A stretch of DNA of 64,000 nucleotides from a virus. The notes beneath the pieces were generated by a model, which was not told the origin of the DNA, did no database searches, and was given only the letters and a program-made list of their open reading frames with translations. Location of the stretch: positions 5,484-69,483 of IMG/VR virus record IMGVR_UViG_3300033156_000587. One strand, given 5' to 3'. Each line of letters starts with the position of its first letter. Positions within the stretch are counted from its first letter, which is position 1. Of the stretch, positions 1-64,000 are shown one piece after another. Made by a program: the position numbers and the translations under genes.

Positions 1-747
1 CGAGACATCATAGCAAAGCACTTGCTTATTCGCGTCGAGCAGGGTTTGGCCCGAAGGAACCTCTACAAAACTTCGTCTGATCTGAGCATACGACATCCTC
101 TTGTCGGCGTAGATCCCGATAGCTGGGCTGTAGTCTACTCGAATGTCGGACCCGTTTATCCAAGCTTGTGCATGGGATTCTATGTAGATTCCGTAGTGAT
201 TCCCAGAACCGTTTACGCGGTTCCTGATGGAGCTGTTAACTAACCAGAGATGACCCGTCGTGCCTTGTGGTACGATCACGCGGGCATTGGCATCAGACGA
301 GCCGTATAAGTACAGCCAGCAGCCAATGATATTCGCGACCCCTCTGACTTCTACCATAGAGAACGTGCCCGTGACGCCAGTAATATTTGCCTCTAGCTTC
401 ATGCCTATCAGATTACCACCATCGCAGTAGATTAAGTGAGAGTCAGCCCCGCTGGGGAGTCTTAGCACAACGATTGGGTCGGATGTGTCCCAAATAAGAC
501 CGCCGATTCCCCTGATTGTGACTCCGGTTTGGAATTCGCTCCGAGTGATCTGCTCCTCGTAGATCCCCGGCATGACTTCAATAAGCCAGGGATTTTCTGT
601 ACTCGGATTTTTGACCAGACTTAGAGCCTCATTGATCGTCCTAGCGTGCGCGGGCCCACGCTTCGCTACTATGATCACGTTCTCAGGCCGCGGCATGAAT
701 TGCCTGCGGAACCATTTCGGGGCGAATGAAAGTCGGGTGACTGCCAT
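1..747 (-). CDS. Tail spike/fibre, pectin-lyase-like beta-helix (runs off the window edge)
   Basis: Not in the ORF track. Manual translation from ATG 747 (RBS AAGGAGG) is open to base 1: MAVTRLSF...TINEALSLVKNPSTENPWLIEVMPGIYEEQIT, a typical beta-helix N-cap motif. Confidence 0.7.
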   Translation of the reverse strand, partial: MAVTRLSFAPKWFRRQFMPRPENVIIVAKRGPAHARTINEALSLVKNPSTENPWLIEVMPGIYEEQITRSEFQTGVTIRGIGGLIWDTSDPIVVLRLPSGADSHLIYCDGGNLIGMKLEANITGVTGTFSMVEVRGVANIIGCWLYLYGSSDANARVIVPQGTTGHLWLVNSSIRNRVNGSGNHYGIYIESHAQAWINGSDIRVDYSPAIGIYADKRMSYAQIRRSFVEVPSGQTLLDANKQVLCYDVS

Positions 748-757
748 CAGACCTCCT

Positions 758-1051
758 TCAGTCAAGCATACTTCGCCTCACTACGAATACCCCCTCGCCA
801 GCCGCTTGACCCGAGCCTGTAGAGTAAAATCGGTACCACCAGTGACCGGGCGCACTGGCATTTATGTCTATGTGATATACTCCCGTGGAATCCCGCACGA
901 GCTCGGCATCCACGCCGTACTGGAACGTGACTTTCGCGCCTGTCGGTTCCCTGAGCGCGAAGAACACGTTCGCTGGGTCGAAGGCCGTGCCCGCTGCATC
1001 CGTGAAGCTAGCCGAGCACCGGACCAAGTCGCCCTTATCGTAGACCGCCAT
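758..1051 (-). CDS. Small virion protein, Ig-like/baseplate-type
   Basis: 97 aa, beta-rich (STGVYHID...GHWWYRF), within the tail operon. Confidence 0.55.
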   Translation of the reverse strand: MAVYDKGDLVRCSASFTDAAGTAFDPANVFFALREPTGAKVTFQYGVDAELVRDSTGVYHIDINASAPGHWWYRFYSTGSGQAAGEGVFVVRRSMLD

Positions 1052-1060
1052 GGATTAACC

Positions 1061-1501
1061 TCACGACAAGAGTAGGATGCCGGAGGAGCTGAATTGGATC
1101 GTGTAATCTCCACCGTTCGTGGCCGTTGTGCCCAGCTCCCAGACACAGACCAACGGGCTTCCAGCCTTGGTCGAGTTGTAAAGGATCGCCGCGGCAGGCG
1201 TCGGGTTCGGGTCGAGCGGTCCCAGGTTTGTCCATGTCACGTCGTCCGCGTCGAATACCACGCGGTCATTCGCGGTATCCAGCGTGACGCTCGCATTCGT
1301 GAGGCTCGCGCCAGTGACCGTGTATCCGCTCCCCGTTGCGTACTCGGACGCGCTCACATCCGAATAGCTCGTGTGGTTATCCAAGTCCGGCGTGTAGCTG
1401 GACATTAGGATCAACCGGAACACGTCCGAGCTGAGATCCTGTCCCGCAGTGAAGAGATCCTCCTTAAAGCTATTGTAGATGGAGCCAGATCCCTCAGCCA
1501 T
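1061..1501 (-). CDS. Virion structural (tail fibre-associated) protein
   Basis: FKEDLF...GYTVTG...FDADDVTWT...NGGDYTIQF pattern common in phage tail proteins; RBS AGGAGGTG. Confidence 0.65.
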   Translation of the reverse strand: MAEGSGSIYNSFKEDLFTAGQDLSSDVFRLILMSSYTPDLDNHTSYSDVSASEYATGSGYTVTGASLTNASVTLDTANDRVVFDADDVTWTNLGPLDPNPTPAAAILYNSTKAGSPLVCVWELGTTATNGGDYTIQFSSSGILLLS

Positions 1502-1566
1502 AATTTCACCTCCTGATTGTGATCTTGATCGTGGAGACCTTCACCACGACGCCTTTCTTTTCCATC

Positions 1567-3021
1567 TTATCTTGTCCCATCGCTCACCTCCACGACGTAG
1601 GGCGCGTAATCCTCCATGGACACGTCCAGCTTGATCTCCAGGATTGCCCCAGATAGGCCCGCGGATAGCAAAGCCGTCAGGACATCCAACAAAATGCTCA
1701 CCGGGCCGGGGACGACTTGGGTCGTCTCACTGGACAAGTTGAGCACCAGCGGGTCCAGCCTTGCTATAGCCAGGACCGCGGGCTGAATCAACCCAGCCGT
1801 GCTTTGCAGGTTAAGCTGGTTGACCTGGACCGACGTTGGACCGGGGACGATGACAGTGTCTGGGACAGTCAGCCCAAGAAGACCAGCATCAAGCGTCACG
1901 AACAGCCCGGTCTTCACGACAAAATCGAGGGCCAAGCTGGTCAGGCTCAAGGGATCTACCTGTACCAGTCTTGGAACAATCGTGGCAATATCCAAGATAC
2001 TGGAATTCATGAGAACCGGGCTCAGCCCGACGGAGATTGGGCCCGGCTGGACGATAGCCTGGTTCGCTGTTACAGTCAAGATCTGAGAATCCGCCTGGAT
2101 GATAATCGCGGTCTTCGGCGAGATGGGCAATGCACTGCTCGTCAACTGGCCTGCTTCGAGACCGACCGACGTAGGGCCAGGTGAGACTGAAAGATCCGGG
2201 CTTTCAACCTGTAATTGGAGAGCCTCCACCGAGACTGTTTGGCCGAAGACCAACTGAACGACCGGCCAAATTTTTGGCTCGATAAGATAGAGATCGAATC
2301 GTGTGGCCGGATCATAAAGTTGCCAGACCTCATCAGCGCTGAGAGCCCGGTCGTAAAACCTGACTTCGCCTATCAACCCGTTGAAGAATGTACTGGATGA
2401 TGCGTAGAATACACCGAAATGAAGAGGTGTCGTGGTGCTCTGGATAGACGCCGGGATTGGGCCATTATTCAGCGTCCCGTTATCCAGCACCCCATCGATA
2501 AAAATATCCAATCGATTCGAGGGCTCGTACACCCCGACGATGAAATGCCAGGCCCCGGCTGTTACCGCGGTCTGAGAGTCCCGGCTAACCCACGCAGATC
2601 CATCCGGACTAACACCAAAACGGAAGTACTCATAAGGGTGTTGCTGGAGAGAGTATTGCCGACCACCCGTCTGGACGCTATCTTTAGCAATAATAGCCCG
2701 ACCCTCGACACCGGAAATCGTAGTATGGACCTTTATCCACGCAGCTATGCTAAAAGCGCCCGTGAATCCCAAGACGTTTCCGAAGTTGACGTAACTATCC
2801 GTACCATCAAAATCGAGGCAAGGCCCCAAGACGTAGTGAAGTCGCCAAGTGGTCCCGCCCAGGATCGATCCGTCATAAAAGAACCTGGCGAGATCACGTA
2901 GTACAGAAGCTCCCGCACTCGCGAACGCGGGCCACCACGCCACCAAGCCAGCGGCTTGGGGAGACCTTCGGTTAATCCTAAACCTTCGTCCTACAGCCCA
3001 GGGCGGCTGTGGTATCTTCAT
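1567..3021 (-). CDS. LamG/concanavalin-like domain tail protein
   Basis: LDFDGTDSYV...FSIAAWIK...WHFIVGVY...FNGLIGEVRFYDRALSADEV followed by repetitive beta segments. Confidence 0.85.
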   Translation of the reverse strand: MKIPQPPWAVGRRFRINRRSPQAAGLVAWWPAFASAGASVLRDLARFFYDGSILGGTTWRLHYVLGPCLDFDGTDSYVNFGNVLGFTGAFSIAAWIKVHTTISGVEGRAIIAKDSVQTGGRQYSLQQHPYEYFRFGVSPDGSAWVSRDSQTAVTAGAWHFIVGVYEPSNRLDIFIDGVLDNGTLNNGPIPASIQSTTTPLHFGVFYASSSTFFNGLIGEVRFYDRALSADEVWQLYDPATRFDLYLIEPKIWPVVQLVFGQTVSVEALQLQVESPDLSVSPGPTSVGLEAGQLTSSALPISPKTAIIIQADSQILTVTANQAIVQPGPISVGLSPVLMNSSILDIATIVPRLVQVDPLSLTSLALDFVVKTGLFVTLDAGLLGLTVPDTVIVPGPTSVQVNQLNLQSTAGLIQPAVLAIARLDPLVLNLSSETTQVVPGPVSILLDVLTALLSAGLSGAILEIKLDVSMEDYAPYVVEVSDGTR

Positions 3022-3036
3022 GCTTGATCCTCTTTA

Positions 3037-3483
3037 TCACGTAATCTCGCGGCTGTACCGGATCATTTTCACAACGTTTCCACTTGACGCAAATGCCTGG
3101 CCCGTGTTGTTCTCGACCAAAATCTTGAAATTCGCGGGTGGCAGGAGCACGTTGCGAATGTGGGCGTATCGAGAGCCAGACGCAGCATCCAAGACAAACA
3201 TCCCGACAAGCGCGTTCGATGGCGGCGCCAAGCTTGCGTCGCCGAAGGTATAATTCGTTCCGTCCAAAGTTTCGAGGAGGTAAACGTCCACACGGGCTCC
3301 CGAATCCCGAGCCCCAGCCTGGTCTGCAATGAAGAGCTCAAAATCGGCGAATTCATATAGCTCGCTTGCCGCGGTATTGCTAATTGACGCGGAGACGGCT
3401 CTAGAGCCATCCGCTAAGCCATCTAACTCCGTCGAAAGGATCGTTTCAGGCGATGTCGGTGATGTCCAGCGTTCTGTCGCCAT
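3037..3483 (-). CDS. Hypothetical virion protein
   Basis: 148 aa with RBS GGGGAGGG, within the tail operon. Confidence 0.6.
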   Translation of the reverse strand: MATERWTSPTSPETILSTELDGLADGSRAVSASISNTAASELYEFADFELFIADQAGARDSGARVDVYLLETLDGTNYTFGDASLAPPSNALVGMFVLDAASGSRYAHIRNVLLPPANFKILVENNTGQAFASSGNVVKMIRYSREIT

Positions 3484-3495
3484 GCTACCCTCCCC

Positions 3496-4977
3496 TTAGA
3501 TTACCAGGTTATCGGCGATCACGATGTTGTTCGTCCCGGTGTCATTTCCAATCGACCCGCTCGTGTTCCGGGCCAAGAAGTTACCGTGAACCAGGATATT
3601 GCTAGCGGAGGTATTGCCGATGTCGATCCCGTAACCTCCGTTTTCCATGCACATGTTATTCGAGATCATGTTGTCCTTCGTGGCAGAGATATTGTACAAG
3701 AAGATCCCGGTTGCTCCATTTGCCCTCACGTCATTACCTTCAACGATGCAACGGTCACCATAGATGAAGAACCCGGTGTCCGAGCAATTCCGAACCTTGT
3801 TCCCGACGAACACGTTGTCCGAACTTCCCCAGTTTTCCACGCCTCGGCCAGTGATGTCCGAGATGTCATTGCCGGACACGAAAGCTGAAGCAGACTGGTT
3901 CAGTCGGATCGCGTCATTGCCGGTACCTATGATCACATTTCCCTCAATTTTCGTCCCGTGCCCGGCCCAGAGGCCGATCCCATATGACCCAGCGTTTTCG
4001 ATCCGGTTCCGGCTGATTAGAGACTCCTGGAGATCGTTGGCATCCCCAGCGATCCCGTTTGTGGCGGTATCCTTGATCCAGTTGTCTACGATCATAGCCG
4101 AGGTGGCGAAGTTATCAGCCCAGATCCCGGTAGCTCCTTGTTCCCAGACCCGGCAACCTCGGATCTCTACTCGGTCCGCCCCGTTCAGGAAGATCCCATC
4201 CCAACCGCCACTCGCGGTAATGTCAATCAGCCTTGAGTCATTGCCCTGCACCTCGATGAGACCCGCGTTCCCCTCGTTCGTGACCTTGATCCTGTAGATC
4301 ACCACGGAGCCACTGGAGATCGTGATCGTGGCCGCAGTGCTGGCGCCACGGATCTCGGACTCGTCCCCAGCTCCGATGATCGTGAGCGGGCTGGAGATCG
4401 TTACGTTCTCCGAGTAGGTGCCGGGAGCGATGTAGATCACCTCGTTCGAGCTGGCTGACGAGAGGGCATCTGTCAGCGTGGACGCAGTTCCTCCGGAAAG
4501 GGCGACGACATGGTCTGCGATCCAGTGGTTCGCCGCGCTACCACCTCCCGCGGGAGCCGATACGAACTCGATACCGGTCTCGCCGGAGTTAACGGCGAGA
4601 TAGCATCCGGAGTACCCGGTGTAAGCGGACGGAGTGTCCAAGAGGTCGAGGAACATCGATGCCGAGCTCACCGCGGTGGGCGCCCATTCGGATGCAGACC
4701 CATCCCAGACGAGGTGGTCGCCATTGGACGGAGCGCTCCCGCTTACCGAGTATCCCCGGATCGTCTGGGCGTCGCCGCCGACCTGGACCCAGGAGACCGC
4801 GGACGCGTCGATAAGCATCCAAAGCGAATCATCATCTAGTTGTCTCGCGAGCTTCCCCTCATCGTCCGAGGTCAGACCAGACGCGTTCTCGCGATCCGAG
4901 GCACTGGTGAAGGCCCACTGGTACGGAATATGAATCCCCTCGGTTGTCTTCAGGTAGCCATGCCTCACCTCGGCCAT
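3496..4977 (-). CDS. Tail spike with right-handed parallel beta-helix (possible depolymerase)
   Basis: IYIAPGTYSENVTI motif then many GI..N/I.GN repeats. Confidence 0.8.
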   Translation of the reverse strand: MAEVRHGYLKTTEGIHIPYQWAFTSASDRENASGLTSDDEGKLARQLDDDSLWMLIDASAVSWVQVGGDAQTIRGYSVSGSAPSNGDHLVWDGSASEWAPTAVSSASMFLDLLDTPSAYTGYSGCYLAVNSGETGIEFVSAPAGGGSAANHWIADHVVALSGGTASTLTDALSSASSNEVIYIAPGTYSENVTISSPLTIIGAGDESEIRGASTAATITISSGSVVIYRIKVTNEGNAGLIEVQGNDSRLIDITASGGWDGIFLNGADRVEIRGCRVWEQGATGIWADNFATSAMIVDNWIKDTATNGIAGDANDLQESLISRNRIENAGSYGIGLWAGHGTKIEGNVIIGTGNDAIRLNQSASAFVSGNDISDITGRGVENWGSSDNVFVGNKVRNCSDTGFFIYGDRCIVEGNDVRANGATGIFLYNISATKDNMISNNMCMENGGYGIDIGNTSASNILVHGNFLARNTSGSIGNDTGTNNIVIADNLVI

Positions 4978-4980
4978 GTA

Positions 4981-6024
4981 TCACCTCTCGTCTGCCATTA
5001 GGAGCAGGAATGAGTTCTCCTCTACTAACCAGTTTCCGCTCGCATCGAGCAAAGGTCTGTGAGCTTGTATACTTCCAGCACCAACGCTGACGTGGAAATA
5101 ACCCGGGCCGGGAGCCGATGCAGTTATCCCGTCAACGTAGGCCTTGGGAACCGCGTCCTGGCTTGCCGAAGGCCAAAAGGCGAGTTCTAGCTGAGTGATT
5201 CCAGAGGGCGAGACCGTCATGACGGGGACAGATCCTGCCCTGAACTGAATCACACATCCTGAATAGTCAAGCGAGAAATTCGGGAAGCTCCCTCCGGGCA
5301 GTCCTAAAACTACATCGCCAGGGTGGAATGTCCCTACTCCAGGGATCGTTACAGACGAGCTGAATAGGCCGCCACAAAAGGAACCTGAGGGATCGAAGAT
5401 GAGGATATTCCCTCCCGAGACCGTAACCCGGAACAGAGACCCGGCGAGGCTAACCTCGATGTAGCGATCCCCAGAGCCCGCCTTCCAACCCCAAGACCCA
5501 TCCTCTAGCCTGCCCTCCTTGAGAACCGTAGACCCGGAGTCAGGATCTCTTGACTCGGCATAGCCTGATCCACTTGCGAAGATGCGAACAGGGTCGGAGC
5601 CGGAGACCTCCTCGATCTCGCCGTCCGAAGCGTCATAAAGGATATACGCCTTCCCGACGCGACCAAAGAGAGCGTCTCCCTTCCCAAAGGATGCCGAGTC
5701 AATGACGGTATCCTCAGTAAACGTCATGATGCCGGGTGTCTCGAAGCCTGTGACCGCGTTCGTCATGACCCAATATGGGTTCGTGTCTGTCCCGTAGTTA
5801 ATCGCCGTGATTTGCATTCCCGGCGAGACTTGAGCCCCGTACGGAATGGTGACATACTGATTCTCTATGCCGTCCACGGTCGCGATCACGGCATAAGCCT
5901 GCCCGGTCGCGTCACGTTCCACGGACTGAATGATAACGTTCGTCGTGGCGACCGTGCCTCGCTCTGTGCGACGTTTCAGTAATTCAGCTATAGACCTGAT
6001 CGTGCGATTGATCTCTATCGTCAT
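4981..6024 (-). CDS. Minor tail protein
   Basis: 347 aa, Gly/Ser-rich beta protein with DAVPKAYVD fibre motif. Confidence 0.6.
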   Translation of the reverse strand: MTIEINRTIRSIAELLKRRTERGTVATTNVIIQSVERDATGQAYAVIATVDGIENQYVTIPYGAQVSPGMQITAINYGTDTNPYWVMTNAVTGFETPGIMTFTEDTVIDSASFGKGDALFGRVGKAYILYDASDGEIEEVSGSDPVRIFASGSGYAESRDPDSGSTVLKEGRLEDGSWGWKAGSGDRYIEVSLAGSLFRVTVSGGNILIFDPSGSFCGGLFSSSVTIPGVGTFHPGDVVLGLPGGSFPNFSLDYSGCVIQFRAGSVPVMTVSPSGITQLELAFWPSASQDAVPKAYVDGITASAPGPGYFHVSVGAGSIQAHRPLLDASGNWLVEENSFLLLMADER

Positions 6025-6470
6025 GACCAGCTCAACGGCGTCACGTAAATCAACGCGTCAGCGGAACCCGCTCGGATGAAACTTGCCGAGCTGAACAAGG
6101 TCACATCCCAGATCGCATTATAACCTGCAGAGAAATAATGGCCCGCGTTAGCAGATGGCGACGTGATGAATCCCACACGAACTGGCTCGTCAGTGGACCA
6201 CAGGACGTGGGTCGTCGCTGAGTGAAAACTTCCCGCGACCACGGGATCTGAACCAGCGGTGATCGCCTGCTCGGAATCCGAAGTGTTGAGCTCGAACGCA
6301 GGCTCAGACAGCCCCTTCACCCGCAACGGGTTTGTCGCGTCTCCCATGGGGCTGCCGGAATTATCGGCGAGCAGGACAGTCTGGATGTGCAGCGATCCGT
6401 CGGAATAGGTCTTGATGTAATCCCCTGAGGTATCAGGGGCTCGGATAACGTAACTCTGAGTCAGGGGCAT
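6021..6470 (-). CDS. Hypothetical virion protein
   Basis: 149 aa, GAGG RBS, ATGA overlap with the next gene. Confidence 0.55.
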   Translation of the reverse strand: MPLTQSYVIRAPDTSGDYIKTYSDGSLHIQTVLLADNSGSPMGDATNPLRVKGLSEPAFELNTSDSEQAITAGSDPVVAGSFHSATTHVLWSTDEPVRVGFITSPSANAGHYFSAGYNAIWDVTLFSSASFIRAGSADALIYVTPLSWS

Positions 6471-6480
6471 ATGTTACCTC

Positions 6481-7146
6481 CTAAGTTGCCTTGATCTCCT
6501 GAAGTCCAATCCTCGCGGAATATGATTCGGGCCCTTCCTGAATGTCAATCTGGTCCACAATACCCAGACCTTCTAGATCTTCCCACTGAACCTCGTGAAC
6601 CTGAAAGCCCCAGACATGATCAATAAGCCCGACGGGTTCCACCTTCCATGCTCGCGTGCTATGAGCCTTCACATAAGCCATCTGTGCCAGGAATGGACCA
6701 TTGGACAAGGGCGCGATCAACTCGCCTGCATCGTAAACTTTCCCTTGAGGTGCAATACCCTCCGGATACAGGAACTCTTGGGTCGCATTGGACCCAGGGT
6801 CTCGAACTTTGATCTTTGCCCTGCGATAGTTAGGATTCGGCTCAAAGGAGATATCAGAGACGATTGAATTCTCCGTTGTCCAAGTGATGGATGGCTCCAG
6901 GCCATTTTCGTCTCTCGTAAACCACGGGTCCGGGATTAATACAAGCGTCGAGTCTGGCATCTCGACCAGGAATAGGCCAAACTTCTCGCAGAGATCGCTG
7001 ATGGCTTGGAGGTAAGTCGTGTTCGAGATCGAATATTCCTTAAGCCCCGGCACGTTCACGCCTCGGTAGATGAGCCAGTCCGGCGGGAGATTGAAGTGTA
7101 TTATCAACAGCTTGTAGATTAGATCTGTAGCTCGGTCCGTCGTCAT
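6481..7146 (-). CDS. Baseplate hub-like tail protein
   Basis: TYLQAISDLCEKFG...DSTLVL hub-like segment; start 7146 overlaps the upstream stop (ATGA). Confidence 0.55.
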   Translation of the reverse strand: MTTDRATDLIYKLLIIHFNLPPDWLIYRGVNVPGLKEYSISNTTYLQAISDLCEKFGLFLVEMPDSTLVLIPDPWFTRDENGLEPSITWTTENSIVSDISFEPNPNYRRAKIKVRDPGSNATQEFLYPEGIAPQGKVYDAGELIAPLSNGPFLAQMAYVKAHSTRAWKVEPVGLIDHVWGFQVHEVQWEDLEGLGIVDQIDIQEGPESYSARIGLQEIKAT

Positions 7147-9476
7147 CGTAGCCGATCCCACATGTTGAGTTGTGTGATCTTGATCTCGTTCAAGCGGGCA
7201 CGCCCACCTAAGTATACCACATGGACTCCCTCGTTAACGGGCCCGATAGAAGAATCGAGGGTTAATGTCGTGCCAGACCCCTTTGCATATCCTACCCTGA
7301 ATTCACCAACGCTGATGTACCCAGTGCTCGGCATCTTGTCAAACCAGCGTCCTGGGATCAACTCGATCGCTGTTGTGCCCGGGGGATAATAACTCTTCGT
7401 CCTCCCCACAACGGATCCCATCTGATCGATGATCATCATAACCCATCGAATGCGGCGCCCTTCCGGGAAGTCCACGGTCATGACGTGCAGCTTGTTCCGG
7501 CTCCAAGTTTTCACCGGCTTGGTCCAGTCTAGTTGCCAGTTGTCCGTAGGCGGGAACCTGGGCGAGTCATATTTTGAGATCAGAACCCGAGCGGCGTATG
7601 GAATGGGCCACAACCCCTCTTTTCGGATGAACTGAATCGAGGAGATCTTCCTGGCCCGAGTAGCTAAACCGTCCACGATCTGATATACGCGTTCACCGTC
7701 CGAATGCGCAGCTACTCGTGTGCCGAGGACGCCGCGGACGACCCCGATCAGGGCCTCCTCAGTCCTGTCTGAATACTGGATGATCTCCGTGCCAACGCGA
7801 ATATAGCCAGAGTCGTCCAAACCGCTGGTATCGTACTCCTCACTCCCCGCTTTTGGCCGAATTTTGATGATGCCATCCGCCGGATCGTTTTTGTCGGCTG
7901 CTAAGTCCTGCCCGAGCCGCCAGTCAAACTCTCCGAAGTCGGCGGCAATCCATTCGGCATCCGCGGATTGGGCCCTAGGTTTCCCGCGGTATTCGCCTGG
8001 AGCGGGTGATTCCTCTTCAATCCAATCCGATGCGGTATCCGTGTCTTGTCCAGCGGGAAATCGCCGAATAGCATGACCGCGGGCTGGTCGTTTCACCCAC
8101 GGGCCATTCCAGAACCCGTAAGGATGTCCGTCGGGAGTATCCGAGCCATCACCCCAGGCTACCCCATCATTCGAGCCCCAGCCCTTTGGCCTCACGTGGA
8201 TAAAGCCATTGGTGTACCCTAAATGGAACAGCCTGGCATTTTTAGAATGGCCTCTGAGGGAACTCCATTCGATGATGGGTATATCGCCTGGGTCAAACAT
8301 CTGTCTGAAAGCGGTTGCATTGTAGCAGAGGATGATAGGCTTTCCGACTATAACTTGATCGTGAAGGGCCGAGTCCGATAAGTCCAAGTAGTAGCCTGTA
8401 GGTCCAGGATCTTCTCCTTCTTCCCAAGTCGTTTGATGATTGTAAATCCTGATCTCGCCCACTTTCCAGTTTTGGACGAGCCAAATCCTAAACCACTGAT
8501 ACTCACTCCCGAACCCAACTGGCGGCAACATGAAGACTTCATCTATGCAAATGCCAGCGCTCGGGTTTGGATCTTCCCAGGCCACATTGTTCGGCTCGCC
8601 CTCGGAGATCCAAAGCGTGTTGAGATCGCCGTCAACCACGTTGTCCGGATCAACCGACTCAGGCTCTCCTAGGAGCCAATCATCTGAATCTGCTTCCAGA
8701 TAAAGATCGGCCAAGACCGAGGACGCCCGTGTGCTGACACCTTCTACAGGCACGGGTTCTTCCCTGCCACCCCGACCGCCGCCTCCACCGCGGGAGAGCG
8801 CGGGCGCTGCGGAATTCTCCAACTTATATGTCAAGCCCCGTACCGTGATTTCCGCGTCCGCGACATTCAAGTAGTCCTTCTTGATCGAGACATTCGCGAT
8901 CCAGCCCACAAACCAAACCTTCCAGTCGGTCCAGGTCCCGCTGACCCATTTCCGTCTCAACACGCAGATCGCGAAATCATGTCCCAGGAATCGCTTGGGG
9001 ATCTCAAAGAATTCAACTTTCGCATCCCAATTAAATATCCTGCCTCTGAGGCCTGCCTTGAACCTGATATCGGAGTGGTAGTAATCGGTAACAGGCCAGA
9101 AAACGCGAACCGTAGAACCGGCGCTCGCGGTGAACGGGTCGGAAAGGACGATCAAGTTCGCGAGTGAATTTCCGATCTTCCCGGAGTAGGCTACGGCATA
9201 GCCATTAACCCAGACCATGCCTATGCTCGGCAAGTCGGATGCGTCCGTCAGATCAATGGTGGAGTCAGAACTGCTGTCATAGCTTGACGCAAGGGTTGTC
9301 TCAAAGGTTAATAAGTTCGGCGGGCCTTGGTTCCAAGCAAACTTCAGTCCGACCGGCCAATTCTCCCACGGAGGGCCGACATATACGCGGAAATCGAACG
9401 CGATCTGTTCCGCGGTGAGCTCGTCTACCTGTTCAGCATATGTCCCCTTCCTGCTTGATGCGATCGCGCGAAGCAT
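7143..9476 (-). CDS. Large minor tail/baseplate protein
   Basis: 777 aa; discoidin-like VVDGDLNTLW and GYIRVGTEIIQY...RGVLGTRVAAHSDG motifs. Confidence 0.65.
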   Translation of the reverse strand: MLRAIASSRKGTYAEQVDELTAEQIAFDFRVYVGPPWENWPVGLKFAWNQGPPNLLTFETTLASSYDSSSDSTIDLTDASDLPSIGMVWVNGYAVAYSGKIGNSLANLIVLSDPFTASAGSTVRVFWPVTDYYHSDIRFKAGLRGRIFNWDAKVEFFEIPKRFLGHDFAICVLRRKWVSGTWTDWKVWFVGWIANVSIKKDYLNVADAEITVRGLTYKLENSAAPALSRGGGGGRGGREEPVPVEGVSTRASSVLADLYLEADSDDWLLGEPESVDPDNVVDGDLNTLWISEGEPNNVAWEDPNPSAGICIDEVFMLPPVGFGSEYQWFRIWLVQNWKVGEIRIYNHQTTWEEGEDPGPTGYYLDLSDSALHDQVIVGKPIILCYNATAFRQMFDPGDIPIIEWSSLRGHSKNARLFHLGYTNGFIHVRPKGWGSNDGVAWGDGSDTPDGHPYGFWNGPWVKRPARGHAIRRFPAGQDTDTASDWIEEESPAPGEYRGKPRAQSADAEWIAADFGEFDWRLGQDLAADKNDPADGIIKIRPKAGSEEYDTSGLDDSGYIRVGTEIIQYSDRTEEALIGVVRGVLGTRVAAHSDGERVYQIVDGLATRARKISSIQFIRKEGLWPIPYAARVLISKYDSPRFPPTDNWQLDWTKPVKTWSRNKLHVMTVDFPEGRRIRWVMMIIDQMGSVVGRTKSYYPPGTTAIELIPGRWFDKMPSTGYISVGEFRVGYAKGSGTTLTLDSSIGPVNEGVHVVYLGGRARLNEIKITQLNMWDRLR

Positions 9477-9479
9477 AGC

Positions 9480-9863
9480 TCACTCCAACGAGTAGCTCCA
9501 CTCAATGCCCGTGAACTGGACGGAAAAGTCCGAGAACTTACACGCGGCCATCGTCTCGCTTCCAAACGTGGGCCGCCACATGTACGCCGAACCTGAGACC
9601 CAAGCGTTCAACTCAGGATGGAAGAAGTCGATCGTAACTTGCACGTAAAGCTGGCTCGGAGATGAAAAGAACTGCATCCACCAGTTAATCCCGTTCTGGT
9701 TGATCCATGGCCTGCCGACACGCATCTCATACTTCGGCAAGACTCGGGTCGGAATCACCGTGGCCCGAACCTTTGTGGGACCCGGTTCTAGAAACACTGG
9801 TGGCTCCTGTACTGTTGGGTAGGCATCATGGATCGGTATAGACCCGTTGATCATGAATGTCAT
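9480..9863 (-). CDS. Distal-tail-like protein, paralog A
   Basis: Position after the tape measure; similar to the C-terminal part of 9860-10453. Confidence 0.5.
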   Translation of the reverse strand: MTFMINGSIPIHDAYPTVQEPPVFLEPGPTKVRATVIPTRVLPKYEMRVGRPWINQNGINWWMQFFSSPSQLYVQVTIDFFHPELNAWVSGSAYMWRPTFGSETMAACKFSDFSVQFTGIEWSYSLE

Positions 9864-10453
9864 TCCCAGAACTCCAAGCCAGTGATCTTCACCCTGAACT
9901 CAGCGTAGATATTGTCCGCTGGCTTGTACTCCGGCTTCCAGATATACCCGCTCCCGGATCTCCAACCGTTTGAGAGCGGATCGTAAAGCGATACAGATGC
10001 CGTAACGTATGGATCAGTGGTAGACGTGAACAACGACAGCCACCAGTCCAGGCCATCTTGATTGATCCATTCTCGCCCGACCATTGCACTCGGGAGTCCA
10101 ATCGCTCTGGCTGGCTTGCCACCGCCATATTTGGCCGTTGGCTCTGGATATCGGACCACTGGCGGGTTCATTCGGTCCGGCTCTGCATACCAAGGCGGAG
10201 CAGAGCCATTTATCAGGAACCTGCTTCCCGAGGGAAGCGTGACCCGCGTACCCACTTCGATATAGCCCAGGAGCGCAGTCAGGATGATCCCATCACCCGG
10301 GTTGATCTCGGCATACTCTTGGATTGCCGTGGTCCGAATCCCGTCGCCGGGATCGATCTCAGCATATTTGGTAATTGCAGTAGTCCGGATAGACTCGCCG
10401 GGATCGACCTCGGCATACTCAAGGACCGCGGTGACCTGTGCTGGGCTGGCCAT
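9860..10453 (-). CDS. Distal-tail-like protein, paralog B, with N-terminal 14-aa repeats
   Basis: YAE(V/I)(D/N)PG repeats; VGREWINQDGLDWW...SGSGYIWKP. Confidence 0.5.
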   Translation of the reverse strand: MASPAQVTAVLEYAEVDPGESIRTTAITKYAEIDPGDGIRTTAIQEYAEINPGDGIILTALLGYIEVGTRVTLPSGSRFLINGSAPPWYAEPDRMNPPVVRYPEPTAKYGGGKPARAIGLPSAMVGREWINQDGLDWWLSLFTSTTDPYVTASVSLYDPLSNGWRSGSGYIWKPEYKPADNIYAEFRVKITGLEFWE

Positions 10454-10457
10454 TTCT

Positions 10458-11540
10458 TTACGGCTCCGAGAAGATTCCCATCTCAGCTTCGTTGACTGCG
10501 GTATAGTCGGCCCAAGGAGAACCCGTGCTCGGGTCCTCCGTGAATCTATGCCACACGATACCCCAAGAACCCTCTAAGTCCTTACCCGGGCTGAGCAGAG
10601 AGGCTCCTGGGCCTCGCCGGACTGCCAACCTGAGCTGAGTGGACGCCGCAGAATTGGTCTTCTCTGCACGCGCCACCACAATCAAAGCTTCGATTGAATT
10701 TGATGCGGCAATCGTAGAAGCTGCGATCTCTTGACCGTAGTAGAAGTCAACAGCACTCGGCACGAAACTTGAGACATACGTCGCCGAGTCATCCGCTGTG
10801 CCACTGGCCCAATCGTCAACCGCCTCTACGTTAACGCTTGCACCTGTAACGTCCCAGTTTGAACTAGCGCCTGCAGAACTAGCCGGGATCGGAAGGAATC
10901 GACGATCTGGTGGCGATTCATAAGCAGATGCCCCATCCACGGTATCCACGTAAACGTCATCAATCCAAAAATACTGGGCTCCAAGGCTGTTCGTAGGCAG
11001 GTATGGGACATAGACACTTTCCACCCTTGACCCCGTGCCCGTGGTGTCACCCTCATATAGAAGCTCAAGAATCCCGTCCACATAAACGGCTGCCCAACCG
11101 GAAGCAGCGACCTTCCAGTCTACTCCGATCCGCACGTAGTCCTCGACGCCATTTGCAGCGCTGAAAATCCGCGAGCCAGTCGCGACTCGGGAGCCAGCCA
11201 CTTCGAGGAACAACATCCAAGAAGGCGAACACCGAACGCCGCCGATCACGTCGCCTGTATCATCTGTGATTCTGACAATGTAAGGACAAGGAGTCGTCCC
11301 GATGCTCTCGCCCGCTATCCCGGTGGCCATCCAGAATAGACCCACCCGGACGTGACTTGCAGAAAGCCCATTTATCCGAGCATAAACATCACTAGAAAAA
11401 TCCTTCACCCGTAACGCATAAGATCCCGTCTTGGGAGAACTCGAATCCGCGACCAAATTGTTTGGAGTTCCTCGAACCGGGATCTCATCATTGTCTGCCG
11501 TCTCAAACCCTGCCTGCCAAAACCTGGCAATGGTGGTCAT
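10458..11540 (-). CDS. Tail protein with lectin-like beta-sandwich
   Basis: 360 aa; AGFE...TGSYALR...VYVDG...WIDDVYV. Confidence 0.6.
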   Translation of the reverse strand: MTTIARFWQAGFETADNDEIPVRGTPNNLVADSSSPKTGSYALRVKDFSSDVYARINGLSASHVRVGLFWMATGIAGESIGTTPCPYIVRITDDTGDVIGGVRCSPSWMLFLEVAGSRVATGSRIFSAANGVEDYVRIGVDWKVAASGWAAVYVDGILELLYEGDTTGTGSRVESVYVPYLPTNSLGAQYFWIDDVYVDTVDGASAYESPPDRRFLPIPASSAGASSNWDVTGASVNVEAVDDWASGTADDSATYVSSFVPSAVDFYYGQEIAASTIAASNSIEALIVVARAEKTNSAASTQLRLAVRRGPGASLLSPGKDLEGSWGIVWHRFTEDPSTGSPWADYTAVNEAEMGIFSEP

Positions 11541-11556
11541 ACACGCCTCCCCTACA

Positions 11557-13989
11557 TCAGAGGACTAATTGAGCTTCCAGCTCTTTAAAAGCTTCGAGAA
11601 CCGCCTCGTAGGCAGCCTCCCTCGCGGACTCTGGAGTGCCGCCCGAAATGTAGACGTTCACGTTATAAGTCGGCCCGGACGGAGCGGTAGCGTAAGCCGG
11701 AACCGGTTGTAAGGCCATGCCACGAATCAAGGATCGGAGCTCACGGAACGCGTCGGTCACCCCTCGCACTGAGGTTTCAAATGGCGAGGGGCTTCCAGGC
11801 TGGAAGGGACCAAGCTTCGCACCCTTTAGAAGCCCCATCCTCGCGATAATGCCACCAAGTGCTTCTACTAAATCGCCCGCGAGCCCTGCTAAGCCGGAAA
11901 GCATTTCCTCGAATTTCTTTCCCGGGTCCTCAACGAAGTCCTTTATGCCTTTGACGACGTTCTCGATCGCCTTTGCAACCTTCTCTAACCAATCCGCGAG
12001 CCTCTTTGCGAGCGTCAAGCTTGGAAACAGGCGTCGGATCAGGAGTGCCAAGGAGCTAGCGAAGTTCGAAGCCATTTCGCCAACAAAAATGAAGCCTTCT
12101 AGAAGTAATCCTAGAGCACCCCGAAGCCGATCCGCGGCGGTTGCGCCCTCGAACAATCGCAAGAAATGTAGCGCAACTCTCTGCATGTGCTCGCCAACCA
12201 TTTGGCCAAATTGGCCAATGATGTCTGCTAAGGTCCAGACAGAGAACCCAACCCAGAAAAGAGCCTGTTCGCCGACCGTCTTAAACCAGAGAATCCAAGA
12301 CGCAATCTTGATGATGTGCTGGGCCATTTTCTGCTTGTTGACTTTCCACTGGTAGTTGAGCCAACCGATGATGGCCCCTAAGGCGAGCATCGCTGCAATT
12401 CCGAGCGGAATATTGCCCGTGATTAACGCGATCAGCCCGCCTATGATCGCCCCCCAAAACGCGCCTTTGATCGCAGAATCCACCTTTTCCCAGCTCTCGT
12501 TGAACCGTTCTAAAGCGCTAGATGCCTGCTCGCTCTGCTCCGGCGTCTTCCCGAACAGCAAGCCGATGACTGTACCGACTTGGTCTGCGATATCGGAGAT
12601 GGTCCCTTTTAGGTTTTCCCAGAACTTGAGGATCTCCCCCGCGTTCTCTGGGAGGAGCCCCTTTATGAAATCGAAGAAAAGTTGTTTGATAGTCTCAAAC
12701 GGGTTCTCGGATTCCCGAATCTTGTCTAGAATCTCCTTTAGCCTGTCGCGGACAGACTCCAATTTGCTTGCTACCGCCTTTCCCTTTTCTTTGAGTTTGT
12801 CGAAGATGCCAATTTCAAGCGCGAAATCTCTGATAGTCTTAAGCATGTCACCTAGGACATCCAAGATAGGCGAGAAGAACTCATACACTCCCAGCCGGAG
12901 CATCTCTTTAAGGGAGTTAATCAGGATCGGGAACGTGCCCGACATTTGTTCTGCGGCCTGAGACGTGAGCGAGAAATAGCCCTGAAGTGTTTCAAAGACC
13001 AGTTCAGCGGGGATTGCGCCCTGTTCGACGAGTTTCATGACTTCTTCGCGGGACTTGCCGAGCTTGTCAGCGAGGAGATCCAGGATTGGGATGTTAACGT
13101 TCGCCAACTGGTAAATCTCCTGAGCCGCGAGTCGGCCACGGGAGGCGATGTCGCCCATGACCTTGACCATGCGTTTCATCTCGGGCTCAGTCTTACCCGT
13201 GGCGACTGCGAAGTCTACCATGCCGGGGACGAGCTCCTTGAGCGTCTCCAGCGGCATACCGACCGCGAAGCCATATTGGTACGCCGACGCAATTACACTG
13301 GCAGGTACGCCGCGCATAATCGCGAGCTTCCGGGTTTCGTCCCAGACCGCGGCCACGTCTTCTTGGACTAGGCTCAGGGCCTCGGAGTAAGACGTCGTTG
13401 GTTTCATGACTCGCTTAGTGATCGCGATCTGCTTGCCTTCCAGCGCATTTAGTCGGGCCAGCTCGGCCTCGGCCTCTTGGAGTTTCTGGGTCAGGACCTC
13501 CTGCTGAACCTGCATCTTTTCGAGACGGGCTTGGGCCGTCTTCGTCGCGAGCCCTTGCTCGGTCCACTTATTTTTCATTTCCCAGACACGCTGGGCCTGC
13601 TCCTGCATCCGGGCGTTGAGCAGATTAAGGTCAGCGCGATATTGTTTGATCTGAGTGCGGAGTTTCTCACGCCTTTCGAGCTCCTCTTTCGTAAGCCGCC
13701 TGATCTTCGTTCCAACCTTAACCTCTTCCCACTGCGCGGATGTATACATTTTCTGCACGGCAAGAAGCGCGGTCATGCCGCGCTCGACCAGCATGTAGGA
13801 GCTGGCGATATCGATACCGGCGCGGGCAAGGCCAATCGCGCTCTTAATACCGCGTTCCATCATGCGCGCAACCGCCACACCCGCAGCAACTTCTCCCACG
13901 CGCTGCAAACTTCCCGCGATACCGCGTAAGACGCTGGAGGCCTTATCTCTTGCAATAACCTCGATTACAGCCGTCGCTCGAGGACTCAT
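11557..13989 (-). CDS. Tape measure protein
   Basis: 810 aa helical/coiled-coil; IEVIARDKAS start, GRLAAQEIYQLAN.NIP tape-measure domain, hydrophobic segment, SPS motif near the end. Confidence 0.9.
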   Translation of the reverse strand: MSPRATAVIEVIARDKASSVLRGIAGSLQRVGEVAAGVAVARMMERGIKSAIGLARAGIDIASSYMLVERGMTALLAVQKMYTSAQWEEVKVGTKIRRLTKEELERREKLRTQIKQYRADLNLLNARMQEQAQRVWEMKNKWTEQGLATKTAQARLEKMQVQQEVLTQKLQEAEAELARLNALEGKQIAITKRVMKPTTSYSEALSLVQEDVAAVWDETRKLAIMRGVPASVIASAYQYGFAVGMPLETLKELVPGMVDFAVATGKTEPEMKRMVKVMGDIASRGRLAAQEIYQLANVNIPILDLLADKLGKSREEVMKLVEQGAIPAELVFETLQGYFSLTSQAAEQMSGTFPILINSLKEMLRLGVYEFFSPILDVLGDMLKTIRDFALEIGIFDKLKEKGKAVASKLESVRDRLKEILDKIRESENPFETIKQLFFDFIKGLLPENAGEILKFWENLKGTISDIADQVGTVIGLLFGKTPEQSEQASSALERFNESWEKVDSAIKGAFWGAIIGGLIALITGNIPLGIAAMLALGAIIGWLNYQWKVNKQKMAQHIIKIASWILWFKTVGEQALFWVGFSVWTLADIIGQFGQMVGEHMQRVALHFLRLFEGATAADRLRGALGLLLEGFIFVGEMASNFASSLALLIRRLFPSLTLAKRLADWLEKVAKAIENVVKGIKDFVEDPGKKFEEMLSGLAGLAGDLVEALGGIIARMGLLKGAKLGPFQPGSPSPFETSVRGVTDAFRELRSLIRGMALQPVPAYATAPSGPTYNVNVYISGGTPESAREAAYEAVLEAFKELEAQLVL

Positions 13990-14224
13990 CGACGTCTCCT
14001 AATCCTTGGCCCTATTCGCTGCTTGGCCTTGATCTCTGACTTCCTGGCTAAAGTGGACTCATATAGGGCTAACGCGGAGAACATGCACAAGAGTTCATCC
14101 GCGTCTTCGTCCCGGAGCTCGCTTGGCTTGATCCCGAATTCCTTGCAGATCTGGGCCTTTACCAAGACCCACGGCGCTGGCGCATTTACCCAGGCCGCGG
14201 CAACGATGTCTCTTCGAGTTTTGG
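13986..14224 (-). CDS. Tail assembly chaperone frameshift extension (gpGT-like)
   Basis: -1 frame after C CCA AAA reads ...AQICKEFGIKPSELRDED...RRRR*; its stop overlaps the tape measure ATG. Confidence 0.8.
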
Positions 14225-14527
14225 GGTCAGCTTGCCCATCCTGTCGGTGACCTTGTCTACGATCTGAAATAGAAGATCGATAGGCAATTTACGAATCGCC
14301 TCAGCGCTCGGTTTTCCGAGAGACTTTCCTTCCTCGTCCACGAAGTTCCAGTTCTTGATCAAAAATGCGAGCACGGCGTAGACCTTTTCCGGTTCGCCGG
14401 ATTGCAGGTCATCGAGGACACCGACTGGGGGGTTCACCCGCGCGGTGAACTCCCAGCCCTCGTAATCGCCATCCAGTCGGAAAGTTTCCAGCTTGATTGG
14501 CATCCTGCGTTTCACGGTCATGACCAC
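14186..14527 (-). CDS. Tail assembly chaperone (gpG-like)
   Basis: LIKNWNFVDEEG motif; lies between the tail tube and tape measure genes. Confidence 0.85.
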   Translation of the reverse strand: MVMTVKRRMPIKLETFRLDGDYEGWEFTARVNPPVGVLDDLQSGEPEKVYAVLAFLIKNWNFVDEEGKSLGKPSAEAIRKLPIDLLFQIVDKVTDRMGKLTPKLEETSLPRPG

Positions 14528-14940
14528 GTCCCCCTCGTAAGAGAGCCGGATCGGGCTACAAAGGTTGCCGAGAACGTGACCGCTTCCTCAAGCTCTACAC
14601 CGATTTCGTAGGACTGGAGGATCGCACAGGCGGAATACTGCGTTTTGCCCGAGTCAGATCCACCAGGTCCTAGGAAGATCATGGTAGACCCGCCCAGAAT
14701 ACCGCCCAGGATCTCATCGATCTCGCCGGAATCACCACCCCAGAAACCGTCGAAACTGAGCTCCCAGTCTTGGATGCCATCTGGAAGCCGTTCCCGATTG
14801 ATGTTCCCGAAGGTGGTCACTTCCGGCGTTTCGGCTTCCCAACTGAGCGAGATCGAGTTACCCCAGCCAGTTATCGACTGACTGGCACCGGTGGAATCCA
14901 GGATATAGAGCGAGACATTGTTCCCGTTAGACTTCGGCAT
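14518..14940 (-). CDS. Major tail tube protein
   Basis: EVTTFG...GIQDWELSFDGFW...VTFSATF..SGSLTRGT. Confidence 0.85.
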   Translation of the reverse strand: MPKSNGNNVSLYILDSTGASQSITGWGNSISLSWEAETPEVTTFGNINRERLPDGIQDWELSFDGFWGGDSGEIDEILGGILGGSTMIFLGPGGSDSGKTQYSACAILQSYEIGVELEEAVTFSATFVARSGSLTRGTWS

Positions 14941-14954
14941 GGTTCACCTCCTTA

Positions 14955-15371
14955 TCAATAGCTCACCGCTGTAATAGAGATTCGGACCGGAACCCAGAGC
15001 CTGCCTCTAACCTCGAAGGCTTCGCCTAGCTCTCGGTCCACTGTGACACTGCTCAATCTGTCTACCGTTCCCTGAAGCGTCGGATCGCTTTCCAGAGACT
15101 GAACAGCTTTATCCGTAACTTCCAAGATCCGGTTCATCACATCCAGAGGATTCCCGGTATCCATGACGTAAGCCACGACGTCAAATGTCCAGCTCGTCGC
15201 GAACTGACCGAACTGGTGAGGAAACTTCTCGCAGCCGCGTAACTCGACGATCGCGGCCCATTGATCCCTCCGGCCGATGATATCGTAGGTCTTCGAGATC
15301 CTGTCTCCCAGCGCCGAGGCCGCGCTAAGGTTCACGACAATAGCATCGGCAATTTCCTGGGCTGTACTCAT
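14955..15371 (-). CDS. Tail terminator/completion protein
   Basis: LESDPTLQGTV motif; sits just upstream of the tail tube gene. Confidence 0.7.
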   Translation of the reverse strand: MSTAQEIADAIVVNLSAASALGDRISKTYDIIGRRDQWAAIVELRGCEKFPHQFGQFATSWTFDVVAYVMDTGNPLDVMNRILEVTDKAVQSLESDPTLQGTVDRLSSVTVDRELGEAFEVRGRLWVPVRISITAVSY

Positions 15372-15844
15372 GGGTCTCTTCTCCGAAATTCTCTCAGAAC
15401 AGCCTCCGCGATAGTATCAGGGCCGCCGAGACGGGCAAGAGCTCGCAAGTGATACGGGTTAGGCCTTGTCCCCGGGTGTTTCTTAACATAGGCGATTGGT
15501 CTCTCCAAGCCGGGCCACCAGAGCGCCCGTTTCGTTTTCGGGAAGATGGGATGTGGTCTCGTCCCGAGGCGAACGAACTTCCCGTACGATACTCCTTCCG
15601 TGATCACGAACCGATCCTTACCGCGCCAGTCAACTCTAAGAGAATCGCGCAACTTTCCCGTGCGAACTGGGGCCTCCTCTTTCGTGAGATCGAGGAGCTG
15701 CCTCGCGGCGTCCTTCGATCCCACGTAGAAGAGATCGGGAATGGACGAGTTGAGCCACTGGACTAGGGGTCCGATGTTTCTAGTCCTCGCCCTGATCCCG
15801 AAGAGACCACCAACGGCTCGCTTCAGCTTTGACCAGAATGGCAT
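15368..15844 (-). CDS. HK97 gp10-like neck/tail completion protein
   Basis: APVRTGKLRDS...YGKFVRLGTRPH...HPGTRPNPY; start 15844 with GAGGG RBS. Confidence 0.8.
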   Translation of the reverse strand: MPFWSKLKRAVGGLFGIRARTRNIGPLVQWLNSSIPDLFYVGSKDAARQLLDLTKEEAPVRTGKLRDSLRVDWRGKDRFVITEGVSYGKFVRLGTRPHPIFPKTKRALWWPGLERPIAYVKKHPGTRPNPYHLRALARLGGPDTIAEAVLREFRRRDP

Positions 15845-16947
15845 AATTCCCTCACCCAGCTCGCGACGCGCTTCGTTGACATTCCATCCAAAGGACCGGA
15901 GAAGACGGAAAGCGCGTCTCGGCTTGGCGGCATCCCGCCCAGAGCCAGAGACATTATTTGCTCCCCGCTTGGCTTCTCGAACCAATGGACCCCGTGCATC
16001 GGGAACGGAGCAGCGTGGCAGGCTACAGGTTTCCCAAGGGCTGCCGCCTCGATCACGACGTTGCTCGGGCCAAACGTAATCACGAGGTCTGACGCCGTGA
16101 GCACATATGGCAGATGGGCCGCCGTCACGATCGCTCTAATCTCGGACTCAGCGACTGCCTGTGCGTACCTCTGGCCGTCGGTCTGAGATGGATGTAGCTT
16201 CACGATGAGCAAGATCGGCGTGTTCTTGACCGCTTCCAGGAACTCCAGGAAATGACTGAACGGATCGACCGAAGCCCCTTCCTCGGACGTCTTTTGCGCC
16301 CAAGAGGTAGCATAGGTCACGACTAGCGCGTCAGGCGGGATATGTAGTAACTTCCTGGCCCGCTCCTTTGAGACATTCCATCTTGCAATCCAGTCCCAGC
16401 GAGGTGCGCCGGTGATCTGAATCTCCGAGTCTCCCGTCCGCTCGTGATACCACCGAGCTTGATACGGGCTTGCTGCCGCGATATGGGATGCGGTCACGAT
16501 ATCGTGGATGTCTGATCCCAAAGGCCCGCGCCAAGGGTGGTCCACATAGACCGCGTGAGGGACATGGACACAAGGGACTCCCCTTGCCCGTGCCCACATG
16601 GCTGCAAGCCTCGTCGTGGGCTCCACATCGTTATGGAGAACCACAACATCGGGTTTTGCCCTGTCCAAGGCGACCACGTTTGGCAGGAAATGCGCAACCC
16701 TCGTGATCACAAATCCTGCAGCCTCGGCGCTCAGGACCGCGCCGTTCATCGACTTTGAAGCCGCGTGAATCCAGGTCCAGATCTCAGGCCAGTCTTCTCG
16801 CTGGAAGAACTCCGAGATATCCTTTACCGGGAGATCTGCGTCCAGGAGCGCTTTCCCGACGCCTCGGAATAGGGTCACGTATTCATCGGCCCGGATAGCC
16901 TTCGCGATTTCCAGGAACGCAGGTCCTCCGGAAATCAGGACTCGCAT
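15823..16947 (-). CDS. GT-B fold glycosyltransferase (capsule-polymerase/sialyltransferase-like)
   Basis: VHVPHA, ITGAPRWD, IVKLHPS, SNVVIEAAALGKPV motifs. Confidence 0.75.
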   Translation of the reverse strand: MRVLISGGPAFLEIAKAIRADEYVTLFRGVGKALLDADLPVKDISEFFQREDWPEIWTWIHAASKSMNGAVLSAEAAGFVITRVAHFLPNVVALDRAKPDVVVLHNDVEPTTRLAAMWARARGVPCVHVPHAVYVDHPWRGPLGSDIHDIVTASHIAAASPYQARWYHERTGDSEIQITGAPRWDWIARWNVSKERARKLLHIPPDALVVTYATSWAQKTSEEGASVDPFSHFLEFLEAVKNTPILLIVKLHPSQTDGQRYAQAVAESEIRAIVTAAHLPYVLTASDLVITFGPSNVVIEAAALGKPVACHAAPFPMHGVHWFEKPSGEQIMSLALGGMPPSRDALSVFSGPLDGMSTKRVASWVRELCHSGQS

Positions 16948-16980
16948 ACCAAGCCTCGCTCGTTCAATAATTGTATCAGC

Positions 16981-18213
16981 TCATAACTCAGGCACTTGGC
17001 AATGGGAATATCCCGAAACTGGGGGAAGGTCTCTAACCACATTTCGGACGACCACAGGACTCCCTTTCGGATCTCGTCCTGGTTCGCGATCCCAATTGAC
17101 GTAGACGACGCCTGGGAGCCTTCCTCTTTCGGCTTGCGCGTTCTCTTTGATCCCGCCATAGACCCTCCGGTACGTGTCCAATTGTCGGTCAATGAACCAC
17201 TGATGGGCAAATTCCCGGCGCTCCTCGGCAGTACGCTGCTCCGTATCCAAGTTATCGAGGATTTCGGAGATAGCTGAGATCCAGTTGTCCGGGTGATTCC
17301 TGATCAACCTGCCCAAGCCTTGGAGGTCTCGATATGGCTCGCCACTGGTGCCAACCCAAGGGACGCCAGCGAGCAGATACTCCAAGCCCTTGATCCAGGA
17401 TCGGCGCTGGTCGTAGGGACCAAATAGCGGCGCTACGCCGATATCGAAGGATCGGACGACTTTAGGCCAGTCATTCGGTGGGACCCCGCGAACCGCGAGC
17501 TTTTGGTTCTCCGGAACCGGAAGCTGGTCCGCGATCCTGGGGTCGTTACCGCAGATGACCCAGATGACTTCGGGGTATCGCCGGGCAATCACAGCCGCGG
17601 CCTCCCTCAGACCAGAGCCCCACCAGGAATCGTAGTGGGAGACCGATCCGCCCCAGCCGATGACGATCCTTCCCTCCACGCCAAGCCGCTTCTTGACTTC
17701 CTCTCGGTTCGGGAGGTCAATCCACCACTCACGGCGGGCGAAGTTGGGAAGGTAATACCCGGGAACGCAATGTGCCCAGTCGGCGAGAAGCGCCCGGTTC
17801 GGTGCCGTAAGTCCGTCGCAAATTGAGAGCGCTCGCTCTAGCCACATCAGAGCTTCTCCATGGTTCCGCTCATGCCAGAACCTGTGAGCCGGATTGGACC
17901 ACGGAAGAATGTGGTAGGCATCGTCCAGGTCAATCGCGACTGGCTTGCCCATGCCCTGCCAATATTGGATCGCGTCAATGGCTTGCTGATTGATGGCGTT
18001 CCTCTGGAGGATGATGATGTCTGCGGGCGCGAGCCAGTTCTGGACCGCAGGCGAGAGGAATTCGAAAAACCCGGATACGTGGATTAGCTTCGCCTCCCAG
18101 CCCTGGGTCCGGTTCATCGCGTCTGCGACCGTCTTGCAACGCCACTCGCTACAATTCCACTCGGCTAAGTAGGCGAGTCGGCATAAATGAATACGACTCG
18201 CACTGATTATCAC
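16981..18213 (-). CDS. Family 4-like glycosyltransferase (N-terminus possibly frameshifted)
   Basis: IILQR, DLDD, IGWGGSVSH, FDIGVAPL, RSWIKGLEYLLAGVPWV. Confidence 0.8.
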   Translation of the reverse strand: MIISASRIHLCRLAYLAEWNCSEWRCKTVADAMNRTQGWEAKLIHVSGFFEFLSPAVQNWLAPADIIILQRNAINQQAIDAIQYWQGMGKPVAIDLDDAYHILPWSNPAHRFWHERNHGEALMWLERALSICDGLTAPNRALLADWAHCVPGYYLPNFARREWWIDLPNREEVKKRLGVEGRIVIGWGGSVSHYDSWWGSGLREAAAVIARRYPEVIWVICGNDPRIADQLPVPENQKLAVRGVPPNDWPKVVRSFDIGVAPLFGPYDQRRSWIKGLEYLLAGVPWVGTSGEPYRDLQGLGRLIRNHPDNWISAISEILDNLDTEQRTAEERREFAHQWFIDRQLDTYRRVYGGIKENAQAERGRLPGVVYVNWDREPGRDPKGSPVVVRNVVRDLPPVSGYSHCQVPEL

Positions 18214-18219
18214 CCCCTC

Positions 18220-18738
18220 TCAAGATGCTGTAATAGTCCAAGACCTAATTGTTCCCGGGTATGCGAACTGCCCTCGCCTGAACCTCGGCGGGACTCGGTC
18301 CGTATCTTCGTCCCAAGTATTCTTGTCAGACTCAGATATACCGCCAGCGTAGAGGACCCGTGTCGCGTTCTTGGATAAGCCCATCGCAGAGAGGTCCATC
18401 TTCCGAAGCCTCTCTAGCTCGTTCCAGAATCTCTCGTCCAGATACTCCGCCCGGGTCCGTTCCTCGGGTGAAAGGGACACGTTCATACGGGAGAGTTCGG
18501 CTTGCGCGGCGGCGTACAGAGCGTTTAGATGTTTCAGGAACGACCATGCTGCGGTCGCGGACCCGGGCGGAGGGTCGTAACCCCAGCTCTCAAGATGCCC
18601 CTCCAGAATCCCACAGCCAGTGGAGAGCCAAGTCTCCACTTCGGTGTCCGTGGGAGACGTGGAGGGGCCGAAATTGGCTTCTCCTCCTAAGAGCTGAGGG
18701 GTCAAGGCCGCGACATCGGACGCGCTCGCGTAGGCCAT
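18220..18738 (-). CDS. Head-tail adaptor protein
   Basis: MAYASASDV start, helical, downstream of the capsid genes. Confidence 0.7.
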   Translation of the reverse strand: MAYASASDVAALTPQLLGGEANFGPSTSPTDTEVETWLSTGCGILEGHLESWGYDPPPGSATAAWSFLKHLNALYAAAQAELSRMNVSLSPEERTRAEYLDERFWNELERLRKMDLSAMGLSKNATRVLYAGGISESDKNTWDEDTDRVPPRFRRGQFAYPGTIRSWTITAS

Positions 18739-18750
18739 CAGGATCTCCTC

Positions 18751-19092
18751 TTACGACCAGGCGATATAGCCCAGCGTGAAGGTCGCGCTGGTCGAGATAT
18801 CGCCACCTGTCGGATTAAGGAACGATGCCGTGATCGTGTTTGCCGCAGTCACACTAGCCCCAGTGAGCACCATTTGCCCCTGATCGCTCGGCGACAGGAC
18901 CATTGCGATCAACTCAGCGTCAGCATCCAAGCCAGAGATGGTAGCCGAATTTGTCACAACGCTGGAGGCCGCAGCGGAAGGGCAGATGACGTCCACGGTC
19001 CCGAATAGGAGCTCGGACACGTAATCGCCGTCGCGCCCGACTTGGAGACCGCCTTGGGCGAGTGTCTTTCGCCGTTCCTTAGAAACAGGCAT
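18751..19092 (-). CDS. Small virion (head fibre/decoration-like) protein
   Basis: 113 aa, VTAANTITASFLNPTG; strong RBS. Confidence 0.55.
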   Translation of the reverse strand: MPVSKERRKTLAQGGLQVGRDGDYVSELLFGTVDVICPSAAASSVVTNSATISGLDADAELIAMVLSPSDQGQMVLTGASVTAANTITASFLNPTGGDISTSATFTLGYIAWS

Positions 19093-19170
19093 GACCCACC
19101 TCCTTTCTCTTTCAAAGGAAAGGGCCTGAGACCGCGCGCTCAGGAAGGTCTAACGACCCCCGGTTTCTCG

Positions 19171-20094
19171 TTAGACCGCGTTATAGATTACCGCACCAGC
19201 GTCAGAGGCTGTAATCACTTCATCAACGCTGTGTTCAGCCTCGATGACGTCCTGGTGCTCCTGTTCCTCGCGGTAGGTCCGAACCCGGCGGGTCTTCCAT
19301 TCCAGGATATATCCCGCAGCGGGCTCCATGAGCGCCGGATTGCGCGGCACGTACCCGATCCAAGCGGCATCACCCCAGATGAACTGTCGGCTCGCAGACT
19401 CCCCTTCCTCGGCGGAATCGTAGAGAGCCGTACCGATTAGGAGCCGCTCCACGCCGAACAGGGTCTTCGCCTGGTCCGGGGTGATTACGCCAGTCGGGTT
19501 CGTGTATTTCAGCCGGTCCAGCAAATCGGGATGATTCCGCAGGTAGCGCCAGACTTCATAGCTGATGACCATGGTATTGGGCACACGCCCAATCCGCTGG
19601 ACAACGGCATCCTTTGCAGCCTCGATATCGCCGATAGGATCAGACGTGTCCTGCGTCCATTGGGTCGCAGGGGAGGCTGCATAGGCCCAGTTCGCGGAAC
19701 CCGTGACCAAGGCGGCTACGCGCCGTTCCTGTGCCCGCAAGAGCTGGTCCGTGACGAACTGCGTGGCTTCCACGTCAGGCTTCAGCGGAGCATCCGCGTT
19801 CTCTCGGACCTCGTCAGGCACGCCCTTCGCGATAGCATAAGTAACGCACACGTAACTCGCCGTGGAGATGGAGTAATCCGCGCGGGCCGCTCGCGTACCG
19901 GGAGCCCGGACTTTCACCTCATCGCGGAACCACGCTCCCGCGTCGAAGATGTAATAGTAGTCCGATTTCTTCTGGACGTTGAGACGCGGGAAGATGCTTT
20001 CCGCGATGTATTCAGGGTTCCGGTAGGCGATAGAGATCTGTGAGAGAGCTGCGTTTAGATGGACATCATGGACAGTTGGCCTAGGCATCTTCAA
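19171..20094 (-). CDS. Major capsid protein (HK97 fold)
   Basis: LSQISIAYRN..YIAESIFP, SDPIGDI, PNTMVIS..VW..LRNHP. Confidence 0.9.
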   Translation of the reverse strand: MKMPRPTVHDVHLNAALSQISIAYRNPEYIAESIFPRLNVQKKSDYYYIFDAGAWFRDEVKVRAPGTRAARADYSISTASYVCVTYAIAKGVPDEVRENADAPLKPDVEATQFVTDQLLRAQERRVAALVTGSANWAYAASPATQWTQDTSDPIGDIEAAKDAVVQRIGRVPNTMVISYEVWRYLRNHPDLLDRLKYTNPTGVITPDQAKTLFGVERLLIGTALYDSAEEGESASRQFIWGDAAWIGYVPRNPALMEPAAGYILEWKTRRVRTYREEQEHQDVIEAEHSVDEVITASDAGAVIYNAV

Positions 20095-20100
20095 CCTCCT

Positions 20101-20505
20101 TTACGGCGTGTTATCCGCGGTCTTCAGCGCGGCGGGCAACAGCATGACCTCGATCAGAACACCAGAACCGCTGGACAGGTCCTTGAGTGCGATGCCCGCG
20201 ACGTTGGAGCCAGTTGCCAAGACCGCCTGCCCATCGGAACCCGAGGTCACAAAGTCGCCGACGCCGATCGCGGAGGCCGCGTCCGCATAAACTTGGGTCA
20301 CGCCCAAGATGCGGACTTGCGCTGCCTCGCCATCCTCGGGATCATTCTGAAGCACGCCAAGTGGGACCGGGCTGGAGGCGCCTGTGGCGGCTCGAACGTA
20401 TCCCTCGTTGTTGGCGAGTTCGACGAAATGGTATTGCTTATCAGACAGATCACCCGATGCGGATAGGGTGCCGAAATCCCAGCCCCATCCTGAATAGGTC
20501 GCCAT
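20101..20505 (-). CDS. Capsid cement/decoration protein (DUF2190-like)
   Basis: GVLQNDP...A.VRILG...AIGVGDFVTSGSDGQA...GIAL. Confidence 0.75.
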   Translation of the reverse strand: MATYSGWGWDFGTLSASGDLSDKQYHFVELANNEGYVRAATGASSPVPLGVLQNDPEDGEAAQVRILGVTQVYADAASAIGVGDFVTSGSDGQAVLATGSNVAGIALKDLSSGSGVLIEVMLLPAALKTADNTP

Positions 20506-20524
20506 GACTCACCTCCTATGCGTA

Positions 20525-21520
20525 TTACTTAGCCCTGCGAGCACGTTCCTCAAGTAGCGCGGCCTGCTCCTCGGGTGGGAGCCGAAGCAGAGCGTCTGCG
20601 AAGTCGATGCCCTCCTCTCGGGCGATCTTCTCCGCCTTTTCCACGATGCTCAGTTCTCGTGGCGTCTCAGAGCTGCCGAACTCCTTAAAGAGGCCCGCGT
20701 CCAGGAGCTGGTGATCGATAGCCCGGAGCTGCTCTTCGAGCCACTGGGCCTTCTCGCGCCCCTCGTCGCCCTGTTTCTCCAGCCAGAATAGGAGATCTGC
20801 GACCTCCTCAGCCTTCGCCGGAACAGCGACGAGGGTTCGGGCCTTCTCGATCAGCTCCTGCTTGCGACGAGCGTCACGCTCAGCCTGGGCCTCCTGTTCA
20901 GCCTTTTCTAACCGCTGCAGGAGCTCTTGATTGGCCTTTTCCAACGTCTCCAGCTTCTCCGCGACTTCCTGAGGAACCTCGGCTGTCGGAGTGGCTAGCG
21001 TCGTCTGCGTTGCCTTATCCTCCATATTCACCTCCTGATCAGATTTCTCGATCTCGGCGTCCTCCTTCTTAGCGGGTGCCGGATAGCCATAGCCATAGCC
21101 GTAGCCGTAGGCCTTGCCTTGGGCGATGGCTTGAAGTGCAGCTTTGATCTTCTTGACACTTGCGTGATCCACACCCTTGAGAGCGTCTAATGCTTTCTGC
21201 GCAGCTTGCTGGACTTCCTTCGGGATCTCGGCCTTCTCGTCCTGTTTCAGGATTTGCGCGATAGCCTTCGCGAGCCTGTGAATTACGTTGTCTTCCGGCT
21301 GGTCCATGGGCTCGGTCTCCTCCTCAACGTCGGTGTCTTCGATGAGTTCCTCCAGTTCCTCCAGTTCATTCAGCAGTTCATCGGTCGGCATTTCTCCACC
21401 TCCATCTTTTGATTTCAGGAGAAAGAATTCCTCCTGGTTTGCGCCCCATGGGACGAGTCCCACGGTGAGCACGTCGATATCTTTGAGTTTGAAACGCTTC
21501 TTCTTGTCCTTCTTTGGCAA
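20525..21520 (-). CDS. Capsid scaffolding-like protein
   Basis: LKDIDVLTVGLVPWGAN..FFLLKS N-terminus, acidic coiled coil, GYGYGYGYP. Confidence 0.7.
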   Translation of the reverse strand: MPKKDKKKRFKLKDIDVLTVGLVPWGANQEEFFLLKSKDGGGEMPTDELLNELEELEELIEDTDVEEETEPMDQPEDNVIHRLAKAIAQILKQDEKAEIPKEVQQAAQKALDALKGVDHASVKKIKAALQAIAQGKAYGYGYGYGYPAPAKKEDAEIEKSDQEVNMEDKATQTTLATPTAEVPQEVAEKLETLEKANQELLQRLEKAEQEAQAERDARRKQELIEKARTLVAVPAKAEEVADLLFWLEKQGDEGREKAQWLEEQLRAIDHQLLDAGLFKEFGSSETPRELSIVEKAEKIAREEGIDFADALLRLPPEEQAALLEERARRAK

Positions 21521-21534
21521 CTAGCACCTCCTTT

Positions 21535-23151
21535 CTAATCTACCGGCACCCGGACGCCGAACCCCCTGATGGAGTAAGACCGGATCTCACCCTTCTTGAT
21601 CGCTTGCCAGAGATCCGGGTCTTTCACGTGAGTTACCAAGATCCAAGAGCCCTTCGGGACAACTCGGCCATTGATCCTCAGGTCCTGAGGGGCGATATAG
21701 GACTCAACAGGAACGGCTTTGTTGTGATCCAAAGTCTTGATGTGCTTCCAGTCTATGAGCCGAGATTTCTCCATGAACCTGTGTGCAGCTTTCTCGATTT
21801 CCTCTTCAGGCGCTAAGTCGCCCTGAGAATCGAACCGGTCTGGTCGCAAGACCACGCCATAGACGAGTTGCTTTTCCTGATCAGCTTTAATTAATTCGGC
21901 GATCCACTGTTTCCTGATATTCTTGGGAAGGGGGAAGTTCGTCACGATGAGCTCATAGCGTTTCTTCGGAGCAGTAGACTCATGTCCTCCAGAATCCATA
22001 GGGCTCCCAAGTCTCACCCGTCTCACTTGGAATTTCTGAACTAACTTGCGCACCCTAGGCTCGTCTTTCAAGGTAAGAATCCACTTCCCTTTTAGTGTCT
22101 GGATCTTCTCGATCATCTGCTCCAAGTCATCCCACGACCATCGAAGGTCAGGGCGAGCAGCGCCTCGATTGGTCCCTGGGTATGGTGGGTCAAGGAAAAA
22201 GAATGTTTCGCGGCTATCAAAGCGCTTTGCAACCGTCCACCAATCAGCACAATAGATTTTTACTCCCTGCAAACGCTCGCGAACTTTTCGGAAATTGGGC
22301 TTGGCTGAATAGAACTTAGGGCGAGCCTTGTCCGGTGTCTCGCTCAGGTTGCCATAGGAAAGCTTCCTGAGATAAAGCCACTTATAGAGACGATCCAGTT
22401 TGGAGTCAGCGCCCATTTTCCTGACTTGCTCGAACGCCTCAATGCTCCAATCTTTAGCCTCAAGTTCTTCGATCTCCTGATCGGTCAGGCATTGAACCTG
22501 TTTGTAGGCAAATGCAATGTCGGGATCTCTATCAGCTAAAACTTCAATAGCACTCGATTCCCGTGGCTTCGCGAAGAAAACAGCGGCTCCACCTGCAAAG
22601 GGTTCAACATAAACCTTGTGATCTGGGATTAACTTCGTGATTAAGTGAGCCAGGTCGCGCTTCCCTCCTGGTGATCCGAAAAGCTGGCGAACGCCTTTCT
22701 CTAGACTTGGCCCTTCGCTTGGGCTGACCTCCCAAAATGGCGAGTCGGGAGCCTCGCGACGCATGAAGAGGACGTACGTCCTCTGCTTGCCCTTCAGGGC
22801 TAGCTTTGCAATATCCTTTTGTCTCTCCAGCCATTCCGCGGTCCCGTAATCGATCGTCTCCAGGAACGCGGGCGTCTCCTTCGTAGGGTTTGCAGGAGTC
22901 CCTGGTTTTAGTCTAACACGACCGCGGAGCGACATAACGTCAACTTTCTTACCATCCGCGGTCGTAACGTAGCGGTTTCGCATCGGCTTTTCATAGCCCG
23001 CAACAACCCCTCGCCTAGGATCTCCGTTCATCACGAGGTGCCAGAACTTGTCCGGCTGCTCTTCGATCCGGAGATCCCAGTGTTGGGAACTGGGTCCAAA
23101 GCGGATCACGATTTGGCCGCGCCACCAATGCCGCTGCAAAACGAACTTCAT
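21535..23151 (-). CDS. Fusion: LigD-phosphoesterase-like + Dam-type adenine methylase + XkdF-like prohead protease
   Basis: FVLQRH...HWDLR; SPGGK, YVEPFAGGA, FFLDPPY; QLVYGVVLRPD..DSQGD...ESYIAP...GSW...GEIRSYSIRG. Confidence 0.75.
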   Translation of the reverse strand: MKFVLQRHWWRGQIVIRFGPSSQHWDLRIEEQPDKFWHLVMNGDPRRGVVAGYEKPMRNRYVTTADGKKVDVMSLRGRVRLKPGTPANPTKETPAFLETIDYGTAEWLERQKDIAKLALKGKQRTYVLFMRREAPDSPFWEVSPSEGPSLEKGVRQLFGSPGGKRDLAHLITKLIPDHKVYVEPFAGGAAVFFAKPRESSAIEVLADRDPDIAFAYKQVQCLTDQEIEELEAKDWSIEAFEQVRKMGADSKLDRLYKWLYLRKLSYGNLSETPDKARPKFYSAKPNFRKVRERLQGVKIYCADWWTVAKRFDSRETFFFLDPPYPGTNRGAARPDLRWSWDDLEQMIEKIQTLKGKWILTLKDEPRVRKLVQKFQVRRVRLGSPMDSGGHESTAPKKRYELIVTNFPLPKNIRKQWIAELIKADQEKQLVYGVVLRPDRFDSQGDLAPEEEIEKAAHRFMEKSRLIDWKHIKTLDHNKAVPVESYIAPQDLRINGRVVPKGSWILVTHVKDPDLWQAIKKGEIRSYSIRGFGVRVPVD

Positions 23152-26100
23152 GGTTTGAATCCACCCTCGCGTTTCGGGTCGTAATTCATGAACACGGACC
23201 AATATGCATACCGCGCCACATTCCTATCGATAGAGCTTAAGGGTTGAAAAACTCTAAGCCTGACTTCATGAAACCGGGCCTTTCTTAGTGGTGCGAGGTC
23301 TTTTTGGCTCCCTTGGATGATGAGCATAAACTTGCCTTTGATCTTAGTCAGCTTGTTGACTAAAGCAGGAATGTTTAGCTCATCTACCGGATAATATTTG
23401 TCTTCACGACCCGGCCAAGGTGGGTCGAGCACAAAGAATGTCCGCGGGCTGTCAAACTTTTCAATGGCTTCCAACGCGTCCATCTTCGTGATCTTTACAT
23501 TCCTTAGTCGTTCGCGAGCCCTCCAGAGTTTCTCGAAGGGATTCATCTCAACGCCTTCAAGCGTCGCTCGAAAGCTCAGGCCGGCTCGACCTTGCCTTGA
23601 CGCACGACGCAAATAGAGTTCCCGGTGCAGGAACTTGAGATCATCCGGCTCACTCTTATCAACCTCTCGTTTTAGCCGATCAAACGTAACTTTACTAAGG
23701 GTCCACTCAAACCGCTTCAGCTTGTCAATTTTCTCTTTTGTCAACCCCTTGATGATTCGGTAGAGCCGGACGATTACCGGGTCTTTGTCATTTAGGACCT
23801 CTACTCTCGCAGGGGGCAATGCCCAGATCAGGGCCCCCGGCCCGGCAAACGGCTCTACGTACACGTCCCAACCCGATTTCGGCAGGAGCGGAATCAGTCT
23901 ATCCCAGACCCGGTAGAGTTGCCCGAACGCAGTGAACGGAGGCCTGATCCTATTATCCTCTTTCGTAAGCTCCTCAAATCGCTCCGCAAGAGTCCGCCGC
24001 CTTTCAAGTGCCTCCTTCCCAGAGACTTCCCAATACCTTAGCTCCTTGGGGACTTTCTCCCGAATCTTCCTGGGTAACGCAGAGATGCCCTTTGGCGGAA
24101 GCCAATCTTTTTCCATCGCATCTTCGCTTAGCACATAAGGGGTCTGGTCCTCTGGTTTCATGAGGACCCAATAGAATGGAGCTCGGCCTCCCTCCTCTGG
24201 TTTCCCGGGAGGCAGGATGTCTTCCTGCTTCAGGACTGTTACGTCGCTCGAAATTCTGGCCTTGCTGGTCTTGCCCTTCCCCGATCGACCTACAGCGCGA
24301 AGAAGGTAGCGACCCCTAAGACGTTTCCCATGTAAGAAATATTCAAATACCCATGGCTTCCTGGCGCCGTACTCAACCTCGCCCTTGTCTACGATGAGAA
24401 ACACGCCCGGGAACCGCTTTGTTCCGCCAACCGGAGGACGCTCGCCAGGGTCGGGCCGTTCAGTCACACCCTCCTCTTCCAGCCAGTCCACGGCGATCTC
24501 GGCCTTCTTCGGCATGGCCCGAAGGTTGCCAGGTCGGATCACCTCTCGTTTCCTGCCTTGGATCGTCGTGATCACTTTTCGAGGCAGGATCTCACCGGTC
24601 CTCCAGTTGATCTTCCACGCCTCCGGTTTCTTAAACCAACGTCTCAAGTCTTCGAGATCCAGGATAGGCTCGTCTATCACGCCTGGCTGTTGAAGCGCGA
24701 TCGTCCAGCCTTCCAGGATGTCCGGCGTGATCTGGCACCGGAGATCCCCGTGTATGCTCCTGCCACGGGCATGAAGTTGAAGGACGAACTTCCAGTGCTT
24801 GTCCTCATCCGGGTAGAAATTCGGATTGTGTGCCTTGATCTCCGCCTTCACGAGCTTAGCCATGCGCAGGGCCCGCTTCAGATCCTCTCGCAAGCCCCTA
24901 TACAACTTTGACTTCGTCTGACCAGAGCGGAGGATCGCGGCAGGATGATAGGAGACGATAATCGGGATGCCCTTAGGAGTCTTAAACTCGCCCTTGTGTC
25001 GCCTGAACCACTTGATATCCTTGTCAAGCGCGGTTAGGGCTCTGGCGGCTAACTCTGAAAGCGCAAGCACAACCTTTACATTTGGGAGGCTATCGATCCA
25101 CTTTAGGACCTCGGCACCTCGTTCTTTGACATTTTCCTCCGTGAGCTTCGCGTCCCTAGTCTCAAAGACGTTCGCGAAGAGGATCTCGTGTGGGTCTCCT
25201 CCAAGCCGCTCGATCATCCTGCGGAGGAAAGACCCTGACGGTCCCGTGAAGGGAATCCCGGTAATCTCCTCTCTCTCGCCTGGGCCATCACCGATGATCA
25301 CGAGGGATGCATCCTCAGGACCCCGAGGTAGAACTCGCTTGTCAGCCTTTTCCTCGGGTTCTGGCATTCCGAACGCTCGGAGCACGTTCTTGAGCTGAGC
25401 AACCGGGGACCCTCTGGGCTTCATATTCTTCGCCCGAGGGAACATCCAGGCATAGCCGATGGTCCCGTCTTCCTTCTTAAACGGCCTGAACTTGACCGGG
25501 GCGACCGTGACGATCGCGCCACACTTCAGGTCCTTTGGCTCAACCTCGATGGCGTAGGTATTAGCGTACTTGTACTCGCCCTCCTTTCGATGAGGCCATC
25601 CAGGGCACATATGCCAGAGTTCGGGATCATCCGTCCCTGTCCAAGTCTGCCGCTTTTCGTCCCAGTCCAGTTTGAGATCCTTAGCCGTGAGCTTGCCGTC
25701 GGACTCAAGCGGGATGAGCTTATTTCCATCCTTAATCGCGACACGGAAGATGTACGTATTTGATTCGGCGAGCTGTTTCCTTAGGTTCCGAAATGCCTCT
25801 TCCCTGGTCCAGTGCTCACCGGCGGGTTTACCCTTGGGGACCTTCCGCCAGCCAATGACCATCGCGTCGATCTCGACGGCTTTCTTATATTTCGCCACCT
25901 CAGCGATGGTCTTAGGGTCGTAGCGGAAATCCGCGTATTTTAGCATCGCGCCTTCTGATCCGGGCTGGGAGGAAGCCCACTTTAGAGCCTGGTCCAGGGA
26001 TTCCCGGCTGTTGACCTTCTTCGTCTCTGCGACAATGATCTCGTAGTTGCCCTTCTTGATCGGCTTCGGAATTAACTCCCTGAGGGCCTTGAGTCGCTCG

Positions 26101-27356
26101 GAGTAAGGCTCAAGCGCCAGGTTCTTCCCGTTAAGCCAAGGGAGATCATGGACCGCGATCCTGACGGGCGGAAATGGCTTGGGAGGCTCGTTTGCGCTTC
26201 CCATCCAAGCCATCTCCCACCGTTCCTTCGGTTTTCCGCCTGGCTCCTGGAGCTCCATGAACTCAGTATCCAGGATATACTCGCCAGCCGGAAGCGCATC
26301 GGCTAGACCTGGGAAGACCTTCGTGCGATCGAATCCCTTGTCGGAGAATACTGCCAACCGATCGTCCCACCGATGGATATGTAGGCGGAATCCATCGAAC
26401 TTCTCCTGAACCAGAACAGGCGTGCCCCGTTCAACAGCCCTGGAGACCCACTTGTCCCAGAGGGTATCCTCGTCACCCGTGTAAAACTCACCGCCGGTGT
26501 GGTAGTGAGCGATCGGCTTCCCTGGCCGAATCTTGCGTGGGTCACGGACTAGCTCGGCTTTGTACATGAGCGCGGCGAATTCAGGCTCGTCCATATCTCG
26601 GATGCCTGAGTCCCTCCGCTTCCGAGCCACGAGGTCATACATCGGGGCATAAGCCCACGTCGGACCCTCAGACTCCGGGACCCAGTGGATGGGAAGATCT
26701 GTGAGCTCTGAGAACAAGCGTTCCAGCTTCAGCCTGGAACCCTCGGGCATGGATTCGATGCTGCCACGGATCACGAGATCCAGGTCATGAGGTTCTCGGT
26801 CCTTCGCGTAAACAAATCCACCGGTTACGGAGAGCCACTCGGGGACAATGACGATCTCATCAGGCAGCTTGTCGTGGAGCTCATTGACGCTGTCCTCATG
26901 AAACTCGGGGCTCTTCTTGAGTTCCAAGGCCTGCCGAATCACATCGGCGGGAGGAGAGACATTGAGGGAGTCCAGGTCATCCAGTGAGACCCACTTGGTC
27001 CTGAACGCCTCGAAACCGGCATGAGGCTCGCCTTCGCCAGCTTGGAAGACGAGCTGACGCATTCCCTTGTACTCGGGGAGCTCGCCGATTAATTCCCCGA
27101 GCTTGATGCCTGCCTCCTCTTCAGCTTCGCGCCGGGCTGCGTCCTCGGCCTCTTCGCCGTCTTCGATGTAACCGCCCGGAGGCGACCAGACCATAGGCTC
27201 GAAGCGGCGCTGGATAAGGAGGACTTTCCCATTCCTCACGGGATAGGCGAGGACGACCGGCCTACTAGGGCCAGCCGCCTGCTTTGCGGTGAGGACCAAT
27301 CCTGCGAAGACCGGGTGTCGGACCAGTTTTTCTAGGCTTTCCCACGCTACGGCCAT
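23148..27356 (-). CDS. 1402-aa multi-enzyme protein: NUDIX + NTase-like + ATP-dependent DNA ligase + family-4 UDG + phosphoesterase-like + adenine methylase
   Basis: GGYIEDGEEAEDAARREAEEEAG; HDLDLV; QEKFDGFR/EGAMLK; IGDGPG..E...PFTGPSG/YHPAAILR; FVLQLH..HGDLR; YVEPFAGPGA/LDPPW. Confidence 0.8.
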   Translation of the reverse strand: MAVAWESLEKLVRHPVFAGLVLTAKQAAGPSRPVVLAYPVRNGKVLLIQRRFEPMVWSPPGGYIEDGEEAEDAARREAEEEAGIKLGELIGELPEYKGMRQLVFQAGEGEPHAGFEAFRTKWVSLDDLDSLNVSPPADVIRQALELKKSPEFHEDSVNELHDKLPDEIVIVPEWLSVTGGFVYAKDREPHDLDLVIRGSIESMPEGSRLKLERLFSELTDLPIHWVPESEGPTWAYAPMYDLVARKRRDSGIRDMDEPEFAALMYKAELVRDPRKIRPGKPIAHYHTGGEFYTGDEDTLWDKWVSRAVERGTPVLVQEKFDGFRLHIHRWDDRLAVFSDKGFDRTKVFPGLADALPAGEYILDTEFMELQEPGGKPKERWEMAWMGSANEPPKPFPPVRIAVHDLPWLNGKNLALEPYSERLKALRELIPKPIKKGNYEIIVAETKKVNSRESLDQALKWASSQPGSEGAMLKYADFRYDPKTIAEVAKYKKAVEIDAMVIGWRKVPKGKPAGEHWTREEAFRNLRKQLAESNTYIFRVAIKDGNKLIPLESDGKLTAKDLKLDWDEKRQTWTGTDDPELWHMCPGWPHRKEGEYKYANTYAIEVEPKDLKCGAIVTVAPVKFRPFKKEDGTIGYAWMFPRAKNMKPRGSPVAQLKNVLRAFGMPEPEEKADKRVLPRGPEDASLVIIGDGPGEREEITGIPFTGPSGSFLRRMIERLGGDPHEILFANVFETRDAKLTEENVKERGAEVLKWIDSLPNVKVVLALSELAARALTALDKDIKWFRRHKGEFKTPKGIPIIVSYHPAAILRSGQTKSKLYRGLREDLKRALRMAKLVKAEIKAHNPNFYPDEDKHWKFVLQLHARGRSIHGDLRCQITPDILEGWTIALQQPGVIDEPILDLEDLRRWFKKPEAWKINWRTGEILPRKVITTIQGRKREVIRPGNLRAMPKKAEIAVDWLEEEGVTERPDPGERPPVGGTKRFPGVFLIVDKGEVEYGARKPWVFEYFLHGKRLRGRYLLRAVGRSGKGKTSKARISSDVTVLKQEDILPPGKPEEGGRAPFYWVLMKPEDQTPYVLSEDAMEKDWLPPKGISALPRKIREKVPKELRYWEVSGKEALERRRTLAERFEELTKEDNRIRPPFTAFGQLYRVWDRLIPLLPKSGWDVYVEPFAGPGALIWALPPARVEVLNDKDPVIVRLYRIIKGLTKEKIDKLKRFEWTLSKVTFDRLKREVDKSEPDDLKFLHRELYLRRASRQGRAGLSFRATLEGVEMNPFEKLWRARERLRNVKITKMDALEAIEKFDSPRTFFVLDPPWPGREDKYYPVDELNIPALVNKLTKIKGKFMLIIQGSQKDLAPLRKARFHEVRLRVFQPLSSIDRNVARYAYWSVFMNYDPKREGGFKP

Positions 27357-27406
27357 AGCGACTCCTCGTGATTCGCCTTGGCCGCGCGCAAGGTCTGCTC
27401 ACGATA

Positions 27407-27436
27407 ATCTTAACCCAATGCAACCATGATTGTCAA
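27407..27436 (-). promoter_or_regulatory. Sigma70-type promoter for the virion operon
   Basis: Minus strand TTGACA-18 bp-TAAGAT. Confidence 0.6.
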
Positions 27437-27445
27437 GACCTTCAT

Positions 27446-27474
27446 TTCGAATTCCTGGGAAATTGTGTTAAACT
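27446..27474 (+). promoter_or_regulatory. Extended -10 promoter for the sugar operon
   Basis: TTCGAA-17 bp-TAAACT with TG at the extended position. Confidence 0.55.
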
Positions 27475-27504
27475 TAAGATAGAATTCTACTCAGGGAGGA
27501 AGCC

Positions 27505-28422
27505 GTGCGGCGCTTTCTCATCACGGGTGGCGCTGGATCATTCGGTACCGCGTTTGCGAAGAGATTCGGTGACGACTACGACCTCTGTTGCTACTCCCGA
27601 GATCCCCTAAAGCACGACGCTCTGAAGCGGATCGTCCCCTCTGTAGACACCTTCGTTGGCTCCGTGACGAACAGGCGGAGGTTCGCGGAGATCCTGGGCT
27701 ACTGGCGGCCAGATGCCGTGATCCATGCCGCAGCTTTGAAGCACGTGATCGCAGGCGAAGATAATCCCCTTGAGTACCTGATGATCAATACGATTGGCTC
27801 CAGGGTTGTCGCCCATTGCTGTGGCATGGCTGGAGTGGAGCGTGTGCTCCTGATTTCCACGGATAAGGCCGTTGAGCCAGTTAATGTCTATGGCCTGACC
27901 AAAGCCCTCGCCGAAGCGATCTGGAAGGAGATGGCACGGCGGTACCCGCATACGAAGTTCATCATCATCCGCTTGGGCAATGTCCTGGACGCGCGGGGGT
28001 CCGTGCTCCGGCGGTGGATCGCGGCGAAGAAGGCGAATAAGCCTCTCGTAGCCAGGGTCCCGGCCCCTACCAGGTTTGTCCTCTCGCTTGACATGGCCGT
28101 GAATTTCGCCATGGAGGCACTGAAAATAGGAAGATCTGGGGACGTCCTCGTTCCCGCAGACCTGAAGGCCGTGGACATCCTTGACATGGCCTACGCGATC
28201 TCCAGTCACGTCATAACCATGCCTCTCTATCCCGCGGAAAAGCAGCACGAGGTCCTGGCTTCCTGGCGTGAGGGGAGAGAACGCGTTGGCCCATTCTATC
28301 GCGTGTTCCCCGATCCTGAGTCGAAGAATGAGACGCCGTACTCGTCGCGATACGCTCCCCTTATGGACCCTCGGTCAGTTGCCTTCGAGATGTTCAGACA
28401 TCTCTGGGAGGATGAGAAATGA
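27505..28422 (+). CDS. UDP-GlcNAc 4,6-dehydratase (PseB/FlaA1/CapD-like)
   Basis: ITGGAGSFG, HAAALKHV, ISTDKAV.P.N.YG.TK, RLGNV..ARGSV. Confidence 0.9.
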   Translation: MRRFLITGGAGSFGTAFAKRFGDDYDLCCYSRDPLKHDALKRIVPSVDTFVGSVTNRRRFAEILGYWRPDAVIHAAALKHVIAGEDNPLEYLMINTIGSRVVAHCCGMAGVERVLLISTDKAVEPVNVYGLTKALAEAIWKEMARRYPHTKFIIIRLGNVLDARGSVLRRWIAAKKANKPLVARVPAPTRFVLSLDMAVNFAMEALKIGRSGDVLVPADLKAVDILDMAYAISSHVITMPLYPAEKQHEVLASWREGRERVGPFYRVFPDPESKNETPYSSRYAPLMDPRSVAFEMFRHLWEDEK

Positions 28423-29240
28423 GACTGATAGCCGAGATCGGAACGAACTTTGACCCAGACGATCCCCTGGAAGCCCTGAAAACAGCTCAGGAGAATGGCG
28501 CGGATATCGTAAAGATTCAGCTCTTCCGGGCGAAAACTCTCTATGCCGTCCCAGAACTTCAGGAACGCGTCAGGCTGTTCGAGTTCAAACCGGAGTGGCT
28601 CAAGGACTGGGACGGCTGTCCCGTGTGGGCGACTGTGTTCGACATCGAGTTAGCCGAGCAAGCGCTACCTTATGTGAAGGGACTCAAGATCGCTTCCGGG
28701 GACCTTGTGTACCAGAAGATCGTGGAAAGCACGGCGAGGCTAGCGTCGGAGACAAACATCCCTCTAGCCTTGTCCACAGGAGCAGCGACGGAGGCCGAGA
28801 TCAAGCAAGCTCTAGACTGGGTCCAGCCATTTCCCGTAAAGGAACTGATCTTGTTTCAGTGCGTCTCAGTCTATCCCGCGGAACCGAAGGATTATAACCT
28901 GAGGGCGATCCTGCCTTTCCGAAAATACGTGGACACGATCGGGTTATCTGACCATACGACATCCTACATCACAGCTATGCTGGCGAGGGCCCTGGGATAC
29001 GAGGTCTTCGAGCGGCATTTTAAGTTCCAGGAAACCTGGCAAAAGCCGGTCACGCCGCCAGACTGGGGAGCTTGGGCATTCACGCCCAGCGCCTTTTGGG
29101 AGTATCGCTTCATGATCGAGTGGACCGACGAGATCCTGGGAACCGGGATGAAACGCGTTATGGAAGACGAGTCCGACGAGCGGGTCTGGGCTCGCAGAGG
29201 AAGTGATGGGAGGAGGCCTATCGATGTCGCAAGAGACTGA
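28419..29240 (+). CDS. NeuB/PseI-family nonulosonic acid synthase
   Basis: IAEIGTN, GADIVKIQ, KIASGD, LSTG, CVSVYP, GLSDHT, ERHF. Confidence 0.9.
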   Translation: MRLIAEIGTNFDPDDPLEALKTAQENGADIVKIQLFRAKTLYAVPELQERVRLFEFKPEWLKDWDGCPVWATVFDIELAEQALPYVKGLKIASGDLVYQKIVESTARLASETNIPLALSTGAATEAEIKQALDWVQPFPVKELILFQCVSVYPAEPKDYNLRAILPFRKYVDTIGLSDHTTSYITAMLARALGYEVFERHFKFQETWQKPVTPPDWGAWAFTPSAFWEYRFMIEWTDEILGTGMKRVMEDESDERVWARRGSDGRRPIDVARD

Positions 29241-30516
29241 TGTGAGAGGGAACCTGACTTGGGAGACCTTTCATTCCGTATTGCCCGCAGCGGGCACGTT
29301 CAGCAAGGACCCGCGAGCGTGGGGCATCCGGGACGATGAATCCATCGGCATGATCCGGCATGGGTACGGACCAATCGTGATGGACATCAGCGGGAAGTCC
29401 TATATCGACTGGGTTTCGGGCCTGGGAGCGAACTTGTTTGGACACAATCACCGGAACTGGATGAGCCGGTGGATGTATTACCTTCACGCCACGGGCCTGA
29501 TGACGTGCGCGTCCTTGCCGCACATGTACGAGTACACGCTCGCCATCCGGATCGCCGACTATGCTTGGCCCCACATCAAGGGAGCTGAGAAATGGGAAGA
29601 CGTCCAAGTCCGGTTCGGCAAGACGGGGTCGGATGTCCTGGACATGGCCGTGAGACTAGCGCGAGCGGCGAAGTCCAAGGATGTTGTACTCTTCACCGGC
29701 TATCACGGGTGGCACGATTGGACGATCTCAGCGACGCCGCCTGCTTGGGGCATCCCGCGCGGGTCGGGTCCTTTTGCCCAAAAGGTCAGCTTGAATGACC
29801 TGTCCCGTTGGCCGGAGGGAGGCCCGGCTGCGGTGGTCGTTGAGATCCCATTATCTTTTGATCCCAAGAAGTTCGATGAGATCCGCCAGTATTGCAACGC
29901 AACAGGAGCCCTCTTAATCTTGGACGAAGTGGTTACCGGGTTCAGGTACGGAGTCCCAGGCTACGTCGAGAGACTCCCCGTGAAGCCGGACATCATCTGC
30001 TTCGGGAAAGCCCTTGGGAACGGGCTTCCCATCTCTGCAATCGTAGGTCCCAAGGATTTGATGTCCTGGTTCGCCAGGACCGACCCCGTGTTTTGCTCTT
30101 CAACCGCGTTCGGCGACGTCGTCTCCCTGTCCGGTGGCCTAGCGACGCTAGACCTCGTCGCTGCGAGCGCCGATGGCATCCTAGGGCATATTCGGGACGT
30201 GGGAGCAGCCCTGATCCGGTCCCTCTCGGAAGTGTCGGAGCCTTACGACTTCTTCAGGATTGAGGGCGATCCAGAACGATCCCTCTGCGTCTTCGAGCGG
30301 GACGAGCAGAGAGCTCTGTTTATCCGCTGGATGATGGAAGCAGGGATCATGATGAATAGGCCGAATTTCCCAACGGTATCGCATACGAAGGCCGACGTGG
30401 AGATCACAGCAAGGGCTGCGGCTCATGTCTTGGAGCGAATCTCCAAGTTGGGCGAGTCTGAGCTTAAGGAACTTGGGAGCCGATACCATGCTCGCGTGCT
30501 CTTCCGAGACCGCTGA
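29224..30516 (+). CDS. Class III PLP aminotransferase (GSA-aminomutase-like)
   Basis: YIDW..GLG, FGKTGSD, GYHGWHDW, LILDEVVTGFR, FGKALGNG.P. Confidence 0.9.
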   Translation: MSQETDVRGNLTWETFHSVLPAAGTFSKDPRAWGIRDDESIGMIRHGYGPIVMDISGKSYIDWVSGLGANLFGHNHRNWMSRWMYYLHATGLMTCASLPHMYEYTLAIRIADYAWPHIKGAEKWEDVQVRFGKTGSDVLDMAVRLARAAKSKDVVLFTGYHGWHDWTISATPPAWGIPRGSGPFAQKVSLNDLSRWPEGGPAAVVVEIPLSFDPKKFDEIRQYCNATGALLILDEVVTGFRYGVPGYVERLPVKPDIICFGKALGNGLPISAIVGPKDLMSWFARTDPVFCSSTAFGDVVSLSGGLATLDLVAASADGILGHIRDVGAALIRSLSEVSEPYDFFRIEGDPERSLCVFERDEQRALFIRWMMEAGIMMNRPNFPTVSHTKADVEITARAAAHVLERISKLGESELKELGSRYHARVLFRDR

Positions 30517-30528
30517 GGAGGTTGAGGT

Positions 30529-31179
30529 ATGAAGAATATTATCCGAGTCCTTGATAGACCGGTGCAGGTTCTGGACATCGCGGAGGGTTGGGCATTCCCA
30601 GACCCCAGGTCTCTCCTGAAGAACCCTGAGAAGTCATACCGAGCTTGGAAGCTCTCGAACCTCAGCTCTTACCAAATAGGACAAGATGAAGTGCTCGTGT
30701 TCATGGGCGGGGAGAGGGATTACTCCAAGCCTGAGATCGAGGAGGAGGTCGAGCTTTCCCGGTTCGAAGTGAAGGGATACGGACCTCACTTACACAGGAT
30801 CGTGTATCAGACGCCACCGGAAAGTCCCCTTCGAGCCGGAGTCACGGTTAACGTCTCCGGATGGAGCTCGTTCCCTCCACATGGGTTTGAGCGAGATGGA
30901 AAGCACCCTGCAGGTTTCATGGAGATCTTCTACTTCATGATCGCGAAGGATAGCGACCATTGGGAAGGACCAGCGCAGGGTATCTTATTATCCGGTACAT
31001 TCGGAAGACCGTGGGTCAGGATCGTGAGAGACGGGTTGAGCTTGATCATCTACCCGGGCCTTCACGCTGTCACCGCGATGCCGGGGTGCAAGATCGGGTA
31101 CATCTGGGCTTACACCGCCGATGAGTTGCCGGACAAGACAATTGACGGGAAGGCAGGAAGGTATCGTGAGGACGTGTAG
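30529..31179 (+). CDS. IolB/KduI-like cupin isomerase
   Basis: GWSSFPPH...EIFYF...GLHAVTAMPG...YIW. Confidence 0.65.
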   Translation: MKNIIRVLDRPVQVLDIAEGWAFPDPRSLLKNPEKSYRAWKLSNLSSYQIGQDEVLVFMGGERDYSKPEIEEEVELSRFEVKGYGPHLHRIVYQTPPESPLRAGVTVNVSGWSSFPPHGFERDGKHPAGFMEIFYFMIAKDSDHWEGPAQGILLSGTFGRPWVRIVRDGLSLIIYPGLHAVTAMPGCKIGYIWAYTADELPDKTIDGKAGRYREDV

Positions 31180-32056
31180 AGGACGTTTGCTGGCCGAGAA
31201 CAACGGGCTCCGGGTGATCGATTGCGAGGTCTGTGGTTTTGCCCACCTTGAGTCCGGTGGCGCGGCAGAGATCGAGTACATGGCGGGTGCATTCCAGGAT
31301 GATAACTGGTTCGAGAAGGAGCGCCAGGAACACGTCGCGGGGCTTTGGGACTCCTGCTATGAGTTCCAGTGGCGTATCATGAAGCAAACCGAGCCGTTCC
31401 TGGACTTCGGCTGCGGCGCGGGCTGGTTCATGTGGTACGTCAGGAGGACGTCCATCCCGATGCCGATCGAGTGCTATGGCGCAGAGATCGCGCCGATCCC
31501 TCACGAGTACAGGCCAGTGAACGTCAAGCACTTGATATACCATCCTGCCGCTCCCGAGGTGAACCAGCGGTTTCCAGCGGTGAGACTGTCCCTGGTTCTG
31601 GAACACATCGAGACGCCTAGAGGATTTCTCTTGACCCATCTTGAGTTCTGGAAGCCCCGCCGGATCTTAATCATCGTGCCAAACGAGTTCAACCCGCTAC
31701 AGAGGAAAGTGGGAGGCTCCTGGTTTGTCTCTCACTGGCATTGGAACTACTTCACGCCTCGGTCGCTGACCAACTTGCTTGCGAGATTTGGTTATCGCCC
31801 AACGTTTCAGGGCGCGGGCTTTCCGATGGAACTGTTCATCCTGCTAGGGTTCGATTACAGAAAGGATGAGGAACTCGGAAAGAGGTGTCACTTAACGCGG
31901 TTAAGGTTGGAGAAACGCGTGGGCTGGAGAATCTTCCACGTCTACAGTCTGCTTCACCGCCTCCTCGGCTGGGGACGGGAGATGATCTATCTTTTCGAGA
32001 TCGAGCGAAAGCCGATCAAGATTCCGTCTACCCGGGTGCCACTTGCTCTTGCATAG
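31166..32056 (+). CDS. SAM-dependent methyltransferase with Zn ribbon
   Basis: CEVCG, LDFGCGAG, VLEHIETP, VPN, HWNYF. Confidence 0.85.
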   Translation: MRTCRGRLLAENNGLRVIDCEVCGFAHLESGGAAEIEYMAGAFQDDNWFEKERQEHVAGLWDSCYEFQWRIMKQTEPFLDFGCGAGWFMWYVRRTSIPMPIECYGAEIAPIPHEYRPVNVKHLIYHPAAPEVNQRFPAVRLSLVLEHIETPRGFLLTHLEFWKPRRILIIVPNEFNPLQRKVGGSWFVSHWHWNYFTPRSLTNLLARFGYRPTFQGAGFPMELFILLGFDYRKDEELGKRCHLTRLRLEKRVGWRIFHVYSLLHRLLGWGREMIYLFEIERKPIKIPSTRVPLALA

Positions 32057-32081
32057 AGAATTGCCGCGGGGGGAAGATTCA

Positions 32082-32858
32082 ATGATCATAGGGATCTATT
32101 CTGCAAGCCCGGAATATCACGGGTTTGGTCACTACTACCGCTGCCTCGGACTGGCCCAAGTTTTAGCTGCGCAACGTCACACCGTATTCTGGAAGGACAG
32201 CCTGATGCCGGACTTCAACCTGGGACAAGATCTCGGGTTCGAGCTCGATTGGCTGATCGTGGATCATCCTGACGAGACCGTGATAAACCAGCTCGATGCA
32301 CGGGCGAAACGAAGGGCTTACCTCCATGGAAATTCCGAGCTCACGAGGCCGATGAATGAAGACGCTTGGGACCTGATCGTGGTCCAGGGAGTGAGATACG
32401 GAGTGAGGAACATTAACGCCTCTCGCTGGCTAGTTGGACCACAGTACGCTTTGATCCGGCCTGAGATCTCGAACTTAGTCGGCATCTTCAGGCCTCCAAA
32501 GGAGAATAAAGTCCTAGTCTACCCGGATGATCTCCTGGACCTAGTGCCCGATGGTTGGGTTGTCGCATACCCGAACGATTTCCACGTGGACTTCGGGATC
32601 GCTCGATTCGGCATGATTTCCTTGGAACTCGCTGCGCTTGGCATTCCTCAGGCGATCATTTACGATACGATGGTCGAGCCGACTGCCGTCTACCTGAAAA
32701 AGACAGGAGCTGCGACCTTAATCAAGCGAGAGGTCGCAGAGAGGGACAGAGATGTGATTAAGCGGGAGGTCGAACGAATCGAGGTCCCGTTTAAGCCTCC
32801 GATCGACGGCCTCGGCTGCTGGAGACTTGCACACGAGCTGGAGTTGAGGGCGACATGA
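32082..32858 (+). CDS. PseG/SpsG-like UDP-sugar hydrolase
   Basis: GFGHYYRCLGLA, LIVD, GPQYALIR, ELAALGIP, IDGLG. Confidence 0.75.
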   Translation: MIIGIYSASPEYHGFGHYYRCLGLAQVLAAQRHTVFWKDSLMPDFNLGQDLGFELDWLIVDHPDETVINQLDARAKRRAYLHGNSELTRPMNEDAWDLIVVQGVRYGVRNINASRWLVGPQYALIRPEISNLVGIFRPPKENKVLVYPDDLLDLVPDGWVVAYPNDFHVDFGIARFGMISLELAALGIPQAIIYDTMVEPTAVYLKKTGAATLIKREVAERDRDVIKREVERIEVPFKPPIDGLGCWRLAHELELRAT

Positions 32859-33520
32859 GTTGCATCATCGTTCTCGGCTTGCCTCGGTCCGGCACGAGCA
32901 TGGTCTCCGGGGTCCTTCACCACCTCGGGGTCTTCATGGGTAAGGAGGACAAGTTCACGCCTCCGGATGAGTGGAACCCTCTAGGGTACTTTGAGAATTT
33001 GGAGATCACGGGTCTCCTGGTCCGAGCTAGCAGGACTGCGACAACCAGGGAACTCATGGAAGCTGCCGCGTCTCGCGGGGTCTTTCCGGTTCATGCGGAC
33101 ATTTCCCATGAGCTGGAGCGCCGGATAAGGGCGATAGAGGCGAGTCACGAGATCTGGGGATTCAAAGATCCCAGGCTCTTGCTTCCCTTTTTCTTCGAGG
33201 CCTTTACTGCCCTTGTGAAGTCTGACATCAAGCTGATCGTAACGACCCGCGGGCTTCTCCGCGTGAAGGAGTCGATCGGGGCTAAGCTGAAGAAGACCGA
33301 GAAGCAATCCTTCGATGAGACCGTGGACCTAGCCGTGAATCATCTCGCGCTGAGGTTAGTGGACGTCCTAGGACGAGTCCCGGTGCCTGTCCTGGTCGTG
33401 CAGTTTGACTCTTTGATTGACGACCCGAAACGGAAAGTCCGCGAGATCGCCGAGTTCGTGGGAGTCGAGGTGACACAGAAGGCGATATCATTCCCGAATC
33501 CGGCTTTCCGGAGGTTCTGA
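32855..33520 (+). CDS. Sulfotransferase family protein
   Basis: VLGLPRSGTSMV, NPLGYFEN, WGFKDPR. Confidence 0.85.
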   Translation: MSCIIVLGLPRSGTSMVSGVLHHLGVFMGKEDKFTPPDEWNPLGYFENLEITGLLVRASRTATTRELMEAAASRGVFPVHADISHELERRIRAIEASHEIWGFKDPRLLLPFFFEAFTALVKSDIKLIVTTRGLLRVKESIGAKLKKTEKQSFDETVDLAVNHLALRLVDVLGRVPVPVLVVQFDSLIDDPKRKVREIAEFVGVEVTQKAISFPNPAFRRF

Positions 33521-34719
33521 TGGCTAAGTGGGTTTGGCTTATCGGCGGTGGGGTCATGCAGTATCCCATGCTGAGGAAGATCCGGGAACGTGGATACAAG
33601 AGCCTAGTCACAGATGGGAACCCCGAATGCAGATGCGCTTGGGAAGCTGACGCGTTCTTCCGCGTCAGCACGTATGACATCAAGGGACACCTGGAACTCG
33701 CGTCGAAGCTGAAGGATCTTGATATCGCGGGAGTCCTGACCGTTGCCGCAGACGTGGGGCCGACGGTGTCCGCGGTAGCCCACGTTCTCAGTCTCCCAGC
33801 CTGCTCCCTGGCGTCCGCGATAGCGGCGCGCGATAAAGTGAGTATGCGAGTGTCTACCGCGCTTTTGTCTAAACATCCGGTTTGGATGGCACTGCCAGCT
33901 ACAAGAGCTGAAGCCGCGTGGCATTCCTGGGACACCTGGGCCCGGAGCAAGGGAATCCCATCGCTGCCGTGCGTGGTGAAAGCGCCTGACAACCGAGCGT
34001 CCCGCGGAATGACCGTCGTAAGACGGCCGGAGGACATGACACCCGCGGTCCGGAAGGCGGCGAGTTCCGCGATCCAGCGAAAGGACACGGTCCTGATCGA
34101 GGAATTCCTCGAAGGGGAAGAGTACGCGATCGACACGTTCATCGTGGATGGAAAGGCTCGTATGGTGAACATCGCGAAGCGGATCTTCCATGAACCCGGG
34201 ATCGAGGCAGGCCACATAAACCCGGGAGCATTCGATCCCGAGATGGAAAGGATCGCGACGGAATATGCTGAAGCACTCGGTGTGGATCAGGGCCCGTTTA
34301 AGCTGGATCTCGTGAAACATCCGAGATACGGCTGGTGTGTCCTGGAAACAGCCACGAGGCTGTCCGGAGGATTCGATCACATGTGTACTGCGGTTATCGG
34401 CCCGGGGAAGGATATCACGGGCCTGATGCTTGACTTCGCGTTGGGCCTTCCCTTTGATGGGAGCAAGCTGGAGTCGAAGATCGGGAAATATGCCGCGTGC
34501 TATGCGCCGGTCTTCGAGCCAGGTACGATCCTTGGATATCTGTACCATGGATCTCCCGAGCTTCCAGACGGCGTAATCGTCGTGAACAGGCGTGAGATCC
34601 CACCGCTCGAAACGTCTGCAGACAGGCCTATATTCGTGATCGAGACCGGTGACTCGGAGGAAGAGGCATGGGAGAAAGCCAAGGAGATCGCCTCAGGCTT
34701 AGAGCCGATGTACGCATAG
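33520..34719 (+). CDS. ATP-grasp ligase
   Basis: DKVSMR, PCVVKAPDNRASRG, IEEFLEGEE, ETATRLSGG. Confidence 0.85.
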   Translation: MAKWVWLIGGGVMQYPMLRKIRERGYKSLVTDGNPECRCAWEADAFFRVSTYDIKGHLELASKLKDLDIAGVLTVAADVGPTVSAVAHVLSLPACSLASAIAARDKVSMRVSTALLSKHPVWMALPATRAEAAWHSWDTWARSKGIPSLPCVVKAPDNRASRGMTVVRRPEDMTPAVRKAASSAIQRKDTVLIEEFLEGEEYAIDTFIVDGKARMVNIAKRIFHEPGIEAGHINPGAFDPEMERIATEYAEALGVDQGPFKLDLVKHPRYGWCVLETATRLSGGFDHMCTAVIGPGKDITGLMLDFALGLPFDGSKLESKIGKYAACYAPVFEPGTILGYLYHGSPELPDGVIVVNRREIPPLETSADRPIFVIETGDSEEEAWEKAKEIASGLEPMYA

Positions 34720-35714
34720 GGATCGTGATCACGGCGAGGATGGACTCAGAGAGGCTTCCAGGGAAAGTGCTCGCTGAGATAGCCGGGAAACCGTTGCTAG
34801 GACACCTTGTGGAGAGATATGCCCGGGTCGGGAAAGTAGTCGTTGCCACATCCGATGATCCAAGTGATGACCCGATTGCGACGTGGGCAGAGCGTCACCT
34901 TGTTCCTTGTTTCCGCGGGAGCAAGGAAGATGTTACAGACAGGATCTGGGGCGCGATCAAGGCATGGCTGAGCGACTGCGACTTTGTGATGCGAGGCCTG
35001 GGAGATTGTCCGTTCCCGGAGACGATGTTCATTACGAGAGCTGCATTCGTGATGGACGCGATGGACGCGGACATGTTCCTTTGGATGCTCCCACCGTGGG
35101 TTTGGCCCGTGTATGGAGCGAGGGAGTTCCCGATCCGGACCTCACTCTGGGAGGCGATGAACCAACTCGCGACGGGAGACGAGCGGGAACACCCCGATTT
35201 GTACCTGCATCGGCATAGGAAGGACATCAAAATCGCGTATCATGAGCCTCCGCCTCCGGACTATTTTAGACCGCATAGACTGGAGATCGATTACCCGGAA
35301 GACCTCGAAATGTTGAGGCGGCTCGTCAAGGAGTTCGACGGCCGCTGGCCGACCCTGATCGAAGCTTTGGATGTCCTGGACGCGAACCCGAAAATCGCGC
35401 TCATCAATGCGAACAGGGAAGAGAGAACGGGTCCATACGCGTCCTATTCCCAAGAGGACCGGGACAAGTGGGCCCAGGCCCAGCGGGGCAAGCCCGTCGT
35501 AACCTGGGATAACCGGATATGGCGACCAAAGAAGAACGAGAAACCAATCTTTTGTTCCGTAGGGACTTGCCTCATCGGGTATTATCACGGTGGGTGGCTA
35601 AGGACAAAAGAGGGGCACGCGATTAAGGAAGGTCGGCTCGCGTGCCCCTGTGGAGCGGGAAGATTCTGGCGTGCTAAGGCGATCGACTTGCGCGAAGGAT
35701 CTCGACCGGTATAG
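34668..35714 (+). CDS. SpsF/PseF-like cytidylyltransferase
   Basis: ARMDSERLPGKVL..I.GKPL, VATS, FRGS.EDV, GDCP, REH, EIDYPED. Confidence 0.85.
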   Translation: MGESQGDRLRLRADVRIGIVITARMDSERLPGKVLAEIAGKPLLGHLVERYARVGKVVVATSDDPSDDPIATWAERHLVPCFRGSKEDVTDRIWGAIKAWLSDCDFVMRGLGDCPFPETMFITRAAFVMDAMDADMFLWMLPPWVWPVYGAREFPIRTSLWEAMNQLATGDEREHPDLYLHRHRKDIKIAYHEPPPPDYFRPHRLEIDYPEDLEMLRRLVKEFDGRWPTLIEALDVLDANPKIALINANREERTGPYASYSQEDRDKWAQAQRGKPVVTWDNRIWRPKKNEKPIFCSVGTCLIGYYHGGWLRTKEGHAIKEGRLACPCGAGRFWRAKAIDLREGSRPV

Positions 35715-35955
35715 CACCCGCAGTCTGCATCGTCGGCGTGAGGGAATCAGCCATTGCGAGCGCTTGATCTAGGAACCCGGAGAGGCCCAGGATGTCCAGG
35801 ATGTCCCGGATTTCCTGAGACAGGAGAAAATCCTTGGCATCCTGGGCCAACGCTTGATTGCTGGAGTTGAGATCCATCAACGCGAGATGGATCATCGCAA
35901 TCAAGATCGCATCCTCAGGGTATTTCATGACCTTCGCCCAGTCCCACGGCTTCAT
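35674..35955 (-). CDS. Hypothetical protein
   Basis: 93 aa, RBS GGAGGAGG, downstream of the helicase. Confidence 0.5.
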   Translation of the reverse strand: MKPWDWAKVMKYPEDAILIAMIHLALMDLNSSNQALAQDAKDFLLSQEIRDILDILGLSGFLDQALAMADSLTPTMQTAGAIPVEILRASRSP

Positions 35956-37924
35956 TGACCTCCTCCACGCTTAGACCGAGTTCTCTGATGAATCGGGAAG
36001 GAATAAGGGGCTTGCCCCGGTACCGGCGAATAGCCGTCAGATGGACTTCCTCTTTCGCTCGGGTGACCAGGACGAAGGCGATGCAGCGCTCGTCCTCGAT
36101 CAGGCTCGGCTCGCCTGTTGGGAGAGAGCCGAACGGGCGCATTAACCCGAGCGCCGAGGCATGGGGGAGCAGCTCCTCATTCCATCCCAGGCCGAAGACA
36201 ATGGGGCGCTCTAGCCCTTTGAGCCGATGCACCGTAGAGAGAACCACCTTCCCGTCCCAGGATTCCTGGGAAGCTGCCTCGCGGCATTGAGAGACGTAGC
36301 TCAGGAAGGCATCGATGTCCTCGCCCAGGTGAGCCGCGGTGGTGACGATAGTCTGAAGATCCGTAAGCTTATCGTTCTCCGCGGCATCGGCCTCGACCAA
36401 ACCCTCAGCTTCGAGATAGGCGCGGTAGTGATCGATGATCACTTCCAGAGCAGCGCAGAGCCCGCGATGATGGAGCGCGTCCTTGATCTCCTGGAGCATG
36501 GCTAGGAGATCCTGGACTCCGGCTCGCCAGCGCCAGCCTTGCCGGGAATTGAGCGCTTTGTAGATGCTCCGGAATCTCCCGTTGCAGGCATCCAGGAACT
36601 GGCGTCCCAACCAGCGATTCGGGGAGTATTCACCCTTTCGTCGGGCCTTGGTATCGAACGGCTGGCGCATACGTTTAGACGAGATATCGAATACTCTTCG
36701 GAAGGCAGAATCAGACTCCTTGTAGGCTAGTTCTAAGTAGGCGACTACGTCCGCGACATGCTTTGCGTTCCAGAACGAACCGCCGCAGGCGTTGGCGAAC
36801 GGGATACCGCGGCGGGCGAGCTCGCCCTCAACGGGAGCAAGCTGGGCTCGGGTTCTCGCGCCTACGAAGAAATCCGCGGGTTGTCGGCCATCTTGGATCT
36901 TAGCCTCGATTTCGCTTGCTACATAAGCGGCCTCGTCATAGATGTCCTCTCGAAGCGCGAAGGTAAACTCGATTCCATCAGGCGCATCATCTCGCGGCTG
37001 GACATCCTTAAGGAATCGACTCGGGTAAGGACCGAGGGGTTCGTAGTTGTGCCTGATGAGATCTGACGCCCGGCTCACGATCTTCCGAGTGGATCGGAAG
37101 TTTCGATCCAGCTTGATCGTGATCCCGTCGGGATAGCGCTTGTCGAACCCATGGAAGAGATTGTCTTCTGGCGTAGCTCCCGAGAACCGGTACAGGAGCT
37201 GGTCGCTATCCCCTACGATGAAGAACTGGTTTTGAGGTTCGGCGAGCTTGGTTAAGATGCGCATGGCTTGACCAGACGTGTCCTGCCCCTCATCGACGAT
37301 GATGTACTGGAACTTGGCTTGCCACCGAGCCCGGAAATTCTCGTTAGTTCTGAGCTGGGTCTCGATGTCTAGGAGCATATCCGGGAAGGTGAGCAGATTT
37401 TGAGCTTTGAGTGTGCGATCTACTTCCCAGCGGACATTTACAAGCTGACGAGCTATAGCAGGCGGGAGACGCGTTAGGAAAAATCGCTCCAGTGTCTCAT
37501 TGTCGTCGGACGTGATGCCCGCGGCCTTCGAGCGATCGAGCCACCAGCGGATCTCTTGCCAGCCTGCATTAAGATGAACTTCCGCCGCAGCCTCCTCAAT
37601 CGTTTTTCGGATCTGCCATTCCTTTGCGACCCCGCGTGTATCTCCCTCAGCGGCGAGAATGCGGTAGCAAAGCGCGTGAATTGTGCAGACTTGGCTGGTA
37701 TTAACGCGAGGACACCGCCTCTGGATTCGGTCGAGTAGCTCGGACGCCATTGACTTGGAGAACGTGACAGCCACGATGGAATCTGGATCGACACCGTTCT
37801 CAACAAGGAATGCGTACCGAGCGGCGATAACCGTGGTCTTTCCAGAACCTGGAGGAGCAAGCACGCGGACAGGACGATCCAGAGGGGCCTGGATCGCGGC
37901 AAGTTGAGCCTTAGTGTATCTCAT
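35915..37924 (-). CDS. UvrD/PcrA-family SF1 helicase
   Basis: APPGSGKT, TIHALC, VDEGQD, VGDSDQ..Y.F.GA, NFRST, STVHRLKGLE, VLVTRAK. Confidence 0.95.
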   Translation of the reverse strand: MRYTKAQLAAIQAPLDRPVRVLAPPGSGKTTVIAARYAFLVENGVDPDSIVAVTFSKSMASELLDRIQRRCPRVNTSQVCTIHALCYRILAAEGDTRGVAKEWQIRKTIEEAAAEVHLNAGWQEIRWWLDRSKAAGITSDDNETLERFFLTRLPPAIARQLVNVRWEVDRTLKAQNLLTFPDMLLDIETQLRTNENFRARWQAKFQYIIVDEGQDTSGQAMRILTKLAEPQNQFFIVGDSDQLLYRFSGATPEDNLFHGFDKRYPDGITIKLDRNFRSTRKIVSRASDLIRHNYEPLGPYPSRFLKDVQPRDDAPDGIEFTFALREDIYDEAAYVASEIEAKIQDGRQPADFFVGARTRAQLAPVEGELARRGIPFANACGGSFWNAKHVADVVAYLELAYKESDSAFRRVFDISSKRMRQPFDTKARRKGEYSPNRWLGRQFLDACNGRFRSIYKALNSRQGWRWRAGVQDLLAMLQEIKDALHHRGLCAALEVIIDHYRAYLEAEGLVEADAAENDKLTDLQTIVTTAAHLGEDIDAFLSYVSQCREAASQESWDGKVVLSTVHRLKGLERPIVFGLGWNEELLPHASALGLMRPFGSLPTGEPSLIEDERCIAFVLVTRAKEEVHLTAIRRYRGKPLIPSRFIRELGLSVEEVNEAVGLGEGHEIP

Positions 37925-37957
37925 CTTTGTCTCCTTTCGTCTTAGTCTTTCGAGAAA

Positions 37958-37986
37958 ACTCTAGCATATTTCTCGCGGTTTGTCAA
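37958..37986 (-). promoter_or_regulatory. Sigma70 promoter for the helicase
   Basis: Minus strand TTGACA-17 bp-TAGAGT with extended TG. Confidence 0.65.
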
Positions 37987-37995
37987 GGGTTTCTT

Positions 37996-38024
37996 TTCGA
38001 TTTCCCAGGGTTTTGTGTTACACT
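37996..38024 (+). promoter_or_regulatory. Extended -10 promoter for the SDR/Y-RNA/Ro60 unit
   Basis: TTCGAT-17 bp-TACACT with TG. Confidence 0.55.
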
Positions 38025-38033
38025 GAAAGTGCT

Positions 38034-38708
38034 ATGAAGAGGATCTTAGTATTTGGAGCAACCGGGAATCTTGGAAGGGCGCTTCGGGAAGAAGCGCGGT
38101 GGCGAAGCTGGGAATTCCGGGGCATTGCGAGGAACCCGGGAGATTTCAGCGACACTCGGAAAGCGAACGCTACTCATTGGACGAAAATAAGCCGGGTTCT
38201 CTCAGACGAGGCTCCATTTGACCTCGTGGTCTTCGCCCAGGGCATCCAGCGAAGGGTCGGGATCTGGGACGCAGGTCCCCATGATTTCGACATCCTGGCG
38301 GCGAATCTGGACGGCTCTTTGATCTCGACGATTTTGTTAGTACGATACAGGAGGTTGAACCAGGGAGCCTTATTAGTCTATTGCTCCTCGATCCAAGCCG
38401 CGGCTCCCAGGGGTGGCCGGTTCCTGTACGCGGTAGCGAAGGCTGGAGTGGAAGCTCTAGCGAGGGCGGTCACCGCGGAGACCGGCGGCTTGGTCCGAGG
38501 TGTAGCCTTGAGACTCGGCCAGTTCGAGAACACGATGAAAGGGATCGAGTTCTCCGAGGCCGAGCGGGAGAGACTGGAAGAGCGGACGTTGATGGGCTTC
38601 ATCCCGGAGCGGGAGATCGCGAAGTTTATCTTCGACCTGTACGATGCTCGCCACATTGCAGGATGTGTAATCGACTACGAAGGCGGGCATCTCCTGAACA
38701 TCTGGTGA
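38034..38708 (+). CDS. Short-chain dehydrogenase/reductase
   Basis: GATGNLG, SSI, YAVAKAG. Confidence 0.85.
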   Translation: MKRILVFGATGNLGRALREEARWRSWEFRGIARNPGDFSDTRKANATHWTKISRVLSDEAPFDLVVFAQGIQRRVGIWDAGPHDFDILAANLDGSLISTILLVRYRRLNQGALLVYCSSIQAAAPRGGRFLYAVAKAGVEALARAVTAETGGLVRGVALRLGQFENTMKGIEFSEAERERLEERTLMGFIPEREIAKFIFDLYDARHIAGCVIDYEGGHLLNIW

Positions 38709-38716
38709 GGCGAAAC

Positions 38717-38830
38717 GTGTCCAATCACGGTGGTCTCAGGTACATCGTCTGGGTTATCTTGGTGATTTGCGTGGTCCTGATGATCTCTGGATGGGTTACC
38801 CTGGCAATCTCGCTAAAGTACCTTAACTGA
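38717..38830 (+). CDS. Small membrane peptide
   Basis: GTG start; YIVWVILVICVVLMISGWVTLAI hydrophobic helix. Confidence 0.4.
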   Translation: MSNHGGLRYIVWVILVICVVLMISGWVTLAISLKYLN

Positions 38831-38853
38831 GGAATCTTGGGGCCGAATCTCGG

Positions 38854-39000
38854 GGGCCCGTAGCTCAATTGGCAGAGCACTATTGCCGTTGCCGGGTCTT
38901 GCCTCGAAGGGATGTGCACCATGTAGGCAGACCGGGGCCGGACGGTGACGGTTATCCACTTGAAATGGAGAGGTTGCGGGTTCGAGTCCCGCCGGGCCCA
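38854..39000 (+). ncRNA. Y1: tRNA-shaped RNA with a Ro-binding Y stem inserted (circularly permuted YrlA-like)
   Basis: Acceptor GGGCCCG/CGGGCCC-A, D arm GCTC-AATTGGCA-GAGC, T arm GCGGG-TTCGAGT-CCCGC, plus an insert of about 75 nt carrying CTTGCC and GGGCCGGA..GGTTAT. Confidence 0.75.
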
Positions 39001-39025
39001 CTCAAGCCGAAAGGGACTAAGGGCA

Positions 39026-39202
39026 GTGAAAAGCAACAAGGCGGAGAGGCTGGCATTAGCCTTTGCCGCGGCATTAGTACCCGGCACGGTGGTAGCGGCC
39101 GTCTTCCTAGACGAACTAGGCATCCGTATCTTCGGTATGATCGCAATCATTACGCTGGGTGGACTAGTTATTTTAGCCCTAGCTACACCGAACAAGGGCT
39201 AG
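39026..39202 (+). CDS. Small two-TM membrane protein
   Basis: 58 aa with two hydrophobic helices, between Y1 and Y2. Confidence 0.45.
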   Translation: MKSNKAERLALAFAAALVPGTVVAAVFLDELGIRIFGMIAIITLGGLVILALATPNKG

Positions 39203-39305
39203 TCGGGCCGGATGCACACGGTTATCGAGTCTGGCCCTCGGGGAGGCTGAAGGTCTCCTTAGCCGGTTCGAGTCCGGTATAGCCGTGTGCAAATCCTTGC
39301 CCGAC
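39202..39305 (+). ncRNA. Y2: Y RNA with a full tRNA cloverleaf
   Basis: GTCGGGC/GCCCGAC terminal stem, CGGA opposite ATCCTT, TGCACACGGTTAT/ATAGCCGTGTGCA stem, T arm GCCGG-TTCGAGT-CCGGT. Confidence 0.8.
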
Positions 39306-39317
39306 CTTGAAAGCGAC

Positions 39318-39377
39318 GCGGGCCGGATCGTATGGGTTACCCTGCTAAGGTATCTCCCATGCGAGCAACTCGCCCGC
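39318..39377 (+). ncRNA. Y3: minimal Y RNA
   Basis: GCGGGC/GCCCGC, CGGA, TCGTATGGG/CCCATGCGA, apical TACC-CTGCTAA-GGTA. Confidence 0.75.
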
Positions 39378-39398
39378 TTCTTTGGGAATAGATCTTGC

Positions 39399-39459
39399 GC
39401 GGGCCGATGCACGAGGGTTATCAGCCGCGTTGGGTTGGCCTCGTGCAAAACTTGCCCGC
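39399..39459 (+). ncRNA. Y4: minimal Y RNA
   Basis: GCGGGC/GCCCGC, CGA, TGCACGAGG/CCTCGTGCA, GGTTAT, CTT bulge. Confidence 0.75.
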
Positions 39460-39478
39460 TCGTGCCAACGGACGAGAC

Positions 39479-39578
39479 GCGGGCCGGAGTGTGAGGGTTA
39501 TCGGTTACTCAGGTTCGAGTCCTGAATCCCAGGCGGGGAAACCCGTGCTGGGATGCTCCTCACACGACCCTTGCCCGC
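39479..39578 (+). ncRNA. Y5: YrlA-like Y RNA with T arm
   Basis: GCGGGC/GCCCGC, GTGTGAGG/CCTCACAC, TCAGG-TTCGAGT-CCTGA, GAAA-capped stem. Confidence 0.8.
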
Positions 39579-39608
39579 TCTTTTATCCTCATGAAAGGAG
39601 GGTCGGAG

Positions 39609-41261
39609 ATGGTTAACTACAGGAAGCATTTCTCTACGCGGGAGACTCCACAGAGCGAGCCGATCCCTGGCCGAGCTATGGCTCGGAACAATGCCGGTGG
39701 ATTCGCGTTTCAGATCGACAAGTGGATGCGGCTTCGGAGGTTCTTAATCCTCGGCTCTGAGGGCGGGACGTACTACGTCTCCGAGCACAAGCTCACGATC
39801 GATAATGCCAGGAATGTCCTAGCTTGCATCCGAGAGGATGGGAAGCGAGCAGTGCAAGAAATCGTGGGAGTCTCCGAATCCGGTCGCGCCCCGAAGAACG
39901 ATCCCGCGCTATTCGCCTTGGCGATGGCGATGAGCGAAGGAGATCTGGAAACGCGTCGAGAAGCGTTCAGCGTGTTCCCGCGAGTGGCGAGAACCGGATA
40001 TCACTTATTCCGGTTCGCCGAGTACGTCGAGGGTTTCCGCGGCTGGGGTCGTGGCTTGAGACGGACGATAGGCCGGTGGTACTTGGGTAAAGACCCCAAC
40101 ATGCTCGCTTACCAGGTGACCAAGTACCAACAACGTGAGGGCTGGAGCCATCGGGATATCCTGAGGCTCGCGCATCCCAAGACCGCGTCCAAGGCTCATA
40201 ACGCGATCTTCCGCTGGATCACCCAGAGCGAGATCAGCGACGATCTCCCGGATCTGATCGTCGGGCTGGAGAAGGCCCGAAAGGCACAGAATGAACAGGA
40301 GATCGTGAAGCTGATCGAGGAGTATGGTCTGCCTTGGGAGGCGATCCCGACGGAATTCTTGGGTTCTGCACGCGTCTGGGAAGCTCTGTTGCCGAGGCTT
40401 CCTATGACCGCGCTGCTCCGGAATTTGGCCCGGATGACCGCGAACGGGCTACTTGTCCCGATGAGCGATGCTGTAAAACTCGTGACCGAGCGGATTACAA
40501 ACGAGGAGGCGTTGAGGAAGGCACGAGTGCACCCGATCCAGGTCCTGAGCGCGCTCATAACTTACCAGCGTGGTCGAGGGGTCCGAGGGCGGTTGACGTG
40601 GGAGCCGGTGGCGAGGGTCATTGATGCCCTGGATGCCGCGTTCTACCTGTCCTTCGGGAACGTGGAGCCGATCGGGAAGCGGGTGGTCCTCGCGTTGGAC
40701 GTATCCGCGTCCATGGCTACCGGGATGATTGCTGGCGTCCCGGACCTGACGCCTCGTGTAGCTGCGGCCGCTATGGCGATGGTAACCGCGCGCGTGGAGC
40801 CAGAGCATGTCATCGTCGCGTTTACTGGGGAGATGGTCCCGCTGGACATCTCGCCTCGGGAACGGCTGGATGACGTGCTGGAGAAGGTTGACAGGCTCGA
40901 CTTCGGCCCCACGGACTGCTCGTTGCCCATGATGTGGGCTCTCGGGTATCAGCCCAAGGTAGCGAAAAACTGGTGGTCCTGGAGGAGCGCAGGCTACAGG
41001 AAGGTACGGAATGAAGTCGTCCGCGCCGATGCGTTTCTGATCTATACCGACAGTGAGACCTGGTTCGGGAAGATTCACCCGTTCCAAGCGTTACAGAAAT
41101 ATCGGCATGAGACCGGGATCGATGCGAAGCTCGTGGTCGTCGCCATGACCGCAACGGAGTTCTCCATTGCCGATCCCGGCGATCCCGGGATGTTGGACGT
41201 CGTGGGATTCGATACTGTGACTCCCAATCTGATCGCAGACTTCGTGAGAGGGGAGATCTGA
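39609..41261 (+). CDS. rsr: Ro60/TROVE domain RNA-binding protein (Rsr-like)
   Basis: NNAGGFAF, RLRRFLILGSEGGTYY, KYQQREGWSHRD, MTALLRNL, vWA DVSASM, TDCSLP, YTDSETW, MLDVVGFD. Confidence 0.95.
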   Translation: MVNYRKHFSTRETPQSEPIPGRAMARNNAGGFAFQIDKWMRLRRFLILGSEGGTYYVSEHKLTIDNARNVLACIREDGKRAVQEIVGVSESGRAPKNDPALFALAMAMSEGDLETRREAFSVFPRVARTGYHLFRFAEYVEGFRGWGRGLRRTIGRWYLGKDPNMLAYQVTKYQQREGWSHRDILRLAHPKTASKAHNAIFRWITQSEISDDLPDLIVGLEKARKAQNEQEIVKLIEEYGLPWEAIPTEFLGSARVWEALLPRLPMTALLRNLARMTANGLLVPMSDAVKLVTERITNEEALRKARVHPIQVLSALITYQRGRGVRGRLTWEPVARVIDALDAAFYLSFGNVEPIGKRVVLALDVSASMATGMIAGVPDLTPRVAAAAMAMVTARVEPEHVIVAFTGEMVPLDISPRERLDDVLEKVDRLDFGPTDCSLPMMWALGYQPKVAKNWWSWRSAGYRKVRNEVVRADAFLIYTDSETWFGKIHPFQALQKYRHETGIDAKLVVVAMTATEFSIADPGDPGMLDVVGFDTVTPNLIADFVRGEI

Positions 41262-41291
41262 GCAGCCCTCCCCTCTCACTTAGGGAAGGAT

Positions 41292-41510
41292 ATGGAAATC
41301 TCGCTGAAGACCCTGATTGGGATCTTGGCAGGCTTGTGGTTATTCTGGCTGTTCATCAAGCCGCTTCCTGAGCCGCCAGAGCATGACTCAATTGAGCAAA
41401 TGACAAACGATCTCATCACGAGCTGGGATGTCGGTTTGCCAGGATGCCTGCTAGTAATCCTACTTGGCGCGATCGCAATATACTGCCTGACAGGGCCCGG
41501 CGCAGTATAG
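41292..41510 (+). CDS. Small membrane protein
   Basis: Two hydrophobic helices; AAGGA RBS. Confidence 0.5.
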   Translation: MEISLKTLIGILAGLWLFWLFIKPLPEPPEHDSIEQMTNDLITSWDVGLPGCLLVILLGAIAIYCLTGPGAV

Positions 41511-41560
41511 GGCAGCTCTGCCCGCTGGGGCGCACGACCGAGCAAGAGTGGGAAGCACAT

Positions 41561-41842
41561 ATGGAGAAGTTAGGCGGGGATATGTGCGATCCCGCCAATC
41601 AGAGGACGGGCGAAATGGAAACTTGGACTTGTCCACGCTGCGGCGAAACTTTGACATTACAAAATAACTTTGGAAGGGAGATCATCCCAGAAGGTACTGT
41701 AATCTATGATCTTTTCGGTAAGCCAATACGCAGCCACCGATTCGGCGTATGCTGCTCATGCTGGAGCGTAGTTGAGCTAATCAACGGCAAGGTAGCAACG
41801 TCGATTCTGGTACCTCCGGACCTCGTGGCGGGATGCGCGTGA
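41561..41842 (+). CDS. Zn-ribbon protein
   Basis: CPRCG...CCSCW; start uncertain. Confidence 0.45.
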   Translation: MEKLGGDMCDPANQRTGEMETWTCPRCGETLTLQNNFGREIIPEGTVIYDLFGKPIRSHRFGVCCSCWSVVELINGKVATSILVPPDLVAGCA

Positions 41843-41889
41843 CTGCCGGACAGGCACTGACAGCATAGGAGCGCTAAAGGAGTCCTGCC

Positions 41890-42696
41890 ATGAAGGCGCT
41901 TGTAGTTGGTTTCGGTTCCGCTGGAAGGCGGCATAAGAAATATCTTGAGATGCTTGGGCTTCGCGTGGATACGGTCGATCCGAACGTGCCCGAAGCGGCG
42001 TTTCAGTCCTTGGAAGAGGCTGTCAACAGGCCGACGGTTTACGATCTCGCGGTAGTCGCCACACCTCCAGACTTGCATCTGGAACATACCGTTATGCTGC
42101 TATCCAAGACACGCGTCCCGAAGATCCTATGCGAGAAACCTCTCTGCGGATGGGACCAGATGGACGCGTTTCCAGAGGATGACCGGGTGCGGATCGCGTA
42201 TAACTACCGATATCATCCCTGGATCGCGAAGACTCTGGGCCCCGAGCCATCGCAGGGCTGGTTTCTGTTCTCGATCCAGAAACGGGAGAGGATACCGGAA
42301 TGGGGCTTGCTGCTGGACCACGTGAGCCATGATTTTGATATCCTATCCTGGAAAGCGGGCCTTGCGGAGATCACGAACGCGACGTGGATCACTTACGGTC
42401 CGATCATCGGCTGGTGGATTACAGGGCACACGGAGCGAAACGCGCCGGTATACGTATTAGATCTCGTGAGCACTGCTCCTGGATTTCGGCGATATGTCAC
42501 AATTTGGCGTTTCGATCGAGCTGCCTTGTGGATTAAAATGTCAAGTGAGATGTTCCGGGACATGATCCGGGCCGCGGTCTCCGGCCATGCTTGGGCTTCG
42601 CGGCTTCCCACGGTGAGTGAAGCGAGGCATGTACAGGCGCTCCTGGAGCAGGCAAGATCGCTCGGGAAGAACGCCCCGTCTCGTGAGGTGTCCTGA
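41890..42696 (+). CDS. Gfo/Idh/MocA oxidoreductase
   Basis: VVGFGSAGRRH, VATPP..H, LCEKP, YNYRYHP, SHDFD. Confidence 0.9.
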   Translation: MKALVVGFGSAGRRHKKYLEMLGLRVDTVDPNVPEAAFQSLEEAVNRPTVYDLAVVATPPDLHLEHTVMLLSKTRVPKILCEKPLCGWDQMDAFPEDDRVRIAYNYRYHPWIAKTLGPEPSQGWFLFSIQKRERIPEWGLLLDHVSHDFDILSWKAGLAEITNATWITYGPIIGWWITGHTERNAPVYVLDLVSTAPGFRRYVTIWRFDRAALWIKMSSEMFRDMIRAAVSGHAWASRLPTVSEARHVQALLEQARSLGKNAPSREVS

Positions 42697-42697
42697 C

Positions 42698-42816
42698 ATG
42701 GTGCCAGGGAGGGAGAGCTGTCTGAGGATGTGGGAGCTTAGTCCGGAAAATAGCGCAAGATGGAGAGGCCCTTCGGGATGACACCGCCGCAGACAGCTCT
42801 CTTTTCTTGGCACTAT
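42698..42816 (+). ncRNA. Candidate structured ncRNA with a long closing stem
   Basis: GTGCCAGGGAGGGAGAGCTGTCTG pairs with CAGACAGCTCTCTTTTCTTGGCAC using four G-U pairs; intergenic. Confidence 0.5.
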
Positions 42817-42833
42817 AGTGAGGGAGGTGAGAG

Positions 42834-43088
42834 ATGGACTTGAGGGAGTACATGACCGAGTGGCTTGATTACTTCGGAGGCATGGTGAGGGGAGCTCGGT
42901 GGGACACGGAGTCTGAAACGTCCCTGGCCGAGCTGTTCATCCCGGAAGTCGAGACGCTGCTTACCAAGCTAGAGGAGGTGAGAGATGGTCGCAGCAAAGG
43001 GGATGAATTCCCTGGCCTGGACGCTCCTGGTACTGGTCATCCTCTTCTTACTGTTGTCAAGTGCTCTGGGAGCGTTGGGCGAGATTGA
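42834..43088 (+). CDS. Hypothetical protein
   Basis: GGAGGTG RBS. Confidence 0.45.
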   Translation: MDLREYMTEWLDYFGGMVRGARWDTESETSLAELFIPEVETLLTKLEEVRDGRSKGDEFPGLDAPGTGHPLLTVVKCSGSVGRD

Positions 43089-43338
43089 GTATTCAGATCA
43101 TGCTGTCAGGAAGCACGGTCAGGATGCGATCAAGGCGCGGATAACGAACTCCAATCGAGGATTCAGGCATGACTGTAACAATGGCAAGCAATATTATATC
43201 GCGCCGATGGAAGATGGGAAATTTGCGATCACGATCGTCCAGGGTGGCCGGGAGAAGACTTCGTTCGTGACACGGAGCTTCCGGTACATTCAGAACGCTC
43301 TAAAACGCGACGGCTGTCGAGGACAGTATGCTCGGTAA
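42985..43338 (+). CDS. Membrane-anchored/secreted small protein
   Basis: N-terminal TM helix; GGAGGTG RBS. Confidence 0.55.
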   Translation: MVAAKGMNSLAWTLLVLVILFLLLSSALGALGEIEYSDHAVRKHGQDAIKARITNSNRGFRHDCNNGKQYYIAPMEDGKFAITIVQGGREKTSFVTRSFRYIQNALKRDGCRGQYAR

Positions 43339-43390
43339 GGGAGAGGGGCGAGCACTGTACCGGTATGCCGCGAAGGTCCGGTTAACTTTA

Positions 43391-43460
43391 AGGCGGGGCT
43401 GATTGCGTCGCCAACCCTTAGCTCGGGTTGCCCCACGAAACGACGCAGGCAGCCCCGTTT
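43391..43460 (+). ncRNA. Structured element upstream of the Tas-like gene
   Basis: GCGGGGCTG/CAGCCCCGT, TGCGTCG/CGACGCA, CAACCC/GGGTTG nested stems. Confidence 0.4.
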
Positions 43461-43490
43461 CCTTCCCTTTGAAAGATGGGAGACGGAAAG

Positions 43491-44294
43491 ATGATCAATC
43501 AAGTGCTAGTGCGACAACTGCTAGACGATCGGTTCCGGATTCAGCGGGACAGGATACGCTGTGGGAATCGGATCAGTGCGATCCTACGCGGATCTGATAC
43601 CGCGGATCAAAGGGTACTGGAATACCTATACGAGCAACACCAAAGGCTTCTAGAAGACGAGCAGCGGGCCACGGAACGGCTGTTGGATGAATTGGACGGG
43701 GTACCTATCTTAGATGCCGCGTGCGGTGTGAAGGGAATAGGCCGAGTTTTAGCCGCTCAGGTGATCGCGGAAATCGGTGATATTGGCCGGTTCCCCACGG
43801 TCTCCAAGTTGTGGCGGTATTCTGGTTACGGCTTGGCTCCGTACTGGGTCAACAAGGATGGTCGCGTCATGGCCCCCAAGGTCGGGCGAAAATGGGAACG
43901 CGTAGATGGGAAATTGATCTCCGTGAAAGCCGAGGTACAGCCCGAAGAGGGTTGGGAGTTGAAGGTGATCCCGGATCGGAAGGTAAAGGGATTCCTGCTC
44001 CCGTACAACTCACGGTTGAAACATATCATCCATATCGTGGCTCAGTCGCTCCTAAAGAGTAACAGTCCATACAGAGAGATTTATGATGATGCGATCGCCT
44101 CTTATTCTCCCGGCTTACGCAGGATCGTCCGGCACATGCGGGCGATGCGGAAGATGAAGAAAATCTGGCTTTCTCATCTTTGGGAGGTGTGGCGAAGGCT
44201 GGAGGGGTTGCCGGTTCGGAAGGCTTGGATTTTCGAGCATGGAGGGCATCAGGATTACTTGGACCCGCAGGCGTTCGGCTGGCTGATAGATTAA
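43491..44294 (+). CDS. Nop-domain RNA-guided DNA-binding protein, TasA-like (IS110-related, no RuvC)
   Basis: IQRDRIRCGNR coiled coil, VKGIG..LAA..IAEIGDI.RF.TVSKLWRYSG, YNSRLK, YREIYD, AMRKMKKIWLSHLW..WR..EGLP; no DEDD domain; array follows. Confidence 0.8.
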   Translation: MINQVLVRQLLDDRFRIQRDRIRCGNRISAILRGSDTADQRVLEYLYEQHQRLLEDEQRATERLLDELDGVPILDAACGVKGIGRVLAAQVIAEIGDIGRFPTVSKLWRYSGYGLAPYWVNKDGRVMAPKVGRKWERVDGKLISVKAEVQPEEGWELKVIPDRKVKGFLLPYNSRLKHIIHIVAQSLLKSNSPYREIYDDAIASYSPGLRRIVRHMRAMRKMKKIWLSHLWEVWRRLEGLPVRKAWIFEHGGHQDYLDPQAFGWLID

Positions 44295-44308
44295 GCAGGG
44301 GGGGGCAT

Positions 44309-44683
44309 AGCCGATGGCAAAAATGAGACGCGACTCAGAAATGCGATAGCCTATTTATACGTGGGTTTCGAAAATGGGAATGCGGATGAACCATGGTCCA
44401 GGTAAGAAGCAAAGACGCGCAAGAAAGCCGATCAGGGGATGGGAGATCGAGGGGTACTTATGCGAAGCCTAAAGACATGTGGGAAACGCACTCTCGGTCG
44501 GCGATGCGAAGCCTAAAGGACATGTGGGAAACGTCATCCAAACAATAGTGCGATAGACCCCAGCCAAAAGGAAAGGTGGGGAGCTTTCGCCAAATGGGAT
44601 GCGGGAAGCCTCTCATTGAAGCTGGGACGCAAAAGAGTTGTGCGTAGCCTTAAGAAAACGGTGGGGCACAAATCTGAGGTGCG
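44309..44683 (+). repeat. TIGR-like tandem interspaced guide array (about 9 units)
   Basis: AGCC-N10-12-TG(G/A)G..-N10-16-TGCG units starting 44309, 44348, (44389, degenerate), 44426, 44466, 44510, 44562, 44607, 44646. Confidence 0.75.
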
Positions 44684-44686
44684 AGC

Positions 44687-44884
44687 ATGAGGTTCCTGAA
44701 GCCACGTCCAAGTGCAGAGCCCGGTTCCGTGTGGCACATCCTGCGGGACGGGAAGACGTACTGCGGCCGAGAGCAATCCCTTAACTACGAGCTGACCGAG
44801 GAGAAGCCGCGCGACGAGGTTTTCATCTGTTGGGTCTGCCGAAGGGCCTGGGAGCGGGCCCACGGTAAAGTCTTCAGGCTCTAA
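44687..44884 (+). CDS. Small Zn-binding protein
   Basis: WHI...TYCG...CWVC. Confidence 0.55.
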   Translation: MRFLKPRPSAEPGSVWHILRDGKTYCGREQSLNYELTEEKPRDEVFICWVCRRAWERAHGKVFRL

Positions 44885-44893
44885 GGGTCCTCC

Positions 44894-45907
44894 ATGCCGA
44901 CGAGCGCATCCAGTTGGGAAGAGCAGATCCTCTCCTTGAGCGATGGGCTGGAGCTTCCGCCTCCGAGGGAATATCTGGCGGGCTCTCTGTTTCCACGCCC
45001 GTCATTGAGTCTGTTGTTCGGCGCACCCGGGTCATTGAAGAGCTTGTTCCTGATGGACTTAAGCGTATGTGTGGCAGCCGGGAAGGACTGGCTCGGTGAA
45101 TTCCCGACGCGACAAGGGAGCGTGCTCTGGCTGGACAAGGACTCAGGGCGAGACAGACTCATCCGCAGGTTCCTGGCGCTGCTCAAGGGACACGACTTGG
45201 AGCGGTGCCCTGTTGATTTCCTCGCATTCCCACAACCTACGTTTGTAGCCGGAGGTCCAGGAGCTGCGGAAGCAGTCCACAGGCTGATCTCACTTGCCGA
45301 GCGGAAGGGATATTCGCTCATCGTCCTCGATAACCTGGGAAGCGTGTCAGGCGCAAGAGACGAGAACAGTCCCGAGATGATCGAGGTCATGGGCCGACTG
45401 CGGTTCATCACCGAGGAGACAGGTGCCGCGGTAATTGTGATCCACCACAAGACCAAGGGCCGAAGGGATAGACCCGGTGACATGCTCCGAGGCCACTCAA
45501 GCATCGAAGGCGCGCTGGACCTCGCCCTGTTCCTGGAGCGCAAGGGGGAGTATTTAGTCCACATCCAGGCCACCAAAAGCCGGGACATCATGCCCGAACC
45601 ATTCTACGCCCAGTTCCTGTACGAAAGCCAGAACAACGAACTAACCTGGTGCCGGTTCAAGATCACCCAGGCAACGCACCTTGACAAATTGGCAAGCCTC
45701 GCTCAACAGGCGCTGCCTCTCCTGGTTCCTGGCACCGGCCTGACGAAACAGTCTATCATCCTCGCCAACGCCCTTGGTATCTCTAAACACGCCGCAAAAC
45801 AGGTGATCCTACACCTCGAAAAAACCGGTAAGATCACACTCAAACCAGGACCACGGAACTCACGCGTGATCTCGCTTAACGAGATCCCAGTAAAGGTTGA
45901 AGAGTAA
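44894..45907 (+). CDS. RepA/AAA_25-family replicative helicase
   Basis: GAPGSLKS, LIVLDNL, DENS, IHHKTK, RGHSSIEGALD. Confidence 0.85.
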   Translation: MPTSASSWEEQILSLSDGLELPPPREYLAGSLFPRPSLSLLFGAPGSLKSLFLMDLSVCVAAGKDWLGEFPTRQGSVLWLDKDSGRDRLIRRFLALLKGHDLERCPVDFLAFPQPTFVAGGPGAAEAVHRLISLAERKGYSLIVLDNLGSVSGARDENSPEMIEVMGRLRFITEETGAAVIVIHHKTKGRRDRPGDMLRGHSSIEGALDLALFLERKGEYLVHIQATKSRDIMPEPFYAQFLYESQNNELTWCRFKITQATHLDKLASLAQQALPLLVPGTGLTKQSIILANALGISKHAAKQVILHLEKTGKITLKPGPRNSRVISLNEIPVKVEE

Positions 45908-46507
45908 AGGCGTATGTATGCCACGAAAACACGCGATAGTGTCACGGAAGGGCGGGAAAGTCTAGAGATTGAGGCAAGGAGAGGCGTGGGTGGGGAGAGG
46001 GGTACCGCCCCAAATTTTTCTGAGCCGTCATAAAATCTGGCCGAGAGATTTTGTTTGCACAAGTTGGCAAGGGCAAGCGGTTAGACGTGCGACAGGGTTA
46101 CTGGCGAGGCGAGGCGAACAAGCTAGAGTGCTTGCGGTCCCTGTGTCGGCAACTGGGCATGACACAGGCGGGTGATGCGCGCGCGGGGGAGTGTAAGAGC
46201 GGGTGACAACGGCGAGTGATGGGTGCGGTAGCCTGCGTGAATGTCGTTGACATTTATTTTCGGGGGCAGGGGCGCGGATGTCAACAAGGCGTGAACAAGG
46301 GGTTGAAGCGGGTACGGGTTGTCTTGGCGCATGAGGTACCGGGGTGGGACTACGCTTGAGGGTTGGTTCAGATGGCAGGTTGGCCCGTGTCAACGTTACG
46401 TGTCACAGCTTGTCGTATGATGCATTGTTGCGCGTTAGTTGTAGGCGATAAAATGAGTCATAACGTGGGTACCAGCGCAAGGGTTATTGCAGTTTGCAAG
46501 ATAAAAT

Positions 46508-46539
46508 GAGAGGGGCTACATGCGTATGTAGCCCCTCTC
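46508..46539 (-). terminator. Intrinsic terminator hairpin
   Basis: GAGAGGGGCTACAT-GCGT-ATGTAGCCCCTCTC, followed on the minus strand by ATTTTAT. Confidence 0.65.
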
Positions 46540-46547
46540 GCGGGCAT

Positions 46548-46715
46548 CTACAGTGCACAAGCTCCCCAGGGCAAGCACAGAGTAAGGACTAGGGACCCGT
46601 CCTCGAACACCGTCAGAGACGGGTCCAGGACCCTGATGATCAGGTAGATACCCACAAGCATCAGGGCATCTACCCATAGCTCAAGGTCAGTCAGGGTCTT
46701 CATTATCCCTTTCAT
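46548..46715 (-). CDS. 55-aa membrane peptide
   Basis: Below the ORF-track cutoff; RBS AGGAGG; MKGIMKTLTDLELWVDALMLVGIYLIIRVLDPSLTVFEDGSLVLTLCLPWGACAL. Confidence 0.55.
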   Translation of the reverse strand: MKGIMKTLTDLELWVDALMLVGIYLIIRVLDPSLTVFEDGSLVLTLCLPWGACAL

Positions 46716-47472
46716 CGTTAACCCTCCTATCTAAGCAATGCCAAATGCCAGTCTTGTCGTCCAGAACCCACGTTCGACCTTGGGAGTCAGTCCCAAGGCC
46801 GAATTCTAAGTCGGCCTCATCTAGATCAGGGGCGTTAGTGATTACGCCCCCGACATTGTGCCACGTGGGCTCCGGCTCGGAAATTTCTATTCGGTGCCAT
46901 TCACCGTCCCGATACACCCACCGGTGGGTGCGGGTAAAGACGTATTCCCAGGACAGGTTGGAAAACCACAACCCGTCCCTTTGCGCCCATCGCCCTACTC
47001 GCACGATGCGGGGGGCGTTAGGGAGACACAATGCGAATCGCTCGCTTGCGAAGTGGTCTCGGAACGCCTGGACCAACTCGCGAGTGTTGGGGCGAAGGCG
47101 GGATAAGAAGACGCATAGCTCGCGCGTATCAGATTCTAGCGCATTGCCCCAGCCCGGGAGAACGCCATTGTGGAACACCCACACTCGGGAACCCTCCCGG
47201 GTTCTGACATAAAACGGGTGAACGTTCAACACCGTCTTGACGCCCGTAGTGCCCAATCGGAAGTGGACCACCGCCGGGCCTTGGGCGTCTATGAATCTGG
47301 CGTAGAGTTGGCGGGCCCGCTCATCGTCTGTTTCCTTGGCGATGCGCCAAATCCGTGTCCTCGGGTCCCAAACCGCGATTCCCACACCGTCTGGGTTATG
47401 CGAAAATAGTTGCTCAAATGCTGGGTACTTTGAGACAGCCTCTGGTCGGTACTTAATAACTATGACACACAT
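46687..47472 (-). CDS. Class II glutamine amidotransferase
   Basis: MC start, NPDGVG, HFRLGT.G, NVHPF, HNG, SDT. Confidence 0.9.
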   Translation of the reverse strand: MCVIVIKYRPEAVSKYPAFEQLFSHNPDGVGIAVWDPRTRIWRIAKETDDERARQLYARFIDAQGPAVVHFRLGTTGVKTVLNVHPFYVRTREGSRVWVFHNGVLPGWGNALESDTRELCVFLSRLRPNTRELVQAFRDHFASERFALCLPNAPRIVRVGRWAQRDGLWFSNLSWEYVFTRTHRWVYRDGEWHRIEISEPEPTWHNVGGVITNAPDLDEADLEFGLGTDSQGRTWVLDDKTGIWHCLDRRVNDERDNEDPD

Positions 47473-48857
47473 TGCTGTACCTCCTCAAACAATCTTGTAA
47501 TCTCGGCGGCGTCATTGCTAGTCCTGATGCTATAGGGGAGCCCTATGGCATGATTAGGGCAATACCCCGTCCGGCCGTCACAGTAATAACCATCCGCCAT
47601 CCGCCATCCAAAAGCTTGGGCGAGACGTGGGCATGTTACGATATCGCCCCGCCGGACCGCCCATCCAAAGATGCGTAGTCTGAACGGGAGGGTTATCTCC
47701 CGCGCCACTCGGCGGAACGTTGGGGAAAAGATGTAATCGCGGTCCAAATGCACAGATTGGGGAGACAAGCGTAGGATCTCGCAATGCAACCCGAAGGGCT
47801 GGCCCGATCGGACAAGTTCCTCCAGATCCTTGATTTTCCGAGATAGTCCCCAGACAGCCCGTCCACCTTCCACGATGCGACGGATGGATTCCAGATACAT
47901 CACCGCCACCTCGGGGTCCGCCAGCAATGCGGCGGGCGGGGTGCGGTACTCTACACCGTGGATCTTTAGCTCATACGCACACCGCCGCCGGTAGTAGCCC
48001 CGGGCATCACCAGAGAGGTCTAGGGCGTACCCGACCCGGCGGTCAATCTCGCGTATTGCTTCGTGGATATCGCCCGCCAGGACCTCGCCCTCCGGAGCCC
48101 CGATATGGATATGGAAACCGATGGGATAGACATGGCCCGACAGACAGGCACGATACCCCGTCTCTTCCTCCCATTCGGTAACAGCCTCATAGAATGCTTC
48201 CACCAACAACTCTGGTCGGCGGAACGGGCGAGGGAAGCGGACCTCGGCCACGTCTCGCGCACCGTCTAGCCCGATATAGGCGTCCGTCCCGTATTGCCGG
48301 ACCTCCTCAATTACGTTCCCCGCATAGACTACTTGCCCCTCCTCGGGGTCCCAGACCTCGAATTCCGGGTCAGCCCCCCAGGTAGGCGCAGATTCCTCAT
48401 CCTCTGGGACCTCGAATCGGGGTTTCAGCCCCAAGAGGTCCATCAGGCGCTGAAATTGCGGCGCAAAGCTAGGATCATGGACAAGGTCCACCGTGATTAG
48501 CAGGTGGCGCGAGGGAGAGTAGTAAGCAAAGACGTATGAGGTACCTTGCTCCCAGTAGACTACCAGGACCCCGTCAGAGTCCCGGTTCTCACGGATAGAG
48601 GACGAAATTGAAACATAATCGTCCCAGAACGGGCTCGCGCCGGGAAGCGGGGCGTCAGAGAGGTCAATCTCTAAGACCCGGGAGTACTCCAATTTTTCGT
48701 AAAGTATACGGGTCAGGAAAAAGACCGCGCAATCCCGGGCCCCCACAGGCGGGGCGCCGTGCGCGATAACAGTACTAAAATACGCCTGCGGGAGACGGTA
48801 CGTGATGTCTCCCCTGGGATCAGGGCATGAGACGGTATACAGCAATCGTTTACCCAT
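47460..48857 (-). CDS. phiEco32-like COOH-NH2 ligase (amidoligase)
   Basis: WGADPEF, IGLDG...AEVR, GFHIHIG, HGVEYRTPPA. Confidence 0.8.
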   Translation of the reverse strand: MGKRLLYTVSCPDPRGDITYRLPQAYFSTVIAHGAPPVGARDCAVFFLTRILYEKLEYSRVLEIDLSDAPLPGASPFWDDYVSISSSIRENRDSDGVLVVYWEQGTSYVFAYYSPSRHLLITVDLVHDPSFAPQFQRLMDLLGLKPRFEVPEDEESAPTWGADPEFEVWDPEEGQVVYAGNVIEEVRQYGTDAYIGLDGARDVAEVRFPRPFRRPELLVEAFYEAVTEWEEETGYRACLSGHVYPIGFHIHIGAPEGEVLAGDIHEAIREIDRRVGYALDLSGDARGYYRRRCAYELKIHGVEYRTPPAALLADPEVAVMYLESIRRIVEGGRAVWGLSRKIKDLEELVRSGQPFGLHCEILRLSPQSVHLDRDYIFSPTFRRVAREITLPFRLRIFGWAVRRGDIVTCPRLAQAFGWRMADGYYCDGRTGYCPNHAIGLPYSIRTSNDAAEITRLFEEVQQCVS

Positions 48858-48911
48858 CTTGACACCTCCTCGCGAAATTTGCCCCAAGGCGTGGACTTGG
48901 GGTCATAGCAC

Positions 48912-48920
48912 ATTATAGCA
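48912..48920 (-). promoter_or_regulatory. Extended -10 element for the amidoligase operon
   Basis: Minus strand TGCTATAAT. Confidence 0.5.
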
Positions 48921-49892
48921 GGTTTTCGCTCAAATTTGTTACGTGAATTCTACATGAACCCTCAATAGTCCTTGAGCAGCTTGACATAATCCGCAATTGA
49001 CATAAGTGCGCGAGTTTACATAAATACGCCCTGTTTTATGCTATCCTGAACTAGCGCGAGTAGATGCGTGAACCTGTCTCCCTTTCCCAAAGACATATAT
49101 AGGATGGAAGCAATCCGGATTGACCAACCCACGAAAACCCACGGCAACCGATAATGACTGCATACCCAGCTTCTCAGAAAATTCTCACAATAATAGCAAC
49201 AATGGTAGGAGCCATGCGAAAGCCTAGTTACTTAGGAAACTCTCATAAAGATAGCGACAATAGCGATATCTACACGAGATGACTACGCGAAAGGCCCCAT
49301 CTCGCGCGTGTGGGCGGAACCTCGAAAAAATTTCCCGGGGTCGGGAAATTGGCCGGAAATCCGAAGCTGAGTTGCTGGGACCTCAGGAGGGAGTATCCTC
49401 GTTGGTGAGCAAATTTGCCTCGCTCCTGGTGATCATTCCACACGGCCCTGGTACAGCCCCCAGCGAGAAATACCGAAGCCACAAGCGCAGAATGCGCGGG
49501 GATTATCTCGTTGTATCTAACCCGATTCCGGAAGAACGCACCTGGGAACTCTTCTCCATTTCCCTGATTTAGACAAGCGAAATTGATTTAATTCGCTTAG
49601 AAGCGTTTTAAGGAGCATTTCCCGGTTCCTAAACATAGAAATATCAAGGATTCGAAAAAGCCGCTCTATGGCTCTCTACGCGCGTCTCAGAGACATTCTA
49701 GAGAAACTTCGAGCCCCAGTTTCGGTCTCTCTTCGCGCACATCTGTGGGGGTAATTTTTGAAATTGATTTTCCTTCAGGGAGACTCTAGAAAAATTTTCC
49801 CGGGGCTCGGGCGGCTGAGCGCGTTTCGGTGATCGCCCCCAGCCTGCTAAACTAAAAATGCGCGGCGGTTTCAGCTAGCTGGGAGGTCAGAG

Positions 49893-50285
49893 ATGTTTTC
49901 AGCGAGAGAGATCAGGAAGGCCGCGGGACTCATAGAGGCCCGCTTGGAGGAGTATCGGAAGTCCAGGACAGATTTGGCTGAGCTGACTAACGAAGTAGCC
50001 AAGCTAGAGCGAAAACTCGCGGACGCAGAGCTCCGTGTCCGGACCGACCTCCTGAGTGACTTTGGGTCACTCGGAAGAAACGCCGAAGAGCGAAAACTCA
50101 GAATCGACAACGCCTTGGCAAACGACCCGGAGGTAAAGGAGCTCCGAGCAAAACTCGCGGAGGCCTCAGCACAGCTTCAGATTAAGAAGGCCGAGGCTGC
50201 CCACACTTACATGGCCCTCAGATCGGCGATCGCGATCGCTGAGATGTTCTCCTCACGGGATATCGATCCCGATCTTACTGCATAA
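49893..50285 (+). CDS. Coiled-coil hypothetical protein
   Basis: GGAGG RBS; helical; LGRNAEERK. Confidence 0.6.
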   Translation: MFSAREIRKAAGLIEARLEEYRKSRTDLAELTNEVAKLERKLADAELRVRTDLLSDFGSLGRNAEERKLRIDNALANDPEVKELRAKLAEASAQLQIKKAEAAHTYMALRSAIAIAEMFSSRDIDPDLTA

Positions 50286-50964
50286 CGCCCTGAAGCCGCC
50301 GCGTTCTCCTCTTCGCATAGGCATCACTTTTTTCCTCCCCCCCCAGTTCTCAGTGAACCAGTCGCACTGAGCGGTGCCCCCTATTATAAATAGGGGGGGC
50401 ACACCGCGCACTCGCTCGCTCAGGTAGCGACCCGAGTGATCAATGACCGGTCAGTTGTTAGATGACGCGAAAACACGCTATCAGACAGGCCGGAAATCGC
50501 AAGTTTCGTTGCAGCGCTGCTTGGTTTGACCAGCATAATACCGCGTTTCCGCATTAACATGAAGCCCTCGGAGGGCCAGAAAGCAAGTTCCATCGACCGT
50601 TCAGTGAACGACCTGTCCACGCAATGACCATTGGAAAATATATCGACCGATCGCCGACCCGTCGTTTATTTTTCTTGCAAAACTGCAATCAGAGTTGCGG
50701 GAAAAATCTTAAGATTCCCTTCCGGTAGTGCCATAATATACTAAAATCGCGGAGAAATGCGATATGGGTTTACGCAATCAGCGAAATTTGCGGTAGTTAA
50801 CGCAACCCCACCTATCCGCACCGATCACTTTAAGCGAAAAACTAACAAACAACTCGCTTTTCACATCAAGAGAACAGAAATTGCGAGGAACAATAAAGAA
50901 AAGCTACCGATCGTGGCAATCGCCCCTGAAGAATCTAGGATATAGACGATATGTCAAGTTGTCG

Positions 50965-51026
50965 AATGTTAAGATCCTTGTCGGGGAATGTTAAGATTCT
51001 TTCCGAGAAATGTTAAGATTCTTGTC
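50965..51026. repeat. Three direct repeats at 22-bp period
   Basis: AATGTTAAGAT(C/T)CTT at 50965, 50987, 51009. Confidence 0.8.
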
Positions 51027-52605
51027 ACAATACCCGCCAGCGCGAGCGTCTCGGAGTGCCGCGAACAACCCATTTCGACGGCGCGGCGATGCTCACGAGC
51101 TCACCCGGCTCCGAGCCCACGGGCAGAGGTGTGCCACCTTCGCCCACCAGCATCGTCATCGCCAGCGCGTCAACCGAGTCCAAGCTCCTCCCCAGCTCCC
51201 GTTCCAGCGTCTCCTTGTCCACGAGCGCGATCCGGCCCTGAGAGTCGTAGTCATATTCCAGCACGCTCAGCTCTCCATCTAGCAAGTCATCTTCCGGCAG
51301 CTTCAGCTTACTTTCTGCCAGCATGTCCCTCAACCGCCAGAACAGCTCAGACCGGAGGTTCTGGAACCGCGTCCTGTGTATCGCCCTGCTTCCAAAGTTC
51401 ACTGCTCTCGCGTTGATCCCGTGTTCCCGAAGCCAGTCCAGCACGCCAGCTCCCACGCCGATCTCATCTACAAGCACGTGCTCCACCTGCGGGAACCTTG
51501 CCAAGAGTGTCGCAACGAATCTTCCGACCTGCTCCGTCCTCGCGAACTCCCGTCTCCAGATCCCCACGACCACTCGACCTGCCCTGATCACGACCGCAGT
51601 CTGTGCGCTTCCTCCGTGCGCTGGATCTACGGCCATGACCCATGGTCTGTCCGGCTTGGCCTCCAGCATCTTCGCCCGTTCGATCCATTCTGTCGCGATG
51701 AGCTTGTCCTCGCTCTCGTCCGGGGGTCTGCCGAGAACCCTTGCCTCCAGGATTGGCGTCGGCTTGTACCACCTTCCCTCAAACTGCACCGCTCCAAATT
51801 CGTACGGCTCACATGGCCGTGCCCATTTCTCGAACCGCTCCTTCACCCACTGGTAGCTCACCGCGCCCGGGATCACTTCTCGTTTCGCCTTCACGTTCGG
51901 GTGATCCAAACACGAGATCCTGATATGCTTGTACACCCCGCTCTGTGTCGCCTCATAAAACGGTCCGCTCTTCGACACCGGGTTCCCGATCGCCAGCAAC
52001 CTTGATTCCTCGCTCGTCACCAAGCTCTCAGCGCTTTCGAAGATGTTCCTCGGCAAACCCCCTGCCTCGTCCAGGATCACGAGCAGCTTGACCGCATGAA
52101 ATCCTTGCAACGCCGTGAAATCCTGTGTCTTCTGGTCCTTCCTCGGACTCAGTCCAATCCCGAACCACTCTGGCCCTATCTCCCACCTCGGCGTCTCCAG
52201 CACTCTCCCGGGCAGTGCGATCCTCGCACCTCTGTGTAGCCCTCTGATCCTTCTCCACAAAATGTTCTGAACCAGGTTCGCCGTCGGAGCTGTCGTGATC
52301 AACACGCTGTTCTCATGAACGCTGAGCCACCAACATGCCAACGCTGCGGCTGCGAAGCTCTTCCCAACTCCGTGTCCCGCCTCCACGACTGTGAACCGGT
52401 TCTCCTTGACCGTCTCGATGATTTCCTCTTGCTTTTGCCACAGCCTGATTCCCAGCGCCTTCTCCGCGAACTCCACGGGATCGGAAGGCAGTGAAGATTC
52501 TAAAAGTCGCTTTGCAACTTTCTTAGTTGCAGGTTGAGATTTCAAAAATTCCGCGAGCTCTTCATCAGATAATTTCAACAAAAATTCGATAAAACCCGCA
52601 TCCAT
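51025..52605 (-). CDS. terL: Terminase large subunit
   Basis: GHGVGKS, LVILDEA, IGNP, VDPAHGG, VDEIGVGAG, NLRSE, DSVDAL. Confidence 0.95.
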   Translation of the reverse strand: MDAGFIEFLLKLSDEELAEFLKSQPATKKVAKRLLESSLPSDPVEFAEKALGIRLWQKQEEIIETVKENRFTVVEAGHGVGKSFAAAALACWWLSVHENSVLITTAPTANLVQNILWRRIRGLHRGARIALPGRVLETPRWEIGPEWFGIGLSPRKDQKTQDFTALQGFHAVKLLVILDEAGGLPRNIFESAESLVTSEESRLLAIGNPVSKSGPFYEATQSGVYKHIRISCLDHPNVKAKREVIPGAVSYQWVKERFEKWARPCEPYEFGAVQFEGRWYKPTPILEARVLGRPPDESEDKLIATEWIERAKMLEAKPDRPWVMAVDPAHGGSAQTAVVIRAGRVVVGIWRREFARTEQVGRFVATLLARFPQVEHVLVDEIGVGAGVLDWLREHGINARAVNFGSRAIHRTRFQNLRSELFWRLRDMLAESKLKLPEDDLLDGELSVLEYDYDSQGRIALVDKETLERELGRSLDSVDALAMTMLVGEGGTPLPVGSEPGELVSIAAPSKWVVRGTPRRSRWRVL

Positions 52606-52625
52606 CGAAGCACCTCGTTATGGGC

Positions 52626-53174
52626 TTAATCGAGTTCTGCAACGATGACTGAGAGAATCCGTGCTCTCCTGTCGGGTGGGATGGATTCGAGGATCTTAGC
52701 GATATGGCCCTCGTCGAGTTGTGCTTTAGGGATGGCCTGATTCTGGAGTTGGAACGAGAGTTCCAGAAATCGTGCGATCATCCCTGCGGAGATTTCCTCA
52801 TCTCCGAGGGACTTGAGGGCTCGGATGGCTTTCTCGTATAGCTGGAGACCTGCTTCGTAGGACCGTTCTCTGATGGCGAGTTGCCTCTCGACCCAGGATT
52901 CCTCAACCTTCTTGAGCTGTTCGTCTTCCCAAGCTTGGGCGCGTTCTTCCCATTTCCACTTCCTCGTCAGTCGCCAGAACTTCCCTGGAGGGTTTGATTT
53001 CTCGGAATGCCCCTGTCTTTCATTCCATTCCCTCCAAGCCTTGATCTTGGATCTCTTCCCGCCCCAGGTTTTCGGGATCTCCAGGTAGATCCTGAAGATC
53101 TCATACAGCCAATCTGGTTCTCCTGGCTGTTGTAGCCAGGCCGGTTCTCTAAACAGCGCGAGGTCTGTGCTCAT
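52626..53174 (-). CDS. Putative terminase small subunit
   Basis: W.QQPGE...F.IYL...W.WEERAQAWE; directly upstream of terL. Confidence 0.65.
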   Translation of the reverse strand: MSTDLALFREPAWLQQPGEPDWLYEIFRIYLEIPKTWGGKRSKIKAWREWNERQGHSEKSNPPGKFWRLTRKWKWEERAQAWEDEQLKKVEESWVERQLAIRERSYEAGLQLYEKAIRALKSLGDEEISAGMIARFLELSFQLQNQAIPKAQLDEGHIAKILESIPPDRRARILSVIVAELD

Positions 53175-53272
53175 CTTGGGAACCTCCCTGCCTTTCCGTA
53201 TTTCCCCTTCCCCACCCACCCACCCCCACCTAACCACCAAGAAGTCCTTCCTCTTCGAATTATACACCAGAT

Positions 53273-53301
53273 TTCGATTTCGCCCTTGCATTTGCTACAA
53301 T
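53273..53301 (+). promoter_or_regulatory. Extended -10 promoter
   Basis: TTCGAT-17 bp-TACAAT with TG. Confidence 0.55.
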
Positions 53302-53310
53302 AAAAGCGAA

Positions 53311-53601
53311 ATGGGAAAAGGTTTATTCATCTCGCTCAACATCGACAATGAACAAGCGAGGAAACTCCACGACCGGCTAGCCAGAAAAGCCGCGAGGCTC
53401 GGTTATTTTACCACCCGCGGCCCAAAGGCTGGTCGTGGACATGTGGGCCAGCTCTTACAAGATCTCGCCGAAGGAGAGCTTGCGATTATCAGGCTCTCAA
53501 AGGAGGAGAGGAAGCTCGCTGTCAAGGAGTTGAACCGACTCTCCTTCCGTGATTCGAGTGGGATCTTGCGAAGACTGGCCGAAGAACTGAGGAAAAACTA
53601 A
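53311..53601 (+). CDS. Small basic putative DNA-binding regulator
   Basis: 96 aa basic/helical; ATG 10 nt after the -10 element. Confidence 0.5.
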   Translation: MGKGLFISLNIDNEQARKLHDRLARKAARLGYFTTRGPKAGRGHVGQLLQDLAEGELAIIRLSKEERKLAVKELNRLSFRDSSGILRRLAEELRKN

Positions 53602-53620
53602 ACTGAAAGGAGGCGAAAAC

Positions 53621-54022
53621 GTGAACAAATCAGAGTATGCCGATCTTTTGTCTAGAGTTGTTTCCCTCTCGCAGGAGCTAGACCGAGCGCGCAGAGAGCT
53701 CGAAGAGCTCGAAGCAAGCCCCACCCCAGAACCACCTCCAGTGATTGAATCCTTCGAGGATTACGTTAAGTTCCGAGACAAACACGACGCTCACCGTTCC
53801 GCTATCCATAACGCGCGCTCCCGTGTCGGGGATCTGGAGTTTAAGCTCGCTGCCATGGTCCAGGCGTGGCGGCGCAGTCTCCCTGCTAACACATGGTTCC
53901 GCATCCCCGATTCGGACATCTACGTCCGGCTCGTGCAAATCAGTCCCCAAGCCAGGACCGAATCGGACTTCCGGTTCGACATCGTAGAAGGAAGACCTGA
54001 ACAGGAGAATACTGATGAATGA
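53621..54022 (+). CDS. Hypothetical protein
   Basis: AGGAGG RBS; coiled coil. Confidence 0.6.
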   Translation: MNKSEYADLLSRVVSLSQELDRARRELEELEASPTPEPPPVIESFEDYVKFRDKHDAHRSAIHNARSRVGDLEFKLAAMVQAWRRSLPANTWFRIPDSDIYVRLVQISPQARTESDFRFDIVEGRPEQENTDE

Positions 54023-54305
54023 AGACCTCGTGAACCAAGCCTTCCAAGCGGTTCAGAACTACTCGGCTGCTTGGAAGAAGCTGCAACATTATGTCTACAA
54101 GCACGGGACCAGCGGGAAATTCCCAAGCCTCTTGCAGGACGTGGTCGATGCCCGCGAAAGGCTGCGCGAGCTGACCATGAAATGGCTTGAAACAGAACTT
54201 CCCGTGGACACGTGGCTTGACGCGAACGACGGCCGGGTGATCCTGAAGAAGTATATCGAGCGAAACGGAGAGCCGTCGTACGCCTTCGTCATAAACACGG
54301 ACTGA
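54015..54305 (+). CDS. Hypothetical protein
   Basis: Operon packing; shares an LP..TW motif with the upstream gene. Confidence 0.55.
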   Translation: MNEDLVNQAFQAVQNYSAAWKKLQHYVYKHGTSGKFPSLLQDVVDARERLRELTMKWLETELPVDTWLDANDGRVILKKYIERNGEPSYAFVINTD

Positions 54306-54315
54306 GGGAGGAGAT

Positions 54316-54654
54316 ATGGAGGTAGTAAACGCGTCAGGACACCCGATTGAGGACAAGCGTTTCAAAGTCGTGAAGATCATCCCGCCACCGCATATCAATC
54401 CCGCCTGGATCGAGGGGATCATGGACGTGGCACGGGAGATGGCGAAGACTGCAGCCCCTTATGTGAAGAAGGGCGCTGCGGTCGCCTTACCGGGTCTTTC
54501 CTACTTGGCTGCCGCGTTCATCGTGGCGCTGTATATGGAGACCGGGAATTTCCCGGTCGTCGTCTGGTCCGTGAAACCAGACGATAAATCGGGCTATGTC
54601 TGGAGCCCGGCGTTTGCACTAGATCTAGAACAACTGAAGGAGGTTGAGTCATGA
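54316..54654 (+). CDS. Csx15-like (CARF-related) protein
   Basis: VVNASGHP...VALPGLSYLAAAFIVALY...GNFP...LDLEQLK. Confidence 0.55.
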   Translation: MEVVNASGHPIEDKRFKVVKIIPPPHINPAWIEGIMDVAREMAKTAAPYVKKGAAVALPGLSYLAAAFIVALYMETGNFPVVVWSVKPDDKSGYVWSPAFALDLEQLKEVES

Positions 54655-55205
54655 ACATCCCTGTTAAGCCGGAACCCATCGTCACGCACGGGAAGATCGT
54701 CTCCATCGAACTCGTGGAAGGCGAATATGGCGAGCAAGTTGAGGTTCAGGTCGAGCGCATCCCGCCGTCGGAATTCATGTGGCGGCAATGGTTCACCCCT
54801 TCCTCACGATCCAATTCTAAGTGGATGCGCTTCGTCCAGTCTTTCAACAAGGCTCGCGGCTCCGACATCGAGTCCGTAGAGGAGATGATCGGAGCCTACG
54901 TTAAGATCGTTGAGCTGGAGCGATCGGGCGAGATTCGCGGCGAGTTCCGCGAGTGGACCGAGCCGATCGTCGAGAAAGTCTATGAATCTGAGGAGGAGAT
55001 CTACGCGGAACTGGGAGAGGATGCAAACCCATTTGACGAGGAAGAAGCGTCCGATAATCCTGGCGAGACTTCCATTACCGATCCCGCCGTTCTGAACCTC
55101 CTCAAGCAGCTTTACGAGCAGCAAGGGGAAGAGGTCTTCATGCAGACCGTGAAGGGCATGGGCTACGATCCCTCGGCTGCGCTGAAAGCTATCGGCAAGT
55201 CTTAG
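54651..55205 (+). CDS. Putative ssDNA-binding protein
   Basis: Beta-rich N-domain with acidic linker; recombination-module context. Confidence 0.4.
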   Translation: MNIPVKPEPIVTHGKIVSIELVEGEYGEQVEVQVERIPPSEFMWRQWFTPSSRSNSKWMRFVQSFNKARGSDIESVEEMIGAYVKIVELERSGEIRGEFREWTEPIVEKVYESEEEIYAELGEDANPFDEEEASDNPGETSITDPAVLNLLKQLYEQQGEEVFMQTVKGMGYDPSAALKAIGKS

Positions 55206-55217
55206 GGAGGTAGTGAG

Positions 55218-55538
55218 ATGACCGGAAAAACTAACCCTAATCCTGATCAAGCATATCCCGAACCCGATCCCGATCGGATGTGTGCTCGGTGCAAGCGGGT
55301 CATGGAATGCCCACTCGTTAACAGCTTCGCCGAGGCGATCCTCACCTGGTATCCGCTCCAAGCCATGAGCGTTGTAGCGGGCCAGCCATTCGAGAAGGCG
55401 TTTGGGCAGGAGATCGCACTGAAGATCTTCGTTTGCTTTGGCGCGATCGGGAATCTCTGTCCTCTCTTTGAAGAAGCAGAGAGCCAAGGCCAAGCAGACA
55501 TGTTCTTCCACGCTCCAGGTCCGGCGGACATCTGCTAG
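55218..55538 (+). CDS. Cys-rich protein, paralog A
   Basis: CxxCxxxxxCP...WYP...GNLCP.F. Confidence 0.55.
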   Translation: MTGKTNPNPDQAYPEPDPDRMCARCKRVMECPLVNSFAEAILTWYPLQAMSVVAGQPFEKAFGQEIALKIFVCFGAIGNLCPLFEEAESQGQADMFFHAPGPADIC

Positions 55539-55559
55539 GAGGCCACCTAGGAGGCCACC

Positions 55560-55802
55560 ATGGAGGAAGTGATCGATATCAGACGGTCTTGCATGACGTG
55601 CCGATTCTCTGACTCCTGCCCGGACGTCCTCGGAGCAATGGTCAAACTGCTCTGGCGATGGTATCCGACTGAGGCAAGGGAGATAGCTGAGAGCGATACG
55701 GACAAGTACTCAGGCCTCGTCCTGAAGGCCCAGTTCCTCTTCATTGCTCTCGGCAACCTTTGCCCGAAGTTTGCAGAACGAGGAGACCATGCTTTGAACT
55801 GA
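55560..55802 (+). CDS. Cys-rich protein, paralog B
   Basis: CxxCxxxxxCP...WYP...GNLCP.F. Confidence 0.55.
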   Translation: MEEVIDIRRSCMTCRFSDSCPDVLGAMVKLLWRWYPTEAREIAESDTDKYSGLVLKAQFLFIALGNLCPKFAERGDHALN

Positions 55803-55849
55803 GGAGGAGGGAGGATTTCCTCCCTCCCCTCATAAGGGATTGGCCTACG

Positions 55850-56212
55850 ATGAGGAGTCTTCCTGATATCTTTCTGGTCAGCATAGTAACCCTGGCGATC
55901 CTGGCTTTCCTATTCCTCATAGCCGACTTCGTGACTTCGGAATCGTTCCAGATCCTGGGGACTGTAGAGGATAAGTCCTTTGCACCCGCGGAAAGTCGAG
56001 TACAGATCGGTGTAATCGGGAACGGGAAGATCGGGGCACTTACGATCCACAAGCCGGAATGCTATACCATCGTCGTTAGAGCAGACGGCGAGCTTCGCGT
56101 TATCAACGTCCCCAGGGTTGCTTACTTCACCATCAACCGTGGGGAGGTGGTGAGCCTGAAATGTCGGCGAGGCAGATTCACAAAGGCCATCCAGTGCGAG
56201 CTGGATTACTAA
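55850..56212 (+). CDS. Membrane-anchored beta protein
   Basis: N-terminal TM helix; GEVVSL..RRGRFT. Confidence 0.5.
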   Translation: MRSLPDIFLVSIVTLAILAFLFLIADFVTSESFQILGTVEDKSFAPAESRVQIGVIGNGKIGALTIHKPECYTIVVRADGELRVINVPRVAYFTINRGEVVSLKCRRGRFTKAIQCELDY

Positions 56213-56223
56213 GGGAGGAACCC

Positions 56224-56451
56224 GTGGGACATCCTTCTCGGATCATTACCATCGTAGATTTTCAATGCAGTGCCTGCCCATTCTCTGGAAGGGACTACGA
56301 TGGAAACCCGTGTTGTTGGCTGCCGTGTTTCTTGACGAACTTCAACGCTGACCCGAAGACGTTTGACGAGGGCCGTTTTCCGAAACCGCCACCGAGTTGG
56401 TGTCAACTCCGGGAAGGGCCAGTAGTAGTTCGGTTTCAGGATCAGGAGTAG
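56224..56451 (+). CDS. Small Cys-rich protein
   Basis: CSACPF...PPSWCQL. Confidence 0.5.
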   Translation: MGHPSRIITIVDFQCSACPFSGRDYDGNPCCWLPCFLTNFNADPKTFDEGRFPKPPPSWCQLREGPVVVRFQDQE

Positions 56452-56456
56452 GGCCG

Positions 56457-57140
56457 GTGATCTTCGTAGATACCCGTGAGCCGCAATCCATCGTAGTTGA
56501 GGCCGCGTTAGGCTTGCCGCGAGGAGACGAGATCAAGCGTGAAGAGCTTCCCGCAGGTGACATCCTCGTCTGTCAGGGGAAGGGGCTTGATCTCTCTCAA
56601 GCTTTTTCCTCTGGCGTCCTGATCGAGCGGAAGACGGCAAGTGATTTCCTGCATTCCCTAGCTGACGGTCGCCTCTTCCACCAGGCGCTGAAGATGGCTG
56701 AGCTCTCGCCGAGACCGATGATCGTGATCCAGGGGAAACTTTATCCCGCTGGCGACAGGGTCCAGGTTAATGGCCGCGTCACGGGCTGGAACCTCTGGTC
56801 CGTGCGGATGGCAATTCTTAGGCTCCAGATGGCCGGGATCGCGGTCCTTGAGATCGGGAACAGAGATCTCCCGGATCTCATCAGGCACCTGTTCTCCTGG
56901 CTTCAGAAAGGCCATCACGGCGTGCCCAGGAGCGTTCCTGATCCTTTGAGACCCATGTCCCCGGAAGCCTGGTTCTTGGCTCAGATCCCCGGCATCGGCC
57001 AAGAACGGGCCAGAGCTCTAGTCGATGAGTACAGGACTCCGATTCGAGCCATTGAAGCTATCTTGTCTGGTGATGCGAAGAGAGTATCGGGGCTTGGGCC
57101 GAGACTGATATCTAAGGCTAAGTCTTTCCTAGGAGGTTGA
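56457..57140 (+). CDS. ERCC4/XPF-type nuclease with HhH motifs
   Basis: VDTREP, LPAGDI, IERKT..DF..S..DGRLF.Q, IPGIG. Confidence 0.9.
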   Translation: MIFVDTREPQSIVVEAALGLPRGDEIKREELPAGDILVCQGKGLDLSQAFSSGVLIERKTASDFLHSLADGRLFHQALKMAELSPRPMIVIQGKLYPAGDRVQVNGRVTGWNLWSVRMAILRLQMAGIAVLEIGNRDLPDLIRHLFSWLQKGHHGVPRSVPDPLRPMSPEAWFLAQIPGIGQERARALVDEYRTPIRAIEAILSGDAKRVSGLGPRLISKAKSFLGG

Positions 57141-57142
57141 CC

Positions 57143-57391
57143 ATGTCTGACTTGCTAGACCTGGTTATCGCCCTTGGAGCTCTGTATCTTGCGCTGAAGG
57201 CCTTAGCTTCCGGCCCACCGAAGGATGTGATCACCTACGTTCTCGGTGCAATCCTCGGGCTCTTCATGATTTTCATCGTCTTCACCATCGCTGCCGAGAA
57301 CTTCACTGCGGCCTGTATGGAGAGCGCGAAATTCGCAAGCGTAGCGCCAGATCTTTGCACGTTCCTGGAAATGCTGGAGGCGTCACCATGA
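57143..57391 (+). CDS. Membrane protein
   Basis: Two TM helices; AGGAGG RBS. Confidence 0.5.
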   Translation: MSDLLDLVIALGALYLALKALASGPPKDVITYVLGAILGLFMIFIVFTIAAENFTAACMESAKFASVAPDLCTFLEMLEASP

Positions 57392-57564
57392 TCAAGGCCC
57401 TGATCACTGTGGCTGCGGTTATCGTGATACTTCAGTCTGCAAGAGAAGCTGCGGCATTCGATAGCAGCCAAGACCCCTCGCAGGAGAGATGCTCTCTGTG
57501 GCTCTGGACCCTGGCTGCTTTGTTCCTGATCGCAGCCTCTGTGCTTGCATTCGGAGAGTCGTGA
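57388..57564 (+). CDS. Small membrane protein
   Basis: Two hydrophobic helices; ATGA overlap. Confidence 0.45.
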   Translation: MIKALITVAAVIVILQSAREAAAFDSSQDPSQERCSLWLWTLAALFLIAASVLAFGES

Positions 57565-57565
57565 T

Positions 57566-58303
57566 ATGCAGATATCCTACTCTACGATCTCTCAGTACTT
57601 GATCTGTCCCAAGCGCGTGGAGTTCGATCTCAAGGGTGTGAAGACTCCGATGACCGTCCCGATGGCCTTGGGATCGATCTTTCACTACGCGATTAACGCG
57701 GTAATCAACGGGCGTGGCCCAAGGACCGCGGTCCTTGAGGCTGTAGCGAAGATCGAGTCCGGTGAGCCGTTGACCGAGAGCCCGTTTCGAGGGGAGTCTC
57801 GCTGGAACGGGGAGCTCGTGATCACACCCGGAGACGACAGGCCGCGTGATCTCGTCTCGTGGCTGACACATGCCGTGGATCTCACGGCTACAGCCCTGGG
57901 CCAAGGCGTGGTCATGGAGGTGCCCCTGAAGCGGGAGATGGAAGGGTTTACCCTTGTTGGCGTGGTTGATGCTTTCTGGAAGGGGCTCATCATTGATTTT
58001 AAGCTCGTAGGTCCCAGATCCCGAGGCGGCTCCAAGCTCCAAGCGGCTTGCTACGCGCTTTTATCCGGCGGCCCAACAAGGTTCCAATACTGGCTCGTCA
58101 GGAAGCGGGCGAGCCCGGAGTTGGAGCGTATAGACATGCCTGATACGGAGAGACAAGAGTTCTTGGATGCCGCTTTGGAGCATGTGATCATCCCTACTGC
58201 CGAGGCTATCAACCGAGGCTCGTTTCCCGCGAACCCGGACCATTTCTTATGCCAGCCTCGGTACTGCACTTACTGGAAATTCTGCCCGTTTGGAGGTGCC
58301 TGA
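57566..58303 (+). CDS. PD-(D/E)xK exonuclease (RecB/Cas4-like)
   Basis: SYSTISQY..CP, GSIFH, GVVD, IIDFK, QAACY, C..YC.YW.FC. Confidence 0.85.
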   Translation: MQISYSTISQYLICPKRVEFDLKGVKTPMTVPMALGSIFHYAINAVINGRGPRTAVLEAVAKIESGEPLTESPFRGESRWNGELVITPGDDRPRDLVSWLTHAVDLTATALGQGVVMEVPLKREMEGFTLVGVVDAFWKGLIIDFKLVGPRSRGGSKLQAACYALLSGGPTRFQYWLVRKRASPELERIDMPDTERQEFLDAALEHVIIPTAEAINRGSFPANPDHFLCQPRYCTYWKFCPFGGA

Positions 58304-58506
58304 TGGTCGTTTACTGTCCCGTCTGTTGGTCGGAAGACATCAAGATCGATGTTATCGGGGAAGTCCCGCCCAAGGATGCGATCTCTATGAACGAGTTGGG
58401 CAAGGTGAGGATCACCATGATCCTCGGCGTTAAGTCCATCCGCTACAGAGCTGAGTGCCAGAACTGCGGATATACGGTCGAATTCGAGTCACAGGAGTTC
58501 ATCTAA
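58303..58506 (+). CDS. Zn-ribbon protein
   Basis: CPVC...CQNCG. Confidence 0.6.
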   Translation: MVVYCPVCWSEDIKIDVIGEVPPKDAISMNELGKVRITMILGVKSIRYRAECQNCGYTVEFESQEFI

Positions 58507-58516
58507 GGAGGTCGAG

Positions 58517-59395
58517 ATGCCGGAGAAGAGTGAGAAGAAGGCCCAGATCGTCCTTCGACAGTTAGAGGAACAATGGAACCTTCCGTTCGACGCCGTCAGC
58601 CAACTCGTTCAGTCGGAACAACCGTTGAGCGAGAAGGGTATCAAGACTGTGATAAGCCTCGCGAAGATGCACATGCTCCCGCTGACGGGGATCAACGTGA
58701 TTAAGAACTCGCGAGGCCAGTTGTCCTTTTACGTCAACTCCCGTGGCATCCTGTGGCGACTGCATAACGACGAAAGAAAGCTTAAGAGCCACTCGCACAA
58801 AGTGGTTCACCTGCCGACGCCACAGGAGCCGTGGGTCCAGGTAGAGGCGACAGTCGAGTTTGAAGACGGTTCCAAGTTCACGAACGAGGCCTTCATCTAT
58901 TTTAAGTACGACGAGGAGACCGGCGAGTGGCTGGAACGGACTCGGCGTGGCGAGTGGAAACCGGTCAATCTCGGCGACAGGATCATGACCGCGATCACGA
59001 AGGCCAAGCGCCGTGCTGGTGTGGACGCGGTCGGCCTGGCTCTCCCGATCTTCGAGGATTACGTGGAGTATGCGGAAGGCGAAGTTATCGAGGGCTCTGC
59101 CAGGGTTGTCGAGGAACAGCCGCTTTTGCCGTCCGGAGAACCTCGAAACCTCGCCGAGCTTTTGGCGCGGGCGATGAGAGAGTTCGGTATGGATGCCGAG
59201 ACGGTCCAAAGGAAACTTGACAAGGACTTGAGTGAGATCGCATCGGACGTCAAGGCCGCATGGGAACAGCTACAGGAAGCCGTGAAGAACGAGCAACTCA
59301 TGGCGGAAGAGTTACGGCAAGAGGTTGAGAAACTCAGGGGGAAGTGGGAAGAGTTGAAAGAACGAGCGGAGGAAGCTGATAATCAGTCGGTATGA
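58517..59395 (+). CDS. ssDNA annealing protein (Rad52/Sak/RecT-like)
   Basis: YVNSRG, MTAITKAKRRA...AVG; adjacent to the exonuclease. Confidence 0.6.
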   Translation: MPEKSEKKAQIVLRQLEEQWNLPFDAVSQLVQSEQPLSEKGIKTVISLAKMHMLPLTGINVIKNSRGQLSFYVNSRGILWRLHNDERKLKSHSHKVVHLPTPQEPWVQVEATVEFEDGSKFTNEAFIYFKYDEETGEWLERTRRGEWKPVNLGDRIMTAITKAKRRAGVDAVGLALPIFEDYVEYAEGEVIEGSARVVEEQPLLPSGEPRNLAELLARAMREFGMDAETVQRKLDKDLSEIASDVKAAWEQLQEAVKNEQLMAEELRQEVEKLRGKWEELKERAEEADNQSV

Positions 59396-59433
59396 ACTCC
59401 TGGACTGCTGATCCTTGCCGGAGGGAGCACATT

Positions 59434-59763
59434 ATGACCGAGGAACAAGTCCGCGAGTTGATCGAATTTGTACTTCAGGTGGCGCCCTGGATGTGGGCCA
59501 TGGCAAAGCGGGAAGTTCTCCTAGACGCGATTCGGTTCGGCATTCTCACGCTGATTGCAGCTAGTGCTGCCGTTCTTCTCGTCTCCCGGGGCATTTCCGC
59601 ATATCACCTGCGAGAGGAAGATATCGCGGATCTGCTCTTCGTAGCAGGAATCGTGTCTGGCCTGCTCACGGTTGTATTCGGTCTGGTATTGCTTGGCTAT
59701 ATCGTGAATCCCGACCTTCGAGCATTGCGGGTGATCATTAAGCTGGCCGGAGGTGCCTTATGA
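59434..59763 (+). CDS. Membrane protein
   Basis: Two TM helices. Confidence 0.5.
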   Translation: MTEEQVRELIEFVLQVAPWMWAMAKREVLLDAIRFGILTLIAASAAVLLVSRGISAYHLREEDIADLLFVAGIVSGLLTVVFGLVLLGYIVNPDLRALRVIIKLAGGAL

Positions 59764-60038
59764 CGAAACTATCTCCGAGGAGGACATATTCACCACTTCT
59801 TTCCGAGATCCCAGTTGGCCCTGACTGGATCAGGCTCGTGAGTGATAACGAGGTGATGTGGATCAAAGTCTCCGCGATCGACTTCGTGTCCGTCTGGGAA
59901 ACGGAGGATCGCTTGGAAGACGGCGAGACCAGGAAAGTCCTGACCGGCGAGATCATCATCGGCGACCGGTTCGTCGCCATCCCGGATCCCGTCTTGGAGA
60001 ACGCTAAGAGGATCTTGTCTCGGATCATGCGAGATTAG
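59760..60038 (+). CDS. Hypothetical protein
   Basis: GGAGG RBS; ATGA overlap. Confidence 0.5.
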   Translation: MTKLSPRRTYSPLLSEIPVGPDWIRLVSDNEVMWIKVSAIDFVSVWETEDRLEDGETRKVLTGEIIIGDRFVAIPDPVLENAKRILSRIMRD

Positions 60039-60060
60039 CGCGTCTTCACTAAATTAGGAC

Positions 60061-60089
60061 TTGACAACCTAACAATCTTGTGTTATAAT
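60061..60089 (+). promoter_or_regulatory. Consensus sigma70 (early) promoter
   Basis: TTGACA-17 bp-TATAAT with extended TG. Confidence 0.85.
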
Positions 60090-60128
60090 TAAGCCAGAAA
60101 GACGAAAACAAAGACTAAGGAGTTTGAA

Positions 60129-60518
60129 ATGAATGTCAAGTCAGCTAAGAATGTTCTTGAGTTCGTCCACGTTCGAAGCCACGATCAGTTCGGCCGCCCC
60201 TGCCTGTTCCTGGTCCCAGGACATGAGGGGCGGCGATACGAAGTCTCCCTCGTCCGCAACAACGGCGCGATCCACACATACTGCCGACGTGACTCCGATC
60301 GCGCCTCTGACTGTCCCGGCTCCCTATACAACACATGCTACCACTCGATTGCGGCTGTCATGAAGGCCGCTCGGGTGGTAGGGCTCAAAACCGCTGTTTG
60401 CCGGGATGAGGCTTCCGCATACCGTGCCGCGAAGCTTCATCCCGGCGCCAACATTACCAAGGTCATCACTCACCCCTCCGGCAAGGAGTGGTGGGTGGTG
60501 ACTTGGGAGGATGGATGA
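60129..60518 (+). CDS. SWIM-like Zn-finger protein
   Basis: YEV...C...CP...CYHSIAA. Confidence 0.6.
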   Translation: MNVKSAKNVLEFVHVRSHDQFGRPCLFLVPGHEGRRYEVSLVRNNGAIHTYCRRDSDRASDCPGSLYNTCYHSIAAVMKAARVVGLKTAVCRDEASAYRAAKLHPGANITKVITHPSGKEWWVVTWEDG

Positions 60519-60850
60519 TGACCAAGTTCAGGATTTCGCCCTCCGGCTACATCGCTTGGGAGGAGTATCCGTCTGGCGATGTAGCCGGGATCTACATCTG
60601 GACCGAGGGAGCCCGGTATTACGGCGAGCCCATCCGGACCGGCCAACACTATGCCCTGCGTGGCCTCCGCACGTTTCGATCTCTCATGGAGGCACGAGCG
60701 GCTGAAATGCAGCGGCCGGTTCGTGTTTGGATCACCATAAAACATCCGGCTGTCCGAAAGGCGCTATACCGTGTCTTCGGACAGCCGACCAATTGGTGGT
60801 CCTTCATTGAGATTCAACCAGATGGAAGCATCCAGTGGAAGACGGTTTGA
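60515..60850 (+). CDS. Hypothetical protein
   Basis: GGGAGG RBS; early operon. Confidence 0.5.
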   Translation: MMTKFRISPSGYIAWEEYPSGDVAGIYIWTEGARYYGEPIRTGQHYALRGLRTFRSLMEARAAEMQRPVRVWITIKHPAVRKALYRVFGQPTNWWSFIEIQPDGSIQWKTV

Positions 60851-60862
60851 AAGGAGGTTGCC

Positions 60863-61237
60863 ATGACTAGGGTCATCCGAATTACACGCCATGAACCTGC
60901 AGTCGAACAAATCGAAGCATTGCAAACCATCTTCGGACCTGACGTAGATATTTCCACGGTCTCCGAGACACTTCCCAGCGAACCTCGCGAGGCCGTGAAG
61001 CGGTTCGATGAGCTCGCCAAAGACGCGGATGTCGTCGAGGCCGTTCTGCCGATCAACTTGTTGGAGGCCGTCCTCAAGTTCAGTGAGTTCTCCAAGCGCG
61101 GCGGTCTCTTGATCCGCGCCGTCATGAACCGTGAGGTCCGCGAGGACGGCAAGATCGAGTTCACCTTCGACCACTATGAAATTATCGAGAAGGTCGAAGT
61201 CGTGACCCAGCCCTTGAAACCGGAGGTCAAGGGATGA
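60863..61237 (+). CDS. Csx16-like (CARF-related) protein
   Basis: RITRH...EQ...DVVEAVLPINL. Confidence 0.45.
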   Translation: MTRVIRITRHEPAVEQIEALQTIFGPDVDISTVSETLPSEPREAVKRFDELAKDADVVEAVLPINLLEAVLKFSEFSKRGGLLIRAVMNREVREDGKIEFTFDHYEIIEKVEVVTQPLKPEVKG

Positions 61238-61512
61238 TCAGATTACGCTACATCGAAATCGATCGTAACCTGATGACGAAGCAAATCGTCTCCGAGGCGC
61301 TCCAGGATAGGAATGAGATCACCGAGATTAAGTGGCGCGTCTTGGAGCGCCTCGGAATCAAGCGGGACGGAGAGGCATCCCCCTTGTATGCATGGCTTAA
61401 AACCATGTGCCGCGAGAACGGCCTCCCCGAGACAATCCCGGTCCCACAGGAACTGACGGACGCTATCCTGAACGATCCAAATGCATACCGTTTCGTCTGG
61501 TGGCTCGCCTAA
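61234..61512 (+). CDS. Hypothetical protein
   Basis: GGAGG RBS; ATGA overlap. Confidence 0.5.
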   Translation: MIRLRYIEIDRNLMTKQIVSEALQDRNEITEIKWRVLERLGIKRDGEASPLYAWLKTMCRENGLPETIPVPQELTDAILNDPNAYRFVWWLA

Positions 61513-61524
61513 AGGAGGTGAAAT

Positions 61525-61851
61525 ATGGCAACCCTGAGGAAAATGCTCCGCGATGCCGGTTTCGACTGGGACTCGGGCCGGATTATCTACCAACGGTGCG
61601 AAGATAATTGCCCGCCAGGATGGAGTGGCCCGGTCGAGGCCAGAGAAATTGACTTCAACGATCCAATCTTGGACCAAGAATTCGATGATGGGTACGGAAG
61701 CCCAGAGATGCCTCGGTTCATCGCTGAGGACGATACGCGAATCTACTTCCCGGCTCAGTACGACGGCCTGACTTGGATCGAGACGGTCTATAAAGACATA
61801 GACGCGTACCTTGATCCGAATAACTCAACTCCGTACCCAGGAGGAGGTTGA
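61525..61851 (+). CDS. Conserved-looking phage hypothetical protein
   Basis: LDQEFDDGYG...IYFPAQYDG. Confidence 0.6.
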   Translation: MATLRKMLRDAGFDWDSGRIIYQRCEDNCPPGWSGPVEAREIDFNDPILDQEFDDGYGSPEMPRFIAEDDTRIYFPAQYDGLTWIETVYKDIDAYLDPNNSTPYPGGG

Positions 61852-62399
61852 TCATGAGAGGACACGAGTTCCTAGAGCTAAAGCGCCAGATCCAAAGCCT
61901 GTCCGATTCCACGGATCTCTCCATCGGCTTCAAGGATGCCTGTGTGCGGATCTATCAACGAAACTCGCCGCTCATCTCGCACCAGGGCGTCTCGTTCGCC
62001 AGCACCGCCGAGATCGTTCGGGAAGTCGGCGGTTACTGGTTCCGGAACGACGTCGCCACGGTCATCCTGTGCCCGGCTTACTCTGAACGGCTTCCAAAGA
62101 CCACTACAATCACAAAGAATGGGAGACCAGTGAAGGCCGAGCGCAGGGTCGAAACCGTGGCTGTATCACTCTTGGAGTCCCTATATGAGGCCGCTTCGTT
62201 CTACATGGGACTCCCGCGACATTCGGGCCGTCTCGTGAGCGTCGCCTTCTATGTGCCAATCCTCGCCAGGTATGATGAGGATGGCTCTCCCGTCTTCGAG
62301 AAAGGTGACGAGCGGGACCGACTCCCGATCGCTTGGTTCGATGATAGCAATAACATCCTGGCGATGATGGTAAAGGAGGAAGAAGGTGAGAGCAATTGA
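61848..62399 (+). CDS. Hypothetical protein
   Basis: AGGAGG RBS; operon packing. Confidence 0.5.
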   Translation: MIMRGHEFLELKRQIQSLSDSTDLSIGFKDACVRIYQRNSPLISHQGVSFASTAEIVREVGGYWFRNDVATVILCPAYSERLPKTTTITKNGRPVKAERRVETVAVSLLESLYEAASFYMGLPRHSGRLVSVAFYVPILARYDEDGSPVFEKGDERDRLPIAWFDDSNNILAMMVKEEEGESN

Positions 62400-62769
62400 C
62401 ATATCCAAGGTCATTGACTACACCGATCTCGGCGGCTCTTGCTTCAACGAGGAATCCATGGCACTCCTTCGGAAGCGAGGGTTGCTGGACTATGAGCCGA
62501 TGTCAGGCGTCGAGTTCGCTCCCGTGGACCTCGACGATAATGGCGGAGACCCGGACGGGAACGCGTGGCTGATCGCTGAGGACAGGGTCTACGCCGATTT
62601 CGATGCCGTCGCGAAAGCCCTAAAAGAGCTCGGCTGCGAAGAGGTCGAGGTCGAGTCCATTGATGCGGGCGCGGCCTATTACACTATTGCGGGCGCATTG
62701 TCCCAGACCGACGCCCGCTGGATAGGTTACTCGAAGGACTGCATCATTTATGTGGAGGTAGACCCATGA
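62386..62769 (+). CDS. Acidic hypothetical protein
   Basis: Operon packing. Confidence 0.5.
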   Translation: MRAIDISKVIDYTDLGGSCFNEESMALLRKRGLLDYEPMSGVEFAPVDLDDNGGDPDGNAWLIAEDRVYADFDAVAKALKELGCEEVEVESIDAGAAYYTIAGALSQTDARWIGYSKDCIIYVEVDP

Positions 62770-63035
62770 GGTTCGATAAGCGAAAGCTCCGTGCGATCAT
62801 AGCGGCCAGAGGGCTCTCTGGGGTCCCGGAACTCGCCAAGATGTGCGGCGTACACTACTCGACCATCTATCACGCCATGAATCACGGCAAGTTCCGGTCT
62901 GAACTCCTGGAGCGAATCTGTAAGGCGTTGCACTGCAACCCCATCGATATCCTTGATACCACTGGATACCCACCGCCGATCAATTTCTCGGAGCTGGGTA
63001 TCGAGGAAACGGACATCTTCCCAGGAGGTGAATGA
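62766..63035 (+). CDS. XRE/Cro-type HTH regulator
   Basis: ELAKMCGVHYSTI...LERICKALHCNPIDIL. Confidence 0.85.
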   Translation: MRFDKRKLRAIIAARGLSGVPELAKMCGVHYSTIYHAMNHGKFRSELLERICKALHCNPIDILDTTGYPPPINFSELGIEETDIFPGGE

Positions 63036-63532
63036 TGGGAGCGGACCTGTACATCGAGAGCGTCTTTAACCGGAAGTACGAGGCTCTCCGTCCCGAGCTG
63101 GACCGCCTCTCAAAAGCCATGTCCAAAGCCCGGGGGGAGGGCGATTACGAGCGAGCCGAGGAGATCCGCAAGGAGTACGCCACCTTGTGCGACGAGATTT
63201 GGACCGAAGAGAATGGGTATTTCCGCGACTCCTACAACGTCACATCCATCCTGTGGCGCCTCGGCTTGAGCTGGTGGACTGACATAGGCCCCATGCTGGA
63301 CGACGAGGGTTACCTGCACCCTAAGGAAATCCGGGAGCTCCTGGCTTACGTTGAGTCCACAGAGCTCAACTTACCCACTCGTGAGGAGCTAGAAGAGAAC
63401 TATGCAAAAGTGGATAACGACGAGAACTCGGTCGAGTCATGGCATCAGTACTACATCGAAAAGAAGGATCGCTTCGTTCGGTTCCTGAAGCGAGCGCTGG
63501 AGCTAAACGAGCCGATCCGATGCTCCATTTAG
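63032..63532 (+). CDS. Phage hypothetical protein
   Basis: MGADLY...YFRDSYN...LGLSWW. Confidence 0.6.
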   Translation: MMGADLYIESVFNRKYEALRPELDRLSKAMSKARGEGDYERAEEIRKEYATLCDEIWTEENGYFRDSYNVTSILWRLGLSWWTDIGPMLDDEGYLHPKEIRELLAYVESTELNLPTREELEENYAKVDNDENSVESWHQYYIEKKDRFVRFLKRALELNEPIRCSI

Positions 63533-63542
63533 AGGTGTTCAA

Positions 63543-63818
63543 ATGAGAAAAATTCCCTCGTCATATTTTGAGCAACACGGCTGTCACGACTGCCGCTGGT
63601 GCTTTGCTTACTATAACGAGGACTCGACCATAGCATATTACTGTAGCTTCGAGGCGCCGGACAGGCCACCATGCGGAAGTGCAGCTCTCGGCGAAGAATG
63701 GGATACCGCTGACGAACAGGGCTACGAAAGAGCCTGGTCTGCATGGGTAGACTGGGCCGACGGCAGACAAGTGAAGCCGTGGGGAATCTGCGCAAAGTGG
63801 AAGCTTAGCGAATCATAG
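63543..63818 (+). CDS. Cys-rich hypothetical protein
   Basis: CHDC...YC...GIC..W. Confidence 0.55.
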   Translation: MRKIPSSYFEQHGCHDCRWCFAYYNEDSTIAYYCSFEAPDRPPCGSAALGEEWDTADEQGYERAWSAWVDWADGRQVKPWGICAKWKLSES

Positions 63819-64000
63819 GCTCCTTCACGAGGAGGCCCAGTCGGTGAGTTTCCAAGCCTCGGCTGGGCCGTTCCTCTTTCTCCACGAACACCCGTACCGG
63901 GACCGGCCCCTTCATCCCGTGTTTCCTCGCGATCCTCCACTCAACATCCACAGCGAACCGCTTTCTCTTTAAAGCTGGGATGTCCCTCCTCGCTGCACAG

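Follow-up and report, generated by a model that had tools for sequence, protein, structure and literature searches.

Y RNAs are thought to have descended from tRNAs. The Y RNA-like RNA YrlA (RF02553; PMC4201824; 10.1101/312249), in the parts of Chen et al. 2014 and Wang et al. 2018 that are cited throughout this text, carries a GNCGAA-type Ro60-binding stem, the motif GGUUAYC, a V arm, a T arm, an acceptor stem and a D arm, and has a Ro60 gene as its neighbor; all of these traits are shared by the element reported here. The modules of YrlA run Y5'-V-T-acceptor (closed)-D-Y3' and the RNA ends in the Y stem, whereas our element ends in the acceptor stem. Wang et al. 2018 term YrlA RNAs "circularly permuted tRNAs", and the published origin model derives them from dimeric tRNA transcripts (10.1101/312249). 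RNase P cuts the acceptor loop of M. smegmatis YrlA, CCA is added in vivo, and both pieces remain on Rsr (PMC4201824). The cut RNA, a tRNA mimic on Ro60 whose 7-bp acceptor stem is open and ends in CCA, is the closest functional precedent for our element. However, its Y stem is open and it consists of two fragments of 82 and 65 nt that pairing holds together (PMC4201824), while the Y stem of the RNA described here would be closed and its single chain could dispense with an internal cut.

Other described systems share single traits with the element. Similar to it, Deinococcus radiodurans Yrn1 (RF01053) is a Y RNA with tRNA-like D and then T elements (PMC4201824), but the ends of Yrn1 form its Ro60-binding stem. 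In the tRNA-like domain of tmRNA, other structure takes the place of the anticodon arm, alongside a T arm and an open acceptor stem that bears CCA (PMC4201824, 10.1101/312249); in contrast, our element has no mRNA module, pseudoknots or SmpB link. The circularly permuted tRNA genes of algae and archaea demonstrate that tRNA modules tolerate permutation at the level of the gene (10.1101/312249). These genes are processed back to ordinary tRNAs, whereas our element is unpermuted, bears an extra protein-binding hairpin and is probably non-decoding. In the open literature, taken without supplements and two Y RNA reviews, we came across no account of Y RNAs laid out in tRNA order, and a prior mention is possible; the string "permut" is absent from the cited part of Chen et al. 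2014 (PMC4201824).

A tRNA-order element upstream of a phage Ro60 gene

The window, i.e., the whole 64-kb stretch of DNA analyzed here, belongs to a virus record of 69,483 bp (~69% complete by CheckV) with siphovirus-type structural genes (tape measure, capsid, XkdF protease) and a sugar-modification cluster. Its Ro60/Rsr gene, the product of which is the presumed protein partner, has relatives in 352 phage records, every one below 60% identity. Four conventional Y RNAs sit in tandem between the element and this gene (39202-39583). In each, a 5' side of the form GGGCCGGA...GGUUAYC pairs with a 3' side CUUGCCC, and the Y 3' strand of our element is patterned like the 3' strands of these four RNAs. 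The Deinococcus Y RNA model RF01053 reached 16.8 bits, below its cut-off, at 39476-39583 and had no significant match to the element, while a tRNA-Phe(gaa) called by ARAGORN at 39218-39287 is a miscall of conventional Y RNA 1. Pfam detected no CCA-adding enzyme, RtcB or PNPase family in 65 of the 80 called window ORFs of this ~69% complete record. All features are collected in Table 1.

Table 1. Features of the element and of the Ro60 locus in the window
Feature	Position	Strand	Remarks
Orphan Y 5'-strand-like motif GGGGCCGAAUCUCGG (GGGGC-C-GAA-UCUCGG)	38839..38853	+	abuts the acceptor stem
tRNA-order RNA element	38854-39000	+	layout acceptor5'-D-Y3'-loop-Y5'-small arm-T-acceptor3'
Acceptor stem, 5' strand GGGCCCG	38854..38860	+	pairs 7/7 with 38993-38999; UA follows
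D arm GCUC-AAUUGGCA-GAGC	38863..38878	+	with G18 G19; ACUAUUG follows
Y stem, 3' strand	38886..38906	+	distal CCGUUGCCG, GGU, CUU, terminal GCCUCG
Loop closing the Y stem	38907..38932	+	26 nt
Y stem, 5' strand	38933..38951	+	terminal CGGGGC, bulged C38939, GGA, distal CGGUGACGG; candidate Ro60-binding helix
Small arm UCCA-CUUGAAA-UGGA	38955..38969	+	4 pairs, 7-nt loop; GAGGUU follows
T arm GCGGG-UUCGAGU-CCCGC	38976..38992	+	
Acceptor stem, 3' strand CGGGCCC	38993..39000	+	with discriminator A39000; CUC next, no encoded CCA
Conventional Y RNA 1	39202..39305	+	ends form the Y stem, T-arm-like hairpin inside; -57.9 kcal/mol, z -5.86
Conventional short Y RNA 2	39314..39380	+	RF01656 (stem-bulge RNA) 32.4 bits against cut-off 38; z -3.33
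Conventional short Y RNA 3	39395..39462	+	fold z -3.16
Conventional Y RNA 4 with T-arm-like hairpin	39475..39583	+	RF01656 22.9 bits, below cut-off; z -4.42
Ro60/Rsr gene, 550 aa	39609-41261	+	presumed protein partner; Pfam TROVE 3.7e-49, vWA_Ro60 8.8e-61

Several further features of the window are recorded here. Two short hydrophobic ORFs flank the element on the + strand (38717-38830 and 39026-39202; 37 and 58 aa); they have GTG starts with purine-rich stretches upstream and, judged by eye, may encode small membrane peptides. A 1402-aa protein (23151-27356, - strand) unites NUDIX, ATP-dependent DNA ligase, uracil-DNA glycosylase and D12 adenine methyltransferase domains. The sugar genes (27505-35711, + strand) comprise a Polysacc_synt_2 dehydratase, NeuB, an aminotransferase, a methyltransferase, a sulfotransferase, an ATP-grasp protein and a cytidylyltransferase, and look like a pathway for the synthesis and modification of a nonulosonic acid. 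Downstream of the Ro60 region, 43476-44294 (+ strand) gives a weak match to an IS110-family transposase (PF02371, 1.3e-6).

The element is a complete tRNA frame with a 69-nt hairpin between the D arm and the small arm, and this hairpin consists of the two halves of a Y stem in swapped order. We confirm that this observation, with which an earlier sequence-only reading had begun, is real: every part of the tRNA frame proposed there is present, and RNAfold agrees. The hairpin (38886-38951) fills most of the 76-nt stretch that follows the D arm (38879-38954). Its halves can form nine distal and six terminal pairs, with two additional G-U pairs possible beside the bulged C. GGTTATC adjoins the Y 5' strand on its 3' side (UUAUC after CGGUGACGG), and the strand itself fits the GNCGAA-type motif of Chen et al. 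2014, in whose naming the small arm corresponds to the "V" arm, with the Y stem standing in for the anticodon stem (PMC4201824). The loop of the small arm resembles an anticodon loop, with U at the 33 position and AA at 37-38; in alignment A3, T83 is invariant and A87/A88 are nearly so. G18 G19 of the D arm show no variation in A3 or in A2, a MAFFT alignment that is not structure-aware in the hairpin and is superseded by A3 and by the model-based alignments.

Compared with the established families, the element has (I) the cloverleaf of a tRNA, in which the acceptor stem (7 bp), the D arm and the T arm succeed one another in tRNA order, and no 5-bp anticodon stem with 7-nt loop directly after position 26, the one anticodon-like arm lying beside the T arm; (II) the nearness of a Y RNA to a Ro60/Rsr gene, which lies 609 nt downstream on the same strand, and the bulged helix CGGGGC-C-GGA with CUU-GCCUCG, present though not in the register of the minimum free energy (MFE) fold, and no Ro60-binding helix built from the RNA ends, since a 26-nt loop closes the helix and it is the acceptor stem that contains the predicted ends; and (III) the tRNA-like elbow of YrlA (G18 G19, T-loop UUCRA) with the Y stem at the position of the anticodon stem, but not its succession of T arm, loop-closed acceptor stem and D arm, the D arm here preceding the T arm.

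Searches with existing tools reported other frames or nothing at this position. ARAGORN calls a tRNA-Ser(tga) at 38929-39001, an artefact in which the Y 5' strand is taken as a sham acceptor stem and D arm. The Rfam tRNA match at 38928-39000 (32.9 bits) shares this false frame and its misuse of the Y 5' strand, has 3/7 acceptor pairs non-standard, and is all that Rfam returns at the element at gathering score. Over the whole virus record, the YrlA model RF02553 reaches at best 12.7 bits against a cut-off of 69, on the T arm only, and at E up to 10 it has no match in 38300-39800; in the same interval, a permuted-tmRNA model gives a weak, sub-threshold match (17.1 bits against 47). Megablast against named phages found no match.

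RNAfold predicts the tRNA frame with the long inserted hairpin at -66.1 kcal/mol (z -2.09; 5/200 shuffles as good); with flanks, the z-score is only -0.84. In the MFE structure the register of the hairpin is shifted, in that the linker sequence AGGCAGACC pairs with GGUCUUGCCU and buries the CUUGCC strand. When the Y-type fold is enforced, the energy is -63.4 kcal/mol, i.e., 2.7 kcal/mol worse than the MFE, corresponding to ~8% of the ensemble. The reversed Y halves can pair with one another, as had been proposed, and the class covaries in this helix (see below), but the MFE of the window copy uses the shifted register.

Relation to YrlA and recurrence of the layout

A distant blastn search gave short matches only. 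The best of them (87.9% over 57 nt) hit the gene of prophiGD43A-5 that is annotated as "tRNA-Thr" and adjoins the Ro-like gene of that Mycobacterium phage. This GenBank feature, tRNA-Thr(tgt) (L019:2488-2566, gene 51), is in fact the 5' part of a YrlA, comprising Y strand, small arm and T arm. Several more YrlA units, all unannotated, are located between gene 51 and the Ro-like gene. prophiGD43A-5 and the Gordonia phages Sixama and Cashline carry canonical YrlA units with the order Y5'-GGUUAYC-small arm-T arm-closed acceptor-D arm-GCUAAAAC-Y3'. When our element is aligned with these actinophage YrlA RNAs, its 5' half falls on their 3' halves, and the 3' half falls on their 5' halves (mean column identity 71% and 74%, respectively); its small arm is also present in them. 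Since the halves align in swapped position, the element is composed of the same modules in the other circular order, namely that of a tRNA, and the circular-permutation relation to YrlA that had been proposed from the window is borne out. The accompanying idea is that opening of the 26-nt linker would restore a YrlA-like order. In many relatives, however, the loop of the hairpin measures ~3 to 12 nt where read (e.g., GCAA or TTCG; long in a few), so that linker opening is probably not the design.

The Rfam tRNA model yielded 118-128-nt matches with the same layout upstream of Ro60 in two related viral contigs. A covariance model, R1, was built from ten tRNA-order elements of other loci, with the window left out. 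R1 matches the window end to end at 38854-39000 with 86.8 bits (E 2.6e-20), the sole match in 64 kb, and the pairs that the window can form when aligned to it number 7/7 in the acceptor stem, 4/4 in the D arm, 7/8 in the distal Y helix, 6/6 in the Ro helix, 3/3 in the small arm and 5/5 in the T arm. Loci for the wider search were the best 80 of at least 584 bacterial relatives and the best 80 of 288 viral relatives. Over 92 viral sources, R1 gave 124 matches, among which the window ranks 12th; 69 are at least 100 nt long, and 37 of these have 7/7 acceptor pairs. Over 80 bacterial Ro60 loci it gave 322 matches, the best 150 of which were aligned (85 of at least 100 nt, 78 of these with 7/7 acceptor pairs). 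Matches in tandem YrlA arrays of named phages (L019, L020, L182, L184 and L185) were rejected as junction artefacts, with 4-6/7 acceptor pairs where counted. The strict members are 17 distinct viral elements in 15 loci and 70 distinct bacterial elements in 39/80 loci, and these 87 relatives have perfect, covarying acceptor stems. Among the sources of the bacterial loci are Chloroflexota, Myxococcota and Armatimonadota, as well as the isolate Desulfonema magnum 4be13.

Ordinary tRNAs are among the sequences of alignments A4 and A5, both of which are fitted to the model, and inflate the acceptor, D and T counts; read with this bias, 95.4% of cells are paired in the bacterial set, compared to 70.5% in shuffles and 41-47% when slid, and 92.1% against 61.1% in the viral set with the window. 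In the bacterial set, 32/33 pairs are changed on both sides, and all helices covary, including all seven acceptor pairs. The two Y helices, the counts of which are uninflated because they were drawn from long elements only, are paired in 88.2% (distal Y helix) and 90.5% (Ro helix) of cells, and both covary. The hairpin motif UUGCCC with GGGC-C-GR is kept on both strands across phyla. A stricter D..Y5'..T scan (8/25 with seven acceptor pairs) was set aside and its histogram left unused, because spurious D-arm matches triggered the exclusion of most true elements, the window among them.

A motif scan assigned a tRNA order to 21 and a YrlA order to 18 of 94 viral loci (both 1, unclassified 56), and to 34 and 18 of 80 bacterial loci (both 4, unclassified 32). 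The ten named cultured phages comprise seven YrlA-order and three unclassified loci, with no locus of tRNA order or of both. The two layouts are rarely co-located though each occurs in ~20-40% of loci, which suggests that tRNA-order and YrlA-order RNAs replace each other. In our best reading, the tRNA-order Y RNA is a widespread variant in phages and several bacterial phyla for which we found no description.

Other arrangements of Y stems and tRNAs were observed at these loci. One Desulfonema magnum element (L110:1662-1783) carries the Y hairpin within its D loop (TAGCTCAG...hairpin...TGGTAGAGC) instead of behind the D arm, yet another site for the same module. The loop of a Y stem at L002:4963-5110 holds a complete, normally ordered tRNA-Ile(gat) (ARAGORN), a third way in which Y stem and tRNA are joined. 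Upstream of Ro60 at L018:2270-2960, short Y RNAs take turns with ordinary genes for tRNA-Val, tRNA-Ala and tRNA-Gly, as if the tRNAs punctuated the processing of the Y RNAs. Ordinary tRNA genes flank Ro60 in 37/80 bacterial loci in the motif scan (L101-L180), and several loci, e.g., L118, L154, L168 and L131, contain many R1 matches of tRNA length within the 6.6 kb fetched.

Acceptor end, maturation and alternative readings

CCA directly follows the discriminator in 11/87 members compared to 12/96 neighboring true tRNAs, and in nine further members (0/96 tRNAs) an 8-bp stem is followed by one base and CCA. The class thus encodes CCA at the same rate as true tRNAs of its neighborhood. In the Desulfonema magnum 4be13 locus (L110), all five of the elements read end in N-CCA. 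Position -1 pairs with 73 in 71/87 members and in 43/96 ordinary tRNAs. G-1:C73, a hallmark of tRNA-His, is present in 35/87 members compared to 3/96 ordinary tRNAs. The window copy has a 7-bp acceptor stem with G-1 unpaired opposite A73 and no CCA; the lack of CCA fits the rule, as most tRNAs and elements at Ro60 loci encode none. The sequence-only reading had offered a Y RNA with a real acceptor end as one of its options, and the 87 perfect, covarying acceptor stems, the tRNA-like CCA rate and the CCA ends in Desulfonema magnum support it. At L031 and L004, a -10-like hexamer is visible by eye just upstream of the acceptor 5' end, accompanied by a TTGACA -35 in L031.

From the anatomy of the element, its homology to YrlA, the covariation in ~87 relatives, the linkage to Ro60 and the encoding of CCA in the class, we consider it fairly probable (roughly 0.7) that 38854-39000 specifies a tRNA-order Y RNA that would be matured by RNase P and CCA addition and docked on Ro60 via a closed hairpin. 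The single chain would adopt the L shape of a tRNA body, in which D and T arms are joined by an open acceptor stem of 7 bp and by a small arm of anticodon-like or variable type, and the long hairpin with its bulged, putative Ro60-binding helix would stand in place of the anticodon stem. Host RNase P would free the RNA from a longer + strand transcript at 38853/38854, the 3' end would be trimmed, and CCA would be added by the host enzyme. The phage Ro60 may then dock on the hairpin, and the tRNA-shaped body may act as the effector, a role also proposed for the body of YrlA, here combined with an acceptor end that is live.

The element could instead be a decayed or rearranged leftover, in which two YrlA-type units lost parts and acc5'-D-Y3' came to lie beside Y5'-arm-T-acc3' by accident, non-functional as such. 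The orphan Y 5' motif directly upstream, the unusually long closing loop (26 nt), the non-Y register of the MFE and the lack of an encoded CCA and of a -1:73 pair are in line with such a history. However, all helices are intact, the copy ranks 12th of 124 R1 matches, and decay would not be expected to keep every acceptor, D and T pair. Furthermore, the layout recurs with covariation in 87 distinct elements and is therefore selected for, and we regard a leftover as improbable.

No + strand promoter is predicted near the element, so that it is probably co-transcribed. This would also suit a frame that is a tRNA-like processing signal only, recruiting RNase P and RNase Z to the operon transcript, with a hairpin that has no Ro60 role; the alternation of tRNAs and short Y RNAs at L018 looks like punctuation of this kind. 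A mere spacer, however, would not keep a specific Y motif on both strands of the hairpin across phyla, which renders this explanation decidedly improbable.

The orphan motif upstream of the acceptor stem had been noted as a second 5' strand for the same Y 3' strand. The motif is real, and it can make ten pairs with 38892-38905. Among 30 distinct viral members it is clear only in the window and absent from the other 29. For 38830-39010, the fold with the upstream motif has -61.9 kcal/mol, compared to -74.6 for the MFE and -71.9 for the Y-type fold with acceptor stem. We therefore rejected this pairing as the main fold, as it is 10-13 kcal/mol worse than the tRNA-frame folds and not conserved. 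GGBCCGRA has 19 + strand matches in the window, five of them inside the Y region; from the 14 outside it in ~63 kb, the chance of a match in the 20 nt before the acceptor is, by simple arithmetic, ~0.4%. Since a chance match at 38839-38853 is unlikely, the motif is possibly a relic of a rearranged or neighboring Y unit, or a leader. The two alternative pairings of the CUUGCC strand in the window, together with the low chance of an upstream GGBCCGRA, could also point to a switch, in which the upstream motif or the linker competes for the Y 3' strand and Ro60 binding awaits leader removal or another trigger. Against this stand the energy of the upstream alternative and the fact that neither competitor is conserved, the motif being confined to the window and the loops short in many relatives, and we judge a switch very improbable.

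Finally, the small arm, with UGA as its anticodon, could belong to a true tRNA gene from whose transcript the Y hairpin would be removed like an intron to give a decoding tRNA. This reading would account for the perfect tRNA frame, for the tRNA-like encoding of CCA in the class and for the 7-nt loop with its U33-like and A37/A38-like bases, but is highly improbable, given that the small arm has four pairs in the window and 0 or 1 of 3 model pairs in several strict or near-strict members, that at L004:2482-2604 and L015:2633-2768 the hairpin lies within an extended stem with no anticodon loop, that the insert is placed at the 26/27 junction, to our knowledge not a tRNA intron site, and that it bears a conserved Ro60 motif beside a Ro60 gene.

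Two layouts and the origin of Y RNAs

To follow the two layouts through the Ro60 family, a FastTree tree was built from 183 Ro60 sequences (one of 184 was dropped as too short or broken). Layout labels cover 87 loci (50 tRNA-order, 37 YrlA-order), with five two-layout and 91 unlabelled loci left out. On this tree the layout changes at least 14 times, compared to 24-34 times in 200 label shuffles, from which it follows that the layout is inherited yet has switched repeatedly. A tandem duplicate of either layout holds the other layout at its junction; at L004, the junction of two adjacent tRNA-order units can, as judged by eye, form a closed acceptor hairpin. The suggestion that the element is an evolutionary intermediate on the way from tRNA to YrlA does not follow from these data, as the class is stable and widespread, not a transitional one-off, and at least 14 switches separate the layouts.

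More tentatively, and in our estimate with odds somewhat below even, the tRNA order may constitute a second Y RNA topology of bacteria and phages, about as common as YrlA at such Ro60 loci, with tRNA-like maturation that would tether Ro60 to a live acceptor end, which may be chargeable or recognized by tRNA enzymes (G-1:C73 in 35/87 members), and may represent a missing link between tRNAs and Y RNAs.

The class also has a practical side for annotation, where such genes are called as short false tRNAs, i.e., the tRNA-Ser of this window and the half YrlA of prophiGD43A-5 given as tRNA-Thr. Chen et al. 2014, in the part cited here, report few YrlA candidates in delta-proteobacteria (PMC4201824). 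The tRNA-order class may explain why YrlA candidates are scarce in some lineages, and the bacterial matches found here include Myxococcota and Desulfonema. The class makes the origin of Y RNAs testable through tandem copies, the folds of their junctions and the at least 14 switches on the Ro60 tree, and it predicts Ro60 RNPs with a genuine CCA end.
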